In this document: positions 1 through 64,000 of the stretch, one piece after another
Numbering within the stretch: the first letter of the stretch is position 1
Layout of the letters: the number at the start of each line of letters is the position of its first letter
Assembly (NCBI GenBank): GCA_964638715.1
Contig: CAZWZF010000005.1
Location: forward strand, 37,824-101,823
Direction of reading: 5' to 3'
DNA: 64,000 nucleotides
Source: an uncultured bacterium
GTDB taxonomy: Bacteria; Armatimonadota; Hebobacteria; CAIYQO01
Program-made: the position numbers and the translations under genes
Notes under the pieces: generated by a model
Told to the model about the DNA's origin: nothing
Database searches by the model: none
What the model saw: the letters and a program-made list of their open reading frames with translations, nothing else

Positions 1-1
1 G

Positions 2-1195
2 GCAGCAGGTACTTTGCGAAGTCTGCGTTACCGGGATTATGACGTGAATAAGCAAAGTTGCATGACAATTCATGCCGGAAAAACAGGATGCGCCGCCACC
101 TGGTTTTGGGATACCGGTACTACATTACCAGCGCTGGGATTAATGCGTGAAAATGAAACCGCTGCCGGGGTATTAAGAATATTAACTGCAGGGATAAAAG
201 ATGACGGTACACCACCGGTGACATATGAACATCAGCAATATTTATACAGTTATCAGATACCGTTGTTAGCATGGGGAACCGGGCATTATTTTTCTGAATG
301 CAGAGATATTAATTTAATGGCAAAATTTTATGGACCGCTATCGCGTTATGTGCAACATTGGTTGGATAAATATATTGTGGACCAATATGGACTGGTAGCA
401 TATCCAACCGGTAATACCAGCCTGGACGATGCTTTACGTTGGCATATTGGGTCACCGCTTATTCCGCAACCGGGTGAACAATGGTATAGAAAACAATGGG
501 GACAAATGCAACAGGATTTATTCGTAAGTCCTGACATAAACGCATTTCTGGTGCTGGAATTACGTACCCTGGCGGGTATGGCAAAGGCGCTGGGAATGCC
601 GGATAATGATGTGTTGCGTTGGCAACAACAGGCCGATAATCTGGCCGTTGCTATTAATAAATGGTTAATAGAACCGGAGACGAAAAGTTATCAGGATAGG
701 AATATTCAAACCGGAAAGTTTAATGGTATGGTACAATTAGGGTCGTTTATACCTGTATACGCGGGTATTGCCCCGCCGGAAATTGCGGAATATCTTTGTC
801 GTGAATATCTGTTGTCGCCAAAACATTTTCTTACTCCTTTTCCATTTCCTGTAGTGGACCGGGCACACCCAACTTACCGATCCGGTGGTTTTCTATATAG
901 TCCGGAAGCGTTCCCCGGTTCTCTGGTACAACAGTCATATTGGCGGGGCCGTACCTGGATTCATGGCAACAACTGGTATCTTGGTGCTTTATGGCAAAGT
1001 GGATTTAAGTATGAGGCAGATGAATTAGCTAATGTAATACTTACTGCAATTAGCCGTGGTGATGGTATAAACGAGTGTTACGATAGTCTTACTGGTTTCG
1101 GTAATGGCCATCCGGAATTTATGTGGTCGTCTGCTGCGGTATTAATGATGGCACATCATTTTTATCGAAAAAATCCTGTGGCTGAATTGTTGTAA
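2..1195 (+). CDS. (alpha/alpha)6-barrel glycoside hydrolase, GH63/GH37 (trehalase/MGH1-like); 5' end lies outside the window
   Basis: The reading frame is open to the window edge. C-terminal motifs YWRGRTWIHGNNW, INECYDSLTG and FMWSSAAV resemble trehalase/GH63-type barrels. Confidence 0.55.
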   Translation, partial: AAGTLRSLRYRDYDVNKQSCMTIHAGKTGCAATWFWDTGTTLPALGLMRENETAAGVLRILTAGIKDDGTPPVTYEHQQYLYSYQIPLLAWGTGHYFSECRDINLMAKFYGPLSRYVQHWLDKYIVDQYGLVAYPTGNTSLDDALRWHIGSPLIPQPGEQWYRKQWGQMQQDLFVSPDINAFLVLELRTLAGMAKALGMPDNDVLRWQQQADNLAVAINKWLIEPETKSYQDRNIQTGKFNGMVQLGSFIPVYAGIAPPEIAEYLCREYLLSPKHFLTPFPFPVVDRAHPTYRSGGFLYSPEAFPGSLVQQSYWRGRTWIHGNNWYLGALWQSGFKYEADELANVILTAISRGDGINECYDSLTGFGNGHPEFMWSSAAVLMMAHHFYRKNPVAELL

Positions 1196-1335
1196 AATAT
1201 AATCTTTAATAAATTATAAAGTTTATAAACGGGCTTGGATTGAATTGATTCAATAGTTCATGCTTTTGCAATCGCCGGTATGGATGTTTTATTTGATTCG
1301 GCCATTTCTGTATATTATTATGCGCAGTTTTGTTA

Positions 1336-1364
1336 ATGACAGGATAAGGTATGGGTGTTATATT
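1336..1364 (+). promoter_or_regulatory. candidate sigma70-type promoter ATGACA-N17-TATATT upstream of the first H-X9-DG gene
   Basis: Hexamers and 17-nt spacing were read directly. The site lies in a block conserved with 14442-14505. Confidence 0.35.
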
Positions 1365-1411
1365 AATACAGTAGGTTTGGAAAATAAATAACAAAAGGGG
1401 GTATTTTTCTT

Positions 1412-2542
1412 ATGTTACAACGTCAAAAGGGTTTCACTCTTATTGAACTACTGGTAGTGATAGCTATAATTGCTATCTTAGCCGCCATACTTTTTCCGGT
1501 ATTTGCCCGGGCGCGTGAGAAGGCGCGACAAACAACCTGCACAAATAATCAGCGTCAGATAGCGACAACCTTGTTGATGTATGCCCAGGACCATGAAGAA
1601 ATGTTGCCGGAAGAAACAACTGTATGGTCAAGCAGCAATTTAGATCCTGGAGTGCTGGTTTGCCCGACAAAAGGAAAAAACACTCCAAATGGTTATGTTT
1701 ATTCCATGATGATTGCCGGTCGGTCGTTGGGCGATATTGGCGACCCAACTAAAAGCGCGATGATTGCCGATGGCGCGCATACTGTAACCGCCACTGAGGC
1801 CGCTACGAATGTTGCTTATGCCGCACAGGATTTTGATTTAACACGCCATAGTGGCAAAATGATAAGTGCGTTTGTAGATGGTCATTGCGAATCTATCTCT
1901 ACTTCACCTATTATTTTATCATATGATGGAAAATTAGGAATGTTATCTTCACAAGTAAAAGCGACAATTGAGGCGTCATTAAAAACAAATTTAAACGCGA
2001 AAAATATCACTCAGATATTATCCAGCAACGGTAGTTCTGTTGTAACCTGCTCCGGTTCCGCGCCGGCTTGGCTTGGTACCGTTGCCGGAACTCCATCAAA
2101 TATCGCGTTGAAATCTGGTATGGACTGGGGTGGTACAACTTATATGCCATTGTTATCCAACACAGCTTACCCTATCAATACATCTTTGGATTTCACAATT
2201 ACGCCCAACTCATCTGCCGGCAACAAAAAGATTGCGGTTGTAATATATTGTCCGGTGCGTACATCAAATGTACCGGCGCGATATATGAATTCTGCAACCG
2301 CCTCAGGATGGCCACCAAGTTCATCAATTGGCGGTGGTGTGTATATAAGTAAAGGCAGTGATAAAGCCACTACACCATATATTGATATGGCTTCTGATGG
2401 TGGCAACACCGGTCCTGCCGCGGACGCGATGCTTTTTACTGTTCCAATATTGAAAAATATTCCTGTTACAATTCATCTGACATTTGCGTCAGATTCCTGC
2501 AATGTTAATCAGTCAGGATTGTATTTAGCTATTGAACCATAA
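1412..2542 (+). CDS. prepilin-type N-terminal cleavage/methylation protein with H-X9-DG motif (DUF1559-like) and a C-terminal module shared with 8946 and 10202
   Basis: Leader [45 protein letters not shown] with G|F site and Glu+5. H-X9-DG motif [23 protein letters not shown] lies upstream. Confidence 0.85.
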
Positions 2543-2598
2543 TCTGCTTGCATAATTTTAGTAGTCCGGAGTATCATATCATTATTATCGCTTGCATT

Positions 2599-2640
2599 TA
2601 TATAGTACAGGTAACTACAAGGGATTGCCCGTACTATATA
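2599..2640 (+). terminator. hairpin after the H-X9-DG gene (10-bp perfect stem TATATAGTAC/GTACTATATA, then TTT)
   Basis: Inverted repeat read directly. It is nested inside a second inverted repeat AGTCCGGA/TCCGGACT. Confidence 0.4.
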
Positions 2641-2701
2641 TTTAAAGCGAAATTATATTAATGTATAATCCGGACTATTATTTTGACAAAGGACTATTTT
2701 A

Positions 2702-4687
2702 ATGAATCCTGGTTATCGAAAAATTCATCTTGATTTTCATACACATCCATCACTAACTAATATTTGTGGTAAATTTGATGCTGAAGAGTTTGCTGACACA
2801 CTGGCAAATGCTGAAGTCGATTGTGTGGTGCTGTTTGCAAAAGGGCATTACGGATACGCGTTTTATAACTCATCCGTTAATCCGGTGCATCCCAATTTAA
2901 CAAAAGATTTCCTGCCATTAGCGGCAGAAGCCTGCAAAAAACGCGGGATTCGCACTGAGGCATATATTAGCGTTTGTTGTGATTATCAGAATTTCCTGAA
3001 GCATCCGGAATGGTCATGCCGCAATTCCGATGGCAGTATAGCCCGATGGAGCGAAGTTAGCGTTCTGCTTGATCTGGCGTCACCACTACTTGATGAAGTG
3101 GTTTTGCCAGTTACAGCAGAAGTAGTTCGCACTATGCCGGTGGATGGTATATGGTTTGATATTGTCATGTATCCTACAGATGGCATATATAGCAATTTTG
3201 TAACCGAACATCTACGGGAATCCGGATTGACTGATACGCTGGAAAATCGTGGGCAGTTAGCACATGAAATAACAATAAATGCCCAGAATCGTTTGTATTC
3301 TATGGTGAAATCTATAAAGCCGGATATGGAAGTATTATTTAATAACCAGGCTAACCTCGGTACCACCGAAGCTTTTCAATTTAATGACGTTATTGAGGTA
3401 GAATCTGACCCGGCTTATTGGCCGCAATACGACCTGGCATTGCGTTGCCGTTATCTGCGGTGTATCGGTAAACCGCACCATGGTCTGACCACCAGATTCC
3501 ATCGCTGTTGGGGAGATTTTGGCGGTTTGCGATCACCGGCACAATTACAGGGTGAAATGGGCATGATATATGCCGCGGGTACCCCATGGGTATCGCTGGG
3601 TGACCATCTTCACCCGGCAGGTGTGCTTGATTCATCTGTATATAAACTTATTGGTGGTGCATATACATATAGTATACCTATAGCGAAAATAGTCGAAAAT
3701 TCCTCTCCGCTAAGTGAAATTTCTTTACTGGTTTCACCAAATAATTCGCATTTCACCTCATTACGAAAAACAGATCAGACGGCGCAACTTGGTGCGACGC
3801 GTTTGATGGTGGAAGAACATCTGCAATTCAGTGTTAATGATATTTTGAGCGATTTCCCGAAAGATAATGTGATGCTGTTGCCAGGCGGAATGCCATTAAC
3901 ACCGGATGTAATAGCTGCCATACGACGGCGGGTTGAAAATGGTCAGCCATTGCTGGCATTAGGCAATCATGTCTGTGGATTTGAAGATTTAGTTGGCGCA
4001 GAACCGGTAGTAGAAACCGCAATGGATGGCCAACACCTTTGTTTTGATGGCATATTAGCAGATGAACTAATCGGTAAAATGCCGGTATCTGTATACAGCA
4101 AAGTTTGGACATTCACCCAAACAACCGGGACAAAAATTATCGCTGATGTTATTGATCCACTGTTTGATAATACACTGCCAGAGAATTATCATCCGCATGG
4201 TCCGGTAAATAATGACGGTATTCGCAGACCGGCTATTATAACCCGCGGTAATGTTATACTTTGCGGTGTATCACTGGCAGAGTTAATTCATACTGAAGGC
4301 GCGTGGACGCATATGCTGGCACTGTCACGATTGTTGCGCTACTTATCCGGCAACACAATGATAACAACCGATGTTGGACCATCCACAGAAATCGCGGTTC
4401 ATCGTCATGGTGATGATGCCGTAATACACCTGGTAACAGCACAATTTTCCCGCGGTGGTATGCCACCACAGCGAACACATACCTTTACCCCGGTTAAGGG
4501 TGCGAATATTTGCTTAAATGCCATATTAAAACCAGTGACAATGGAAGTTATAACAGGTGGGGAAATAACAGATTGGCAAAATGATGATAATGGTTTAAAG
4601 ATGGTAATTAACCTGTTGAATCCGCATGTGGTGATACGATGCCGCGGAGTATTCGCGGGAACGAATGAAAAATATGCGCAGGTATAA
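2702..4687 (+). CDS. putative glycoside hydrolase (GHL6/GH42-like TIM barrel)
   Basis: The N-terminus RKIHLDFHTHP...FDAEEFADTL...VLFAKGHYGYAFY resembles the hypothetical glycosyl hydrolase 6 family. The ORF encodes 661 aa. Confidence 0.45.
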   Translation: MNPGYRKIHLDFHTHPSLTNICGKFDAEEFADTLANAEVDCVVLFAKGHYGYAFYNSSVNPVHPNLTKDFLPLAAEACKKRGIRTEAYISVCCDYQNFLKHPEWSCRNSDGSIARWSEVSVLLDLASPLLDEVVLPVTAEVVRTMPVDGIWFDIVMYPTDGIYSNFVTEHLRESGLTDTLENRGQLAHEITINAQNRLYSMVKSIKPDMEVLFNNQANLGTTEAFQFNDVIEVESDPAYWPQYDLALRCRYLRCIGKPHHGLTTRFHRCWGDFGGLRSPAQLQGEMGMIYAAGTPWVSLGDHLHPAGVLDSSVYKLIGGAYTYSIPIAKIVENSSPLSEISLLVSPNNSHFTSLRKTDQTAQLGATRLMVEEHLQFSVNDILSDFPKDNVMLLPGGMPLTPDVIAAIRRRVENGQPLLALGNHVCGFEDLVGAEPVVETAMDGQHLCFDGILADELIGKMPVSVYSKVWTFTQTTGTKIIADVIDPLFDNTLPENYHPHGPVNNDGIRRPAIITRGNVILCGVSLAELIHTEGAWTHMLALSRLLRYLSGNTMITTDVGPSTEIAVHRHGDDAVIHLVTAQFSRGGMPPQRTHTFTPVKGANICLNAILKPVTMEVITGGEITDWQNDDNGLKMVINLLNPHVVIRCRGVFAGTNEKYAQV

Positions 4688-4716
4688 ACTGCATTATTAA
4701 GATAAAGGGAGAACCA

Positions 4717-6591
4717 ATGTATAATTTTAGAAATAAATTAACTTATTTATTAATTTGTGCGCTACTCATGGGAGGACTAACTATGAATGGCTTAACCGCG
4801 GATGTACAAATCACCCAGGCGGATGACCGGTCGGTAAATGTAAAAACGCCGGTATATACCGCGCAGATTGATGCCAAAGGCAATCTGACTGAAGTGAATG
4901 TTAAAGGAGCAAAAGCTTTTTCGCACCAGTTTGGTAATCCGGGAATATCACCAAAAGAATCCCCGACTATAAATATAACGGCAAATTTGGTGGCTGTCCG
5001 GTCGGAAGCGATGCGAGTGGAATGGACTTTTGGTGAAGATACTATAAAATTTCTCACAGAGGGATATAACTTTGAGGGAACTATTGATTCGTCGGTGAAA
5101 GCTATTGTTGCTCCGGGAGGCGGTGGCGGCGCAGTGGGTAAATATAATGGCGGTAGCACAGCGATAATATTGGCGAATGACCTTACAGTCGCGTCAAAAA
5201 CTTCAATGCATATTCACGAAAGGCGATACATACCGGCAGCATATACCAGTGGCGGTGTAAAACCCGGCATGCTAATCGAAAACACTCTGACTCTTGGCGC
5301 GCCTGCGGATGCCGCGCAAACCATCAGCAGTATCACAATTAAATCAATCGGTACTGATATTAAACCTTTGCTTGCAGATGGCAATCAGAGTGGTTACGGG
5401 TATATTCACTTTTCTGATGCTAAAAAGATATCTTTCGCATATTCTCAACAGAACATAGGTAAAACACCTGCAGATATTGAATATCGCGCGGTAGTGTTGG
5501 ACCATTATAGCCTTGGTAAAAAGGTTGCTGAGTTTAAAAAGAATATTAAATTAGAAGGTGAATCTACTTACAACGAAACAATTACAATGCCGGAACTACC
5601 TGCCGGATTTTATTATTTATCAATATTAGCATGGCGCGGCGACACAAAACTGGTTGAGGCTAAACAGAGTTTTGCAGTCAATATTACAGAATATCATCAT
5701 GAACTTACCCGTCCGATAGATTTTAAAGATTTCTGGAAACGACAAAATGATAAATTGGCAGCAACACCTTTAAATTCGAAAGTAACTTTAATTTCAGTGC
5801 CGGAAAATATGAATAAAGCATATGAAGTATTTATTGATATGCCGGATGGAAATAAAGTCCATGGCTGTCTGGTGATACCAGAAAAAATCGGCAAGGCGCC
5901 GACACAATTCGGTTCATTAACCACAGGTCCCCTTAATGACTTAATCAATAACGCTAAGAAGTCAGATTTTAAACCTGCTGACAGCGTTTCATTTACCATT
6001 ACATTACCAGAGGAAGGAACATATACAAGCTGGAAAGACGCGGAGAACAATAATTTGCTTAATTGTATTCTGACTTATTTACGGGGGATAGATTTTCTCG
6101 TCAGTCGTCCCGAGGTTGATAAACAGCGAATAATGGTATCCGGAGCAAGCCGTTCCGGTGGACTGACTTTGATTACCGCCGCGCTTCGGCCACAGAATAT
6201 CTGCGCGGCTAACGGTTTTGTCCATACATCCTGTGGATTAAGCTGGGAAGACAAACCGTATCTTGGCTGGGGAAAATGCCCTGATATTAAAAATCCGGAA
6301 GCACTGAAGATTTTCTGCAGCCAGGCTGCCTATGTTGACCCGGTAAATTTCGCGCCGGATGTTAAATGTCCGGCAATTTTAGCTTATGGGATTGACGATG
6401 TCTTTTCACCCCCGCAAGGTATTGAAACGGCTTATCATCTACTCGGTTCCAAGTGGAAACGTATCAGCCGTGATGAAGGCGGACATCAATACAGCAAGGG
6501 ATGCCAGCAAATACAAAAAGATATGAACGCATATCTGGATGCCGGCAGTGCGGCAGGTCCGGACCAAAGCAAAACTATGACAGACCATTGA
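4717..6591 (+). CDS. secreted protein with C-terminal acetyl xylan esterase (CE7/AXE1-like) alpha/beta-hydrolase domain
   Basis: Signal-like N-terminus. GASRSGG nucleophile-elbow-like motif, GIDDVFSP and GGHQ in the C-terminal half. Confidence 0.55.
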   Translation: MYNFRNKLTYLLICALLMGGLTMNGLTADVQITQADDRSVNVKTPVYTAQIDAKGNLTEVNVKGAKAFSHQFGNPGISPKESPTINITANLVAVRSEAMRVEWTFGEDTIKFLTEGYNFEGTIDSSVKAIVAPGGGGGAVGKYNGGSTAIILANDLTVASKTSMHIHERRYIPAAYTSGGVKPGMLIENTLTLGAPADAAQTISSITIKSIGTDIKPLLADGNQSGYGYIHFSDAKKISFAYSQQNIGKTPADIEYRAVVLDHYSLGKKVAEFKKNIKLEGESTYNETITMPELPAGFYYLSILAWRGDTKLVEAKQSFAVNITEYHHELTRPIDFKDFWKRQNDKLAATPLNSKVTLISVPENMNKAYEVFIDMPDGNKVHGCLVIPEKIGKAPTQFGSLTTGPLNDLINNAKKSDFKPADSVSFTITLPEEGTYTSWKDAENNNLLNCILTYLRGIDFLVSRPEVDKQRIMVSGASRSGGLTLITAALRPQNICAANGFVHTSCGLSWEDKPYLGWGKCPDIKNPEALKIFCSQAAYVDPVNFAPDVKCPAILAYGIDDVFSPPQGIETAYHLLGSKWKRISRDEGGHQYSKGCQQIQKDMNAYLDAGSAAGPDQSKTMTDH

Positions 6592-6602
6592 GGAGAATTT
6601 TT

Positions 6603-7928
6603 ATGCGACTTATCACATTGAGTTTATTACTTTTAGTTTTCATGTCATTCGCTTTCGCGCAGAATGATCTTCCTGCCAGCATTGGTCAGGCATGGAAAGA
6701 CCGGCGTCCCATAGCACAATATTTTATTTCCCAGGGACAATTTGTAACTAAAGATAATCCAAGCGGTTATTTGAATAAAGAAGTGAATGTCTCTACCCTG
6801 GAAGGAAAAGAAGCATTTCGCAAATTACTGATGGAAAGTGCTGACCGTTGGGTAGGCATACTTAAAGAAAACAATGCCCAAGGGATGATTGTGTGGGATT
6901 TAGAAGGCTATAGCCAGGCAGGGATGGTTTATGTTGGCGACCCGCGTGTATTGCCGGAATATGCACCTGAAATGGATGTAGTGGCGGAAGAGTTCTTTAA
7001 GAAGTTTGTCGATGCCGGCATCCGCACCGGGGTGACAATTCGTCCCAACCGTATTTTTCGCATTGAAGGAGAAGCCGCCATAGCAAAATGGGGAAAGTGG
7101 GGGTATAATTATCAACGGCAAAGTAAAGTTGTATCTGAATTATCATCAATGATTACATACGCAAAACGCCGATTTGGCTGCACAATTTTCTACATGGACA
7201 GCAACTCTTACACTACTGATGACAGCAAAGACGGTTTCACTCCAAGTGCGATAATCACTGCTGCCATGCTGAAGGAACTGCGAATACTGCATCCGGATGT
7301 GCTGATTATACCGGAACACCCGATAGCCGGCGGACATGAATGGACCGCGCAATATCGTGAATTACGTGGTGGCTGGAAAGGTACGCCGGATGCAGAACGA
7401 CAGAAATATCCGGGAGCATTTTCTGTACTGTCATTTGGCGGCGGCAAAGAGTTTCAGATAGAACAAAACTGGGAAACTTTGGTAAATAGCATTGCGCAGG
7501 GAGATGTCGCATTCATATCCGGATGGTATCCTGCCGGTGAAAATCAATTGGTAAAATATATCTGGAGACAGGCTGAATACCAGAAATCGAAACTTCCCAC
7601 AGGAACAGATGAAAAGTCAGTACCGGAACTGTTGAAATTATTGGAGTGGAATTATCAGCCTGTTCGTTTTCTGGCTGTCAGGGCATTAGCGAATATTGAA
7701 AATACGACGCAGATAGAGGAGTTAATTAAAATAGCGAGGAAAGATAATGACTGGGTGATTCAGAAAGAAGCCATCATTGCACTTGGCAAACTTAAAACTG
7801 TTGACGCTATACCAGTGTTAAAAAATATTGATACAAATAATATAAAAGGTCTTCGGTATTTTGCTAAAACAGCATTAACACAAATACGTGCTGATGAATC
7901 ACCATTTAAAGAAGAATTAAAACCGTAA
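6603..7928 (+). CDS. secreted hypothetical protein with C-terminal HEAT-like repeats
   Basis: The ATG at 6603 follows GAGGAG and gives the signal peptide MRLITLSLLLLVFMSFAFAQ. The C-terminus VRALANIEN...IIALGKLKTVDAIPVL is HEAT/PBS-lyase-like. Confidence 0.6.
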   Translation: MRLITLSLLLLVFMSFAFAQNDLPASIGQAWKDRRPIAQYFISQGQFVTKDNPSGYLNKEVNVSTLEGKEAFRKLLMESADRWVGILKENNAQGMIVWDLEGYSQAGMVYVGDPRVLPEYAPEMDVVAEEFFKKFVDAGIRTGVTIRPNRIFRIEGEAAIAKWGKWGYNYQRQSKVVSELSSMITYAKRRFGCTIFYMDSNSYTTDDSKDGFTPSAIITAAMLKELRILHPDVLIIPEHPIAGGHEWTAQYRELRGGWKGTPDAERQKYPGAFSVLSFGGGKEFQIEQNWETLVNSIAQGDVAFISGWYPAGENQLVKYIWRQAEYQKSKLPTGTDEKSVPELLKLLEWNYQPVRFLAVRALANIENTTQIEELIKIARKDNDWVIQKEAIIALGKLKTVDAIPVLKNIDTNNIKGLRYFAKTALTQIRADESPFKEELKP

Positions 7929-7938
7929 AGGTTGCAAT

Positions 7939-8805
7939 ATGCCGGATATCGCTAATGAATTATATCAACATAAATCGCATTTCTGGAATCAGGCAACAGA
8001 TAATCTTTTATTTGATACCTGTGGGATTAATGTTGCATTTGTAGGCATAAGTTATAATATCACACCGTATGAATCATTATATGGCGATGCTAATAATTAC
8101 GGCTTATCTTATGTAAGCAGTGGTTCGGCAAGGATAATTATAGATAATGAAACCTTTGTTGTCAGTCGTGGCGATATAGTTTTATTCCCAAAAAACAAAA
8201 TGAATGCTATTTACCCGGATACTGATTGTAATTGGGAATGGTGCTGGATAGTGATGGGTGGTGCGCCAATAGACCGTATAGTAGAAGAATCAGGATGGTT
8301 AAATCATCCATGTCCTGTAATTACCAATACATCATTACCGTTTCTAACTATCACAAAATCAATGATGCAATCATTCCATCTTAAACCTAATGGCAGTTTA
8401 TTAGTAGGTGGTTTGTTGTTGCAACTGCTTGGGCATATCGCGCAGTCGAATGTTAACAGCGAAATAATAATTCCACAATCAGACCGTGACCAGCAAGTAA
8501 CAGATATCATAAGTTACATGGGACGGCATTTAACAGCACCATTAACGCTGGAGGAACTTGCTGAAAATTTTTACCTGTCACCGTCTCAATTAAGCAAATT
8601 ATTCCGCCGTATTACCGGGGTATCCCCAATACAATATTTCAAATATTTACGTATAGAAACCGCGAAAGGATTGTTGCGGTCATCCATGAGCATTAGCAGC
8701 ATTGCAGTACAGGTAGGTTTTGACGAAATTGTAACTTTCGACCGCGCCTTCAAACGTATTACCGGCATGACACCACGCCAATATCGGCTGGAAATTTGCA
8801 GATAG
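7939..8805 (+). CDS. AraC family transcriptional regulator (cupin-like sensor plus HTH)
   Basis: The C-terminal LSPSQLSKLFRRITGVSPIQYFKYLRIETAKGLL...FKRITGMTPRQYR is typical of an AraC double HTH. Confidence 0.85.
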   Translation: MPDIANELYQHKSHFWNQATDNLLFDTCGINVAFVGISYNITPYESLYGDANNYGLSYVSSGSARIIIDNETFVVSRGDIVLFPKNKMNAIYPDTDCNWEWCWIVMGGAPIDRIVEESGWLNHPCPVITNTSLPFLTITKSMMQSFHLKPNGSLLVGGLLLQLLGHIAQSNVNSEIIIPQSDRDQQVTDIISYMGRHLTAPLTLEELAENFYLSPSQLSKLFRRITGVSPIQYFKYLRIETAKGLLRSSMSISSIAVQVGFDEIVTFDRAFKRITGMTPRQYRLEICR

Positions 8806-8853
8806 ATTTAACTAATTCTTAATGATATTTTTGAAATTGGCATTAATTGTCTA

Positions 8854-8882
8854 TTGACATGCTGAGTTTATTATTGTATAAT
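8854..8882 (+). promoter_or_regulatory. consensus sigma70 promoter TTGACA-N17-TATAAT
   Basis: TTGACA at 8854-8859 and TATAAT at 8877-8882 with a 17-nt spacer. It lies about 65 nt upstream of the 8946 start. Confidence 0.65.
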
Positions 8883-8945
8883 TTCTTATATATTATAGTT
8901 AGCGCTAACTATAATATTTATATAAGCGCGAAAAGGAGAAAATGT

Positions 8946-10172
8946 ATGAATATTCTTAATTCGAGGAAGGGGTTTACACTCATTGAATTACTGGTTGTAA
9001 TTGCCATTATTGCCATCCTCGCCGCTATTCTATTCCCTGTATTTGCTCGAGCCCGCGAGAAAGCGCGACAGACTACCTGCACAAACAATCAACGGCAAAT
9101 AGCAACATCTGTAATGATGTATGCGCAGGATCATGAAGAGACATTGCCAGCAGCATCAGACTGGACAAACTCCATTAATATGGGGGATGGTAAAATATTC
9201 GACTGTCCATCTACCAGTGGTTCTACCACCGGTGGTCTTCCTGATTATATTTATTTTGCCGGAAAAAATAGTGTCACTTATAAAGAGGGTTTATTATCAT
9301 CACGAACTTTGGGTGATGTTACCGACCCATCAGCAACCCCGCTTATTTGTGACCGTGCTATCAGTTATCCGTCACCATATGTTGCTACCTCTGACGCCAA
9401 CGATTATATTTACGTAGATACTGATATTATTCCGGCTATAGATTTTCGTCATAACAGCAATGTAATAGTTGTATTCATGGATGGCCATGTTGAGGCAAAA
9501 CCTAAATCATCAACAGATATTTATTTCTTTCTTCGCGTGATATCTGATAAAGATTATGTAATAGCTAATCCGAGTATCGCATTTACAGATAAAGCAGGAA
9601 CAGACAGCACGTATACTCAAAAAAATCTGGACAGATTATGGCAAAGCCAGAATATCAAATATCTGTATTATGGTGCCCGTACCGGCAATTCACCTGGATG
9701 GTATAATAATAAAGGCGGCACAACCGCTCCTAAATGGGTTGGCAGCATTGCTTTAACTGACCCGGGAGCAACCGGATGTACTGTAATTCCATCAGGATTT
9801 GGTGAATTATCAATATGGTGGGGTGTAACATCAAAATTTACTACTATGTATGCCCGCTCCGGCGGTGGCGGTTCAGTGCAACATAACGCGCGTCTGACCA
9901 TTACACCTGCTGCCGGTTTAGCCACGATGAAACGTGTTGCCGTTACTTTATCACGAGACCCTGAAGGTTGGGCCTCAGTAAAAGACGGAGGATCGCAGGT
10001 GACAGTAACCGGGTATGGCGCACTAAACCTGGCATTGCCGACAACAACAATTTCCGCCAGCACGACATACTACTCTGTAGCATTAATACCGGTTGTAACC
10101 GGAAAAGCTATAACAATAGACCTGAAACCTAATTGTTATGGTGGTGGTATGTCTGTAATTTTTGAAGAATAG
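8946..10172 (+). CDS. prepilin-type H-X9-DG protein, first of a tandem paralogue pair
   Basis: The ATG at 8946 follows AAAAGGAGAA and gives [20 protein letters not shown]9-DG motif [12 protein letters not shown]. The C-terminal module aligns with 10202-11446. Confidence 0.85.
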
Positions 10173-10201
10173 AACTATTTCGCAATAAAAAGGAGAAGAT
10201 T

Positions 10202-11446
10202 ATGCAAAATATTAAAAAAAATGGGTTCACTCTGATAGAACTTCTCGTCGTGATAGCCATTATTGCCATCCTCGCCGCTATACTTTTTCCGGTATTTGCC
10301 CGTGCGCGCGAAAAAGCCCGTCAGACTACATGTACATCAAACCAACGGCAGATAGCAGCATCTTTGCAGATGTATGCACAGGACCATGAGGAAGTTATGC
10401 CGGATGCCGCTTCATGGGCTCAGGCTGCGAAAGCTGGAGAGGACAAGATTTATGACTGTCCGGCATCTGGCCGTAAAGGCAGTGGCGGCGACCCGGATTA
10501 TATCTATATCGGTGCCAAATATACCGGGGCAGGCACAGGCAGCGATACACTGCTTTCCACTGGTTCTATGGGTGAATTTCCTGACCCGGCAGTAACTCCT
10601 ATGATAGGGGATCGTATAACAACCTCACTGATACCCTACATTACCTATAATGATGCTGGACCACCAGCAGTGTTGATTACTGATCAGGATATTGTTCCAT
10701 ATATAGGTTTTCCACATAATGGCAGCGCTATATTCGCGTTTTTGGATGGTCATGTGGCATCAGTAGCGCAGGCAAGTGTAAATGGGCCATTTTTTGTTTA
10801 TGGCAAAGGTAAATCTGACCCGGTAATTTGTAACCCGGTAGTTATTTATAAAAGTCAGGGTGGAACAGGTTCACCGGATGTATGGACCCAAAGCAGTCTT
10901 GACCAATTATGGAACAATAAAAGCGTAAACTACCTTTATTACGGAACCGCGGCAGGATCAAGTGTAAAGGCATGGATTACTAACACCGGTGTCGCCAGTG
11001 CGCCTTCGTGGATTAATACCATCACCCCGTCAGACCCGGGTGGCACAAATTGTATTACCATCGCCAGCAGTTTTGGCGAAATGAAGATAAATTGGAACGG
11101 AAACAATAAATATACAACTGTTTATTGCCGTTCCGGTGGTGGTGGTCAGGTACAGCATAACGGACGCCTTTCCATTGTACCGGCAAGTGGTGTCTTAGCA
11201 ATGAAGAAAATAGCGGTCACCATGGCGATAGATCCGGAAGGTTGGGCATCCGCGAAAGACAATGGTACATCTTTGGCGGTAAATACCTTAAGCGCGGCCA
11301 ATTTTGGTTTGCCGATGACAAATATCGTTCATGGGGTTACTTATTATTCTATCATGTGGGTACCGGTAATATCCGGAAGAAATATCACATTGGATTTAAT
11401 GCCGTATTGTTATGGATGTTGTATGGCAGTCGCTTTTGAGGGATAA
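10202..11446 (+). CDS. prepilin-type H-X9-DG protein, second of the tandem paralogue pair
   Basis: Leader [47 protein letters not shown]9-DG motif [12 protein letters not shown]. The C-terminal block [16 protein letters not shown]...[10 protein letters not shown] is shared with 8946. Confidence 0.85.
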
Positions 11447-11467
11447 ATAAAGAAAATTTTCGTTTTA

Positions 11468-11520
11468 GGTCACTTTAACAAGCACAGTAACCGGTCGCTG
11501 AGCCTGTTGAAGTGACCTTT
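11468..11520 (+). terminator. long imperfect hairpin followed by TTTT
   Basis: AGGTCACTT...AAGTGACCT arms followed by a T-run, starting about 20 nt after the stop codon. Confidence 0.5.
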
Positions 11521-11777
11521 TAAGCCATTAGCAACCAAATAATATTAATTCCATAGCCCATGACAACACCACCGGGTAAGTTTATAAATAAAATCAAACG
11601 CACTGTAACAGCATAATTTCTTCGTTGTTAGGAATCCGGACAAGTATATTAATTATGTTGAATAAATATCCATATTTTTGAATAAAATGCTATTTATTTT
11701 TTACATATTTAAGATTAGAATGTTAAAAAAGTATGTGAATAACCAGCGGTCTGGTATTTTATTTAATTGGAGAAGAT

Positions 11778-12797
11778 ATGAAAGCAGCAGTTGTGGAAAG
11801 CGCGGGAAAATTAATTGTCCGCGAATTGTCTGTACCTGAAATGGGTGAGTATGAAGCAATGTGCGAGTTGTTATTTGGCGCGGTTTGCACCGGCACTGAT
11901 ACTCATTTAATTAACTTTCACGCGCCATTTTGTTATTGGATGACAATGCCATATATATTGGGACATGAAAGCATTGGCCGCGTAGTAAAAGTCGGCGCGA
12001 AAGTCCGTAATTATAAAGCAGGTGACATCATTACACGTGTCGGGTCCCCGGCGGTGGATGGCATTTCATCTGGTTGGGGTGGTTTTGCTGAAATTGGTAT
12101 TGCCTCTGATTGGCGCGCTATGCAGGAAGACGGCATTGCCGGTTGGCAGGATAAAACTGTTCAGCAAATTTTGCCGGCAGATATTGATCCGGCAGTAGGT
12201 ACAATGTTCATAACCTGGCGCGAAACCCTGAGTTATATTACTCGTATGGGAGTAAAACCGGGAGTATCAGTACTGATTACCGGTTCTGGCAGCAACGGTT
12301 TGGCTTTTGCTGCCCACGCAAGAAATCTGGGGGCGGCAAAGGTAGTGATGGTCGGTTCCGGAAATCGTAAAAGCAATGCCGAATTGGCGGGTGTAACCGA
12401 CTTTGCGGATTATAAATCTGCTGATTGCTGGGAAAAAGCACGGGAATTTGCCCCGGAAGGTTATGATTTTGTTATTGATGCTGTCGGCAAAGCATCAATG
12501 GTTGCTGCCGGACAAAAAGTTCTGAAATCTGGCGGCACAATAGGTATTTATGGTCTTGATGAAGCCGGCAGTATAACATTGTCACCCGGCAATACATTTA
12601 CGTTTTATAACGGCGGATATGATGAGGCGGAAACCCACGACGCGGTATTGAAATTTTATCGTGCCGGTAAATTAAATCCTACAGTATGGATAGATCGAGA
12701 ACAGATATTTGAACTTGATGATATAGCCAGTGCCTTTGAGGCTGTACGAAAACGGGAAATAGTAAAGCCATTAATACGGCTTTATTGGGTGAAATAA
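11778..12797 (+). CDS. zinc-type medium-chain alcohol/polyol dehydrogenase
   Basis: GHESIGRVVKVG zinc-ADH signature and ITGSGSNGLA Rossmann motif. RBS GGAGAAG upstream. Confidence 0.75.
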   Translation: MKAAVVESAGKLIVRELSVPEMGEYEAMCELLFGAVCTGTDTHLINFHAPFCYWMTMPYILGHESIGRVVKVGAKVRNYKAGDIITRVGSPAVDGISSGWGGFAEIGIASDWRAMQEDGIAGWQDKTVQQILPADIDPAVGTMFITWRETLSYITRMGVKPGVSVLITGSGSNGLAFAAHARNLGAAKVVMVGSGNRKSNAELAGVTDFADYKSADCWEKAREFAPEGYDFVIDAVGKASMVAAGQKVLKSGGTIGIYGLDEAGSITLSPGNTFTFYNGGYDEAETHDAVLKFYRAGKLNPTVWIDREQIFELDDIASAFEAVRKREIVKPLIRLYWVK

Positions 12798-12844
12798 AAA
12801 GGCGTTGATGCGAAAAATCCACCTTTATTCGGGAGAATGGTATC

Positions 12845-14377
12845 ATGTATAGTTTGATTCAGGTGATAAAATTTAGCAGTTTAATCTTTATCCTGGCGAT
12901 GGTTATCCCGGCGTATGCGGTGATTTCCGTTCCATCGTTCTTCTCAGAGAATATGATTCTGCAACGTGATGTGCCGGTTCCTCTGTGGGGTTGGGCCGAT
13001 GAAGGCGAGGCTATTTCAATTATCTATGGAAATCATCAGCTTAAAACGGTAACAAAAGATGGACGCTGGCGGGTAGAACTCCCCGCTATGCCGGCCGGTG
13101 GTCCGTATACACTGGCGATCAGCGGCAAAGACCCAAACCAGACATTGTTATTCAGTCAGGTATTGGTCGGTGAGGTGTGGATTGTCTGTGGTCAGTCAAA
13201 TGCCGGACTACCGTTACACGCATGCGATAATTACGATGATGCTATTGCCCACAGAAATGATTACCCGAATATCCGTGAGGTAGAACTTGGCCGGCGTAAT
13301 TGTCATACGGTGACCACTCCGCAGGATAACGCATATTCCTATTGGGGTGCATGTAAGTGGCAGGATGCGTCGTATCTCGTTACGCGTTGGAGCACTGGCG
13401 ACAAACCATTATCACAAACTGTCCCGGGTTGTATGAGCGGGCTGTCATACTTTTTTGCCCGCGAATTGTATAAGCATTTTGACAGTAAAGTACCGGTAGG
13501 TATTGTTCAGCTTGGGGCGATTTTGCCGGTGCAGACTTGGGTAAGCGACGCTACTGTGGCGGCAACACCGTTGCTTGCACCGGTGCGCGGTAAAGGTTAC
13601 CCTAATGCGACTTCGGCAGGATACAATGACCAGGTATCTCCACTGGCGCCATTCCCAGTGCGCGGGGTGGTATATTACCAGGGAGAGATGAACGCCGGAA
13701 AAGGGAACGGACCTTTTTACCAGGCAGGACTGACGGCTATGATTCAGGATTGGCGCAAAGTGTGGAATAATCCGGATTTGCCTTTCCTGATTGTACAATT
13801 AGCTGGTTTTATCAAACATCTGGGACCGGAAGATAAGCGACTTGATATGGACGCTGCCACCCTGGCGAAGTTCACTGGTGAAAATGTAGATCACGGATTC
13901 TGCCACATCCGGCAGGCACAATTAGATGTCTCACGCGCTGTGCCGCATGTTGGTTTAGCCGTTACAACTGATATTGGCGACCCTTATGACATACATCCAC
14001 GCAAGAAATTACCGGTTGCACAGCGGTTGATGCTGCAGGCACGCAAACTGGCATATGGTGAGAAGGTAGTAGCTGATAGTCCATATCCGGAACAGGTAGA
14101 TTTTAAAGATAATGAATGTCAAATTCGTTATGGTGGAATTGGTGGTGGCCTGGTGATAAAAGATGGCGCGTTAAAAGGATTTGAATTAAGCGCAGACGGA
14201 AATACTTTCATAAATGCAAAAGCTGTAATCCGGGGTGACACCGTGATAGTGACTGCCACCGATATTAAATCACCAGTTGCGGTGCGTTATGCCTGGGCCG
14301 GTTGGCCGGTAGCGACATTATACAACATGGAAGGACTACCCGCGACACCATTCCGTTGGGCACAACATAAGGAATGA
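12845..14377 (+). CDS. sialate O-acetylesterase-like carbohydrate esterase (SASA/DUF303)
   Basis: Signal/anchor N-terminus. CGQSNA and GVVYYQGEMN motifs are typical of the SASA family. Confidence 0.7.
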   Translation: MYSLIQVIKFSSLIFILAMVIPAYAVISVPSFFSENMILQRDVPVPLWGWADEGEAISIIYGNHQLKTVTKDGRWRVELPAMPAGGPYTLAISGKDPNQTLLFSQVLVGEVWIVCGQSNAGLPLHACDNYDDAIAHRNDYPNIREVELGRRNCHTVTTPQDNAYSYWGACKWQDASYLVTRWSTGDKPLSQTVPGCMSGLSYFFARELYKHFDSKVPVGIVQLGAILPVQTWVSDATVAATPLLAPVRGKGYPNATSAGYNDQVSPLAPFPVRGVVYYQGEMNAGKGNGPFYQAGLTAMIQDWRKVWNNPDLPFLIVQLAGFIKHLGPEDKRLDMDAATLAKFTGENVDHGFCHIRQAQLDVSRAVPHVGLAVTTDIGDPYDIHPRKKLPVAQRLMLQARKLAYGEKVVADSPYPEQVDFKDNECQIRYGGIGGGLVIKDGALKGFELSADGNTFINAKAVIRGDTVIVTATDIKSPVAVRYAWAGWPVATLYNMEGLPATPFRWAQHKE

Positions 14378-14476
14378 GGTAGTTATAACCGGTTGCTGAT
14401 ACTGCTGAAGTGACCACATCTGAAAAGCGGAATCTTTTTGCGCCATTTCTGTATATAAAAAAGCGCATTTTTGATA

Positions 14477-14505
14477 ATGACAAATGGTGGTGTGCGGTAT
14501 AGTAT
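14477..14505 (+). promoter_or_regulatory. candidate promoter ATGACA-N17-TAGTAT in a block conserved with 1301-1364
   Basis: Same -35 hexamer and spacing as the 1336-1364 candidate. The -10 is weaker. Confidence 0.3.
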
Positions 14506-14561
14506 TTTGAAATAATAGAATCGACTTCCGCTGTTGTCGCGGTTAAAAAGGAGAATATTAA

Positions 14562-17500
14562 ATGTTTATCAGTTTAATCCAGAGAGTTTTGCTTATTGCG
14601 ATGGTTGTCTGCGTTATGGTATCTGTGAATGCCCAGTCGTTACCGGCGGGTAAGTTGGGTGCCTTTGCGGTGCCAAAAATCCGTAAGGCGCCGGTGATTG
14701 ACGGGAATATTGATGCTGTTGAATGGCGCGAGGCGTTGGCAATCGGCGGGCTTGCGTCGCAAAACCCCGGCGGAAATTTGCTGATTATGCGTCCGACGAC
14801 ATATTATCTGGCATGGGATGCAGACAATATTTACGTTGCCTGCCGCACATGGATAATGCCGGGGTATATTCCACGGGTAAGCGGACGCGCACCGGGTACG
14901 GTAAGCGCGTTTGATGACGGCATGGAGTTTAACCTGAAACCGATGGGCAAAAATGTGGTTGATGGCAGAACTGATAGTTGTTATAAATTTTTCATCAGTT
15001 GTTTTGGGTCGGATGGCGATTTGGCACGGGTATCAGTTGGCCAGATGTTCCGCAATTGGCGTCCATATTTTAAAACGGCTACCCGCCTGACTGATGTCGG
15101 CAGTGCACCCATGGGAGGACGATGGTGGGAAGGCGAAGTTGTATTGCCGGCAAAAGATTTTGAGTTAAATGGTCCAAATCGCGTGGGTGATACATGGAAA
15201 ATGCTGTTGGCATTTAACCATATCCCCGGATTTTTTCAGGCGGCAATTCCATTAAACTCCGGTTATTTTGATCCGGGTGGATGGCCGTTGATGACACTGG
15301 TAGAAAATACCCCCGGAGTAAAAGTAACTATGGATGATTTGCCCGGTATAAAAGATGGTACCGCGGCTGTGAAAATAAACGCTTTTAACCCGACGAATCA
15401 AACAGTTACGCTAAATGTATTGGCACAACTGGAAGAATGGAAAGGCAAGAATGCTGAAGATATATTAAAGAAAGAACAAATAGTTACCATTGAACCTGGG
15501 AAATCCGCGGAGTTCGCGATAAATGAAAAGTTACCCCGTGAAATTGGTAAAAATAAAGGTGGTTTATATTTCCGTATAACCCAGGGTGATAAAGAATTAT
15601 ATCGTTATTACACTTATTTTGAGTTGGGATATCCGGAAAATTGGGTGAAATATAGCCCTTCAAAAGAAGCATTCCCATTAAGCGGGACATTTAACCCGGT
15701 GCGTAATAATTTTTTAATCACTGCTGATGCCTATTATCTTGATAAGCCGGAAATGGTGAAACAGGTACGTTATACCGTCACCCGCGAAGGCGAAAACAAA
15801 GCCGTTATCAGTGGTACCATCACAAAAGCCAGTTATAAATCGTATACCAGTTTACTGCAGATGCCAACATTATCAGAAGGCACTTACAATGTTGAAGCTT
15901 ATATGGATTTAAATGACGGTAAAACATTGGGACCGGTAAAAACAGAGTTTAAAAAACTTGATGAACCGAAAGAGTTCGCGGCCTGGTGGAATAATAAAAT
16001 AGGCAATATTGAACGGGTAATTCCTCCTTTCACCGCGATAAAGCGGAAAGGTCAACAGATTAATTTATGGGGTCGTCAATATACCCTTGACGCATTAGGG
16101 ATGCCGAAAGAAATTTTATCGAATGGAAAGGCTGTTACAGCGTCACCAGCCAGAATAGTTGCAGTAATCGGCGGTAAAGAGAAGATTATATCATTAAGCG
16201 GAAAATTGATATTTACAGAAGAAACCGCCTGGCGTCTGGGATTTAAGGGGAAAGCAACCAGCGCGGGATTGCAATTCACAGCGACTGGAAGCATAGAACA
16301 GGACGGCCTGGTTCAGGTTAATCTCACCTATGCTCCCGCTGGCAAGACTGCTGTTAAGGTAGATGCGTTGCGGCTTGAGTTCCCGGTTTCCAACAAAGAT
16401 GCAGAAACAATGAACTGCATGGGGCCGGGTGGCAACTTTGCTTCGTTAGCCGCCAATATATTGCCTGCGGATAAGAAAGGAATGTTATGGAACACGTTGG
16501 AACTTGGCCGCGGCGGCACCGGTATGACAGTCGGTTCGTTTTACCCGGATGTATGGATAGGTAATGAACAGCGTGGTTTGTTATGGTGGGGTGACAGCGA
16601 CAAAGGTTGGATACCGGATGATGATGTGCCGGCACATGAAATATGGCGTATCGGCAACGAAGTGGTACTGCGGAATAATATCATTGGTAAACCGTACCAA
16701 CTGGCAGAACCGCGAACATTGACATTCACTTACAACGCCACCCCATTTAAACCATTCCCCAAAGGTTGGCGCGCTACTATTAACGCGGAAGATGGCACCT
16801 TCAGTGGACCGCATAAGCAATATACCGACACCAAAACCGGACAGAAATTTGATGGCACCCAGTGGTTGTCCGCGCCGGCATTGCCCAAAGATTGGGAACG
16901 GGTATGGGGAGAATTTAAAATACAGGCAGATGCCAAGGTGAAAGCAACGCAACCATTTGACCCGCTTAAAGCACGGCGAACCGCCTGGGTACATAATTCA
17001 CTGGCACTTATGGGTTATGGCGACCGGTCCAGCGACTGGAATCTTGAACGTTATTTTTATCCGGAATGGGATGAGCATACATTGGGTGAAACCGAACGAA
17101 ATTATATGTTATGGCTGGCAGACCGGGCATTTACTGAGGGTGGTTTGCGGTCAATATATTGGGATATTTTCTTTATTAAGGCATGGGATGGCGTACAAAA
17201 TGGCATGGCATACACTTTGCCGGATAGCCGGTTGCAGCCAACATATAACGGCTTGAATATGAGAAAACTGATGATGCGGCTAAACTCGCTACAGGAAGAA
17301 AAAGGCTTATCACCCGGTGGTCTGTCCGCGCATTCATCCAACTGTTTCCCGTTGGTGGCATACCCATGGGTAGGCGCCGGGCTTGATGGCGAATGGGCAT
17401 TTATGACAGACGCATCACCGCGCGACTGGGTAGATAACTATTCAGCAGAACGTATGCGCGCCTTAAATACCCCGCAGAATTATGGTTTGCCAATGACATG

Positions 17501-18401
17501 GATGAGCATAAACTGGATTACCGAACCAGTGAAACGCGGTCGTGTCTGGCGTGGTTTTTATGACTGGGCACGTTTTCACGACTGCAACTGGTATGGTTGG
17601 GATGGTTACGGACCCGGACAGAAACTGTTGGACTGGGGTCTTAATGATGAGCGACTGCAGTATGTGCCGCATTGGCGCAACACCGCTATCACCTGTGATG
17701 ATAAGGATGTATTGGTAGCATATTGGCAATTGCCGGGACGTGTAATGGTGATGGCATTTAATTATGATGGAAAGGCAGTTAAAGACCCTGTTTTAAAAAT
17801 AGATTATGCCAAATTAGGTCTTTCAACTAAAATGACTATATCATCCCTGTCTGAATTACGTGGAATAGATACCCAGAACGGACAAGCAGCAGGCGCAGAT
17901 CCGGTTCCGGTACTTGATGCTGCAAACGGTAAAATTTCTATTACATTACTGCAACCCCATACCGCGCGGTATTTTGGCATACGTGTTGATGAATCCGCAC
18001 TGATATCAACAATTCAGAAAGATTTTGAAACTATTGGGAATGGCGCCAAACTGACAGACGCGATGGGTGACTGGGGATTAATCAGCAAAGATACAAAGTT
18101 CTTGCAGAATGATAAGGTTGTCGATGTTAAATGCGCGACAACCAGCATAAAGATTGCGATGTGGCAATTACCTGACCGCGTGCTGTTGGCGATTACGAAT
18201 ACTGATAAAAAAGATACAACCGCTACACTTGATATCGACCTTGATAAACTGGGGTTAACGCCAAAACAGCCATGGCAGGAGTTCCTGCGGGTGCGCGATT
18301 TTACCGGTGGAAACTCTAACCTTGATTTTTATAACAAAAAATTGACTGTTGGCAGCATTAAACCCGGCACAGTTAAAATAGTCGGCATTCGGAGATATTA
18401 A
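14562..18401 (+). CDS. very large secreted protein with N-terminal CBM9/DOMON-like module; possible glycoside hydrolase of unknown family
   Basis: Signal peptide. APVIDGNIDAVEWREA...YYLAWDADNIYVACR resembles CBM9-type modules. The ORF encodes 1279 aa. RBS AAAAGGAGAA upstream. Confidence 0.6.
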   Translation: MFISLIQRVLLIAMVVCVMVSVNAQSLPAGKLGAFAVPKIRKAPVIDGNIDAVEWREALAIGGLASQNPGGNLLIMRPTTYYLAWDADNIYVACRTWIMPGYIPRVSGRAPGTVSAFDDGMEFNLKPMGKNVVDGRTDSCYKFFISCFGSDGDLARVSVGQMFRNWRPYFKTATRLTDVGSAPMGGRWWEGEVVLPAKDFELNGPNRVGDTWKMLLAFNHIPGFFQAAIPLNSGYFDPGGWPLMTLVENTPGVKVTMDDLPGIKDGTAAVKINAFNPTNQTVTLNVLAQLEEWKGKNAEDILKKEQIVTIEPGKSAEFAINEKLPREIGKNKGGLYFRITQGDKELYRYYTYFELGYPENWVKYSPSKEAFPLSGTFNPVRNNFLITADAYYLDKPEMVKQVRYTVTREGENKAVISGTITKASYKSYTSLLQMPTLSEGTYNVEAYMDLNDGKTLGPVKTEFKKLDEPKEFAAWWNNKIGNIERVIPPFTAIKRKGQQINLWGRQYTLDALGMPKEILSNGKAVTASPARIVAVIGGKEKIISLSGKLIFTEETAWRLGFKGKATSAGLQFTATGSIEQDGLVQVNLTYAPAGKTAVKVDALRLEFPVSNKDAETMNCMGPGGNFASLAANILPADKKGMLWNTLELGRGGTGMTVGSFYPDVWIGNEQRGLLWWGDSDKGWIPDDDVPAHEIWRIGNEVVLRNNIIGKPYQLAEPRTLTFTYNATPFKPFPKGWRATINAEDGTFSGPHKQYTDTKTGQKFDGTQWLSAPALPKDWERVWGEFKIQADAKVKATQPFDPLKARRTAWVHNSLALMGYGDRSSDWNLERYFYPEWDEHTLGETERNYMLWLADRAFTEGGLRSIYWDIFFIKAWDGVQNGMAYTLPDSRLQPTYNGLNMRKLMMRLNSLQEEKGLSPGGLSAHSSNCFPLVAYPWVGAGLDGEWAFMTDASPRDWVDNYSAERMRALNTPQNYGLPMTWMSINWITEPVKRGRVWRGFYDWARFHDCNWYGWDGYGPGQKLLDWGLNDERLQYVPHWRNTAITCDDKDVLVAYWQLPGRVMVMAFNYDGKAVKDPVLKIDYAKLGLSTKMTISSLSELRGIDTQNGQAAGADPVPVLDAANGKISITLLQPHTARYFGIRVDESALISTIQKDFETIGNGAKLTDAMGDWGLISKDTKFLQNDKVVDVKCATTSIKIAMWQLPDRVLLAITNTDKKDTTATLDIDLDKLGLTPKQPWQEFLRVRDFTGGNSNLDFYNKKLTVGSIKPGTVKIVGIRRY

Positions 18402-18413
18402 TTTACCCCAAAA

Positions 18414-18454
18414 ATTACAATCCTTCTTGTTAAGTTTGCAGGAAGGATTGTAAT
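18414..18454 (+). terminator. 13-bp perfect hairpin after the 1279-aa gene
   Basis: ATTACAATCCTTC / GAAGGATTGTAAT arms with a 15-nt loop. The T-tract is weak. Confidence 0.45.
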
Positions 18455-18507
18455 TGTGGTTAATAAGTTTATTGTAGGGAATCGTTTCCCTGATGCGAGG
18501 AGTTATT

Positions 18508-19488
18508 ATGAGTCAATACATTATCAATAATGAATCCGGCGCTAAATTGCAGGTGAGAAGTGCCGGTATGGAAGAATTTAAAAATCCAGGTTTTGGATTA
18601 TCTATGCATTGGGGGTTATATTCGTTAATTGGGCGAAGTGAATGGGCACTGCATACGGAATCTATCCCCCATGATAAATATTTTGATATGATGAATAAAT
18701 TCAATCCCTTCCGTTTCAATGCGGATGAATGGGCTGATTTAATGTTGGAGTCTGGACAGAAATTTTTGTTGATAACCAGCAAACACCATGATGGATTTTG
18801 CATGTGGGACACAGCGTTAACCGATAAAAAGATTACCAATACCCCATTTAGCCGTGACGTTATAGCTGAATTATCAAAAGCGTTAAATCATCGCGGATTG
18901 AAATTACATTTTTATTACTCGCTGATGGATTGGACACATCCTGCATATCGTACAGATTGGCCGGCATATCTTGAATATTTAAATGGACAGCTCACGGAAT
19001 TGCTGACAAATTATGGCAAAATAAATGGCGTATTGTTTGATGGATATTGGCCGCGTTTTGAAACAGGACCTAACGATGCCCATTTTAAGGAAGGTGATTC
19101 ATATAACTTAGCCGGCATATATGATTTAATCCATACTTTGCAGCCAGACGCTGTGGTAACTAATAACCATCACATGCTGCCAATTGATGGTGAGGATTAT
19201 CAGGTGTGGGAATTGGATATGCCGGGAGAGAATACCATAGGTTTTAATTGTCCGGAGATTGGCGATATCACCAAAGCTGTCTGGTGGAATTTAAATGCCG
19301 GATGGAGTTACCAACCCGGCAGTCATAACCTGAAATCCGCTGACACAATATTAACAGCTAAAGAAAATGCTGAAAAAAGAGAATCGGTATTCATACTTAA
19401 TATTGGACCGCGTCCATTTGGTGATATTCATCCTGACGAAGCCGCTGTTTTACGGCAGATAGGCCAAAAAACGCGGGAGAAGGGATAA
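18508..19488 (+). CDS. alpha-L-fucosidase (GH29)
   Basis: FGLSMHWGLYS...ITSKHHDGFCMWDT is the classic GH29 N-terminal signature. The ATG at 18508 follows GAGGAG. Confidence 0.85.
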   Translation: MSQYIINNESGAKLQVRSAGMEEFKNPGFGLSMHWGLYSLIGRSEWALHTESIPHDKYFDMMNKFNPFRFNADEWADLMLESGQKFLLITSKHHDGFCMWDTALTDKKITNTPFSRDVIAELSKALNHRGLKLHFYYSLMDWTHPAYRTDWPAYLEYLNGQLTELLTNYGKINGVLFDGYWPRFETGPNDAHFKEGDSYNLAGIYDLIHTLQPDAVVTNNHHMLPIDGEDYQVWELDMPGENTIGFNCPEIGDITKAVWWNLNAGWSYQPGSHNLKSADTILTAKENAEKRESVFILNIGPRPFGDIHPDEAAVLRQIGQKTREKG

Positions 19489-19492
19489 TATT

Positions 19493-20551
19493 ATGACGAC
19501 ATCATTTCAACTGCACCGTCGGGAAAAACCGGATTCCAGCAAGTTTATAGCAGTGCTGGAACGACGCGGCGACAGAAATTATGTTCCTTTTTTTGAAATG
19601 ATACCGAATTATTTTGCGGAGTTAAGTGGAATTGAACCACCAAAAGAAATAAATTTCGGCAATAATTCGCCGTATTACCTGCCGACTTTCGCATATTATT
19701 TTCAGGCGATGGCGCAAATGGGTTTTGATATCGGCATTATCAACCTGTACGGATTTTGCGGTTTCCCCGGTTATCATCACGGTAGAAAAGTTCAGGGTGA
19801 TGATGGCGCTATTACTGACTGGGAATCATTTGAGAAGTATAAGTGGCCGTCTGCAAATGATATTAATGTTGATATGATGGCGGATACAGCGGCACTGGCG
19901 CCGGAAGGGATGGGAGTATGGACTGGCGGTCCCGCGCCTTTTCAGGTATCCATGGATGAACTGCTGGGATTTAATCGTTTAGCGATGTTAACCTATGACG
20001 ACCCGGATCTGGTAAAAGCGGTGGCAGATAAAGTAGGATCAATTATGGTAGAAATAATCGATATTTGCTGTTCGCTGCCATTTATACAGGGATTTGAGTT
20101 TTGTGGCGATATGGGGCATAAAACCGCGACCATGCTGTCGCCGGATGTTATGCGGCAATATTATCTGCCATGGCACAAAAAAGCCTGCGATTCGGCACAT
20201 AATCATGGTAAAAAAATAATATTACATTCATGCGGCAACCTTGCCGCCATAATGTCGGATATTGTCGCCTGCGGATATGACGGAAAACATTCGTATGAAG
20301 ATAATATTATCCCCGGTATCATTGATTTGCATAAAGAATATGGCAAGAAAATAGCCTTACTGGGTGGAGTTGATGTTGATTTTTTATGCCGCGCGTCTGA
20401 AGAACAGATTCGACAACGGGTGCGTGATTATATTGACGCCATGGCACCTGATGGTGGTTACTGCCTTGGTAGTGGAAACAGCATACCTGATTATGTACCG
20501 ATTGAAAGTTATTGGGCAATGTTGGATGAAGGGTTAAAATATGGAAGATAA
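19493..20551 (+). CDS. uroporphyrinogen decarboxylase (URO-D)/MtaA-like family protein
   Basis: Size and C-terminal pattern (ILHSCGNLAAIMSDIVACGYDGKHSYED) fit the URO-D/methyltransferase fold. It starts 5 nt after the fucosidase stop. Confidence 0.6.
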   Translation: MTTSFQLHRREKPDSSKFIAVLERRGDRNYVPFFEMIPNYFAELSGIEPPKEINFGNNSPYYLPTFAYYFQAMAQMGFDIGIINLYGFCGFPGYHHGRKVQGDDGAITDWESFEKYKWPSANDINVDMMADTAALAPEGMGVWTGGPAPFQVSMDELLGFNRLAMLTYDDPDLVKAVADKVGSIMVEIIDICCSLPFIQGFEFCGDMGHKTATMLSPDVMRQYYLPWHKKACDSAHNHGKKIILHSCGNLAAIMSDIVACGYDGKHSYEDNIIPGIIDLHKEYGKKIALLGGVDVDFLCRASEEQIRQRVRDYIDAMAPDGGYCLGSGNSIPDYVPIESYWAMLDEGLKYGR

Positions 20552-20852
20552 AGTTAATGTAATCACCAATCATTTGGGTTACCGTAATGGCCATGGTAAA
20601 AAACATGTTTTAGTCACAGATGTACCTGATGCGCGGAGTATATTTGGTGATTCTATATTCACTGTTTTTGAACAGAACAATTTTTCAAAATATGGACTAA
20701 ATGACCCTCGGCAGATTCCGCATATCCATCGCGCATCACTGAATCGCATTCACACTGATTTCCAGACAAGTCTAATTTTCATTATTAAAGTTTTTTGCGT
20801 ATTCTTGTCCTCAAATTATAGAGGTGAACAATCTTATGACACAGCTCTATGA
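20541..20852 (+). pseudogene. 5' stub of an operon gene (Ig-like N-terminus of a glycoside hydrolase?) cut off at the GC-rich block
   Basis: The start overlaps the upstream stop (ATGGAAGATAA). VITNHLGYRNGHGKKHVLV resembles the N-terminal Ig-like domain of GH9-type enzymes. Only about 60 plausible codons precede degeneration. Confidence 0.4.
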
Positions 20853-22380
20853 CGGTTGCGTCCCCATCATGACCCCTCCGCCGTTGAAGACGCCGCGCCT
20901 CAACGGAGCGCGTGTCGTCGGCGTTCGCTCCGGCAGCCCGTTCCTGCATGCACTTGCCGCCACGGGTGACCGTCCCATGACCTTCTCGGCGATTGGCTTG
21001 CCGACAGGCCTGCGTCTTGATTCCGTGACCGGGATTATCACCGGAACTGTGTCCACCCGCGGCGCCTGCGACGTGACTGTCGGTGCCGCCAACAGCCATG
21101 GAAAAACCGAGCGCACACTACGCATCATGGTCGGTGACGCAATATCGCTCACTCCGCCGATGGGTTTTAATACCTATGGCGGCTGGGGTCCCTTCGTCAC
21201 TGAGACCGATATCCGCGCTGGTGCACAAGCTCTGGTGAAGTCTGGCTTGAGCCAGCATGGTTACTGCTATGTGAATATTGACGATGGTTGGCAGGGCAGG
21301 CGCGGCGGTAAGGAGAATGCCATTCAGCCCAATGATAAGTTTGGCGATATGCGAAGTCTATGCGATGACCTGCACGCGCTCGGTTTCAAGGCTGGTATCT
21401 ATTCGACACCCTGGGCGAGTACCTATGAAGGATTCATCGGCGGCTCCAGCGACGCCGTTGATGGCGCGTGGATATCTCCTGATCCACCGCGTAGCGGCAT
21501 AGGTAAGTTTGGCAGTCACTGCTTCGCGATTGAGGATGCCAGGCAATGGGCGGCGTGGGGTTTTGACTACTGCAAGTATGACTGGGGTATCGACAGCTTA
21601 GCGCGTGCGCAATATATGCGCGATGCCCTTGACGCGACCGGGCGTGATTTTGTGTTGGAACTTTCCAATGCGGCACCGTTTGCGCAGGCCGCGGATTATA
21701 CTGCCATCGGCAACATGTGCCGTACCACGACTGATATCACCGATGTCTGGGACCGTAAACAGTTGCCGGCCAGTCAGCGCGATTTTGGGGCTATGGGAAT
21801 TTACGATATTTGGATGCGGCACCGCGATTGGGCTCCGTTTAATCGTCCCGGCCACTGGAACATGCCTTGCCCGCTGCGCGTCGGGTTACTCGGCGGTTGG
21901 GATCTCAAACCGCTGACTCCAACGCGTCTCACGCCGGCTGAGCAATACAGTCACATCAGCCTCTGGTGCTTGTGGTCGGCACCGCTCATCATCGGCTGTC
22001 CAGTCGAACGACTGGATTCCTTTACGCTTAGCCTGTTGAATAACGACGAGGTGCTGGACCTTGACCAGGATTCGCTGGGACAACAGGCACGCCAACTTGC
22101 CCCGGACTCGCCGGATATACTGGTGAAAGAGCTGTGGGACGGCAGCAAGGCAGTCGGACTGTTTAACACCAGCGACACGGAGGACGAGTTAACTGTTAGT
22201 TGGAGCGATTTGGGTATCACCGGACCGCACACTATACGAGATCTCTGGCGCCAAACCGATATTGGTGTCTCGGATACCCGCTTCTCTGCCCGTATCATGG
22301 CTCATGGAGTGGTGCTCATCCGGCTGAGCGACATTGACACAACGTCGGCAAAGCACGCCAACCCGGGGAGTTTCGCATGA
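20836..22380 (+). CDS. alpha-galactosidase (GH27) with N-terminal Ig-like domain; GC-rich
   Basis: PPMGFNTYGGWG...YVNIDDGWQ...GFKAGIYSTPW are GH27 motifs. GAGGTG lies 9 nt before the ATG at 20836. Confidence 0.8.
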   Translation: MTQLYDGCVPIMTPPPLKTPRLNGARVVGVRSGSPFLHALAATGDRPMTFSAIGLPTGLRLDSVTGIITGTVSTRGACDVTVGAANSHGKTERTLRIMVGDAISLTPPMGFNTYGGWGPFVTETDIRAGAQALVKSGLSQHGYCYVNIDDGWQGRRGGKENAIQPNDKFGDMRSLCDDLHALGFKAGIYSTPWASTYEGFIGGSSDAVDGAWISPDPPRSGIGKFGSHCFAIEDARQWAAWGFDYCKYDWGIDSLARAQYMRDALDATGRDFVLELSNAAPFAQAADYTAIGNMCRTTTDITDVWDRKQLPASQRDFGAMGIYDIWMRHRDWAPFNRPGHWNMPCPLRVGLLGGWDLKPLTPTRLTPAEQYSHISLWCLWSAPLIIGCPVERLDSFTLSLLNNDEVLDLDQDSLGQQARQLAPDSPDILVKELWDGSKAVGLFNTSDTEDELTVSWSDLGITGPHTIRDLWRQTDIGVSDTRFSARIMAHGVVLIRLSDIDTTSAKHANPGSFA

Positions 22381-23954
22381 AAAACGTCCTCGGCGTTTAT
22401 ACAGGGACAAGAACAAGGAAGTGTAGGATGTGCACAATTAGCAAGACAATGTCCGAAACTGTCTCCCTCGCTGCGGCGGCCGTGCGCGCCACCGAGCCGG
22501 TAGCGGCCACAGATCCGCTCCGGCCGCTGTTCCATTTCCGGCCGCCAGCGCAGTGGATGAACGACATCTGCGGCGCGCTCTGGCACGAGGGTTGGTATCA
22601 CATCTTCTACCAGTTCAACCCGTTCGCCGACCGTTGCGACTGGAGCTGTGTCAACGCCTGCTGGGGCCATGCCCGCAGCCGCGATCTCGTCCACTGGGAG
22701 CACCTGCCGATCGCCGTGGCGCCGTCGGTGGAGGAGGGCAACTACCAGTGCGCCAGCGGTTGCGCCACCCACCGGGATGACGGCACGCCGATGCTGTTCT
22801 ACGGCCACACGCCGCTGCCGCGCCCGGACGGGACGCGGCAGCCGCGCCAGCAGTGGGCGGCTCTGCCGCTTGACCCAGAGTTGCGCGCCTGGCGCACGCT
22901 CGACGTCGGTTTGGCACCGGGCCAAAGCGGCGTGCCCGCCGACATCGCCGGCTGCTGGACCGATATGTTCGTGTTCCGCGAAGCCGGCCGCACCTTTGCG
23001 ATTTTCAAGGAGGCCGGCGGTCTGGTGGTCGAGGCGCAGAACCCGGAGTTGACCCGTTGGCAGGCGGTCGGCCGCATCGATGGCGTCTTTGGCGAGTGCC
23101 CGAACTTTATCAAACTTCAGGATCGCTGGCTGCTGCTGCGTTCGACCTATCCGATGACGTACCAGGTCGGCCGGTTCGATCCTGAGCGCATCGCCTTCGA
23201 GATGGACGGCCCCGCCGGGATCGTGGACTACAGTTACGACCTGAACCCGCCGCCGGATCCGGGCGACCCCAATTACTACCTGGACGCCTCTGGCGTGCCG
23301 GTCTGCCGCTACGGCGCACCCTATCCGGCGCATGCGGACAGTCGCGGCTTCTACGCCACCAGCGTGTTTGCGGACTCCGCAGGCCGCACGCTCCTGCTCG
23401 CCTGGGTCGGTGCTTGGCCGGCGTCCCGCGGCTGGAACTGCTGCATGTCACTGCCGCGCGTGCTTTCCCTCGACGCGGTGGGGCGACTGGTGCAGCAGCC
23501 GATCCCGGAACTGGCCCGGTTGCGGGGCTTACCCGTCTTGGTCGGACCGCTCAATCTGAACGGCGAAGCCCGCCGCATCGAGGGGTTTTCGGGCGACACA
23601 CTGGAGGCCATGGCTGAGTTCGAACTGGGTGCCGCCGAAGCCGTCGAGTTGGCCCTGCGCGACGACACAGGTGCCGCTGCCGTGCGCATCCGCTACGATG
23701 GCCGGACGCTGGATGCCAACGGCACCGTGCTGCCGCGCGTGCTGGGCGACGACCCGCGCCGCCTCAAGCTGCACCTTTTCTACGACAAATCGGTGATGGA
23801 ACTGTTCGTCAACGACGGTATGCAGACTGTCACCCGCGTGGCCCTCCCGCCATCGCCCGCCCTGCATCTCGAAGCGGCGGCAACCGGCGGCGCGGCGACG
23901 CTGCGGGCACTGACGGTATGGCCGATCAAACCCTCCACGGAGATATGTCCATGA
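22377..23954 (+). CDS. GH32 beta-fructofuranosidase/levanase-like hydrolase; GC-rich
   Basis: WMNDICG (WMNDPNG-type), SRDLVHW (RDP-type) and FGECPNF (EC motif). ATGA overlap with the GH27 stop. The exact start is uncertain (22377, 22428 or 22449). Confidence 0.8.
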   Translation: MKNVLGVYTGTRTRKCRMCTISKTMSETVSLAAAAVRATEPVAATDPLRPLFHFRPPAQWMNDICGALWHEGWYHIFYQFNPFADRCDWSCVNACWGHARSRDLVHWEHLPIAVAPSVEEGNYQCASGCATHRDDGTPMLFYGHTPLPRPDGTRQPRQQWAALPLDPELRAWRTLDVGLAPGQSGVPADIAGCWTDMFVFREAGRTFAIFKEAGGLVVEAQNPELTRWQAVGRIDGVFGECPNFIKLQDRWLLLRSTYPMTYQVGRFDPERIAFEMDGPAGIVDYSYDLNPPPDPGDPNYYLDASGVPVCRYGAPYPAHADSRGFYATSVFADSAGRTLLLAWVGAWPASRGWNCCMSLPRVLSLDAVGRLVQQPIPELARLRGLPVLVGPLNLNGEARRIEGFSGDTLEAMAEFELGAAEAVELALRDDTGAAAVRIRYDGRTLDANGTVLPRVLGDDPRRLKLHLFYDKSVMELFVNDGMQTVTRVALPPSPALHLEAAATGGAATLRALTVWPIKPSTEICP

Positions 23955-24285
23955 CAACTTCCAACGCCTACGATGTGATTGTGCTTGGCGGCGGCACGGC
24001 CGGGGTGGTGGCCGCCATCCAGGCCGGGCGGGCCGGCGCGAAGTCACTGCTCGTCGAGAAGACCGGCATGCTCGGTGGCACCATGACCGTCGGCAGGGTC
24101 AACAACCCCGGCTTGTTCTTTGCCAGCACACGTCAGGTGATCGCCGGCATCGGCTGGGAAATGGTGATGCGCTGTCTCGCCGAGGCCGGGCAAGAACTGC
24201 CGGACGCGGCCAGAGACCCAGGCAAGCCCTTCTGGCAGCGCCACGTGCCGGTGGATCGTTTTCTTCTGCCGATGCTGCTTGTCGA
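23951..24285 (+). pseudogene. 5' fragment of a GC-rich FAD-dependent oxidoreductase, truncated at the composition break
   Basis: MTTSNAYDVIVLGGGTAGVVAAIQAGRAG dinucleotide-binding motif. ATGA overlap with the GH32 stop. Similarity and GC-richness end near 24285, and the ORF then runs into AT-rich DNA. Confidence 0.65.
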
Positions 24286-24373
24286 AGTGACTTTAAGCAA
24301 AAGTCCTGTATTAATTAATTTCTTTGATTTTCTTCCTGCTGGCTGGCGGGTTAAGCATCGTCCGATTTGTTGT

Positions 24374-24607
24374 TTAAGGGTTGTAACAATATCTGGTGTA
24401 CCAGTGGTAATCCCAAACTGAAACTGTTATACCAGTGCGCACCGGATTTCGTTCAATGTCTTTCAGCGCAATCCATGCGTGCTCTTCATCCATTGGCATC
24501 GAATAATACCGATTTTCCCACAAATGCCCCTACTATTTCTGACGGCGATTAGCATGGCGCGAATATTTCATGTGTGCATGACTTATAGCCTGTATTTTGT
24601 CCCTGTA
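24374..24607 (-). mobile_element. decayed remnant of an IS200/RAYT-type (Y1/HUH) transposase: C-terminal half only, with two in-frame stops
   Basis: The minus-strand frame reads IQAISHAHMKYSRHANRRQK**GHLWENRYYSMPMDEEHAWIALKDIERNPVRTGITVSVWDYHWYT. This matches the GxLWxxRfxS...YIexNPVRaGl...dYxWss pattern. TAG TAG sits at 24530-24535. Confidence 0.65.
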
Positions 24608-24629
24608 TTAGGAATCCGGTAATTTATGA

Positions 24630-24658
24630 TTGAATGATGAAGGTATGATTTGTATAAT
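24630..24658 (+). promoter_or_regulatory. sigma70 promoter TTGAAT-N17-TATAAT
   Basis: Hexamers at 24630-24635 and 24653-24658 with a 17-nt spacer. It lies about 75 nt upstream of the ATG at 24735. Confidence 0.55.
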
Positions 24659-24734
24659 AGGCTCATAAGATTTATCCAGAAATCGATGATTTATTAATGG
24701 CGGTTTCCGGCAGTAATAAAAAAAAGGAAGTGAT

Positions 24735-27146
24735 ATGAAACAGCGGAAAATCGATTCAATGATAGTTACCCGTGTGGAACAGACCGATAAATATTATGAT
24801 CTGGTGGTTTGTGGTGGCGGTATAGGCGGCGTTGTGACAGCGGTTATGGCTGCCCGTAAAGGATTGTCTGTCGCATTGGTTGATAATAAGGCGGGTTTGG
24901 GCGGCAACGCGTGCGCGGAGATAGGCGTCAATATAGATGGCGCCCATTGTTTTGGTTTTTTTGTTAACAAACGTGAGGGCGGACCGGTAGAGGAATTAAA
25001 GGAAAGGCTTGCTGCCATGGATCCCTATGGCGATCAGGGGATGAACAGTACAGTTATGCTTTTCTGGTGTATGGAATCAGGGGTGCATGTGTTCAGCGAA
25101 TTGCTGATAGATGAGGTTGCCGCCGAATCAAACCGTGTGATAATGGTAGCCGGTTCACAGGGGGGCACTGAAAGACGACTGGCATTCCATGCGGGGCAGT
25201 TTGTAGACGCCACCGGAGATGGTACTATTGCTGCTATGGCGAATGCGGAATATATGACAGGCCGTGAAAGCCGCGGAACGTTTGATGAAATACTTGCCCC
25301 GGAAAATGCTGATACCGGCATTATGGGGGCATCGTTATTGTACCGTGCCAGTGAAAAAAAGGAAGCCATTCCATTTGTCCGTCCGGAATGGGCATATGAA
25401 TATCGTACAGAAGATGATTTACCTTATCGTTTATCCATGCAGAAAGGTCCTGCTATATGTGGTTTCTGGTGGATAGAATACGCCGGCGACCATGATGACC
25501 CTATCGGTGAATATGAGCAGGTGCGGGTAGAATTATCGAAATGTTTATATGGTGCCTGGGCTTTTTTGAAAAATGACCCTTCAAGAGGAATGGAAAATTG
25601 GTCTCTTGACCGTGTTTCAATATCGCCTGCTAAAAGAGAAAGCCGTCGTGTTATTGGCGATATAGTGGTAAACGAGAAAGATATTGTGGGACGAACTGAG
25701 TTTAATGATGCTGTCGCTTATGTCGGATGGAATATTGATATTCATGTCCCCGGCGGTTTTAAATCGCGGTATAAGCCAAATATCCATGCCTTATTTCCAT
25801 GGGTTTCACCGTTGCCATTACGGGCATTGTATAGCCGTGATATTGAAAACCTGTGGCTTGTCGGTCGTGATATCAGTGTGTCGCATGTCGCGTTGGGTGC
25901 CACGCGTTTGCAGGCTACCATTGGCACCATGGGCCACGCCGTTGCCTGTGCGGCGGCAATCGCCCATCGCGGCGGTTTGACAAACCGTGAAACCGCGCGG
26001 CAGCAGATAAAGGCTATTCAGCAGGATATCCTGCGTGATGGTTCGCATATACCGGGAATCAGTAACCAGGATGACCGGGATTACGCGCGTCTGGCACAGT
26101 GTGTCGCTACCAGCGACCAGCCTTTACGTGTTACCGCTGGTGATTTCTTTATTCCGGTTGGCAATGGGCGGGCAGTATCATTCCCGGTGACGGGCGGAAC
26201 TGTTGATTCGATAACTATTAATCTCCGAAATCCCGGTACTATTCCAGTAGACGCGCGGTTATTCTTTTCCCCATGTATGCACCCCAACCACGCGTCTGAC
26301 CGGAACGTTCTGGCGGAAATGTCTTTACGTATAGAACCGGGGGAGCATAATATAAACTGGAAATTGAATCTGAATGATGTCGCCGTTGGGCTTTACGCGG
26401 TGGGAATCACCACTGATACATCGGTAAAGGTAAACTGGCAATGGCCGGGGCGTTCAGTTGTTCACGCCGATGATAATGGTTTCGCGGGTTTGGAATGGCG
26501 GGCCTGCAGTGATGTTCCGTATGGCTGCCATACCCTTGTTTTTGACCCGGATTATTATTATTTGCCAAAGGCGGATGTCAATGATAATCTGTATTTGGTG
26601 ACAAAACCAATTATGCTGGCGCCAATGGGGGAGGATACCAGTTGGATACGCGAGAAAAATCATCGTATGTGGCGTCCGCGTCAAATGAACAGGACAAAGA
26701 TTCCTGTCCCGGCTATTACCATAATTCCTGAACAACACCCATATACCGCGTCACAGGTAATAAGCGGTGTGTCGCATACTGATAATTTGCCGGGGTTATG
26801 GATTTCTGACCCGGATCAACCATTGCCGCAGAAAATAGAGTTAAATTGGGAACATGTGCATACTATTTCGGAAATCCGCATAGTGTTTGATACCGACACG
26901 GACATGTCGCACCCGGCGTACGAACCAATTGACACACTGGTGAAATCATACAGGGTGGATGCAAGTGTTGACGGCCGTTGGGTTGAGATTGTCCGTGAAG
27001 ATGATAATCGCGGACGCTTCCGGATTCATAAGTTTAATGCGGTTCAGGCCGACGCGTTGCGCCTGACAATCGAGAAAGTGCATGCCGGCGGCAAAAGCGC
27101 GCGGATTTTTGAGATTCGCGCGTATGGCATTGAAAATGCTGAATAA
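24735..27146 (+). CDS. FAD-dependent oxidoreductase (PF12831-like) with C-terminal discoidin (F5/8 type C) domain
   Basis: DLVVCGGGIGGVVTAVMAARKG motif. The C-terminal YRVDASVDGRWVEIV...ALRLTIEKVH...IFEIRAYG is discoidin-like. Confidence 0.7.
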   Translation: MKQRKIDSMIVTRVEQTDKYYDLVVCGGGIGGVVTAVMAARKGLSVALVDNKAGLGGNACAEIGVNIDGAHCFGFFVNKREGGPVEELKERLAAMDPYGDQGMNSTVMLFWCMESGVHVFSELLIDEVAAESNRVIMVAGSQGGTERRLAFHAGQFVDATGDGTIAAMANAEYMTGRESRGTFDEILAPENADTGIMGASLLYRASEKKEAIPFVRPEWAYEYRTEDDLPYRLSMQKGPAICGFWWIEYAGDHDDPIGEYEQVRVELSKCLYGAWAFLKNDPSRGMENWSLDRVSISPAKRESRRVIGDIVVNEKDIVGRTEFNDAVAYVGWNIDIHVPGGFKSRYKPNIHALFPWVSPLPLRALYSRDIENLWLVGRDISVSHVALGATRLQATIGTMGHAVACAAAIAHRGGLTNRETARQQIKAIQQDILRDGSHIPGISNQDDRDYARLAQCVATSDQPLRVTAGDFFIPVGNGRAVSFPVTGGTVDSITINLRNPGTIPVDARLFFSPCMHPNHASDRNVLAEMSLRIEPGEHNINWKLNLNDVAVGLYAVGITTDTSVKVNWQWPGRSVVHADDNGFAGLEWRACSDVPYGCHTLVFDPDYYYLPKADVNDNLYLVTKPIMLAPMGEDTSWIREKNHRMWRPRQMNRTKIPVPAITIIPEQHPYTASQVISGVSHTDNLPGLWISDPDQPLPQKIELNWEHVHTISEIRIVFDTDTDMSHPAYEPIDTLVKSYRVDASVDGRWVEIVREDDNRGRFRIHKFNAVQADALRLTIEKVHAGGKSARIFEIRAYGIENAE

Positions 27147-27182
27147 ACTAAATTAATACAACCTGTCCCTGTAATTCTAATT
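26968..27182 (+). repeat. copy 1 (in situ) of the oxidoreductase 3'-end repeat
   Basis: It covers the last ~180 nt of the CDS plus ~35 nt downstream, and recurs at 36170-36408 and 39455-39552. Confidence 0.9.
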
Positions 27183-27311
27183 TCTCAATCAAATTAGGCT
27201 GTTTTGAACATTTTCAATGGAGAAACAAATATGCGGCAGGGGAGACACAAAACGGTTGACACGCGGGTCAGGAGGAGTCTATTCTTATTGTTGTAATTTT
27301 ATGGTAAATAT

Positions 27312-27494
27312 ATGGGGTTTACCGAATACTTACCATTTTTAAAGGAGGTGTATCATCCAATCCGTCGTTCCGGTTTTACTCTCATCGAGTTGTTGGTCGT
27401 CATAGCTATGTTAGTTCTCTATCTTTCCTGTCAACAACGGCGGTGCCATAACCTTGAACGCGGCGGGTGTATATACCAGCAATTTCCGGGGTGA
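27312..27494 (+). pseudogene. leader-only stub of a prepilin-type gene
   Basis: [16 protein letters not shown] (about 27363-27410) after AAAGGAGG, then unrelated sequence and a stop. There is no H-X9-DG part. Confidence 0.55.
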
Positions 27495-27552
27495 TATCTC
27501 CTAATTGACAGTTTTGAATGTCACACCGCAGCAAAGAAAGGACCATCAAACT

Positions 27553-28449
27553 ATGAATATTTTAAACCATGCCCAATGGCTCCCGTTTTCACCCGGTAAT
27601 GATGATCACTTTTTCGTTGACACCTTCCCCAGTAACTACCCGTCACTGCCAGAATCTCTCTGTGCCGGGTGGGAAATTCGGACATCACCCAACTATCGTT
27701 ACTCAGGCCAAACCCGGGTGGGGCCAGTGGGAACAATCCAGTATACAGTGCGCGGAGAAGGTTGCCTCAGGTACAATAACAGAACTTATAAAGTATTGCC
27801 CGGACAGGCGTTTCTACTGGAATCCCCCGGTGATTATTTATACAACTTGCCGGATGAAGCACCTCTTTGGGAATTTATATTCCTGACATTTAATGGGGAG
27901 GACCTGCTCCAGCATTTTCGTCAGTTCATAACGACTCACGGACCAGTCATAACTCTTGACCCGGAGCATCCAATAGTTACACTGCTGCTGCAAATCGGTC
28001 AACGCATCGCAACCAAACAATTCAAAACAGCTGAAGACAGTGCGATATGGCTTTACCAAATGATGATGGAGTTACTGAAAGTAGCAAGTGCAGAAGCGTC
28101 ATATCCAACCTTAATACAATGCGTATTGCAACATCTGGCGCAACACTTCACCCGGGATATCAACGGCGAGGAACTCGCGGATATCGCCGGCATATCTTTG
28201 GCGCAGTTCTACCGTGTCTTCAAAACACATACCGGATATACACCCGGGCAGTATATCACTATGCAGCGTATGCGCCAGGCTTTGTATTATTTGCGCTATA
28301 CTCACCTGTCAATAGAGGAGATCGGCCGCCGGTGCGGTTTCAGCAGCGGGTGGCATCTGGGGAAAATCTGTCGAAAAGTGCTGGGACATTCCCCCAGTCA
28401 TTTTCGCCAAGCAGCAACTCTCCCCCCTGAATCCTGCTGGCGCATTTGA
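27553..28449 (+). CDS. AraC family transcriptional regulator
   Basis: C-terminal LAQFYRVFKTHTGYTPGQYITMQRMRQALYYL...IGRRCGFSSGWHLGKICRKVLGHSPSHFR double HTH. Start chosen at MNILNHAQ. Confidence 0.8.
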   Translation: MNILNHAQWLPFSPGNDDHFFVDTFPSNYPSLPESLCAGWEIRTSPNYRYSGQTRVGPVGTIQYTVRGEGCLRYNNRTYKVLPGQAFLLESPGDYLYNLPDEAPLWEFIFLTFNGEDLLQHFRQFITTHGPVITLDPEHPIVTLLLQIGQRIATKQFKTAEDSAIWLYQMMMELLKVASAEASYPTLIQCVLQHLAQHFTRDINGEELADIAGISLAQFYRVFKTHTGYTPGQYITMQRMRQALYYLRYTHLSIEEIGRRCGFSSGWHLGKICRKVLGHSPSHFRQAATLPPESCWRI

Positions 28450-28625
28450 AAAACTGACAATCTATAAAAAATGATACTGGCAGCAATGTGATTCCCATGA
28501 GAAAATTAGACCAGTAAAAAGCTATTATTAGCACTGTTAAAATCATCACAGTGGTGATATTATAATTTAACGGTGTCAACCATATCACAATATGACACCG
28601 TCAATACACCTTGAAGGAGGTTTTT

Positions 28626-29768
28626 ATGTGTAAACTTAAACGAGGGTTCACCCTCATCGAATTACTGGTCGTGATAGCCATAATTGCTATCCTCGCCGCG
28701 ATTCTGTTCCCCGTCTTCGCCCGTGCTCGAGAAAAGGCGCGGCAAACTACCTGCACGAACAACCAGCGACAATTAGCTGCATCTATGCAAATGTATGCTC
28801 AGGATCATGAAGAATTACTTCCATCATCCGCAACAATATGGCAGGATCTAAAAATAGAACCTCAGGTATTACAATGTCCTACAGCTGGAAAAAACTTAAC
28901 GGTGGCTTATGCTTATAACAACATCCTTTCCGGGATGTCACTCGGTAATGCGACTGATCCTACCTCGGTATGGCTTACTGTAGATGCTGATGACAGCAAA
29001 GCACCATCGTACCGCCATTCAGCAAAAACTTTATTAAGTTATCTTGACGGACATGTCGGGCAAAGAGATCCCGGGATAGTGGCGAAATACGTCGGCGCTG
29101 AACTTAACATGGTTGCATTCCGATCTACGGACATCGGGACGAAGTCATATACACTCCCGAATCATCCCAATGCATATGGGAGGGAAGGCTATATCATGTT
29201 CGGCACTGCCGGTGCGTCGGTGACACAGGAAGCCAGCGGCGATTTTACCGGAACAATCTATACCGGCACCCGGTCGGGCACAAATTTCAACAATCCAGCC
29301 ATCGGCATCGCTTCTATCGCTATCCTCGGGACCGGGCAAGGAGGCAGTGGAGGACCCAGCGTCAATGGCCGTTGGCGCAGTGATAACGGAAGCGCCGGCG
29401 GGAATCTGGACGATGCGTCGCGGGGTATCGGCCCATCGGTCCCTGACGTCGTGAACGGCACTTTCTGGTACCGATGGAATGGCGAAACTTCCCTTGATTT
29501 GCTGAAAATCACGCTTTCCGCCGATATGGTGCCCACCACACTTCGTATCGGTATCATCACCGACCGCGGAGACAGCCAGAAACCGGGAGCGATCGGTGTG
29601 GGCAATAACAGGAAGAATAGGTTAGGCGCGAACAGCTACGGCTCCCCGGATCTGTACTTCTTCGATTTGACAGGGTTGCCGGGAGACACAGCCCCGATTT
29701 CGATGACACCCTATGCTGCCGGGCAGTGGGGCACGGCTATTCGCGGGCTGGTCTTTGATACCCAATAG
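28626..29768 (+). CDS. prepilin-type H-X9-DG protein with a distinct, GC-richer C-terminal module
   Basis: AAGGAGG then the ATG at 28626. [47 protein letters not shown]9-DG motif [12 protein letters not shown]. Confidence 0.85.
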
Positions 29769-29800
29769 CCCGTGTCCTTCGTGAAGCAAATAAAGTTGTG

Positions 29801-29844
29801 GCTATCTCTCATAATTCATGTTTTCATGAATTATGAGAGATAGC
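29801..29844 (+). terminator. 20-bp perfect hairpin (GCTATCTCTCATAATTCATG/CATGAATTATGAGAGATAGC, loop TTTT)
   Basis: Read directly, 33 nt after the stop. No T-tract follows, so it may be a terminator or a palindromic element. Confidence 0.45.
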
Positions 29845-30026
29845 TGTTGCTCAAAGCTCGTTCTGGTTCCGATAAATCAGCCGAGAATACCTTGCCATTA
29901 TTGCCTTGTGGAAACTTTTCTATAAAGTAGTTATCTGACACAACTGTGCTATAGCATCATCGCTCTGCCGAGGATGTCAACTGCAGATTAACCAGGTGGC
30001 CAATCTTAAAATAACAGGAGAAAATT

Positions 30027-33000
30027 ATGCGTAATTTCATTGTGGTGCTGCTATCGCTGGTCTTCACAGTGGCAATGGCGACGGAGACCGAAAATCTTGG
30101 TATCCGCATCCTGCCAGTTCCGGGTAAGGTCGCCATCGACGGCAAGGTCGACGACTGGGACCTCTCCGGCGGAGTCCTTGTCTGCGGCGATGTCGAAAAC
30201 ATGCGCGACAAGATGGCGGTGTGGATCCACACCATGTACGACGCCGACAATCTCTACGTGCTGGCGCGCTTCCTCGACGAGACGCCGATGAGCCACCCCG
30301 GCTCGATCGCCGGTGACTACGGCTTCATGGGCGACAGCCTGCAGTTGCGCCTCATCGCCAAGCCCGAAGAAAATGATCCGCGCAGCAGCATGGGCGGCAA
30401 GGAGGTTTGCTGGGTGACCGCCTGGCGCGACCGCGACGCCAAGGACGTGGTCAACCTGCATTTCCCGCGCAAGCAGGAGGCCGGCGGCGACAAGCAGATC
30501 GCCGACGCGAAGAAGGTCGGGGCGCAGCAGGCGTTTCTGGCAACCGCTGATGGAAAGGGCTATGTGCAGGAGATGGCCATCCCCTGGAAGCTGCTGGCCG
30601 ACGGCGGCCTCACGCCCAAGCCCGGCGAGCGCATCGTCTTCAGTGTCGAGCCGAACTTCAACACCAGCGCCAAGTTCCGCATCACGCTCAAGGACCTCTT
30701 CCGCCCGGGCATCTTGCCCGACCGCATGTTCACCTTCAGTGCCTGGAACTGCTGGGGCTACGGCGTCTTCGCGCCGGCCGGCAAGGTCGAGCCGCAAATG
30801 GTGCGGCTGGCCGACAACCGCGAGTTGAAAGTCAGCATGCAGAAGGGCGTGCCGGTGGTGGACTGGACCGAGCTATTCGAAGTGAAGAAGACTGAAGGTT
30901 TCGCCAAAATAAACCTTGACCTGCCGGAAGACGGCTATGTATCCTTAAACATCAAGAACGCCGATGGACAGGTTGTGCGGCATTTGCTCACTGCTAATTT
31001 CTTATCCAAGGGCAAGCACGAACTGCTCTGGGACGGCTTGACCACCATGAGCCACATGAAGCCGGGCGAAGTGGTGCCGGCGGGTGACTACTCCTGGGAG
31101 GCGATCTACCACACCGGCATCGGCCTGCGCCTGGTCGGATGGGCGCACAACGCCGGCCGGGCGCCCTTCGACTCACCCGGCGGCAACTGGGGCGGCGACA
31201 TGGCCCCCCCGATCTCGGTGGCGGCCGACAACACGAGCATGTACTTGGGTTGGGCGTTTGCCGAGGCGGGCCAGGCCGTGGTCTGCACTGATTTCGACGG
31301 CAACGTCAAATGGCGCCACAAACGCGGCGGCTTCGGCGGCGCCTCGCTTCTGGCGGTCAGCGACGGCATCGTATACGTCTACGACCTGGGCCAAGGGAAC
31401 GCGATCTATCGCCTCGACGCCACCAAGGGCGACTACTCGAACTGGCAGGGCAGCGAGGACGCGGCGCTGGCGCTGACCCCCATTCTCGGCGAGGCGAAGA
31501 AAGCCGAGAGCACCCTCCAACCAACCGCCACCGGCATGGTCGCTACCGGCGGTAAACTGTTCATCAGTTTTGGCAGCAAACCGAAGGACTGGGAGAACAA
31601 ATTCCAACTATCCGGCGATGCACTGTTCGTACTCGACGCCAAGACTGGCAAACTCCTCCAGCGCATCAATACCGCGGATCCTCAGGACCTTAAACTCGGT
31701 GCCGACGGCAAGCTCTACCTGCTATCCGGCAATGGCAACGTGAGCACGGTCGATCCCGTGAACGTGGCGCTGACCGAGGTGGTGAAGGGCGTGCCGAACG
31801 CTCGCAGCGTCACTGCCGACAAAGAGGGCAACATCTATATCGGCGTCGGCGACCCGGACAACCAGGTCAAGGTTTTTGACAAGATCGGCAAGCCCCTTCG
31901 CGCCATCGGCAAGGCCGGCGGCCGCCCGCTCCTCGGGTTGTGGGATGCCGCAGGCATGCGCTTCATCGCCGGCATTCAAGTTGATGCCAAAGGCCAGCTA
32001 TGGGTCATGGAATACGACGGGATGCCACGCAGGATTTCCCGTTGGGACGCCACTACCGGCGCGTTCACCAGGGAGTTCTTCGGCCCTACCACCTACGGCG
32101 CCAGTGGCGGTGCCATCTCCCCGGACGATCCACTGGTCATGGTTGGTGCCGGCTGCGAATGGCGGTTGGATGAGAAGACCGGCAAGGCCGCCTGCGTCGG
32201 CGTGTTCGACCGCGGCGAGACGCATGGTGCTCGCTTCGGCAAGGGTCCCAACGGCCGCCTCTACGTGGCGGTCGGCGGCGCCTGGCACGCAGCCACTCCT
32301 GTGTCCATCTACGAGCGCCTGGGCGCGGGCCAGTACAAACTACGCGCCAAACTCAGCGCGCTCGTCGAGAAGATGGACAACGGCCGCGGTGGGACAAGCG
32401 AAGTGCGGACCGGGTATGTCGTCTGGTCCGACGCCAACGACGACCAGCAGGAGCAGCCCGACGAAGTGCGCCCCTACAAGGCCGATCTCGGCGGCTGGGT
32501 CAACGGCTGGTACCTGCCGATGGCGCCCAGCATGATCTTCTATGGCACCAATTACCGCCTCGCCCCTACAAGCTGGACCGCCTGCGGCGCGCCGCTCTAC
32601 GACTTCGCCCAGGCTAAGCGCATGCCGACCCCAGACGACAGCAAGGGTATGCACGGCATCGGCATGGGCGCAACCCGCGGGCTTGGTTCCACCGACGGCC
32701 GCCTCATGGTCTATAACGGCCTCTACGGCGAATCGCACTCAGAGTTCCCCTGTTATGACATCGAAACCGGCAAGCTCCGGTGGAGCTACCCGAACAACTA
32801 CGTCGGTGTCCACGGCGGACACAATGCGCCACCGCCGCAAGTCGGCATGATCCGCGGCGCCTACGACATCCTCGGCACCGGCCGCCTGCCCGACCCGATC
32901 GGCGACATCTTCGTCATCGCCACCGACAAGGGCGAGTGGCATATCCTCACTGGCGAGGGCTACTACCTGACCCGGCTCTTCGAGGCGGATGTGCTTAAGA

Positions 33001-33959
33001 TCCGCTGGCCCGACCCGGCCGTGCCCGGTGCGATCATGGACACCGTGCCGCCCGGCATGGGCGCCGAAGATTTCGGCGGCTCGATGACGGTCACTAAGGA
33101 CGGTCAACTCTATATCCAACACGGCAAGACCGCCTTCATCAACTCCCGCGTCGTCGGACTCGACAGCGTCCGCAAACTGCCGGGCGGCAAATTGACGGTG
33201 GCCCCGGACGATCTGGCCAAGGCCAATGCGATCCGCGACAAGCTCTTACAGGCCAGCGTCGGCGCGAAGATGACCACGGCGAAGAAGAGCACAGTGGCCT
33301 TCACGGGCGACCTGCGCAAGGACTTCAACACCAAGGAACCGCTGACGTTTCAGAAGACCAACGCGGACCGCGTTGAAGCGGGGATTGCCTGGGACGATAC
33401 GAACCTCTACCTCGGCTGGCAGCTGAACGACGCCACGCCGTGGGTCAACGGCGCCGGCGACGCCGCCCAGATGTACGCCATGGGCGACACGGTGGACTTC
33501 CAACTCGGTACCGACCCGAAGGCCAACGCCAAGCGCGACAAGCCCGCACTCGGCGACCTGCGCCTGTCCATCGGGAACCTCAACGGCAAACCGACCGCTG
33601 TGATATTCCGCCCGGTGGCGAAGGAAAAGGCGCCGAAGAAGTTCTTCTCCGGTGTCTGGCGCGACGGCGTCGAGTACGACAGCGTCCTGACGCTGACCGA
33701 CGCGAAGATCGAGGTCAAGGTGGACGCGGCAGGGAAACGCTACGTCGTTGAAGCCGCCATCCCGTTGGCGACGCTCGGGCTGAAACCCGCGGCCGGCCTG
33801 ACCCTGAGCGGCGACTTCGGCGCCACCTTCGGCGACGCCGCCGGCAAGGACACGGTGCTGCGGAGTTACTGGAACAACCAGGCTACCGGCATCGTGGCCG
33901 ACGAGGTGGCGGAGTTGCAGCTCGAGCCCAAGAACTGGGGCCGCCTGATCTTCGAGTAA
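30027..33959 (+). CDS. giant secreted protein: CBM9/DOMON-like ends, FlgD-Ig-like domain, NHL-type beta-propeller repeats; GC-rich
   Basis: Signal peptide. VAIDGKVDDWDL...YDADNLYVLARF. KGKHELLWDGLT...VPAGDYSW. NHL-like GNIYIGVGDPDNQVKVFDKIGKPLRAIG. The ORF encodes 1310 aa. Confidence 0.7.
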   Translation: MRNFIVVLLSLVFTVAMATETENLGIRILPVPGKVAIDGKVDDWDLSGGVLVCGDVENMRDKMAVWIHTMYDADNLYVLARFLDETPMSHPGSIAGDYGFMGDSLQLRLIAKPEENDPRSSMGGKEVCWVTAWRDRDAKDVVNLHFPRKQEAGGDKQIADAKKVGAQQAFLATADGKGYVQEMAIPWKLLADGGLTPKPGERIVFSVEPNFNTSAKFRITLKDLFRPGILPDRMFTFSAWNCWGYGVFAPAGKVEPQMVRLADNRELKVSMQKGVPVVDWTELFEVKKTEGFAKINLDLPEDGYVSLNIKNADGQVVRHLLTANFLSKGKHELLWDGLTTMSHMKPGEVVPAGDYSWEAIYHTGIGLRLVGWAHNAGRAPFDSPGGNWGGDMAPPISVAADNTSMYLGWAFAEAGQAVVCTDFDGNVKWRHKRGGFGGASLLAVSDGIVYVYDLGQGNAIYRLDATKGDYSNWQGSEDAALALTPILGEAKKAESTLQPTATGMVATGGKLFISFGSKPKDWENKFQLSGDALFVLDAKTGKLLQRINTADPQDLKLGADGKLYLLSGNGNVSTVDPVNVALTEVVKGVPNARSVTADKEGNIYIGVGDPDNQVKVFDKIGKPLRAIGKAGGRPLLGLWDAAGMRFIAGIQVDAKGQLWVMEYDGMPRRISRWDATTGAFTREFFGPTTYGASGGAISPDDPLVMVGAGCEWRLDEKTGKAACVGVFDRGETHGARFGKGPNGRLYVAVGGAWHAATPVSIYERLGAGQYKLRAKLSALVEKMDNGRGGTSEVRTGYVVWSDANDDQQEQPDEVRPYKADLGGWVNGWYLPMAPSMIFYGTNYRLAPTSWTACGAPLYDFAQAKRMPTPDDSKGMHGIGMGATRGLGSTDGRLMVYNGLYGESHSEFPCYDIETGKLRWSYPNNYVGVHGGHNAPPPQVGMIRGAYDILGTGRLPDPIGDIFVIATDKGEWHILTGEGYYLTRLFEADVLKIRWPDPAVPGAIMDTVPPGMGAEDFGGSMTVTKDGQLYIQHGKTAFINSRVVGLDSVRKLPGGKLTVAPDDLAKANAIRDKLLQASVGAKMTTAKKSTVAFTGDLRKDFNTKEPLTFQKTNADRVEAGIAWDDTNLYLGWQLNDATPWVNGAGDAAQMYAMGDTVDFQLGTDPKANAKRDKPALGDLRLSIGNLNGKPTAVIFRPVAKEKAPKKFFSGVWRDGVEYDSVLTLTDAKIEVKVDAAGKRYVVEAAIPLATLGLKPAAGLTLSGDFGATFGDAAGKDTVLRSYWNNQATGIVADEVAELQLEPKNWGRLIFE

Positions 33960-34099
33960 GCCAACAGGAACTCCACGATGCAGCGACTGGCCTGTCGCTC
34001 GGGTAGTTGCCCGAGTGACAGGTCTGAACGGCACAAGGAAGACCTGCTCCTTCGCCAGAAAAACGAACGCTGATGCGTATACCACACTGGAGCAAACCG

Positions 34100-36151
34100 A
34101 TGATGAACAAACTGATTCGCGCCGGCCTCGCCGCCGGTATCGTGGCACTGACTGCCGGTAGCGCCGTGCTCGCCGCTGAGCCGCCGGCCGGCCCCGCGCA
34201 GGCGCGGCCGCCGGCCTGGGCGGCAAAGGGCGCGTATGTCTTCCGCGTCTCGACGCCCGACGAAGCCGATGTGTTGCCGCAGCTCGAAGAAGGGCACGCG
34301 ATCGTCGCCAACCTGCTCGACGGAACCGTCCCGCAGATCACGATCGTGAACGGGTTGATCGGCCACGATCATCCCGGGCCGTGGAACTGGGACGGGCTCT
34401 GGCCGTACTGGAACCGGGCGACGTTCCGCGCGGGCAACTTCGAGAAGCTCGCTGCCTTCATGGCCCGGGCGAAGAAGAACTCGAACGTCTACACCGGATT
34501 CCACCTCAACCTGACCGATGTGAACATCGGCCTGCGCGATTACCCCGAGTCGCGGGCGTTCTTCCAGAAACTCGTCGAAACCAAATCGATCTACCGCCGG
34601 GATTGGAGCAAGGAGACGAACAAACGCGATGGCGAACCGTTCGTCCCGCTCGAGATCGACCAATACTCGGGCGCCAAGCCTGGCCAGCCGCATAATCCCG
34701 TGGGGATCTTCGCGCTCGTGAACTACAAGAACTTATGGGACAGCGGGCTGGCGAAGGAGATGATCGACGGCTTCTATGCGAAACTGCCGTTTGCGCCGCC
34801 CATGCTGTATCTCGACGTGCTCAACGCCGGCGGGGGCAATTTTTCTACCGGGTTTCCCGACGGACCGCTGGGTGGCAGTGAGAAGACGCAGATCGAAGGC
34901 ATGCGGGCCATCGCCGATTATCTGCACAGCAAAGGCACCGATCTGGGCACCGAGGGTAATCGCCGCTTTCTCGGCACCAACGCGCAAGGTTTGCCGCGTG
35001 CCGGTTACGTCTGGCTGCACGGCAGCGGCATCTCCGCCGACGACTACAGCGTGATCTCCGGCGGCTCTGGCTCGCCTCTGGTCGAGCAGATCCTTGGCTC
35101 GGCCGGCGCCTTCAACGTCTCGCCGATCGCCAGTACGACGAGCCACCTGGCGCGCGTGCGCGAGCACTACGCCGCCTTGCTGGCGGGCAAGACGAGCAGC
35201 AAGAAGATGCCGGGCCTCGAAACGGCGCACGTCTGCATCCGGACCGGCAAGGACGAGTTCGACATCCCAGGCACGGGCGACCCGTTTCGGGGAGACTGGG
35301 CCGACCTCGTCAACAACTTCTACCTGATGAGCATCCAGGAACTCTACCACGTGGGCAAACGCAATGTGCGCCTCAGTCGATCGCCAGACCTCAGCTGGCA
35401 CTTCGACAAAGCCATCCTCACCAGTCCCGAGGGCAAGGAGTCCATCCTCGAAGCCGAGAACTTCGTCATCATCGATTGGGCACGGGATGCGGCGATCAAA
35501 TCGGGCTCGGTGTGCATGCAGGATGCGTCGACCCTGAACCTCACCGTCGAGATCACCGAGCCGGGGGATTACGCCCTGAAACTGCGCCTGCTCACGCAGG
35601 ACCACGATGGCGAACTGAACGTGTGCTTGAACGGGGAGTTCCACCGCAACACCTACATCAAACGCGTGGGGTGGCGTCCGATCACCGGCGACTGGCCGAT
35701 CGTGGATTTCGGCACGGTCAAGCTCCGCGCGGGCACCAACACCATCACCGTCGATACCGGCCAGGTCCGGGCCGCGTGGAGCGACGGCACAAAGGCAGAG
35801 TGGAGTACACCGGCATTGTGCAAAGGCTTCAAAGTCTGGCGTGACGACGTGGTCTTCGCCGTGGACTACGACCGGATGTGGCCCGACACGTGGAGCGGCC
35901 AGCAGAAGATCTACTTCTTCAGTTGGGACGGCACGCACCGCGCCTGGAAGCTGCCGGCCGACTGGGGCGCTGTGTCGCGCGCGACATTGTACCCGTTGAC
36001 GCCGGATGGCCGCGGCAAAGGCGTGCCGCTCGCCATCCAGGATCGCACCATCATCCCCGCGCTCCTGCCCCAGGTGCCCTATATCCTCGTACCCGAAAAC
36101 GCCGACAAAGAGAAACACACTATGATGAACACAACACAAAGAGACCAATAA
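34100..36151 (+). CDS. secreted hypothetical protein, possible glycoside hydrolase barrel plus C-terminal CBM-like beta-sandwich; GC-rich
   Basis: Signal peptide MMNKLIRAGLAAGIVALTAGSAVLAAEP. No family recognised with confidence. The last ~15 codons fall in lower-GC DNA. Confidence 0.55.
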   Translation: MMNKLIRAGLAAGIVALTAGSAVLAAEPPAGPAQARPPAWAAKGAYVFRVSTPDEADVLPQLEEGHAIVANLLDGTVPQITIVNGLIGHDHPGPWNWDGLWPYWNRATFRAGNFEKLAAFMARAKKNSNVYTGFHLNLTDVNIGLRDYPESRAFFQKLVETKSIYRRDWSKETNKRDGEPFVPLEIDQYSGAKPGQPHNPVGIFALVNYKNLWDSGLAKEMIDGFYAKLPFAPPMLYLDVLNAGGGNFSTGFPDGPLGGSEKTQIEGMRAIADYLHSKGTDLGTEGNRRFLGTNAQGLPRAGYVWLHGSGISADDYSVISGGSGSPLVEQILGSAGAFNVSPIASTTSHLARVREHYAALLAGKTSSKKMPGLETAHVCIRTGKDEFDIPGTGDPFRGDWADLVNNFYLMSIQELYHVGKRNVRLSRSPDLSWHFDKAILTSPEGKESILEAENFVIIDWARDAAIKSGSVCMQDASTLNLTVEITEPGDYALKLRLLTQDHDGELNVCLNGEFHRNTYIKRVGWRPITGDWPIVDFGTVKLRAGTNTITVDTGQVRAAWSDGTKAEWSTPALCKGFKVWRDDVVFAVDYDRMWPDTWSGQQKIYFFSWDGTHRAWKLPADWGAVSRATLYPLTPDGRGKGVPLAIQDRTIIPALLPQVPYILVPENADKEKHTMMNTTQRDQ

Positions 36152-36169
36152 CTGTGAAAGCAATACGGG

Positions 36170-36408
36170 GATAGGTTATGCATTAACCAGCGTTGACGGC
36201 CGTTGGGTTGAGATTGTCCGTGCAGATGATAATCGCGGACGGTTTCGTATTCATAAGTTTAATGTGGTTCATGCCGACGCGTTGCGCCTGACAGTCGACA
36301 AAGTGCATGCCGGCGGCAAAAGCGCGCGGATTTTTGAGATTCGCGCGTATGGCATTGAAAATGTTGAATAAAATAGATTAATACAGGACTATGCCAAGTA
36401 ATTCTAAT
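36170..36408 (+). repeat. copy 2 of the oxidoreductase 3'-end repeat (orphan fragment with stop codon and downstream spacer)
   Basis: Hand alignment to 26968-27182 gives about nine mismatches in ~180 coding nt. It encodes ...VDGRWVEIVRADDNRGRFRIHKFNVVHADALRLTVDKVHAGGKSARIFEIRAYGIENVE*. Confidence 0.9.
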
Positions 36409-36413
36409 GTTGA

Positions 36414-36442
36414 TTGATATCGCTGCAATATTTTTGTATAAT
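36414..36442 (+). promoter_or_regulatory. sigma70 promoter TTGATA-N17-TATAAT upstream of GH38
   Basis: Hexamers at 36414-36419 and 36437-36442 with a 17-nt spacer. Confidence 0.5.
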
Positions 36443-36570
36443 TATGATATTGAAAAGTTTTATAAGAAATACAGAATAAAATTATAGATAAAAATAGATA
36501 AATAGGTGACTGTCCCTATTTATTCGTACTAGTGCCTGTCTCTATTCAGTTTAGAAAGAAGGAACAACAA

Positions 36571-39435
36571 ATGGCTACTCTTGCACAAAAATACTCCGCG
36601 CTTAAAAAAGCCGTAGGTGGTAACCGTGAAATAATGGGTTACGAAGAAACCTTCGGTATGCCGCAGGAAGAACAGTCACACGTAACGATGCCGAATAAGT
36701 ATATACGCCGTATACTGGCTGAAATCGAGTTTGCGATCAGGCTTTCCGGTGTAAATGACGGCACATTCGACACCGATATCGGAACTGCTCTCGATTATCT
36801 CGAACAGGCGATGGTCGAAGAAGGTGTCTTAACAAAGACCGCATGCATCGAAGCGGAAAAAATGATTCTCAGCCTCGCGGACGCCGCAAAAGAATACAAG
36901 CTGATTCTGGCCGGCCACGCGCATATCGACATGAACTGGATGTGGAGCTGGCACGAAACCGTTGCCGCGACGCTTGCCACCTTCCGAACCATGCTCGATA
37001 TCATGGACGAATACCCCGACTTCTGCTTTTCACAGTCTCAGGCTTCGGTCTACAAGATTGTCGAGGACTTCGAACCCGAGATGATGCAGCGCATAAAGGC
37101 GCGCATAAATGAGGGACGCTGGGAAATAACCGCTTCCGCATGGGTTGAAACCGATAAGAATATGCCCAACACCGAGTCCATGATCCGGCATATCCAATAC
37201 ACTAAGAATTATCTTCGCGACAGTTGGGATATCAATCCCGATTCGCTTGAAGTAGACTTTTCACCCGATACATTCGGCCACAGCGCAAATCTGCCGGAAA
37301 TCAACAATTTCGGCGGCGTGAAATATTACTATCACTGCCGCGCTCTGGACGGCAATCAGGCGCTCTACCGCTGGAAGGGCCAGTCCGGTAAAGAAGTGCT
37401 CGTTTACCGTGAGCAGTATTGGTACAACAGCGCGATAACTCCCAAAATCGGAGCGGGTATTATCGATATCTCAAAACGCTGCGCGGGTTTCAAAACGGGA
37501 CTTGTCGTCTACGGAGTCGGCGACCATGGCGGTGGACCGACAAGGAGAGACGTTGAACGCGCGCTCGAGATGATGCAGTGGCCCATCTATCCGAGAATCA
37601 AGTTCGGCACTTTCCACGAATTTTTCCGTGAAGCTGAGTCAGTCCGCGATAAGCTGCCGCTTGTCGAAAAAGAGCTGAACTTTTCCTTCAGCGGCTGCTA
37701 TACAACGCAGAGCCGTTTAAAAATGGGCAATCGCGCCTGCGAACGCGCGCTTGTCAATGCCGAAGCGATGGGCGCTTTCGCCGCGATGAAGGCGAATGCA
37801 AGCAATAGCAATTACCCGCTTGAAAAAGCCTGGCGCGACGTGCTGTTTACGCATTTCCACGACATACTGACCGGCTCGTGCGTACAGGACAGCCGCGAGC
37901 ACGCGATGGGCCTGTTCTCAAATTCACTCGCTGTGGCACAGTCAAGGTATGCGTCGTCTATACTGAAACTTTCAGAGCAGATTAATACTTCTTCAATTGC
38001 TGCCGATCCCGATATTGCCTCTTCGCAGTCGGAAGGCGCGGGAGCGGGTTACGGCGTGGAGAATTTCGGAGGAATGCCCCGTTCCGAGAGAGGCCGCGGC
38101 AGGACACGCATATTCAATGTATTCAATCCGACAGGAGCAGAGAAGGGCGAGCCGGTTGAAATTACCGTCTGGGATTGGACGGGAGACATGCGCTTTGTCG
38201 ATGTCACCGATGTCTCCGGCGATGCGGTCGAATTCCAGATACTCGACGGCGGGCTGCAGCAGTACTGGGATCATAAATACTTCCGCATCCTGGCGTATGT
38301 GCAGGTGCCGGCATTCGGATACACAACGGTTGTTCTCTCCGAAAAACCGATGCAGGGCGACTATCCGATTTATTATCAGGCCGAAGTCCGCACGCACCAT
38401 CCGAATCAAAACTATGTGCTCGAAAACGAACACATACGCGCCGAATTCGATTACAGAACAGGTGAGATGATAGCACTGCGCGACGTTAAAACAGGTACCG
38501 AGTATCTGAAAGCCGGCGAAAGAGCCGGACTGCGACTTGTTGAAACCGAAGCGGCATCATCCAACGCCTGGAATATCGGCAATTATCTGCGCGTAAACAA
38601 TATAGATCACGCGGTACGCCTACACAGCGAATCGAACGGCGGACTGCGCTGCGGTTTTGTTGCCGAATACAAGGTACTCGGCTCAACGGTCAAACTGCAC
38701 TGCTCCCTCGAAAAAAACGCCCGCGCCATTACCTTTCTTGCCGATGTTGATTGGAATGAAGTCGGCGGAACTGTCATTCCTGTGCTGACCTATGAAGTTC
38801 CTCTTGCCGTCCCACCCGAGTATTATATGTACGACATACCGGCCGGCGTCATCGAGAGAAAACCCCTGGAACTCGATGTTCCCGCGCTGCAGTACGCGAT
38901 GGCGGTCCACCCAAACGAAACCACTTCGGTGGCCATCGTCACCGAAAGCAAGTACGGTTATCGCGGCACGGGCGATGGCAGACTGATTGCAACCTTTATC
39001 AACACGGCCACCAGCCCCGATCCGTATCCGGAACGCGGCATTCATAAAATCAACTTTGCCGTCGGCCTTTTCCCGCACTGCGCCTGGCTCATGGAACAGG
39101 CCGCGACTTCGATTAACAACCGGCTCACCTACCAGCCGACAAACTCCCATCAGGGAACGCTGCCGCCGTCAGGCGCCTTCTTTGGGTTCGAGAGCGAGGG
39201 TGTGGTGATTTCCGCCGTATCAGGCGAAGGCCGCAATGTAACGGTCCGCCTATATAACGTCACAAAGCGGGAAAGCAAATGTACCCTGACCTTTGCCGAA
39301 ACGATCGCATCCGCGTGTTTCACCGATGTCATGGGGTGCAATATCGGTGGCGAGATAATAATCAGTGACGGCAAAGCCGTGTTCGCTGCGGCTCCGTGCG
39401 CCGTAATGAATATTACACTGAGCTTCTGCTCATAA
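36571..39435 (+). CDS. alpha-mannosidase (GH38); intermediate GC
   Basis: AGHAHIDMNWMW, FSPDTFGHS and GVGDHGGGPTRRD are GH38 signatures. Start chosen at MATLAQKY. Confidence 0.85.
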   Translation: MATLAQKYSALKKAVGGNREIMGYEETFGMPQEEQSHVTMPNKYIRRILAEIEFAIRLSGVNDGTFDTDIGTALDYLEQAMVEEGVLTKTACIEAEKMILSLADAAKEYKLILAGHAHIDMNWMWSWHETVAATLATFRTMLDIMDEYPDFCFSQSQASVYKIVEDFEPEMMQRIKARINEGRWEITASAWVETDKNMPNTESMIRHIQYTKNYLRDSWDINPDSLEVDFSPDTFGHSANLPEINNFGGVKYYYHCRALDGNQALYRWKGQSGKEVLVYREQYWYNSAITPKIGAGIIDISKRCAGFKTGLVVYGVGDHGGGPTRRDVERALEMMQWPIYPRIKFGTFHEFFREAESVRDKLPLVEKELNFSFSGCYTTQSRLKMGNRACERALVNAEAMGAFAAMKANASNSNYPLEKAWRDVLFTHFHDILTGSCVQDSREHAMGLFSNSLAVAQSRYASSILKLSEQINTSSIAADPDIASSQSEGAGAGYGVENFGGMPRSERGRGRTRIFNVFNPTGAEKGEPVEITVWDWTGDMRFVDVTDVSGDAVEFQILDGGLQQYWDHKYFRILAYVQVPAFGYTTVVLSEKPMQGDYPIYYQAEVRTHHPNQNYVLENEHIRAEFDYRTGEMIALRDVKTGTEYLKAGERAGLRLVETEAASSNAWNIGNYLRVNNIDHAVRLHSESNGGLRCGFVAEYKVLGSTVKLHCSLEKNARAITFLADVDWNEVGGTVIPVLTYEVPLAVPPEYYMYDIPAGVIERKPLELDVPALQYAMAVHPNETTSVAIVTESKYGYRGTGDGRLIATFINTATSPDPYPERGIHKINFAVGLFPHCAWLMEQAATSINNRLTYQPTNSHQGTLPPSGAFFGFESEGVVISAVSGEGRNVTVRLYNVTKRESKCTLTFAETIASACFTDVMGCNIGGEIIISDGKAVFAAAPCAVMNITLSFCS

Positions 39436-39454
39436 AACGCAGTGACAATACAGA

Positions 39455-39552
39455 GACAGGTCATACATTAACCATCGTTGACGGCCATTGGATTGAGATT
39501 GTCAGTGAAGATGATAATCGCAGACGGTCTCGGATTCATAGGTTTAATGCGG
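39455..39552 (+). repeat. copy 3 (truncated, more diverged) of the oxidoreductase 3'-end repeat
   Basis: It shares the 5' boundary AGGTNATNCATTAACCANCGTTGACGGCC with copy 2. About 14 mismatches in ~98 nt. Homology ends at 39552. Confidence 0.8.
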
Positions 39553-40480
39553 GCCAATTTGCCACCGTCTCATGCCAAGCCGCAATGTTTTCTGGCGGAA
39601 TCCCGGCCGGCCAGTGACTGTAGTCGTCGGCGATCATGCCGCCGAGTCCGGCTCCGGTCGCCTCCAGCAGGTGCGCCGACTCGCAGCGAACCTTTTCAGT
39701 CGTGGCATATGGCAGGCAGGTCTGGATGTCGGGCATGATGGACAACGTCAACCGGCCGCGGCAGGCGGCCATGATCTTCTCCAGCCCCATGCAGTCGGAC
39801 TGCTGAATCTGAAGGATGTCCAGGCCTATGTCGTATAGGTCAGGCATAATCTCCAGAATGTGGCCACAGGAATGCAGGAAGGTGGCGATCCCCAGTTCGC
39901 GGCACAGCTCGAACAGGCGCGCATAGCGCGGCCGGAAGAACTCACGCCAGAGCGCGGGGGAGATCATCAAGCCGTTCTGCAACCCCCAGTCATCCTGGAA
40001 GTAAACACAGTCGACGCCGCTGCCCGCCAGCCGCCCCAGCTCCGCCAAGTGGAACTCGATGATGCGGTCGGCCACCGCCCCCATCTCGTCCGGATATTCG
40101 TAGAGCCAGACCATGGCGTCTTCCATGGGGCAGAGGAAATGGATCTGCTCCCAGATAATCGAGCCAAGGACGACCATCGTCCAGGAGTCACGCGCGGCGG
40201 CGATCCGCTCCAGCACGCCGTCCCAGCGCTCCGACCGAAGCGGATCAGGGAAGAGATGGGCGGCCAGTTCGGCGATCGTCGTCACCGGATAGGTCCGGTC
40301 GCCATGCACCATGCCGTCGCGCGGGATATTGACCACGCCCCACTCGTCGAGAAACCCACCCTTCGGGCGGTTCGTCCGCGTGTTCGGCAGACTGATCCAA
40401 CTCACGTCACCGTAGAGGGTTGGCACCCGGTCGGAGGGCTGATGTCGGACGGCGTTGCGTATACGTTCTTTTGAGTTCAT
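39536..40480 (-). CDS. URO-D/MtaA-like family protein; GC-rich; the last codons and stop lie inside repeat copy 3
   Basis: Family-typical pattern (FLHSCGHILEIMPDLYDIGLDILQ). The terminal ...ALNL* codons (39536-39550) are encoded by the antisense of the repeat fragment. Confidence 0.6.
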   Translation of the reverse strand: MNSKERIRNAVRHQPSDRVPTLYGDVSWISLPNTRTNRPKGGFLDEWGVVNIPRDGMVHGDRTYPVTTIAELAAHLFPDPLRSERWDGVLERIAAARDSWTMVVLGSIIWEQIHFLCPMEDAMVWLYEYPDEMGAVADRIIEFHLAELGRLAGSGVDCVYFQDDWGLQNGLMISPALWREFFRPRYARLFELCRELGIATFLHSCGHILEIMPDLYDIGLDILQIQQSDCMGLEKIMAACRGRLTLSIMPDIQTCLPYATTEKVRCESAHLLEATGAGLGGMIADDYSHWPAGIPPENIAAWHETVANWPALNL

Positions 40481-40580
40481 GCGGCATTGCTCCCTTTTAT
40501 GAGCGGTATAGATTTCTCGCTTAGCAATTCGCTGCCGCCGTGCCCGAGTCCCGTTTCACCAGGACCCGGGCGGGGTTGCG

Positions 40581-43500
40581 TCAGGGCGCCATGGTGGCCA
40601 TTCCCCACAGTTTGGGCTCCGGCATGATTTCGCCGGGGACGTCGTTGACCAGGCCGGTGGCCTTGTTGGCCCAATACATGCGCAGCGCCCGGTTCGTGCC
40701 GGTGGCGTCGGAGAAGATCACGCCGAGATCGAGCTTGTAGCTCTTGCCCGGCTGCGGGTCGAAGCCCAGGGTCTTCAGCGGCATGGCGGCCTCAACGGTG
40801 TAGCCGTTGCCGCGGCGGTTGATGGTCACTGTGGCATCGGTGAGCACCTGCACATCCTCCACCGTGTAATTACGCCAGGGGCAGGTGAAGGTCTGCGGGT
40901 GTTTCACGCCGGCCGTCTTCCAGCGGTAGAGCACCACCGCCGGCTTGCCGTCCAGCACCGAGATAAGCAGACGCAGATCGCCCGGCACGGCCTCCCCGCG
41001 CTTGGCGGCGCCGTCGGGATTCGTCCCAAGCTGCAGGTCCACCGAGTCGCCGGTGACGAAGAGCTGGGTGACATCCTTGCCGCCGTTGACCATCGGGTTG
41101 GCGTCGCCATTCACGTCGTAGGCCAGGTAGAGACTGGTGCCATCAGTAGCCACGGCGCCGCGGGCGCTGGAGTTGCCGGCGCTCCAGGACACAATTGATT
41201 CTTTAGCGTATTTATCCAGCTTACCGTCGAGTTTTGCCGGCGTCGCGATGCGGGAGATGGTCAGCACATTTGCCACTGCCTTCGCCGCCGCCCGTTCCTT
41301 TTGCAGCTTCTCCGCGGCAACCAGATCCTTGCCTGTAATTTTAACAGTTGCGGTCGGGATAGTCTGTAACTTGTCAAAGCCGTTAAGCTTAATCAGGTTG
41401 TAATTGCCACCGCCGGCAATGAGGTAATATTCATTCGTAGCCTTAGCCTTAAAGAAGTAACCACCAAACCATTCACCACCCATTGTTACGCCACCGAGTG
41501 GGGAGCCGGCCCTTGGGTCGTTGGGCCAGGCGTCAGGGCCAATGCGGCAATCCTGAAAGACATTCCCCAGTAGTAACCCGTCAGTAGTCATGATGTAAAG
41601 CCGGCCCATGTTGGATCCCATGGCGAATGCTTTGCCCACTGGCGTCTCCGCCGTGCCGATGCAACTAAGAGTGCCGTAGAGGCGGTCGTCACGGTCAGGG
41701 ATAGGCGCGAGGTGCGAGCCGTGCACGTCATTGAACATGTCCGGCCCGTAACTCCAGAGCGTGGTGCCGTCGTCAGCCAGGCAGGTGATTGGCGTGCCGA
41801 CGATTACCTTGCCGCCGCCGGCACAGTAGATCTTGACCGGGTGTTCGCCGGCCTTGCCAACCGTGCGAAGTTGCGCCAAGTCCCAAGTAGGCACACCGGC
41901 AGTGGTCCAACCCTTGAGCGGCACAGTATTCACCTCCGGGGCGGCGGTGTAGATGTTAAACTTATCGTCCAGCCAATAGCCGCCCCAGTAGCCGAGTCCC
42001 AGGGTCGCGGTGGTGGTCTGGCACTCCTCGGCCTGCATCTGGCCGTCGTCATTGAGATCGCTCCAGACAAAACTAAAACTGATATTCTTGTTGGCGTCTT
42101 TTGGCGGGGTCAGCGGCAGTTTGCGCTTCTCACCCCAATGATCCTGGACAGCGCCTTCAGCGGTCAGCCGAACTCCTGATCCCATTTCCGCGACCTTAAC
42201 CAGGGCGTCACCACGGCGCTGATAGAGCTCACCGCGCTTGCTCATGATATACTCACGGCCGTTGATCTTCAGCAGTTCACCGTTAATGTTGTCATCGATG
42301 AGGTTCGCGATTACCGTGGCCTTGTTCGTTGCATAGTCGAGTTTGAACTCGCAGCCGTTGCCGAAAACCCGCGTCTTGTCGTCCGGATCAACACAGGCGC
42401 CCATACCACCATAGGTGGTGGGACCGATGAAGTCGGTCACTAAATTACCATCGGCACCCCATACGCTGAAGCGCTTGGGGTACATCGTCTCTTCAGCCAC
42501 CCAGAGTCGGCCTTTCGGATCGATGGCGATACCATTAGGGTTGCGCATGCCCCCGGCTACCCATTTTCCTGGCAACGGCCGGCCACCGGCCACGCCGACG
42601 ACATGGTCGAAGACGCCAACAGCGGTGAAGACCTTCACCTGTTGCGGACCGCGGTCGGCAACATAGATTCTACCCTGGGCGTCCAGCGCCAGCCCCATTG
42701 GCTTTTCAAGGTTGGAAGTAATCAACGGCGTCACCTTGCCGTCCGCAATCTTTACCACGCTTTGCCCGGAGACGGCGAAGAGCGTACCGGCTTTGTCGTA
42801 GGCCAGGCCACCCGGCGCCGCCAGTTTCACTTCGCCCTGCGGCTGCATCGTCTCTTTATTGAAGAAACGCACCACATCCGGACCGACCAACGTCACCGCC
42901 AGCCGATCAGCAGAGACCGCCAGACCGCCTATCGTCGCCTTCTCCTCCGCAATGGTCACCTTCACCATCAACTGCGGCTCCGGCTGGGTGGCGAACGGCG
43001 CGTATTTCCCGTCGGTCAGCAGCAGGCGGCCAACGCTCGTATCATTGACACCCCATCCATGACCGCCGTTCATGCCGGCGTAGGCGTAGCGGTCATCAAC
43101 AGCGACGGCGGCGATTCCCTGGAACTTGGACTCGCCCCATTTGCGCCGGCCGTTAAGGTCGGCGCCGACCAGCGCCCGGCCGCTTTCGCACCCGATTGCA
43201 GCAAGAAGCATCATATCTTTGCCCGCGGCCACGGCCACGTTGGGGTTGTGATCGCTCATCCAGCCGCCGGTCCCGTCGCCGGTCTCCCATGGCGGCACAC
43301 CCGGCGAACCATATCCAACCTCATAGACAGGATCGATACCTGCGTGCAGCAGGCCGCGCATTGTGTATTTACCAGGCGGCATCAGTTTACCCTGGTCATC
43401 GGTACCGTCCCACAAATCGGTTTGCTTGCCCTTAGCGCGCGGAGCCATGCCGATAACGTTCTTCACGCGGTGTCCCTGAGCGTCGTCAACTACCAGTGTG

Positions 43501-44423
43501 GCAAACCCGTCGAAGGGCATGGTGTATTTCAGCTTCACCGGCCCCTGCGTCTTCTGCAAGTACTCGGTCGAGGCGGCGTATTGCACGACCGGCAGTTTCA
43601 GATTCCCCTTCGGCTCCAGCGTCACCGGCCCCCAGTCATTTATCGCCGTCCAGAAGAATTCTCGGCTGCTTTTGCCCGGCATCAGCAGGTCGGCGTAGCG
43701 GTGAATGGGGAAGGTACGGCCATCGGGTGGTCCCCATAGAAATTCCATACCCATGTTAAATGTATCGCCGGGGCCGTAACTCTTCGGGGCCTTGTATGGC
43801 TTGCCAGTGGCTTTGACAATGGCGCTCTGACCGGTGATGAGCTTCCACGGCAGCGCAATCTCCTGAGTATAACCCTTGCCGTCTTCGCCCATCATGAAGG
43901 CTTCCTGCGCCCCCACCTTGACCGCATCGCTGATGTATTGGAAGGCGTTGACGTCATTCTCCTTGTCGCGTCCGCCGGAGAAAACTCCGTATGAGATGTT
44001 CACCACCGAATGCTTGGCGGCGGTGGAGTACCAGCAGGTGACATCGCTGATCGCCATGTCGGTTTTCAGCCGCAACTGCAGGCAGTCGCTCTTCCAGCCG
44101 CTGCCAATGTCGAAATTGGAGTCGACCATATTATACATCGGCGTCGGGTCGCGCCAGATGATGGACAGGTAGAAATTCTCCTTGTCGTACATGGCGGCGA
44201 CCTTGGTCGAGTAGTTGTTACGCGTCCTGAAGTTGGCGAAGACGTCGATCTGCCCGGACAGATCCCAGTCGTTCACCTTACCGTCAATGACGACTTTGCC
44301 AGGCGTCGGTACGGCGTGCAGCGCGTTGTTGTTCGTCTGCTGGGCTATTACCGGTATACATAGACCGGCGAAACAAAGCAGGACCAGAAAACCAATAATT
44401 TTTCTGTTAATGAATGATTTCAT
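40581..44423 (-). CDS. giant secreted protein homologous over its full length to 30027-33959; GC-rich
   Basis: Signal peptide. VVIDGKVNDWDLSG...YDKENFYLS. GKQTDLWDGTDDQGKLMPPGKYT. NHL-like GRIYVADRGPQQVKVF. C-terminal LQLGTNPDG...GDLRLLISVLDGKPAVV aligns with the other copy. RBS AAGGGAG. Confidence 0.7.
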   Translation of the reverse strand: MKSFINRKIIGFLVLLCFAGLCIPVIAQQTNNNALHAVPTPGKVVIDGKVNDWDLSGQIDVFANFRTRNNYSTKVAAMYDKENFYLSIIWRDPTPMYNMVDSNFDIGSGWKSDCLQLRLKTDMAISDVTCWYSTAAKHSVVNISYGVFSGGRDKENDVNAFQYISDAVKVGAQEAFMMGEDGKGYTQEIALPWKLITGQSAIVKATGKPYKAPKSYGPGDTFNMGMEFLWGPPDGRTFPIHRYADLLMPGKSSREFFWTAINDWGPVTLEPKGNLKLPVVQYAASTEYLQKTQGPVKLKYTMPFDGFATLVVDDAQGHRVKNVIGMAPRAKGKQTDLWDGTDDQGKLMPPGKYTMRGLLHAGIDPVYEVGYGSPGVPPWETGDGTGGWMSDHNPNVAVAAGKDMMLLAAIGCESGRALVGADLNGRRKWGESKFQGIAAVAVDDRYAYAGMNGGHGWGVNDTSVGRLLLTDGKYAPFATQPEPQLMVKVTIAEEKATIGGLAVSADRLAVTLVGPDVVRFFNKETMQPQGEVKLAAPGGLAYDKAGTLFAVSGQSVVKIADGKVTPLITSNLEKPMGLALDAQGRIYVADRGPQQVKVFTAVGVFDHVVGVAGGRPLPGKWVAGGMRNPNGIAIDPKGRLWVAEETMYPKRFSVWGADGNLVTDFIGPTTYGGMGACVDPDDKTRVFGNGCEFKLDYATNKATVIANLIDDNINGELLKINGREYIMSKRGELYQRRGDALVKVAEMGSGVRLTAEGAVQDHWGEKRKLPLTPPKDANKNISFSFVWSDLNDDGQMQAEECQTTTATLGLGYWGGYWLDDKFNIYTAAPEVNTVPLKGWTTAGVPTWDLAQLRTVGKAGEHPVKIYCAGGGKVIVGTPITCLADDGTTLWSYGPDMFNDVHGSHLAPIPDRDDRLYGTLSCIGTAETPVGKAFAMGSNMGRLYIMTTDGLLLGNVFQDCRIGPDAWPNDPRAGSPLGGVTMGGEWFGGYFFKAKATNEYYLIAGGGNYNLIKLNGFDKLQTIPTATVKITGKDLVAAEKLQKERAAAKAVANVLTISRIATPAKLDGKLDKYAKESIVSWSAGNSSARGAVATDGTSLYLAYDVNGDANPMVNGGKDVTQLFVTGDSVDLQLGTNPDGAAKRGEAVPGDLRLLISVLDGKPAVVLYRWKTAGVKHPQTFTCPWRNYTVEDVQVLTDATVTINRRGNGYTVEAAMPLKTLGFDPQPGKSYKLDLGVIFSDATGTNRALRMYWANKATGLVNDVPGEIMPEPKLWGMATMAP

Positions 44424-44490
44424 TAAAGTTTCTCCCTTTATTAACTATATTTTTAACACTACAATGTAGTGCCAATTACCAGTTATTGGA

Positions 44491-44511
44491 TAACAAACAG
44501 GATGTTTGTTA
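44491..44511. promoter_or_regulatory. candidate operator palindrome TAACAAAC-aggat-GTTTGTTA upstream of the giant minus-strand gene
   Basis: 8-bp perfect arms, about 70-90 nt upstream of the start at 44423. Confidence 0.3.
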
Positions 44512-44783
44512 ATACTTTTACATCAATGCTGTTTCAATTATAAAACAATTCTGTTGTATCAGACAACTATATTATTACAAAGTTATTCTAATTTTGTAAA
44601 AAAATTGCATTAAATAATATTTTCTCTTATTTTTTTAATGCTGTAAATATATTTGTACTGAATAAAACTATATAATTGATCGCCACATTATCTTTATCAA
44701 TACTTTTTTGTGTAATTATTCAGACTCGTCAGTTATAAGAAATTAAACTTAATTTGTTTAGCCGCAGCGCGGCGATATATTAA

Positions 44784-44950
44784 CGACCCCAGCGTTCACA
44801 TATTTGTAGAAAACAATTCATCATGAGATTTTCGACCCCAGAGTGGGTCGTATATAATTACCGACAATCTGCTATGTTATATGCGACCCACTCTGTGGTC
44901 GAATAACTTTTAAAGACTTTTTCTACAAATATTTGACCCCTGGGGTCACG
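44784..44950. repeat. composite nested palindrome built from REP-like hairpin units
   Basis: Inner 27-nt inverted pair at 44831-44857 / 44877-44903 (2 mismatches). Outer 14-bp perfect pair ATATTTGTAGAAAA / TTTTCTACAAATAT at 44800-44813 / 44919-44932. Flanking GACCCC...GGGGTC units. Confidence 0.8.
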
Positions 44951-44980
44951 AGGAAAATAAAAGATATATTTTAACAGCCT

Positions 44981-45100
44981 CTTGCAAAACCTTGCGACAC
45001 CCGATGGGACAGACACTCTCATGGCTTCGCCACTCGGTGTCAGTCCCTGATTTATACTCAAAACTTCAATTTGAAACAATAAAAAATCAGGTTTTGCAAG
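44981..45100. other. unclassified structured element: 12-bp perfect terminal inverted repeat enclosing a long hairpin
   Basis: CTTGCAAAACCT (44981-44992) pairs with AGGTTTTGCAAG (45089-45100). Internal hairpin GGGACAGACAC...GTGTCAGTCCC at 45006-45047. Confidence 0.4.
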
Positions 45101-45159
45101 AACCTATTAAATAAGTCTGACGAAACTGAGTAGTTATTTTTTATTTTTTTGCAATTATA

Positions 45160-45188
45160 TTGACAACTATCCGTGATACAACTATAAT
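45160..45188 (+). promoter_or_regulatory. perfect consensus sigma70 promoter TTGACA-N17-TATAAT
   Basis: Hexamers at 45160-45165 and 45183-45188. It lies about 58 nt upstream of the regulator ATG. Confidence 0.65.
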
Positions 45189-45246
45189 AAGTCAGTTGCA
45201 TCATTAATTTATAACATCGCCTGTCAAAGGTTAATATAAAATTGTA

Positions 45247-46425
45247 ATGAAAAATTCAAAACAACATCATTATATAAGAATCTCCAACATTATGCGTGAT
45301 TATATTGAACGCGGTGATTGGTATCCTCACATGATGCTTCCGGGTCGTCGCGCCCTGGCACAAACGTTTAAGGTGGCCATAAATACCATTGAGCGTGCAG
45401 TGACCTTATTAGTGACAGAAGGTCTGTTGCAGACAGATGACCGGCGTGGAACATTTGTCGCCGATCGAACTACCCCTGGTGACCTGCCGTCCTCACTCCA
45501 GCCTTCCCCGGTGCGGGATCATACACGGCCTGCCACTGTCGGAATTCTGTCTACGCTGTGGTCAGTTGCCGATGCAACAACTTTCGAAACACAATGGGTG
45601 TATCATCTGCTGCGCGGTTGTGAACAAACCCTGGCCGAGTATTCCGAGGTGACGCATCGCTTTGTCAATCGTGTGCCGGACGGAAGTCGGCAAATGTTGA
45701 CTATGGAGCAAGCGGTAGAGTTGCTGTTATCAGAACCTGTTGATGGCATAATTCTGCTGAATGAAACAGAAATTACCCCGCTGCTTGCCCGCGTTGACCC
45801 CACCCGTGTCCCGATTATTGTCGTCAACATGACACCGCTGGGTCTTACGATGCATGAAGTGACCGCTGACGATGTAGCCGCCGGTTATCTGGCGGTACAG
45901 CATCTACTTTTACGCGGCTATCGTCGCATCACGACATTTTTCCCGTTTTCCGGCGATTGGGTACGTGCGCGCCTGGCGGGCATTACCGAGGCGATGCGCC
46001 GGACCCAGGTGACGGATTGTTCGATGACAGAATTTATACCAGCTACAAATGTAGAACCGACACATATAAACCAGGCCGCCGTCGGCTATGCGCATGGACA
46101 TGCGTTGCTGGCCACGGTGGCACCCGGAGAGGCCATCATCGCTGCCAATGATTGGATTTCTGATGGTATCCTGTGCGCCGCAAATGAACTGGGTCGCGTT
46201 CCCGGGCAAGATTTCGGCCTGATTAGCTTTGACGACTATCCAATTTCGCGATTAAAGGGATTAACCAGCCTGCATCCTCCGTTGGAAGCGATGGGCCGCG
46301 AAGCGGCACGGATGATGGCACGGGCGCTGCAGGGTGACGCGATTCCACTGCATGTATCTCTGGCTGCGTATGTCATGGCAAGATCCTCGACTTTGCGTGC
46401 AAGCGCAAGGGAGGATGCCACATAA
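45247..46425 (+). CDS. GntR-type wHTH fused to a LacI/PBP1-type sugar-binding domain (transcriptional regulator)
   Basis: LPGRRALAQTFKVAINTIERAVTLLVTEGLLQTDDRRGTFV (GntR HTH), then a periplasmic-binding-protein-like body (VGILS..., IISFDDYPIS-like LISFDDYPIS). Confidence 0.75.
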   Translation: MKNSKQHHYIRISNIMRDYIERGDWYPHMMLPGRRALAQTFKVAINTIERAVTLLVTEGLLQTDDRRGTFVADRTTPGDLPSSLQPSPVRDHTRPATVGILSTLWSVADATTFETQWVYHLLRGCEQTLAEYSEVTHRFVNRVPDGSRQMLTMEQAVELLLSEPVDGIILLNETEITPLLARVDPTRVPIIVVNMTPLGLTMHEVTADDVAAGYLAVQHLLLRGYRRITTFFPFSGDWVRARLAGITEAMRRTQVTDCSMTEFIPATNVEPTHINQAAVGYAHGHALLATVAPGEAIIAANDWISDGILCAANELGRVPGQDFGLISFDDYPISRLKGLTSLHPPLEAMGREAARMMARALQGDAIPLHVSLAAYVMARSSTLRASAREDAT

Positions 46426-46429
46426 CCTA

Positions 46430-46459
46430 TTGACAACCGGTTAAATTTGGGTGTAATAA
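46430..46459 (+). promoter_or_regulatory. candidate promoter TTGACA-N18-TAATAA
   Basis: The -35 is perfect, but the -10 matches only 3 of 6 positions. Confidence 0.3.
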
Positions 46460-46513
46460 GCGTTAAGATACACATATATATATGTATCGAAATAATCTTT
46501 AAAGGAGGACTAT

Positions 46514-47545
<1,032 letters not shown>

Positions 47546-47591
47546 ATAGGAATACCTGCAAAATTCAGTTTTTTATTTACTTTTAATTAAT

Positions 47592-47631
47592 AAGAGCATG
47601 ATTCCTCAAAACAGAAAGGAAACATGCTCTT
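47592..47631 (+). terminator. 14-bp hairpin (one mismatch) after the discoidin pseudopilin gene
   Basis: AAGAGCATGATTCC / GGAAACATGCTCTT arms. No clear T-tract. Confidence 0.35.
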
Positions 47632-47760
47632 ATCGAAAAAATTAACCTTACAGGAGAAATGACCATGAACCAAAATCCCACCACACCTTCACAAACCATC
47701 ACTCTCGACGGCTTGGTTGGATGGCACCGTGGACTGCTCAGGAGACACGTATCGACAGTC

Positions 47761-48609
47761 ATGGGTAGATGGCTTGGAATCCTCGGCTTGGCAATGGTTT
47801 TCGCCGCACCACTCACGGGGGCGGCCGGTGAGATCAGCATCCGGAGCGGCGACAGTATCGCCTTCCTCGGCGACTCTATCACAGCGGGCGGCTGGGAGCA
47901 TCCCTATGGCTATGTGCGCCTCGTCTTGCTGGCGCTGGAGCAAGAGGGGGTGAAAGCCACCCCGATTCCGGCCGGAGTGTCCGGTGACACCTCGGAACGC
48001 ATGCTCAAACGCCTCGACGGCGTCCTGGCCACGAAGCCCACCTGGCTGACCTTGAGTTGCGGCTTCAATGACGTCTCTCCATACTGCGCCTGGAATGTAG
48101 GGTTCGAAGACTTTACGAAGAATGTGACCGCCATTCTCGACAAGTCGCAGGCCGCCGGCGTCAAGGTGATCATCCTCACGCCAACGCTGTACAGGGATAC
48201 CGATCCGGACAACGAGACCAACCAGAAGGCTGCCCCCTACGTGGAGTTCCTCCGGCAAACAGCCAGAGAACGCAAGCTGCCTCTCGCCGACATCAACACC
48301 GCGCACCGCGCGGAAATCGCGCGGCTCAAGAGCGAAAACTCCCCTTGGAAATCCTTGTTGTACGACGGCATCCACATGGGTCCGCAAGGCGACCAGATGA
48401 TGGCCGCCTGCGTTCTGAAAACCCTGGGGCTCACCGACGAGCAGATCGCCAAGGCCAAGGAGACATGGCGGAACAATGTGCCGATTGCGGCGATAAATGC
48501 ATCACTGCTTGCCCGTCATCCGCCATTAAAAAAGATATCATTAGTCTATATCTTGAAGGCTGCAAATACAGTTTCAACAAAATTGACAGAAAAGCATGCG
48601 ATTGGGTGA
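47761..48609 (+). CDS. SGNH/GDSL hydrolase, GC-rich, with a non-native AT-rich 3' tail
   Basis: Signal-like MGRWLGILGLAMVFAAPLTG. Block I FLGDSITAG and block V DGIHMGPQG. After ...KETWR (about 48470) the frame continues into unrelated low-GC sequence. Confidence 0.65.
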   Translation: MGRWLGILGLAMVFAAPLTGAAGEISIRSGDSIAFLGDSITAGGWEHPYGYVRLVLLALEQEGVKATPIPAGVSGDTSERMLKRLDGVLATKPTWLTLSCGFNDVSPYCAWNVGFEDFTKNVTAILDKSQAAGVKVIILTPTLYRDTDPDNETNQKAAPYVEFLRQTARERKLPLADINTAHRAEIARLKSENSPWKSLLYDGIHMGPQGDQMMAACVLKTLGLTDEQIAKAKETWRNNVPIAAINASLLARHPPLKKISLVYILKAANTVSTKLTEKHAIG

Positions 48610-48794
48610 AGAAGTTCGCCATCATGGGTGACAGCGGATTCAAATATCTGGGTTCCACATTAGATATTCTGGCACCGGCAGAAATAACCCCGGAAAACCT
48701 GCAGAACGCCATGCGGCAGCACGACCCGATAAAACGATATCGGCCGGTGGTGGCAGAACCATGTGTAATAGAATGCCCAATAGCGAGAATGTGA
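48465..48794 (+). pseudogene. 3' fragment of a Cys-rich Fe-S (ferredoxin-type motif) protein gene
   Basis: CADCGDKCITACP and PCVIECP motifs. Its frame differs from the SGNH gene and it begins exactly at the composition break. Confidence 0.4.
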
Positions 48795-49341
48795 TGGGTA
48801 GGTGATTAGGGATGATGAGATGAGGTGATAATTGGCAGGGGAGCTTAAAATACAAGTTCCCCGCACCTGCTTTAACTGGTGCAAGGAACAAAGTTCTTAC
48901 TTTTGTAAAGTGTGGTAGGGCGTATATTACGGAATCCAGAACTTTGAGTGGTGTTTTTTGATTAAGGATGGCAGAAGGAAAAGTGGTTGATTGATTGTGA
49001 TGTTATTTGATTCCTGTAGGCTACCTTATTATCGACATATTTGATTTTCATTTGATAAACTACACGTGGATTGGTAAATCACTCATAAATTTGAGTATTC
49101 GTAATACCAAGGAGACATATGCAGTATTTTTGTGTAAATTGCGGTTCAAATCCAGGATTTTTGCCATGTTATGGTGAGCTGGTATGAAAACCAACAAGAA
49201 GAAACTATTATTGCACTTCGGCAAACAATCGGTAATATTATTTGTAAGAATAATAATAAAATTATTATTGATATAGAAAAAGACACTCAGAAGATTTTTT
49301 ACAAGTTATGAAAAGATGATATTGTAACCAGATATGTAATT

Positions 49342-49379
49342 AGCGTATGTTGTATGATATATAGCATACGCTTTTTTTT
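49342..49379 (+). terminator. orphan rho-independent terminator (AGCGTATG/CATACGCT stem plus T8)
   Basis: Read directly. No annotated gene lies upstream; two RBS-led small ORFs are at 49119-49276. Confidence 0.55.
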
Positions 49380-49585
49380 GCGATATTTATCATGGTTATT
49401 AGTAATAAATTTAAACAACATGTTTTCACAAACAAAGCCAAAATTTGTACAAAATTCTGCAATTTTGCGGTTTTGGGGACAGCGCTTGGGGACATTTTTG
49501 GGGACGTTAACTGTTTTAGCAGGCAATAAATTGCATAATTAAGCATCGTTAAACGTGGTAATGTGAGAAGAAAACAACAAAAAAA

Positions 49586-49662
49586 TGGAGCCTCCTATCA
49601 GATTCGAACTGATGACCTGCTGATTACAAGTCAGCTGCTCTGGCCAACTGAGCTAAGGAGGC
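49586..49662 (-). tRNA. tRNA-Thr (anticodon UGU), CCA encoded
   Basis: Hand-folded cloverleaf. Acceptor GCCTCCT/AGGAGGC, D stem GCTC/GAGC, anticodon stem GCTGA/TCAGC with loop CTTGTAA, T stem ATCAG/CTGAT with loop TTCGAAT. Length 77 nt. Confidence 0.9.
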
Positions 49663-49671
49663 ACCGGCGTT

Positions 49672-49701
49672 ATATTAGCATTTGTGCATTTAGCTGGTCA
49701 A
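49672..49701 (-). promoter_or_regulatory. tRNA promoter TTGACC-N18-TAATAT (minus strand)
   Basis: The -10 ends 9 nt upstream of the mature tRNA 5' end. Confidence 0.5.
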
Positions 49702-49785
49702 GAGGGATAGGGGAGAATATTGATTTTTTAGGTATTTATTATTGAATTCTGGTTCTTTTATTCATATTTTGGATTCTGTTTTATA

Positions 49786-49814
49786 TTGACTTGAAATCCT
49801 ATATCTGGTTAAAT
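49786..49814 (+). promoter_or_regulatory. candidate promoter TTGACT-N17-TTAAAT
   Basis: Hexamers read directly, upstream of the GH57 gene. Confidence 0.35.
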
Positions 49815-49845
49815 ATATAAAAATTAAACGTTTAAGGGGCAGCTT

Positions 49846-51363
49846 ATGAAACCTAAGTATGTGGCTATTTTTCATGCTAATTTAAATTATGCATTTTTAA
49901 CGCCGGATAAATATGAACGCACTATTCGCGCTTCTTATGAAGTTATTTTTGATTCTTTTGCCAAGTATCCTGACCAGCGATACGTTTTTGAGGCGTCTGG
50001 ATATACAATTGATAAGATGGCGGAGTTAACGCCGGATGTGCTGACAAAACTGAATAAGGCTATTAAGGCCGGACAATGCGAATTTATGGGTGCTCCGTAT
50101 TCTCACCCGATTATGGCTAATATTCCTGAAGAAGATGGCTACTGGTCATGCGAATTTGCTATGCGTACCTATGAGAAGCATTTGGGGTTTCGTCCGGTTA
50201 GTTTCTGGAACCCGGAATGCACTTGGACCCAGCATGTTCCACGGGCATTCGCGAAGGCTGGCGTGAAATATCTGACGCTGGATTTTGAATCATACATGAA
50301 CTCTACAGATAAAGATTACGCATGGGTGGAGCATAACCGCACTCGCGATATTTATTGGGGCGGGCATCTGCCGTGGTATCCGCTGGACCCGAATTGCAAG
50401 GCACTGCATCACCCGTTCCGCAATGTGGTGCCCGGTATGGATGGCATGTGCCGCAGTGACAGGCTGGTAGGCAAGTATATAGGCTATTTCCTCGGTAAGA
50501 CTTCTTTGGATGATTATTTGGATAACGTTAAAAAGTGGACTGGTCATGGCAAGAAGGGCGCGACGATTATTATCGCTGATGATGCCGAATATTGCGGTAC
50601 CACCGGTTATTATTATGTGAAATATTATCGCGATTACGAGAAATGTTTCCTGGTTGACCCGGATGCCGGTAATAAATTGGATAAGCTGATTGAAGGAATT
50701 AAGAAGTTTGGGCAATTGGTAACTTTTGAAGAGGCTTGCAAGGAAGAAGCCGTGGAAGAACCGTTCTTTGTTGAGGACGGTTACGCCTGGCACCGCACTT
50801 ATGCGGAAGTATGGGGCGGTACACCGGAAGCGCAGGCTTGGGAACCAATTCTGGCTGGCCTTCGCAAAGAATACAAGGCTAAAGTGCAGCCATTCGCAGA
50901 AAGCAACAAATACCCTGAATTGAAAAAACTGGCGGAAAGATTCTGGTACCATCTTACAAACAGCGCGAACAGCGATGGCAGATGGCCGGCACCACCGGCA
51001 AAAACTTGTCCGTTTAACCGGAATTGGGTTCTTGATGAAATAAAGGCCACCAAGACGATTCTGGCTGAAATGAAGAAGATTGTGAAAGGCTTGCCGAAAA
51101 TAAAGACACCGAAATATAAAGAAGACCCCAATGCGGAATCAAGCTACAACCTGCATTTTACCGATAAGCAAATGCAGACTCCAACAGATATTAAAAACCT
51201 GAATAATTATGAAATTACCCATGCGATTTATTACTATAACGCCATGGTTGATAGCGGAGTGGAAGAAAAGATCGCCAAGGGTAAAATCATGCTCACTGAA
51301 ATATTTGATGAACTTGACCGTCGCGGCATGAAGGGAATTCGACACTGGGCGGCGGTTAAGTGA
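49846..51363 (+). CDS. glycoside hydrolase family 57-like enzyme
   Basis: The N-terminal FHANLNYA, GQCEFMGAPYSHPIMANI, WNPECTW and IADDAEYCG resemble GH57 conserved regions. Confidence 0.6.
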   Translation: MKPKYVAIFHANLNYAFLTPDKYERTIRASYEVIFDSFAKYPDQRYVFEASGYTIDKMAELTPDVLTKLNKAIKAGQCEFMGAPYSHPIMANIPEEDGYWSCEFAMRTYEKHLGFRPVSFWNPECTWTQHVPRAFAKAGVKYLTLDFESYMNSTDKDYAWVEHNRTRDIYWGGHLPWYPLDPNCKALHHPFRNVVPGMDGMCRSDRLVGKYIGYFLGKTSLDDYLDNVKKWTGHGKKGATIIIADDAEYCGTTGYYYVKYYRDYEKCFLVDPDAGNKLDKLIEGIKKFGQLVTFEEACKEEAVEEPFFVEDGYAWHRTYAEVWGGTPEAQAWEPILAGLRKEYKAKVQPFAESNKYPELKKLAERFWYHLTNSANSDGRWPAPPAKTCPFNRNWVLDEIKATKTILAEMKKIVKGLPKIKTPKYKEDPNAESSYNLHFTDKQMQTPTDIKNLNNYEITHAIYYYNAMVDSGVEEKIAKGKIMLTEIFDELDRRGMKGIRHWAAVK

Positions 51364-51406
51364 ATTGAGAATTGAGAATTTTCGCAAATGGCAAATGGCA
51401 AATTAT
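51363..51406. repeat. heptanucleotide tandem array (AATTGAG x2, AATTTTC, AAATGGC x2, AAATTAT) starting at the stop codon
   Basis: The 7-nt periodicity was read directly. The TGA stop at 51361-51363 runs into the array. Confidence 0.8.
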
Positions 51407-51408
51407 TG

Positions 51409-51444
51409 AAAAGCCGTGAATATCTTGCGATATTCACGGCTTTT
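51409..51444. terminator. bidirectional rho-independent terminator between convergent genes
   Basis: AAAAGCCGTGAATATC-ttgc-GATATTCACGGCTTTT. The A-tract and T-tract flank a 12-bp GC-containing stem. Confidence 0.8.
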
Positions 51445-51466
51445 ATGTATAAACTATATTGAAATA

Positions 51467-52246
51467 TTACTTAGTTCCAAATCCCAGGTTGTCTATCCAG
51501 ATATCTTTGCTGTGATTGCTCTGGCATATAAGGCGTAATGTTTTAGGCATAGCCCAGTTGCCTGTAAGAGTGTTTACGGTATAAGTTTTATCGCCATACT
51601 TCAGGTTAGCCTTGCCGCTAGCGATAGTGAGTTTAACTGGTTTCCAGAAGTTTGCATAAGCGGCACAGTCGGCTGCTGCAACTGGATCTACAGATGTTGC
51701 GGCACCCAGCCATGGTCCATTGAAATCCAGCCATTCGCCACCTCCACTATTATAACTATAGCGATTAAATTTTATAATATCTGCATTGTTTGTATCAACC
51801 ACGGTAATAATAGCATTGCCGATACCACCGGTTGGTATGCGCAAGTCGCATGATAGAGTCCATGAGTTTACCGGTACCAAACGAGCACCAAGGTCGCGGT
51901 AAGCCCAACCATTGATGCTATCACCGCTGAATGCCAGGTGCAAACAAGGTGGTGGCTGACCGCCGGAGATGTCCATACTTATGCGAAATGTATCAGCGGC
52001 AGGGGTAATTGACTTTGTCCAACCATTTGGAAATGGAAGAAGATCTTTGTCGACATCAGGGTCCAATAAAATAGTATCTGATCTGATTTCTGAATGTCCA
52101 TCAATAAACCCAATGATTGCAGATGCATTAGAGTGTCGCAAATCAACATCGTTGTATGTGCTTAAGATACCATTCACCCCTTTACTATCTGCTGTCGCAA
52201 GGCATTTTGATGGATTCGCTAAATCTCCGAGTGAACGTTCGCTCAT
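51467..52246 (-). CDS. leaderless, N-terminally truncated paralogue of the adjacent H-X9-DG protein (possible pseudogene)
   Basis: It aligns with 52393-53601 from about residue 100 onward (SLGDLANP..., RHSNASAIIGFIDGHSE). There is no prepilin leader in frame upstream. Confidence 0.6.
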   Translation of the reverse strand: MSERSLGDLANPSKCLATADSKGVNGILSTYNDVDLRHSNASAIIGFIDGHSEIRSDTILLDPDVDKDLLPFPNGWTKSITPAADTFRISMDISGGQPPPCLHLAFSGDSINGWAYRDLGARLVPVNSWTLSCDLRIPTGGIGNAIITVVDTNNADIIKFNRYSYNSGGGEWLDFNGPWLGAATSVDPVAAADCAAYANFWKPVKLTIASGKANLKYGDKTYTVNTLTGNWAMPKTLRLICQSNHSKDIWIDNLGFGTK

Positions 52247-52324
52247 GAATATAATGAGATATGAGTAATTTAATAAAACCTTAATGAAGGAATATAAAAT
52301 AATATATGACTCTCATATAAGGAA

Positions 52325-52371
52325 CTTCGACAGTTTCAATAACTGTATGCTGCTTAATGAAACTGTCGAAG
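52325..52371 (-). terminator. 14-bp perfect hairpin after the 52393-53601 gene
   Basis: CTTCGACAGTTTCA / TGAAACTGTCGAAG arms with a 19-nt loop. Confidence 0.45.
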
Positions 52372-52392
52372 AGATTTTAAATTATACGAAGT

Positions 52393-53601
52393 TTATGGCA
52401 GTGTATGGCCGCAATAGGCGCAGAATGCCCATCCGCGGGAGATAGTCTTGCCGCAATATGCGCATTTAGGATTTTGTATAACAGTGTCCATGCCAAATTT
52501 AAGGTTGTCCATGTAGATATGCTGGGTACCATAGGCGCGCATATAAATATGAAGTCGTTTTGGTGAAGCCCATGAACAGGTGGTATCCGCTAATGGCAGC
52601 ACCATTACCCTACCGGCATATTCACAGAGAACTTTTCCTGCATAAACAGTAAATTTGAATGGCTGCCAACTATTGGCGGTGGTATACATTGATACGACAT
52701 CGGTACCGTCGATGGTAAACCATGGCGGGGTGGGATTAGTATAGCCTGCACCGCGATTGAAGCTGATGATATTTTTTGTACCATCATCGACATAAAATGC
52801 GAAGTTGGCCTCGCTGCCGACACCTTGCGCTAAAGCCGGCTGGACGAATTTAATTGAACCGGATAATTGCCATTGGCGTACGCCGGTGTTGTTGCTCAGG
52901 TCCCGATAGGTATCTCCCTGACCATAGGTGGCTGAATAAAAGTCCAGGCTTGGCGATGGCTGTCCTTCGGCACCGGACATGGAAATTTTATAATCGGTAG
53001 CATCAACTGCTGCCGGTGTGCGGTTGCAGGTTCGTGTCCAGCCATTCAATCCATCCAGCAAGGTTTGACCGCTTACCAGTCCAGTCATTAAATCTGTTGT
53101 AGGCGTGGCAAATGCGCCGCAATTATCGGATTTTACAGTGTTGACGTGGCCATCCAGATAGGCGGCAACCATTGAACCGCTATGGCGAAAATCGACGTCA
53201 GACTGTATAGTCAGCAAGTTATTGTCGCCAACGCCGTCGGCAATGGCCAAGGTATCTGCAGGGGATGCGAAATCACCCAGCGATTGACCGGCTATATAAC
53301 TATTGTAACCATAACCATTGGGGGTTGATTTCCCTTTTGTCGGGCAAACCAACACACCGGAATCAAGGCTGGTTCCGGTCCATACTGATGTAGTGGAAGG
53401 CAAGGTTTCATCGTGATCCTGCACATACATCTGCATCGTTGCCGCAATCTGTCGTTGATTGCTGGTACAGGTAGTCTGTCGTGCTTTTTCTCTCGCGCGG
53501 GCAAATACAGGGAACAAAATGGCGGCGAGGATTGCTATAATGGCAATTACTACCAACAGTTCGATAAGGGTAAACCCTTTACGTGATTTATTGGTTTGCA
53601 T
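52393..53601 (-). CDS. prepilin-type H-X9-DG protein with beta-sandwich (ConA-like?) module and a C-terminal CxxC...CxxC zinc-ribbon tail
   Basis: [48 protein letters not shown]9-DG motif [12 protein letters not shown]. Terminal [35 protein letters not shown]. Confidence 0.85.
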
Positions 53602-53654
53602 ATTAACCTCCTTTAATTTTTCGAGATGCTAAATGCTATATCGATTTAACTAAA

Positions 53655-53683
53655 ATTATATTTTTTTAAGGAGAATTTGTCAA
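53655..53683 (-). promoter_or_regulatory. perfect consensus sigma70 promoter TTGACA-N17-TATAAT (minus strand)
   Basis: The reverse complement of 53678-53683 is TTGACA and of 53655-53660 is TATAAT, with a 17-nt spacer. Confidence 0.6.
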
Positions 53684-53709
53684 TGAGATAATTGGGAAAT
53701 TTATGAAAT

Positions 53710-53751
53710 AATTGACAATTGTCAATTGACAATTGTCAATTGTCCATTGCC
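53710..53751. repeat. heptanucleotide array alternating AATTGAC/AATTGTC (palindromic TTGACAATTGTCAA units)
   Basis: Six 7-nt units read directly. TTGACA occurs twice on each strand. Confidence 0.8.
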
Positions 53752-54101
53752 AGCGGCAAGTTCATCGGCGAAGGCTTGCAGCGCAAACTTCATGTGCCTT
53801 TATTGCATCGTTGCAATTAGCACTGCTAACAATAGCAAATACTGGCAAAGTGGAACTATTGTACTAAAAAAAAGTAGATTTCCCTAATCATAGCTGCCTC
53901 TTTTTATTTCAAAAGTAAATAAAAAACTTCGAAACTTCTACAACTTTTCTCAAAATCCATTGTCATAATATCCATTGGGTACGTACCCTAAAATAGTCAA
54001 TCTGTTGATTAACTGCGCCTACAGTCCTTAATCTGTCGATGTCGCGTTCCCGAAAAGCTGAAACAAGGCACATGAATCATATATTCTAAGGAGACACCTC
54101 G

Positions 54102-56945
54102 ATGATCATACGACCACGTAATATTTATACGCTTTTCACACTAACAACCATGTTTATGGTGATATTAATACTGTGTATACCGGCTCATGCCAACTTTTTT
54201 GACCGCCCACAGCACTTTGAAGTGCTTAAATTAGACAAAGACGGAACGAAGGGTTGGAATACGACGCTGACGAAAACTGCGCAGACCGGTGCCATATTTT
54301 ATCAAGGTCAGCCGATGGATGTAGAGATTACCTTCGCTAATACCGGCAAAGCAGACCTGACAGGTGCCTTCGCGCTGGAAGTTCAGCAGATCGGTCTGGA
54401 CGTAATACCCGGCGGCACCGGACAAGCGTCGTTGACTGCCTATATTCGCCTGCTGGGCGCACCCGAGAAGGTAACGTTGCCAATAGCCGCGCTGAAACCT
54501 GGCGCTACTACATTACCGCTCACGCTGACGGCGTCACGCAACGGCGTCTACGCTCTGATAGTGGACAGCGGACCATTGGGACGGCAGATTGCCGGCACCG
54601 TCATGCGCAGCTTCGCCCACCCCGACACACCCGTGAGAAACTCTCCGGTGCTGATGTGCGTGCAGGATTGGCGGGCTATCCCGGCGTTTTCCCGCATGGG
54701 TATTCGTTGGCTGCGCACTGACTCGAACCCGAACTGGTACCAGGCACAGGACAAACTGAATAAGCCTTTTGATTGGAGCCGGTGCGATGCTGACATGAAA
54801 ATCGCCGAAGACTACCACATGGCAATCGTTTCTAATTTCTACGGGTCTCCGTTGGAAACCATCCCGCCGGAATGCGAAAAAGCCTATAACCGCATTCACG
54901 CTCCACAATATGACGAACAATTCGGCAAGTGGGTATATGAGTGCATCAAACGCTATAACCGCAACGGTGAAGGCCCATTGCAGATTATCGACTGGCAAAA
55001 TGAACCTTGGGAAGGCGGCGGCATCAGCGGATGGAAATCCGACGCCAAACGCTATCAAGATACCTATAAGATCATCTACGAGCAGGCAAAGAAAGCGTCG
55101 CCCAACGACCCGGTCACTGGAAAGCCGCACATCATGATTGGCGGCGCGTCGAGCATTATGAACACTATGGACAAATTCTTCGGCAACGGTACCGACCCAT
55201 GGCTGCAATACTTCGACATCCTGACCGACCATTATGTCCTGCCCTCCTGCTGTTTCGGTCCGCAATGGGGCAAGTCGCACGGCAATCTGCCCAGCATCGA
55301 ATCCGAGACCTGGCTGGGTCACTCGGAGAACGCCGAAGCCACCGTCATCGCCCAGTTCATGGCGGCCGGGCAGTGGAAGGTGACACCAAACCACAACGAA
55401 TATATGACATGGAATCATGGCATGCCCTGGCAACCGACCCCTGTAGCCAGCGGACTTTCTGCCGCACTTCATTTCATCGGTGAAAGATCATTCGAGCGTG
55501 TAGTCTTCACTGATAGATTACCGTGGGTCTTTCAATTCGGTAAAGGCAAGGACGCTACCTTCATGCTCACCGGCAACGGAAAGGGTACGGAAACGGATTT
55601 TGATCCGATGTATAAGCAGATTACCGTCGACGGTTTCTTTGTCATCCCGAATAAGGACAAGAAGCTGCTGGCATTCGATGTCTTTGGCAACCCTATTGCC
55701 ACGGTAAAAGGTAAACTGACGCTGCCGTTAAACAAAGAAGTGGTCTGGCTGCAAATTCCCGGCAAGGATGCTGCTGAAGTCGAGAAGCGTCTGGCCAAAG
55801 GCATTATGACCGGTGTAACACCTGTGGAACTGTTGCTCAATGACTTCATCGCACCGTTGCAGGCAGGTATGCCCTTGCCAATAACCATTCATAACGTATT
55901 AACCATGCCGGTGAAAGGCGTTGTAACGATTAAGACAGCAGATGGTCTGACGCTTGCCAAGGATAGTTATCCGGTGTCGCTTAAGCCGGGCGAACGAATC
56001 ATTATCCCCGCGCTCCTTGGAAGCTGTACCCCTAATGAAGGCAACGGCTACCGTGTCGCGGTAAGTTTTGATAGTCTGCAGGGCAAGGCGGCATGCAACG
56101 AAGTCGTGCATGTGGCATACGCTACTCGCGGCACGCCGACTATCGACGGCAAGTTGGACGATTGGCAAGACACTCTGCCCATCATCGTGGCTGGCGCGGC
56201 GCAAAAGCTGGATACTACTTTTGCCACCTGGTATATCCATAAACTTGATGAGCTGAAAACGGTAGATGGTGCCGGCGCGGTAGCTGAAGTCCGTACCAAA
56301 TGGGACGACCAGAATTTCTACATCGCCGCCCGTGTGCGCACCCCAAAGTTTGAACCAATTATGCGACAATCCACGCGTAAGGATGATGATTTCTTCGGCA
56401 CCGGAGTGCTGTCATATACATGGATTGGAAATCCATGGGATGGTAAGGTGATGCCTGCACTTGGCGACAGCCTGCAACTCGGTTTCGGCTTTGGTGTTGG
56501 CGACCCAACACTGACGCCGGTCCACCCGGTGCCGGCCGGCTTTGTCGCTACACCTGATACAGATTATGAGTATGCACTTTACGCCACAACGGACGGCGGC
56601 GCGGAATGTTGGCGGCAATATGTGCCTGGTATGCCGCGCATCCATGACCTGCCGCGATGCACAAAACCTATCGACCCGGCAATAGCCCCATTGGAACCCA
56701 AAGGCAGCAAAACAGTGGTGAAACGCGATGGCGACTTCACTATCTACGAATCAGCGATCCCTTGGTCAGAGTTAGCTAAGTTCACCCCAAAACCAGGTGC
56801 GCAATTCAACCTTGCCTTCCAATTCTATGCCCAGGGCATAAAACGGGGCGTCGGACGCAGTGCTACTAAAGACAACGGCCTTACCTTCCATCCATATTTT
56901 ATGAAAGTACCCTCCAATACATTGCGATGGGGGTTGGGAGAATAA
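54102..56945 (+). CDS. secreted clan GH-A-like glycoside hydrolase with C-terminal CBM9-like module
   Basis: Signal/anchor N-terminus. IIDWQNEPWEGGG (NEP acid/base-type motif). C-terminal TIDGKLDDWQD...WDDQNFYIAARV. RBS AAGGAG. Confidence 0.6.
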   Translation: MIIRPRNIYTLFTLTTMFMVILILCIPAHANFFDRPQHFEVLKLDKDGTKGWNTTLTKTAQTGAIFYQGQPMDVEITFANTGKADLTGAFALEVQQIGLDVIPGGTGQASLTAYIRLLGAPEKVTLPIAALKPGATTLPLTLTASRNGVYALIVDSGPLGRQIAGTVMRSFAHPDTPVRNSPVLMCVQDWRAIPAFSRMGIRWLRTDSNPNWYQAQDKLNKPFDWSRCDADMKIAEDYHMAIVSNFYGSPLETIPPECEKAYNRIHAPQYDEQFGKWVYECIKRYNRNGEGPLQIIDWQNEPWEGGGISGWKSDAKRYQDTYKIIYEQAKKASPNDPVTGKPHIMIGGASSIMNTMDKFFGNGTDPWLQYFDILTDHYVLPSCCFGPQWGKSHGNLPSIESETWLGHSENAEATVIAQFMAAGQWKVTPNHNEYMTWNHGMPWQPTPVASGLSAALHFIGERSFERVVFTDRLPWVFQFGKGKDATFMLTGNGKGTETDFDPMYKQITVDGFFVIPNKDKKLLAFDVFGNPIATVKGKLTLPLNKEVVWLQIPGKDAAEVEKRLAKGIMTGVTPVELLLNDFIAPLQAGMPLPITIHNVLTMPVKGVVTIKTADGLTLAKDSYPVSLKPGERIIIPALLGSCTPNEGNGYRVAVSFDSLQGKAACNEVVHVAYATRGTPTIDGKLDDWQDTLPIIVAGAAQKLDTTFATWYIHKLDELKTVDGAGAVAEVRTKWDDQNFYIAARVRTPKFEPIMRQSTRKDDDFFGTGVLSYTWIGNPWDGKVMPALGDSLQLGFGFGVGDPTLTPVHPVPAGFVATPDTDYEYALYATTDGGAECWRQYVPGMPRIHDLPRCTKPIDPAIAPLEPKGSKTVVKRDGDFTIYESAIPWSELAKFTPKPGAQFNLAFQFYAQGIKRGVGRSATKDNGLTFHPYFMKVPSNTLRWGLGE

Positions 56946-57020
56946 AATGTTTAGAAAAAGAAAGGTGACGATGCGCTACCTCTTCTTGATGGTATTTTTG
57001 ACGTTGACAGTACTGCCGCT

Positions 57021-57119
57021 ATGGGAACACACCCTGCGGTCGTCATCGTAAAGGGTACTGATGTCGATGCTATGGTGGCAGAAGCTCTTCAGCAAGTCGA
57101 TGGATGGAAAAAACGGTAA
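57021..57119 (+). pseudogene. possible 32-codon stub resembling the N-terminus of a DUF362-type protein
   Basis: MGTHPAVVIVKGTDVDAMVAEALQQVDGWKKR* matches the V-I-V-K...al..lgG pattern. This is weak evidence. Confidence 0.25.
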
Positions 57120-57166
57120 TTCGGGGATAGACTCAATACCGTTCAAAAGTCATTAAAATGGTATAA

Positions 57167-57193
57167 TTATATCCGACCCCATCCGAGGTCGAA
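57167..57193 (-). repeat. REP-like hairpin unit, solo copy
   Basis: The reverse complement TTCGACCTCGGATGGGGTCGGATATAATT matches 44831-44859 at 24 of 29 positions by hand alignment. Confidence 0.65.
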
Positions 57194-57354
57194 GCTGCAT
57201 TGCTAATATGTGTATGAGGGTGAGAGCGTTGCTGGCTGGTAATGGAAATGTTTTTGTTATTTAAAATGTAATATTGTTTCATCAAGCTGCTATAGGTTTA
57301 CATCCCACCAAATAATGGAATAACTCATACAGTTTATTAATAGGGAGAGTTGAT

Positions 57355-58728
57355 ATGTTTATTCGTCCTGTTGGCGCTACCGGCGAGGTTACCGGTTCTT
57401 CGTTTTTGATGGAGACTGGTCATCGCAGGTATTTGATTGACTGCGGTTTGTTCCAGGGCCATCATGATGATGATGGCAGGAATTTAAAGTTTGACTTTGA
57501 ACCTGGCGATATTGACGCTGTTTTTCTTACCCATGCCCATCTTGACCATTGCGGTCGCTTGCCTTACCTTCACGTACAGGGATTTCGCGGCCCGGTTTAT
57601 TCGACTTCATCGACTTGCGATCTTGCCAATTTTATATTGCTGGACAGTGCCAAGGTACAAGGCGAAGATTTTCGGCGTCGTCATCGGCGCGGCCAGCGCA
57701 GTGGGCAATTTGTAGAACAGCCATTGTATGATGAGCAGGATGTTTTGCATTTGATGCGATATTTTCAGTTGCAGCCTTATAATAAGGTTCTCGACCTTGG
57801 TTATGGCCTGGAAGCGGTATATCACCAGTCCGGGCATATATTGGGTTCCGCCAGCATCGAGTTTCGGCGCGGCGGGAAATCGGTGTTGTTCAGTGGCGAC
57901 GTTGGCACCCCGGGCAGGAATGTAGTGCCCGACCCGACCCCGCCGCCGCCGGTAGACCTGGTATTTTGCGAATCAACCTATGGCGACAGAACCCACCGCA
58001 GCGAGGCAGAATCAGTTGCAGAACTGAAAGAATCGATAAACTGGGCGATTGGGAAGGGGGGTAACGTGATTATCCCGGCCTTTGCCATGGAACGCACCCA
58101 GGACATTTTGTTTCACCTGCGGACACTGCGCAAAAATGGCGAAATACCTTTGACCCCGGTATATTTGGATAGTCCGCTGGCCATCAATATAACCAAAGTT
58201 TATCAGCATCATTCGCAGGACCTTGACGATGCCACCCGGGCAGTTTTTGCACAGCATAAAGACCCGTTTAAATTTGATGGGTTGATCACCACCCAATCCA
58301 CCGAGGAATCAAGGTCGATTAACGGAGTAAATGGCGCGATAATTATCGCCGGCGCCGGTATGTGCCAGGCCGGTCGGGTAGTTCATCACCTTAAATATAA
58401 TTTATGGCGCGATAACTGTGCTGTAATATTCATCGGGTTCCAGGCACAGGGAACTCTGGGACGCAAGATAGTAGACGGCGCAACAACTGTTAATATTGAC
58501 CATGAACCGATAATGGTAAAGGCGCGGATAAATACCATCAACGGATTCAGCGCCCACGCCGACCAGCCAGCACTGATGAATTGGCTGGCAACGACAAATC
58601 CCGGCAGAATAGTGCTGAACCACGGTGAACCCGCCGCCTCGCAAGTGCTGGCAGATAAACTGGCAGAATTAAAACGAACGGTAGAAGTAGCAAAACCCGG
58701 AAAAACATACCTGGTGGGCGATGAGTGA
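57355..58728 (+). CDS. MBL-fold beta-CASP ribonuclease (CPSF73/RNase J-like family)
   Basis: LTHAHLDHCGRLPYL metallo-beta-lactamase motif. Size and C-terminal pattern fit beta-CASP RNA-metabolising enzymes. Confidence 0.75.
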   Translation: MFIRPVGATGEVTGSSFLMETGHRRYLIDCGLFQGHHDDDGRNLKFDFEPGDIDAVFLTHAHLDHCGRLPYLHVQGFRGPVYSTSSTCDLANFILLDSAKVQGEDFRRRHRRGQRSGQFVEQPLYDEQDVLHLMRYFQLQPYNKVLDLGYGLEAVYHQSGHILGSASIEFRRGGKSVLFSGDVGTPGRNVVPDPTPPPPVDLVFCESTYGDRTHRSEAESVAELKESINWAIGKGGNVIIPAFAMERTQDILFHLRTLRKNGEIPLTPVYLDSPLAINITKVYQHHSQDLDDATRAVFAQHKDPFKFDGLITTQSTEESRSINGVNGAIIIAGAGMCQAGRVVHHLKYNLWRDNCAVIFIGFQAQGTLGRKIVDGATTVNIDHEPIMVKARINTINGFSAHADQPALMNWLATTNPGRIVLNHGEPAASQVLADKLAELKRTVEVAKPGKTYLVGDE

Positions 58729-58729
58729 G

Positions 58730-58785
58730 AATTGACAATTGACAATTGACAATGGACAATGGACAATGGACAATGGACAATTAAT
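58730..58785. repeat. heptanucleotide array: AATTGAC x3, AATGGAC x4, AATTAAT, beginning 2 nt after the stop codon
   Basis: Read directly. Three plus-strand TTGACA hexamers at 58732, 58739 and 58746, then four AUGGA motifs. Confidence 0.85.
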
Positions 58786-58863
58786 GATTATGAGGATTGT
58801 CTCATTGGTGTCAATAGGCTTTTTATATTATCCACCCGTTTATTGATATAAAATAGAGTAAAT

Positions 58864-58898
58864 AATTGTCAATTGTCAATCGTCAATTGTCAATTTCT
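58864..58898. repeat. heptanucleotide array AATTGTC x2, AATCGTC, AATTGTC, AATTTCT (reverse complement of the 58730 array unit)
   Basis: Read directly. It abuts the candidate -35 at 58899. Confidence 0.85.
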
Positions 58899-58928
58899 TT
58901 GACGATATAACCCTGAATTCGGTATTAT
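58899..58928 (+). promoter_or_regulatory. candidate promoter TTGACG-N18-TATTAT
   Basis: Hexamers read directly, about 45 nt upstream of the 58974 start. Confidence 0.45.
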
Positions 58929-58973
58929 TTACTTGCCCGTGTAAAATAACTCTGCGGGCGGGAGAAATATATT

Positions 58974-60284
58974 ATGGGTATGAATATAACTGAGAAGATT
59001 CTGGCTTCGCATGCCGGTTTAGATGAAGTACAACCCGGGCAGTTTGTCCGCTGCAAATTAGACTTTGTACTGGGCAATGACATTACTGCTCCAATTGCTA
59101 TAAATGAATTTGAAAAGATGGGTGCTTGCTGCGTTTATGACAAAGCGCGCGTTGGCTTGATCCCCGATCATTCTGCGCCTAACAAAGATATTAAATCAGC
59201 GCAATTAACCCGCCAGATGCGCAACTTCGCAAAGACCCACGATATCGAAAACCATTTTGAAGTTGGCCGCATGGGTGTTGAACACGCGTTATTGCCCGAG
59301 CAGGGACTGGTAGTGCCCGGTGATTGTATCATCGGCGCAGACAGCCACACCTGTACTTATGGCGCGTTAGGCGCATTCTCTACCGGTGTTGGTTCAACCG
59401 ACCTGGCAGCCGCGATGGCATTGGGCGAGACATGGTTTAGAGTGCCGGAAACAATGCGTTTTATCTTTAACGGCAAACGCCAGAGTTGGGTAGCCGGCAA
59501 AGACCTGATTTTATATACTATCGGCAAAATCGGTGTAGACGGCGCACGTTACCGCGCTATGGAGTTCTGCGGCGATACCATTAAATCATTGCCAATTGAT
59601 GACCGTTTCTCAATGTGTAATATGGCTATCGAAGCCGGCGGCAAGAACGGCATTATCGCACCTGACGAAATCACCCGTGCGTATGTAGAAGGCAGGGCAA
59701 AACGTCCGTATAAATTCTATGCCAGCGACGCGGATGCGAAATATGTTGAAACATTTGAATGGGATTGCGCCAACATTGAACCGCAAATCGCCTTCCCGTT
59801 CCTGCCCAGCAATACCAAGACTATCAGCGAAGCTATCGCATTGAATGTTACCATTGACCAGTCTATCATCGGTTCCTGCACTAATGGTCATATCGATGAC
59901 TTGCGCATTGCTGCCGCGATTTTGAAAGGCAGAAAGGTTCATCCTGATGTGCGCCTTATTGTACTGCCCACCACTCAGATTATCTGGAAGCAGGCAATGG
60001 ACGAAGGTTTGTTCGAGATATTTATCGACTGTAACGCTGCTGTCAGCACACCGACCTGCGGGCCATGCCTTGGCGGTCACATGGGCGTACTGGCAGATGG
60101 CGAACGCGCGGTAGCTACTACCAACCGCAACTTCGTCGGCCGCATGGGTCATTCGAAGAGTGAAGTCTATCTGAGCAACCCGGCAATCGCCGCCGCATCC
60201 GCTGTATTGGGAAGATTAGCAAGTCCAGAAGAATTAGGCATGAAACCGTCAGACATCGACGAGTTTGTTGCGAAGATAAAATAA
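58974..60284 (+). CDS. leuC: aconitase-family dehydratase large subunit (3-isopropylmalate/homoaconitate dehydratase type)
   Basis: [36 protein letters not shown] and NRNFVGRMG motifs. About 436 aa, the short LeuC/HacA type. Confidence 0.75.
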
Positions 60285-60323
60285 TAATTAACATGGATGG
60301 GCAGGATAGGCAGGATGAATATA

Positions 60324-60352
60324 AAACGCCGCACTAATAATGTGCGGCGTTT
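60324..60352. terminator. bidirectional terminator between convergent genes
   Basis: AAACGCCGCAC-taataat-GTGCGGCGTTT with flanking A/T runs. Confidence 0.7.
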
Positions 60353-60363
60353 CTTGTATAACA

Positions 60364-61332
60364 TTAACTCTTCATTTCAAAATTCGCAATACCCTTCAAC
60401 GATTTTTCCAGGCTGCCATTTTTCAGTTTCTTCATCGCGTCTGCGTTTCCCATTAAATACGCGTCCCAATACAGATCGCTGGCTGATTTGATGTATTGCT
60501 GATATTTTGCGTCTTCGCGGGTGGGGTCGCCAGCTTTGCGGCCGCTGAATATCATGTGATCGCCGCCGATGAAGGTTATCAGGTATTGGTCCACACCTTT
60601 TATATGGTCATAAGGAATACGGCGGTCTTCCGCTTTTGTACCTTTTCCAATATTGCTGGAATCTTTCGTTCCGGTCATGTGCATTACCGGTATTTTTACA
60701 TTACCATAAACGTCATCCCACTGATCCTTGGTTCCTGTTACCGGTGAAGACATGGCAATGACTGCTTTAACGCGGTCATCTCCGAAGGATTTTCTGCCGG
60801 CAAGTTTTATTCCTGCCGCAGCAAGTGCGGTAAATGACCCGAAAGAATGCCCGGCAACTCCGATTTTTGATTCATCGATTCTTCCCCGTAATATTCCCTT
60901 AATTTCTCCACGATTTATTTTAAATAAAGTATCAATGGCGAATGTAATATCAAGCGGGCGATTAATGGCGTTTGTCGGGTTTACTGCGGCCTTATCCATT
61001 GCAGGTTTGATTTCCAGCAGCTTTTTTCCTTTCCAGACAGAAGTATCGCTGCCAATGTGGGTGAGATGAACAGATATGTAACCGCGTGATGCCCATTCTT
61101 TGCCCAGGTATTCGTAGCCATCTCTGGAACCGCCTAATCCATGAGAAAATATAATCACAGCACAAGTCGCATTCTTGTCAGTCGGATAATATATCTTCAC
61201 CGGTACATCACGGTCGCGTTTCGCGTCATGCCAGGTGTCCAAGTAAGAATCAACCTGAAAACCGGCGACAGGTGCAGCCGCGAATGAAGTTATTACTAAT
61301 AGTAAAGAAAACAATATCAACAGATATCTCAT
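60364..61332 (-). CDS. secreted alpha/beta hydrolase (PAF-acetylhydrolase/dienelactone hydrolase-like)
   Basis: Signal peptide. VIIFSHGLGGSRDGYEYLG and GVAGHSFGSFTA (GxSxG) motifs. Confidence 0.65.
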   Translation of the reverse strand: MRYLLILFSLLLVITSFAAAPVAGFQVDSYLDTWHDAKRDRDVPVKIYYPTDKNATCAVIIFSHGLGGSRDGYEYLGKEWASRGYISVHLTHIGSDTSVWKGKKLLEIKPAMDKAAVNPTNAINRPLDITFAIDTLFKINRGEIKGILRGRIDESKIGVAGHSFGSFTALAAAGIKLAGRKSFGDDRVKAVIAMSSPVTGTKDQWDDVYGNVKIPVMHMTGTKDSSNIGKGTKAEDRRIPYDHIKGVDQYLITFIGGDHMIFSGRKAGDPTREDAKYQQYIKSASDLYWDAYLMGNADAMKKLKNGSLEKSLKGIANFEMKS

Positions 61333-61448
61333 CGTTTTACCTCGTAACTATTATACAGAAATGCTTGAAAAGTAGTTGCAGAAATATAAAATCTTATTGC
61401 TTAAAGGTTTACACCTTACTCTTATACTCATCTTCAAATTTATTACGA

Positions 61449-61477
61449 TTTTGACCCCTAACGAGGTCAACATTAAA
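61449..61477 (+). repeat. diverged REP-like hairpin unit (TTGACCCC-taac-GAGGTCAA)
   Basis: The same GATTTT lead-in and hairpin geometry as 44827-44858, but a weaker match. Confidence 0.4.
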
Positions 61478-61501
61478 AGTAAACATTTATCAGAAATATA
61501 A

Positions 61502-61526
61502 AAGGACAGGCGTAAAACCTGTCCTT
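61502..61526 (-). terminator. rho-independent terminator of the yhbY-like gene
   Basis: AAGGACAGG-cgtaaaa-CCTGTCCTT, followed on the minus strand by TTATATTT. Confidence 0.65.
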
Positions 61527-61551
61527 AAATTTTAAACTATGTTAGACCACT

Positions 61552-61848
61552 TTACGGCAATTTTATCTGTTCTTTCAAAGTAACATTTGGTTTATACAAC
61601 AGAAATGTGAATCCTACTTTGCTTATCATATTACTATTGGTTGCTTCTGCCAGTTCGGCGGCGATATCCGCGGTATCATCCGGGGAGTTTTTCAATACCC
61701 GCACTTTGATGAGTTCGCGGCGGTTAAATGTTTCTTCGGTTGCGGCGATACATTCTTCGCTGACGCCATCTTTGCCGATGTGCATTATCGGTTCCAGGGT
61801 TTGTCCCAGGCTGCGCAGGTGCTTTTTTTGTTTGCTTGTCAGTTCCAT
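61552..61848 (-). CDS. yhbY: CRM-domain RNA-binding protein YhbY
   Basis: LTSKQKKHLRSLGQTLEPIMHIGKDGVSE...RELIKVRVL matches the YhbY/CRS1 pattern. GGAGG RBS. The start lies 2 nt after the upstream stop. Confidence 0.75.
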   Translation of the reverse strand: MELTSKQKKHLRSLGQTLEPIMHIGKDGVSEECIAATEETFNRRELIKVRVLKNSPDDTADIAAELAEATNSNMISKVGFTFLLYKPNVTLKEQIKLP

Positions 61849-61849
61849 A

Positions 61850-63238
61850 TTATTTGCCTCCATTAATTAAATTTTCGCCGGCGTGAAGCAATATTTCTAC
61901 CGCTTCATCAGATTCTGCTTCGGCATAAACCCTTACTACCGGTTCGGTACCACTTGGCCGCAACAGCAGCCAGGCACCGTCGGCAAAGTAGAATTTTGTT
62001 CCGTCTTTCTTGTCGATGCTCTCTATTTTTCTGCCTGCCAGTTCGCTATTATTCGCATTTGTTATGCGATCGCGAATTGTCGGCATATCGGCAACATTCG
62101 GGTGCATATCAATGCGGTTGTATGCGTGGAAACCACATCGCGTGTAAACGTCATTAACCAATTCACCCAGTTTTTTGCCGCTTTGCGCCATGGCTTCCAT
62201 TAACAGCAGGCCCATCAGCACACCGTCGCGTTCGGGCAGGTGTCCGCGAATTCCGATACCGCCGCTTTCCTCACCGCCGATTAATACATCTTCTTGCAGC
62301 ATTTTCTCGCAGATATATTTGAAACCGATTGGTGTTACAGAATATGGCAAATCAAGCTGTTTGCACAGAATATCTATCATGCTGGTGGTGCTGACGGTTT
62401 TTACAACCGGACCGCGCCAACCGCGTTTTTCAACCAAATGCAGCAATGCCACGGCAAATATGCGATGACTGTCCACCATATTGCCATTTTCGTCTGCGGC
62501 ACCGATTCTATCCGCGTCGCCATCAAGTGCGATACCTGCAAATGCGCCATTGACTTTTACTGCGTCAAATAGCGCCTGCAGGTTTTTTGCGATTGGTTCT
62601 GGATTGATGCCGCCAAAATTAAGATCGCGAGTACTTCTGATAGAAATAACTTCTGTTTTCCCACCCGCCAATAATTTCTCTAAATAACCGATACCGCTGC
62701 CATGCATGCAATCGACAACCACGCGCCAACCGGCGGATTTTATCAGATTGATATCTACAAGGGTCGCTAAATGATTTAAATAATCAGAAGTTATATCCGC
62801 AGTAACAATTGATCCGTTGCCCGGTACAGGATTTTCACCGAGGTAGGACTCGATTTTCGACATTATTTCCGGCATACCGCTGCCGCCATAATTAGCTTTA
62901 AACTTGAAACCATTAAAAGTCGGCGGGTTGTGGCTGGCGGTAATCATTATTCCGCCCATTCTGCCGTTATGCTTCACGGCAAATGCCAATGCCGGAGATG
63001 AAATCGCGACATCAGACAATGTTACAGCAAAGCCGGCTTTTGAAAGTTCTTCGGCAGAAATACGGGCAAAATCTTCCGCTTTACGGCGGTTATCATACCC
63101 TACCATTACACCGCTGCCCGCAGGTTTGTCTTTTTGCAGATAAACTGCCAGTGCCCGCGCTACTATTCGCACATTATCATCAGTAAAGTCATCATCAATT
63201 ATTCCGCGCCAACCGTCGGTGCCGAATTTAATAGTCAT
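61850..63238 (-). CDS. alpha-D-phosphohexomutase (phosphomannomutase/phosphoglucomutase family)
   Basis: TASHNPPTFNGFKF active-site loop, ALDGDADRIGA metal loop and GGEESGG sugar loop. Confidence 0.8.
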   Translation of the reverse strand: MTIKFGTDGWRGIIDDDFTDDNVRIVARALAVYLQKDKPAGSGVMVGYDNRRKAEDFARISAEELSKAGFAVTLSDVAISSPALAFAVKHNGRMGGIMITASHNPPTFNGFKFKANYGGSGMPEIMSKIESYLGENPVPGNGSIVTADITSDYLNHLATLVDINLIKSAGWRVVVDCMHGSGIGYLEKLLAGGKTEVISIRSTRDLNFGGINPEPIAKNLQALFDAVKVNGAFAGIALDGDADRIGAADENGNMVDSHRIFAVALLHLVEKRGWRGPVVKTVSTTSMIDILCKQLDLPYSVTPIGFKYICEKMLQEDVLIGGEESGGIGIRGHLPERDGVLMGLLLMEAMAQSGKKLGELVNDVYTRCGFHAYNRIDMHPNVADMPTIRDRITNANNSELAGRKIESIDKKDGTKFYFADGAWLLLRPSGTEPVVRVYAEAESDEAVEILLHAGENLINGGK

Positions 63239-63360
63239 TTGTGTGAAACCTCGTTAATTGGGAATTGTTGCCGATATATTATAACAAATTGCGGCTTTTC
63301 CTGCTGTATATTTTAATATGCTGAAGTTCTGTTATTGATATGGCATCAAAAAAAGAAAAA

Positions 63361-63417
63361 CTGAACACTGAAAACTAAAAACTGAACACTGAAAACTGAA
63401 CACTGAACACTGAACAC
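63361..63417. repeat. heptanucleotide array CTGAACA/CTGAAAA/CTAAAAA x8, abutting the histidine kinase stop codon
   Basis: Eight 7-nt units read directly. The stop complement TTA sits at 63418-63420. Confidence 0.85.
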
Positions 63418-64000
63418 TTAAATCTCTGAAACCCCAATAGTGTTATATTTATCATTCAGAGTAAACCAGAAGTTGCTTCCTTCGTCCGGCACACTGTATA
63501 CGCCAATTTCGCCTTGATGGCTTTGGATAACTAATTTGCAGAATGCAAGTCCTAATCCGGTGGAATATTTGCGATTATTCGTACGCGAATTAACCTGACC
63601 AAATTTCTCAAATATTTTCGTATGATATTCTGCCGGTATTCCTGGTCCGTTGTCTATTATTGAAACACGAATATAATCATCCGGCCGTTCTACTCTAACG
63701 ATTATCTTACCGCCCATCTGGCTGAATTTGACAGCATTACTCAGTAGATTTTGCAGCACCCGGCGAATCAGCCCGCTATCGCAATGAATTTCTGGCTTGT
63801 CTGTCATCATTTCAATCTTTAAGTCAATATCTGTATGTTCAATGCTTAGCAGTTTTGTCGCTTGCTGGATTAAATATTCAATATTGCACTGGCTGACATT
63901 TATGGGCATTTTTCCTTCTTCCAGCCTGCTGATATCCAGCAATGAGTTTACCATTTCTGTCAGTTCATGGGTTGTTGCCAGTGTCGATTCTAAATAACCC
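63418..64000 (-). CDS. sensor histidine kinase, C-terminal part (5' end outside the window)
   Basis: HATPase_c boxes: N box RRVLQNLLSNAVKF, G1 IIDNGPGIP, G2 GLGLAFCK. The frame is open to the window edge. Confidence 0.8.
   Translation of the reverse strand, partial: GYLESTLATTHELTEMVNSLLDISRLEEGKMPINVSQCNIEYLIQQATKLLSIEHTDIDLKIEMMTDKPEIHCDSGLIRRVLQNLLSNAVKFSQMGGKIIVRVERPDDYIRVSIIDNGPGIPAEYHTKIFEKFGQVNSRTNNRKYSTGLGLAFCKLVIQSHQGEIGVYSVPDEGSNFWFTLNDKYNTIGVSEI

Follow-up and report, generated by a model that had tools for sequence, protein, structure and literature searches.

In Escherichia coli K-12, the gene pair icd / icdC flanks the prophage e14, as set out in PMC13626634 (citing Hill et al. 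1989). In that account, the intact gene has a 3' end that extends into the bounded DNA, and the opposite boundary carries a homologous, similarly oriented C-terminal pseudogene fragment with a few substitutions. Tandem accretion at a target gene's 3' end is known for integrative elements and cis-mobilizable elements (CIMEs) (PMC5704250). Such arrays show three att-like direct repeats between the modules, the inner repeats lie beside a conserved element end, and the modules may be without integration genes. Partly deleted tandem duplications and Campbell-type single-crossover insertions likewise leave direct, sharp-edged repeats, which are functionless and decaying and require no recombinase; in a tandem duplication, the second repeat begins where the first unit ends. 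Finally, the acquired atypical genes in polysaccharide-utilisation clusters of the PVC group are whole glycoside-hydrolase and carbohydrate-binding genes of donor-like composition, placed among native clusters of regulators, DUF1559 proteins and enzymes.

Features of all these systems are found in the window analysed here, a 64,000-nt stretch of DNA from an uncultured bacterium of the Armatimonadota. The locus is a repeatedly reshaped glycan-utilisation supercluster in a host of ~44% GC. As reported in the initial annotation, the 3' end of an oxidoreductase gene recurs at block junctions. Three copies, all on the + strand, were seen when the window was compared with itself and by BLASTN. The two additional copies resemble the ordinary scars that duplication and overwriting leave in a sugar-utilisation locus rather than a dedicated recombination site.

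The intact gene (24735-27146, + strand) encodes an FAD-dependent oxidoreductase of 803 aa (PF12831, E=8.6e-68 in Pfam) with a C-terminal discoidin-like domain at residues 671-794, whose PF00754 match of 24.2 bits is below the Pfam cut-off of 28.2 bits. Oxidoreductases of this discoidin family measure 760-800 aa. The third-position GC of the gene (0.46) is host-like, the closest homologue is 71% identical, and the protein cluster has a single member, one sequence variant present on five contigs. Copy 1 (26964-27181, +) consists of the final 183 nt of this gene, with the stop codon at 27144-27146, and 35 nt of 3' spacer. Just 3' of it, a 60-aa stub (27312-27494, +) holds nothing of a DUF1559-type protein beyond its N-terminal methylation motif (Pfam N_methyl, E=8.8e-6; 59% over 27 aa by tblastn).

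Copy 2 (36161-36408, +) is built of a 28-nt flank (36161-36188), a gene stub (36189-36371) and 37 nt of spacer. The stub ends with a stop codon at 36369-36371, has no start codon and is preceded by an in-frame stop at 36126. Copy 3 (39446-39552, +) carries a 28-nt flank (39446-39473) and 79 nt of gene stub, and is ended at 39552 by a GC-rich block. Both copies had been recognised initially, with starts at 36170 and 39455 that are corrected here to 36161 and 39446. Copies 1 and 2 share 94% identity in the ungapped self-comparison (26964-27160 versus 36189-36385) and 91.4% over 220 nt with two gaps by BLASTN (26964-27181 versus 36189-36408). Their coding parts differ by 10 mismatches in 183 nt, distributed over four synonymous and six non-synonymous codon differences, and the longest stretch without a mismatch, at 27075/36300, measures 64 nt. 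Copies 2 and 3 are 86% identical (36161-36267 versus 39446-39552), and copy 3 matches the intact gene at 74% over 27 aa (tblastn). Copy 2 alters positions conserved among orthologues (RE to RA, AVQ to VVH), and the nearly invariant F762 is replaced in copy 3. Copies 2 and 3 are non-functional pseudogene stubs of the oxidoreductase 3' end, promoter-less, start-less and decaying.

The edges of the copies are sharp. At the left edge of homology, 10 nt (GTTGACGGCC) are identical in the three copies, as is likewise expected by common descent, and the first 31 nt are identical in copies 1 and 2. To the left of this edge, the flanks of copies 2 and 3 are identical at 23 of 28 positions and are absent from copy 1; the flank sequence CAATACNGNGANAGGTNATNCATTAACCANC has two exact matches in the window, with 0 expected from 100 shuffles. 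An alignment anchored upstream of 36160/39445 gave a score of 0, and local alignments past 27181/36408 or past 39552 gave nothing significant, the remainder of the first units being unrecognisable there. Apparent similarity of copies 2 and 3 reaching into the 3' end of the neighbouring GH38 gene ('TMMNTTQ' and 'AVMNITL', by eye) produced no signal in local and anchored alignments. Gapped homology of the 28-nt flank to the sequence upstream of copy 1 was also discarded (score 18 versus 16 +/- 2 for shuffles, not significant). Copy 3 starts 10 nt past the GH38 stop codon, and the period of 3285 nt between copies 2 and 3 equals flank, copy 2, promoter and GH38. These data support a common history of copies 2 and 3 that is not shared by copy 1.

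The common 5' boundary of copies 2 and 3, unlike that of copy 1, had been attributed to a paralogous gene. The boundary itself stands, but all orthologues of the oxidoreductase conserve a 'TLVKSYRV' motif at the position matching the flank, and the flank codes for nothing like it. The flank is thus a junction sequence and no evidence for a second intact gene. An old second gene copy would nevertheless account for some of the observations, although we regard it as rather improbable. A diverged paralogue would have stood after the 692-aa gene described below, and its 5' 90% would have been deleted or overwritten by GC-rich block B; gene conversion would have kept its tail like copy 1, and the truncated stub would later have been copied once more. 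Relatives keep the order N-methyl protein, CBM9/NHL protein of ~1200-1350 aa, an optional enzyme and oxidoreductase, so that copy 2 is located where a full gene is expected. The flank is also open in the frame of the gene, with a Tyr one codon off the invariant Y739, and gene conversion would account for copies 1 and 2 being more alike than any other pair. Nevertheless, identity falls abruptly from 94% to no detectable similarity, a full-length paralogue was not found, and a later duplication would still be required for the common edge of copy 3.

A functional element is far less probable still, and we give it hardly any weight. As promoter-less partial 3' copies that follow an expressed gene, the stubs could be silent 3' cassettes from which the discoidin-like domain is altered by gene conversion. 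Alternatively, they could act on GH38 from upstream as a regulatory or RNA element, a strong promoter-like site lying 6 nt past copy 2. However, the intact protein exists as one variant on the five contigs, without the mosaic import from stubs expected of a pilS-like system, and non-conservative changes accumulate in the stubs. Folded as DNA, the repeat gave no fold signal (z = -0.02 and +0.10), and it matched no Rfam family. A structured RNA was rejected on these two results, and an integron cassette array with attC sites on the lack of an integrase and of a hairpin fold.

The GC-rich blocks contrast clearly with their surroundings. Host genes have a third-position GC of 0.33-0.47, compared with 0.74-0.84 for the genes of blocks B and C. 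Block B (30027-36151, +) comprises genes for a 1310-aa CBM9-like protein (30027-33959, third-position GC 0.84) and a 692-aa protein with a GH101 beta-sandwich domain (34073-36151, 0.83). For the 1310-aa gene, a JGI contig of 64% GC shows 82-85% identity. The 692-aa gene is related at 84% (aa) and 86% (nt) to the Phycisphaerae MAG GCA_035529015.1 and to contigs L008-L010. For the host oxidoreductase, by contrast, the best match reaches only 71%, which indicates that the GC-rich blocks were imported. Similarity of the 692-aa gene to donor-like DNA stops at ~36103-36126, and its reading frame runs 9-11 further codons into the low-GC flank. Block C (39536-44423, - strand) holds a URO-D-like gene (39536-40480, 0.80) and a gene for a 1280-aa CBM9-like protein (40581-44423, 0.74). 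The URO-D-like gene matches the Pfam URO-D profile up to position 345 of 346, and its final five codons and stop codon lie inside copy 3. The GH38 alpha-mannosidase between the two blocks (954 aa, 36571-39435, +; Pfam) is of intermediate composition, with a third-position GC of 0.61 computed on the longer ORF 36532-39435. It is preceded by the promoter-like sequence TTGATA-17-TATAAT at 36414-36442. By composition and homology, blocks B and C are foreign DNA, with the block B genes complete and imported whole, and the putative donor is a GC-rich, Phycisphaerae-like member of the Planctomycetota. Unlike the PVC examples, two imported terminal genes have here lost their own stop codon and continue into host DNA, in one case into a stub. 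The composition breaks noted earlier are real and adjoin copies 2 and 3; copy 1 is not at one, as it is part of the host-like gene and block A ends 2.7 kb away.

Three composition switches within 25 kb might suggest that contigs switch from one strain or organism to another where a gene end is conserved, as the initial annotation had considered, and several short contigs begin inside copy 2 (36334, 36381). Such an assembly artefact is barely conceivable. Nine contigs share the same junction arrangement at 99.7-100% identity; they come from different samples in ENA, JGI and Logan and were assembled by MEGAHIT, SPAdes, the JGI pipeline and Logan. Samples containing the organism are ERZ27300137, ERZ27299977, ERZ4201038, ERZ4223250, SRR7053532, SRR7053533, SRR12676970 and JGI 3300021349, 3300021605 and 3300021520, and one contig with the gene is 174 kb long. 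The longest exact repeat (64 nt) is shorter than k=141, while contig starts at 36334 are expected of a true repeat at a k-mer of ~31, as used by Logan. Moreover, the GC-rich genes are complete, and the intergenic DNA preceding the first gene of both block B and block C is AT-rich and host-like.

The copies might also mark an attachment site. In this case, the gene 3' end, as the target, would have received two cargo modules, 27182-36188 and 36409-39473, in tandem. Each module would have brought a replacement gene end and the conserved 28-nt arm, copies 2 and 3 being displaced older ends, and modules without an integrase would be decayed or moved in trans, like CIMEs. The end of the intact gene and copy 2 are indeed direct repeats (91% over 220 nt), with the layout of icd / icdC around e14 as PMC13626634 presents it. 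Tandem accretion at a target gene end (PMC5704250) is resembled by the three direct copies, of which copies 2 and 3 have the non-gene arm in common beside the left edge of homology. The identical start of homology, the foreign or intermediate-GC DNA adjoining copies 2 and 3, and the residues DGHW and HRF of orthologues, which the outermost copy 3 has and copies 1 and 2 lack, would fit as well.

Site-specific accretion is nonetheless unlikely. Neither in the window (Pfam, all large ORFs) nor in the 10 kb beyond each end (gene calls), ~84 kb altogether, was a gene for an integrase, recombinase or transposase found, and no tyrosine or serine recombinase lies in or near the bounded DNA. The intergenic gaps in 27147-39552 measure at most 380 nt, there is no room for a decayed recombinase between the copies, and six-frame translations of five gaps, inspected by eye, contained nothing recognisable as an integrase remnant. 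The prophage e14 encodes its own integrase. It is described in PMC13626634 as excisable, whereas the DNA bounded here consists of a regulator, a pilin-like protein and glycan enzymes. Unlike in CIME arrays, neither an integrase nor a related autonomous element is known to use the site, the common arm is just 28 nt long and the other module ends are unrelated. A duplicated 3' end within 10 kb was found in 0 of 35 other full-length loci of the oxidoreductase family, and the repeat pattern GATTGTCNGTGNAGATGATAATCGC had 0 matches in genome_contigs and 0 in metagenome_contigs. Module 1 includes host-like genes (an AraC regulator and the N-terminal half of an N-methyl protein), and the single variant of the intact gene across samples means that no excision hybrids are seen. 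The att-like site of the initial annotation, with the search for a recombinase and the comparison of related loci that it called for, finds no backing in these results. The serial cassette exchange proposed with it is not supported either, as the interval between copies 1 and 2 mixes host-like genes with imported ones.

A related and still less likely reading takes the 248-nt unit (28-nt arm and 220-nt gene end) as a portable docking module that would stack glycan-utilisation cassettes, including genes from another phylum, behind a protein-coding gene. Joining would be achieved by an unlinked recombinase or by homologous recombination of circularised fragments. If this or the attachment-site reading were true, the locus would represent an integrase-less system of cassette accretion and would be of greater importance. 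To our knowledge, integrase-less stacking of catabolic cassettes at a protein-coding gene is undescribed for the PVC group.

On balance, we favour the stubs as scars of two nested head-to-tail duplications, or of equivalent single-crossover insertions, whose second units were deleted or overwritten by imported DNA. In the first step, a ~9.2-kb segment from 26964, 183 nt before the stop codon, to 36188, ~60-85 nt past the 692-aa gene, would have been duplicated head to tail. Copy 2 would have arisen in this way, and the 28-nt flank to its left would be the end of the first unit. A single-crossover insertion via the 220-nt gene end would have the same outcome, and the homology-driven anchor suggested initially survives in this form, as on present data such an insertion is indistinguishable from a tandem duplication. 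The second unit would then have been lost except for its first 220 nt. In the second step, the 3285-nt unit 36161-39445 (flank, copy 2, promoter and GH38) would have been duplicated head to tail, so that copy 3 opens with the same 28-nt flank. In the third step, block C would have replaced the second unit from 39553 on, at no cost because this unit was redundant, and its terminal gene would borrow the stop codon from copy 3. A dedicated recombinase would not be needed. It is the order and the kind of these events that we infer; the copies and their edges, the reality of the junctions, the foreign nature of blocks B and C, the absence of a recombinase and the decay of the stubs are established by the data.

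Several observations agree with this nested duplication: the sharp common edges, the direct head-to-tail layout and the period of exactly one gene unit, together with the start-less, decaying stubs, the lack of a recombinase, the structureless repeat, the 0/35 loci, the foreign whole genes and the nine identical junctions. Compared with usual tandem remnants, the locus differs in that both second units are nearly gone, one of them overwritten by DNA from another phylum, and in that the events are nested, the first junction being carried within the second. Past 36408 and 39552, the rest of each second unit is unrecognisable, and the model needs deletion or overwriting. It also requires four events, and the position of the first right end within ~35-85 nt of the end of block B would be a coincidence of a few per cent if breakpoints were random. 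In addition, copy 3 would descend from copy 2 under the nested model, yet copies 1 and 2 are the closest pair (94%, copy 3 86%; informative sites 7/3/3, which are small counts). The model therefore needs copy 3 to have decayed faster, the events to have been nearly simultaneous or copies 1 and 2 to have undergone gene conversion. The collections contain no close relative that lacks the blocks, the best match to the host gene there being 71% identical. GH38 is not conserved beside the oxidoreductase gene in relatives, any GH38 nearby being seen at 3 of 80 loci and all of these being distant.

The locus provides an example of how sugar utilisation can be rebuilt, with whole genes imported from Planctomycetota, redundant duplicated DNA serving as a landing pad and imported genes patched by host stop codons. 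It also calls for caution, as gene ends repeated at composition breaks need not signal an attachment site or a misassembly.

Signs of breakage are visible upstream of the intact gene as well. GC-rich block A (20836-24286, +; Pfam) contains GH27, GH32 and the first ~112 codons of an FAD oxidoreductase, with a third-position GC of 0.64-0.82. This last fragment had been assigned to the same enzyme family as the intact gene. PF12831 is all that they have in common, with 45% identity over 42 aa, and the fragment belongs to a different enzyme, of a discoidin-less subfamily of ~430 aa (longest best matches of 413-460 aa in a representative search, presumably full-length). Between block A and the intact gene lies the sole transposase remnant in the window (24374-24530, - strand), the C-terminal part of a REP-associated tyrosine transposase (RAYT / IS200-like; NCBIfam NF047646, E=3.6e-5, profile positions 89-145 of 146). 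Together with the 5' stub of the N-methyl protein, the 5' fragment of the ~430-aa oxidoreductase and the 3' remnant of the RAYT point to repeated illegitimate breakage at the junctions rather than to one special site.

The intact gene (24735-27146) encodes an 803-aa FAD-dependent oxidoreductase (Pfam PF12831, E=8.6e-68) with a C-terminal discoidin-like domain, of which the PF00754 match at residues 671-794 scores 24.2 bits, under the 28.2-bit Pfam cut-off. The recurrence of its 3' end, pointed out in the initial annotation, was confirmed by a repeat search and by BLASTN of the window. Copy 1 (26964-27181) consists of the last 183 nt of the gene and the next 35 nt. Copy 2 (36189-36408) matches it at 91.4% across a 220-nt alignment containing two gaps; a 197-nt ungapped stretch reaches 94%, and the longest exact match is 64 nt, at 27075/36300. 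Copy 3 (39474-39552) is shorter. A 28-nt flank precedes copies 2 and 3 (36161-36188 and 39446-39473; 23/28 identical) and not copy 1; the copies stand as annotated, with the unit starts moved from 36170 and 39455 to 36161 and 39446. The flank pattern has two exact occurrences in the window and none in 100 shuffles. All repeat edges are sharp: an alignment anchored upstream of the two units, at 36160/39445, scores zero, and local alignment gave nothing significant past 27181/36408 or past 39552.

Both the repeats and the junctions are genuine. MEGAHIT contigs of two ENA samples match the window at 100%, and the segment holding the 692-aa gene, copy 2, the GH38 alpha-mannosidase gene, copy 3, the URO-D-like gene and the 1280-aa gene is shared by nine contigs (99.7-100% identity), which come from MEGAHIT and SPAdes assemblies in ENA, from two JGI metagenomes and from three Logan assemblies. 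Two Logan contigs begin at 36334 and one JGI contig at 36381, which we take to be the expected break at a true repeat for an assembler with a k-mer of ~31, presumably that of Logan. With the junctions reproduced in nine contigs and the contig starts fitting a true repeat, misassembly was rejected, including the suggested assembly jumps between strains. Over the 17.4 kb compared, the SPAdes contig ERZ4201038 NODE_445 shows 47 differences from the window; all but 3 are confined to three tight patches (40965-41028, 42231-42519 and 42777-42867) within the imported 1280-aa gene, a pattern suggestive of patchy recombination involving a diverged allele or paralogue.

Judged by their sequence, copies 2 and 3 are decaying pseudogene stubs. 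Both lack a start codon, and an in-frame stop lies upstream of copy 2 at 36126. Of the 183 coding positions, 10 differ between copies 1 and 2, affecting 4 codons synonymously and 6 non-synonymously. At orthologue-conserved sites, the family state is kept in copy 1 and altered in copy 2 (RE to RA, AVQ to VVH), and the nearly invariant F762 is replaced in copy 3; these changes and the missing start codons agree with the earlier view of non-functional gene ends. The common 5' boundary had been ascribed to a paralogous or allelic gene end. The 28-nt flank does not encode 'TLVKSYRV', present in every orthologue at this position; it is junction sequence and does not represent the surroundings of another intact gene. 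The truncated form arose once and was copied afterwards, since both stubs carry this flank on their 5' side.

Third-position GC is 0.33-0.47 in host-like genes, 0.64 (GH27) and 0.82 (GH32) in block A (20836-24286), 0.84 and 0.83 in block B (30027-36151; 1310-aa and 692-aa genes), and 0.80 and 0.74 in block C (39536-44423, minus strand; URO-D-like and 1280-aa genes). The 692-aa gene is 84% (protein) and 86% (DNA) identical to the Phycisphaerae MAG GCA_035529015.1 and related ENA contigs; the best homologue of the host's own oxidoreductase anywhere searched is only 71% identical. A 64%-GC JGI contig that bears a piece of the 692-aa gene also contains 82-85% matches to the 1310-aa gene. The blocks had been considered foreign, which the GC step and the Phycisphaerae identity support; they are whole genes acquired horizontally, most likely from Planctomycetota, a direction indicated by composition. 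The imported genes are complete. Homologues of the 692-aa protein stop ~10 residues after 'VPE', where the window ORF adds 9-11 codons in low-GC DNA before its stop. The URO-D-like gene matches its Pfam profile up to position 345/346, and its final five codons and stop fall inside copy 3. Both genes have lost their own last codons and stop (36104-36151 and 39536-39552), each ending in host-side DNA a few codons from its natural end.

Intermediate values were obtained for GH38 (36571-39435; 0.61 on the longer 36532-39435 ORF), a GDSL esterase (47659-48609; 0.71) and a 947-aa protein with no Pfam match (54102-56945; 0.59), which may be older or differently sourced acquisitions. The JGI contig Ga0210003_1018499 (4331 nt, 64% GC) carries scrambled ~85% pieces of the 692-aa and 1310-aa genes in mixed order and orientation, and is either a rearranged donor-lineage locus or misassembled. 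The 385-aa N-methyl/DUF1559 protein (28611-29768, plus strand) looks chimeric. Residues 1-150 match host paralogues (third-position GC 0.2-0.6, mostly 0.3-0.45); residues 170-383 (0.57-0.77) share 55% identity with the C-terminus of a beta-helix protein from Phycisphaerae, encoded next to the homologue of the 692-aa gene. Three strain SNPs (29065, 29099 and 29117) lie at this composition switch.

The gene end had been proposed as a recombination anchor, att-like or homology-driven. No integrase, recombinase or transposase domain was detected by Pfam in any ORF of at least 120 aa in the 64-kb window, nor such a gene among those called in the 10 kb on each side of it; within 27147-39552, no intergenic gap exceeds 380 nt. 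Single-stranded DNA folding revealed no hairpin in the repeat (z = -0.02 and +0.10), and Rfam gave no match to it. None of 35 full-length family loci in GTDB genomes has a second copy of the gene 3' end within 10 kb, and the repeat pattern had no hits in the two large DNA collections, of genome and metagenome contigs. A homology anchor is possible; for an att site there was no positive evidence. No composition break coincides with copy 1, and the copy 1-copy 2 interval starts with host-like genes (an AraC regulator and the N-methyl/DUF1559 protein). The terminal fragment of block A (23951-24286), regarded earlier as part of a homologue of the same enzyme family, has only the Pfam family in common with the intact gene (45% identity over 42 aa). 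Its longest best matches are ~413-460 aa, presumably full-length; it therefore belongs to a short, discoidin-less subfamily and offers no common anchor.

A history of duplications and overwriting is most likely. First, 26964-36188 would have been duplicated head to tail or, formally equivalent, inserted by a single crossover through the 220-nt gene end, giving copy 2, whose left flank would be the end of unit 1; the remainder of unit 2 would then have been deleted. Duplication of the unit 36161-39445, whose 3285 nt are the exact copy 2-copy 3 spacing, would have created copy 3 with the same flank, before block C took the place of the redundant second unit, starting at 39553. The weak point is that the first duplicated segment ends only ~35-85 nt beyond the imported block B, which chance would bring about in a few per cent of cases. 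In addition, copies 1 and 2 are nearer each other than copy 3 is to either (informative sites 7/3/3), so this history has to assume that copy 3 decayed faster, that the events were nearly simultaneous, or that gene conversion took place. Both features are naturally explained by the main rival, CIME-like accretion of modules stacked site-specifically at the gene 3' end, but its defining recombinase is the one sought in vain in the window and 10 kb on each side, and we regard it as unlikely. The resemblance to CIME accretion (PMC5704250) and to icd/icdC around prophage e14 (PMC13626634) is confined to layout. The case is an ordinary though neat instance of a remodelled locus that took in genes from another phylum.

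A Lentisphaerota-like host is probable; the nearest loci belong to a 'Verrucomicrobia' bin and a Victivallaceae MAG. The conserved order in relatives is a DUF1559 protein, a ~1200-1350-aa CBM9/NHL protein, an optional enzyme and the oxidoreductase, and copy 2 therefore sits at the expected oxidoreductase place after the 1310-aa and 692-aa genes. Contigs of 60-65% GC carry all the closest homologues (68-71%) of the low-GC host oxidoreductase (loci L011, L012, L005 and L006); among the nearest relatives sampled for this gene, the host stands out by its low GC. Two Lentisphaerota genomes carry a GH32 gene upstream of the oxidoreductase/discoidin gene, directly adjacent in one (locus L014, 8601-9998) and ~2.6 kb away in the other (L017, 5844-7379), echoing the GH32 of block A.

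Further gene stubs at junctions in the 20-45 kb region provide context that supports scars of remodelling. Besides the FAD-430 5' fragment that ends block A, a ~50-aa C-terminal remnant ('GHLWENRYYSMPMDEEHAWIALKDIERNPVRTG...') of a REP-associated tyrosine transposase (RAYT/IS200-like; 24374-24530, minus strand; NCBIfam NF047646, E=3.6e-5, profile 89-145 of 146) lies between the block A end and the promoter region of the intact oxidoreductase, with stop codons just upstream of it. Just downstream of copy 1, a 60-aa stub (27312-27494, plus strand) keeps nothing of a DUF1559-type protein beyond its N-terminal methylation motif. Elsewhere, a large imperfect palindrome (44799-44935; 59-nt arms, 73% complementary, 19-nt loop) lies within the very AT-rich stretch (21-28% GC) from which the 1280-aa gene and a GntR/LacI-type regulator diverge. 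The sole tRNA gene of the window, tRNA-Thr (anticodon TGT; 49586-49662, minus strand), lies in a 33%-GC stretch, and one SPAdes contig, ERZ4223250 NODE_137, seems to end near this point.
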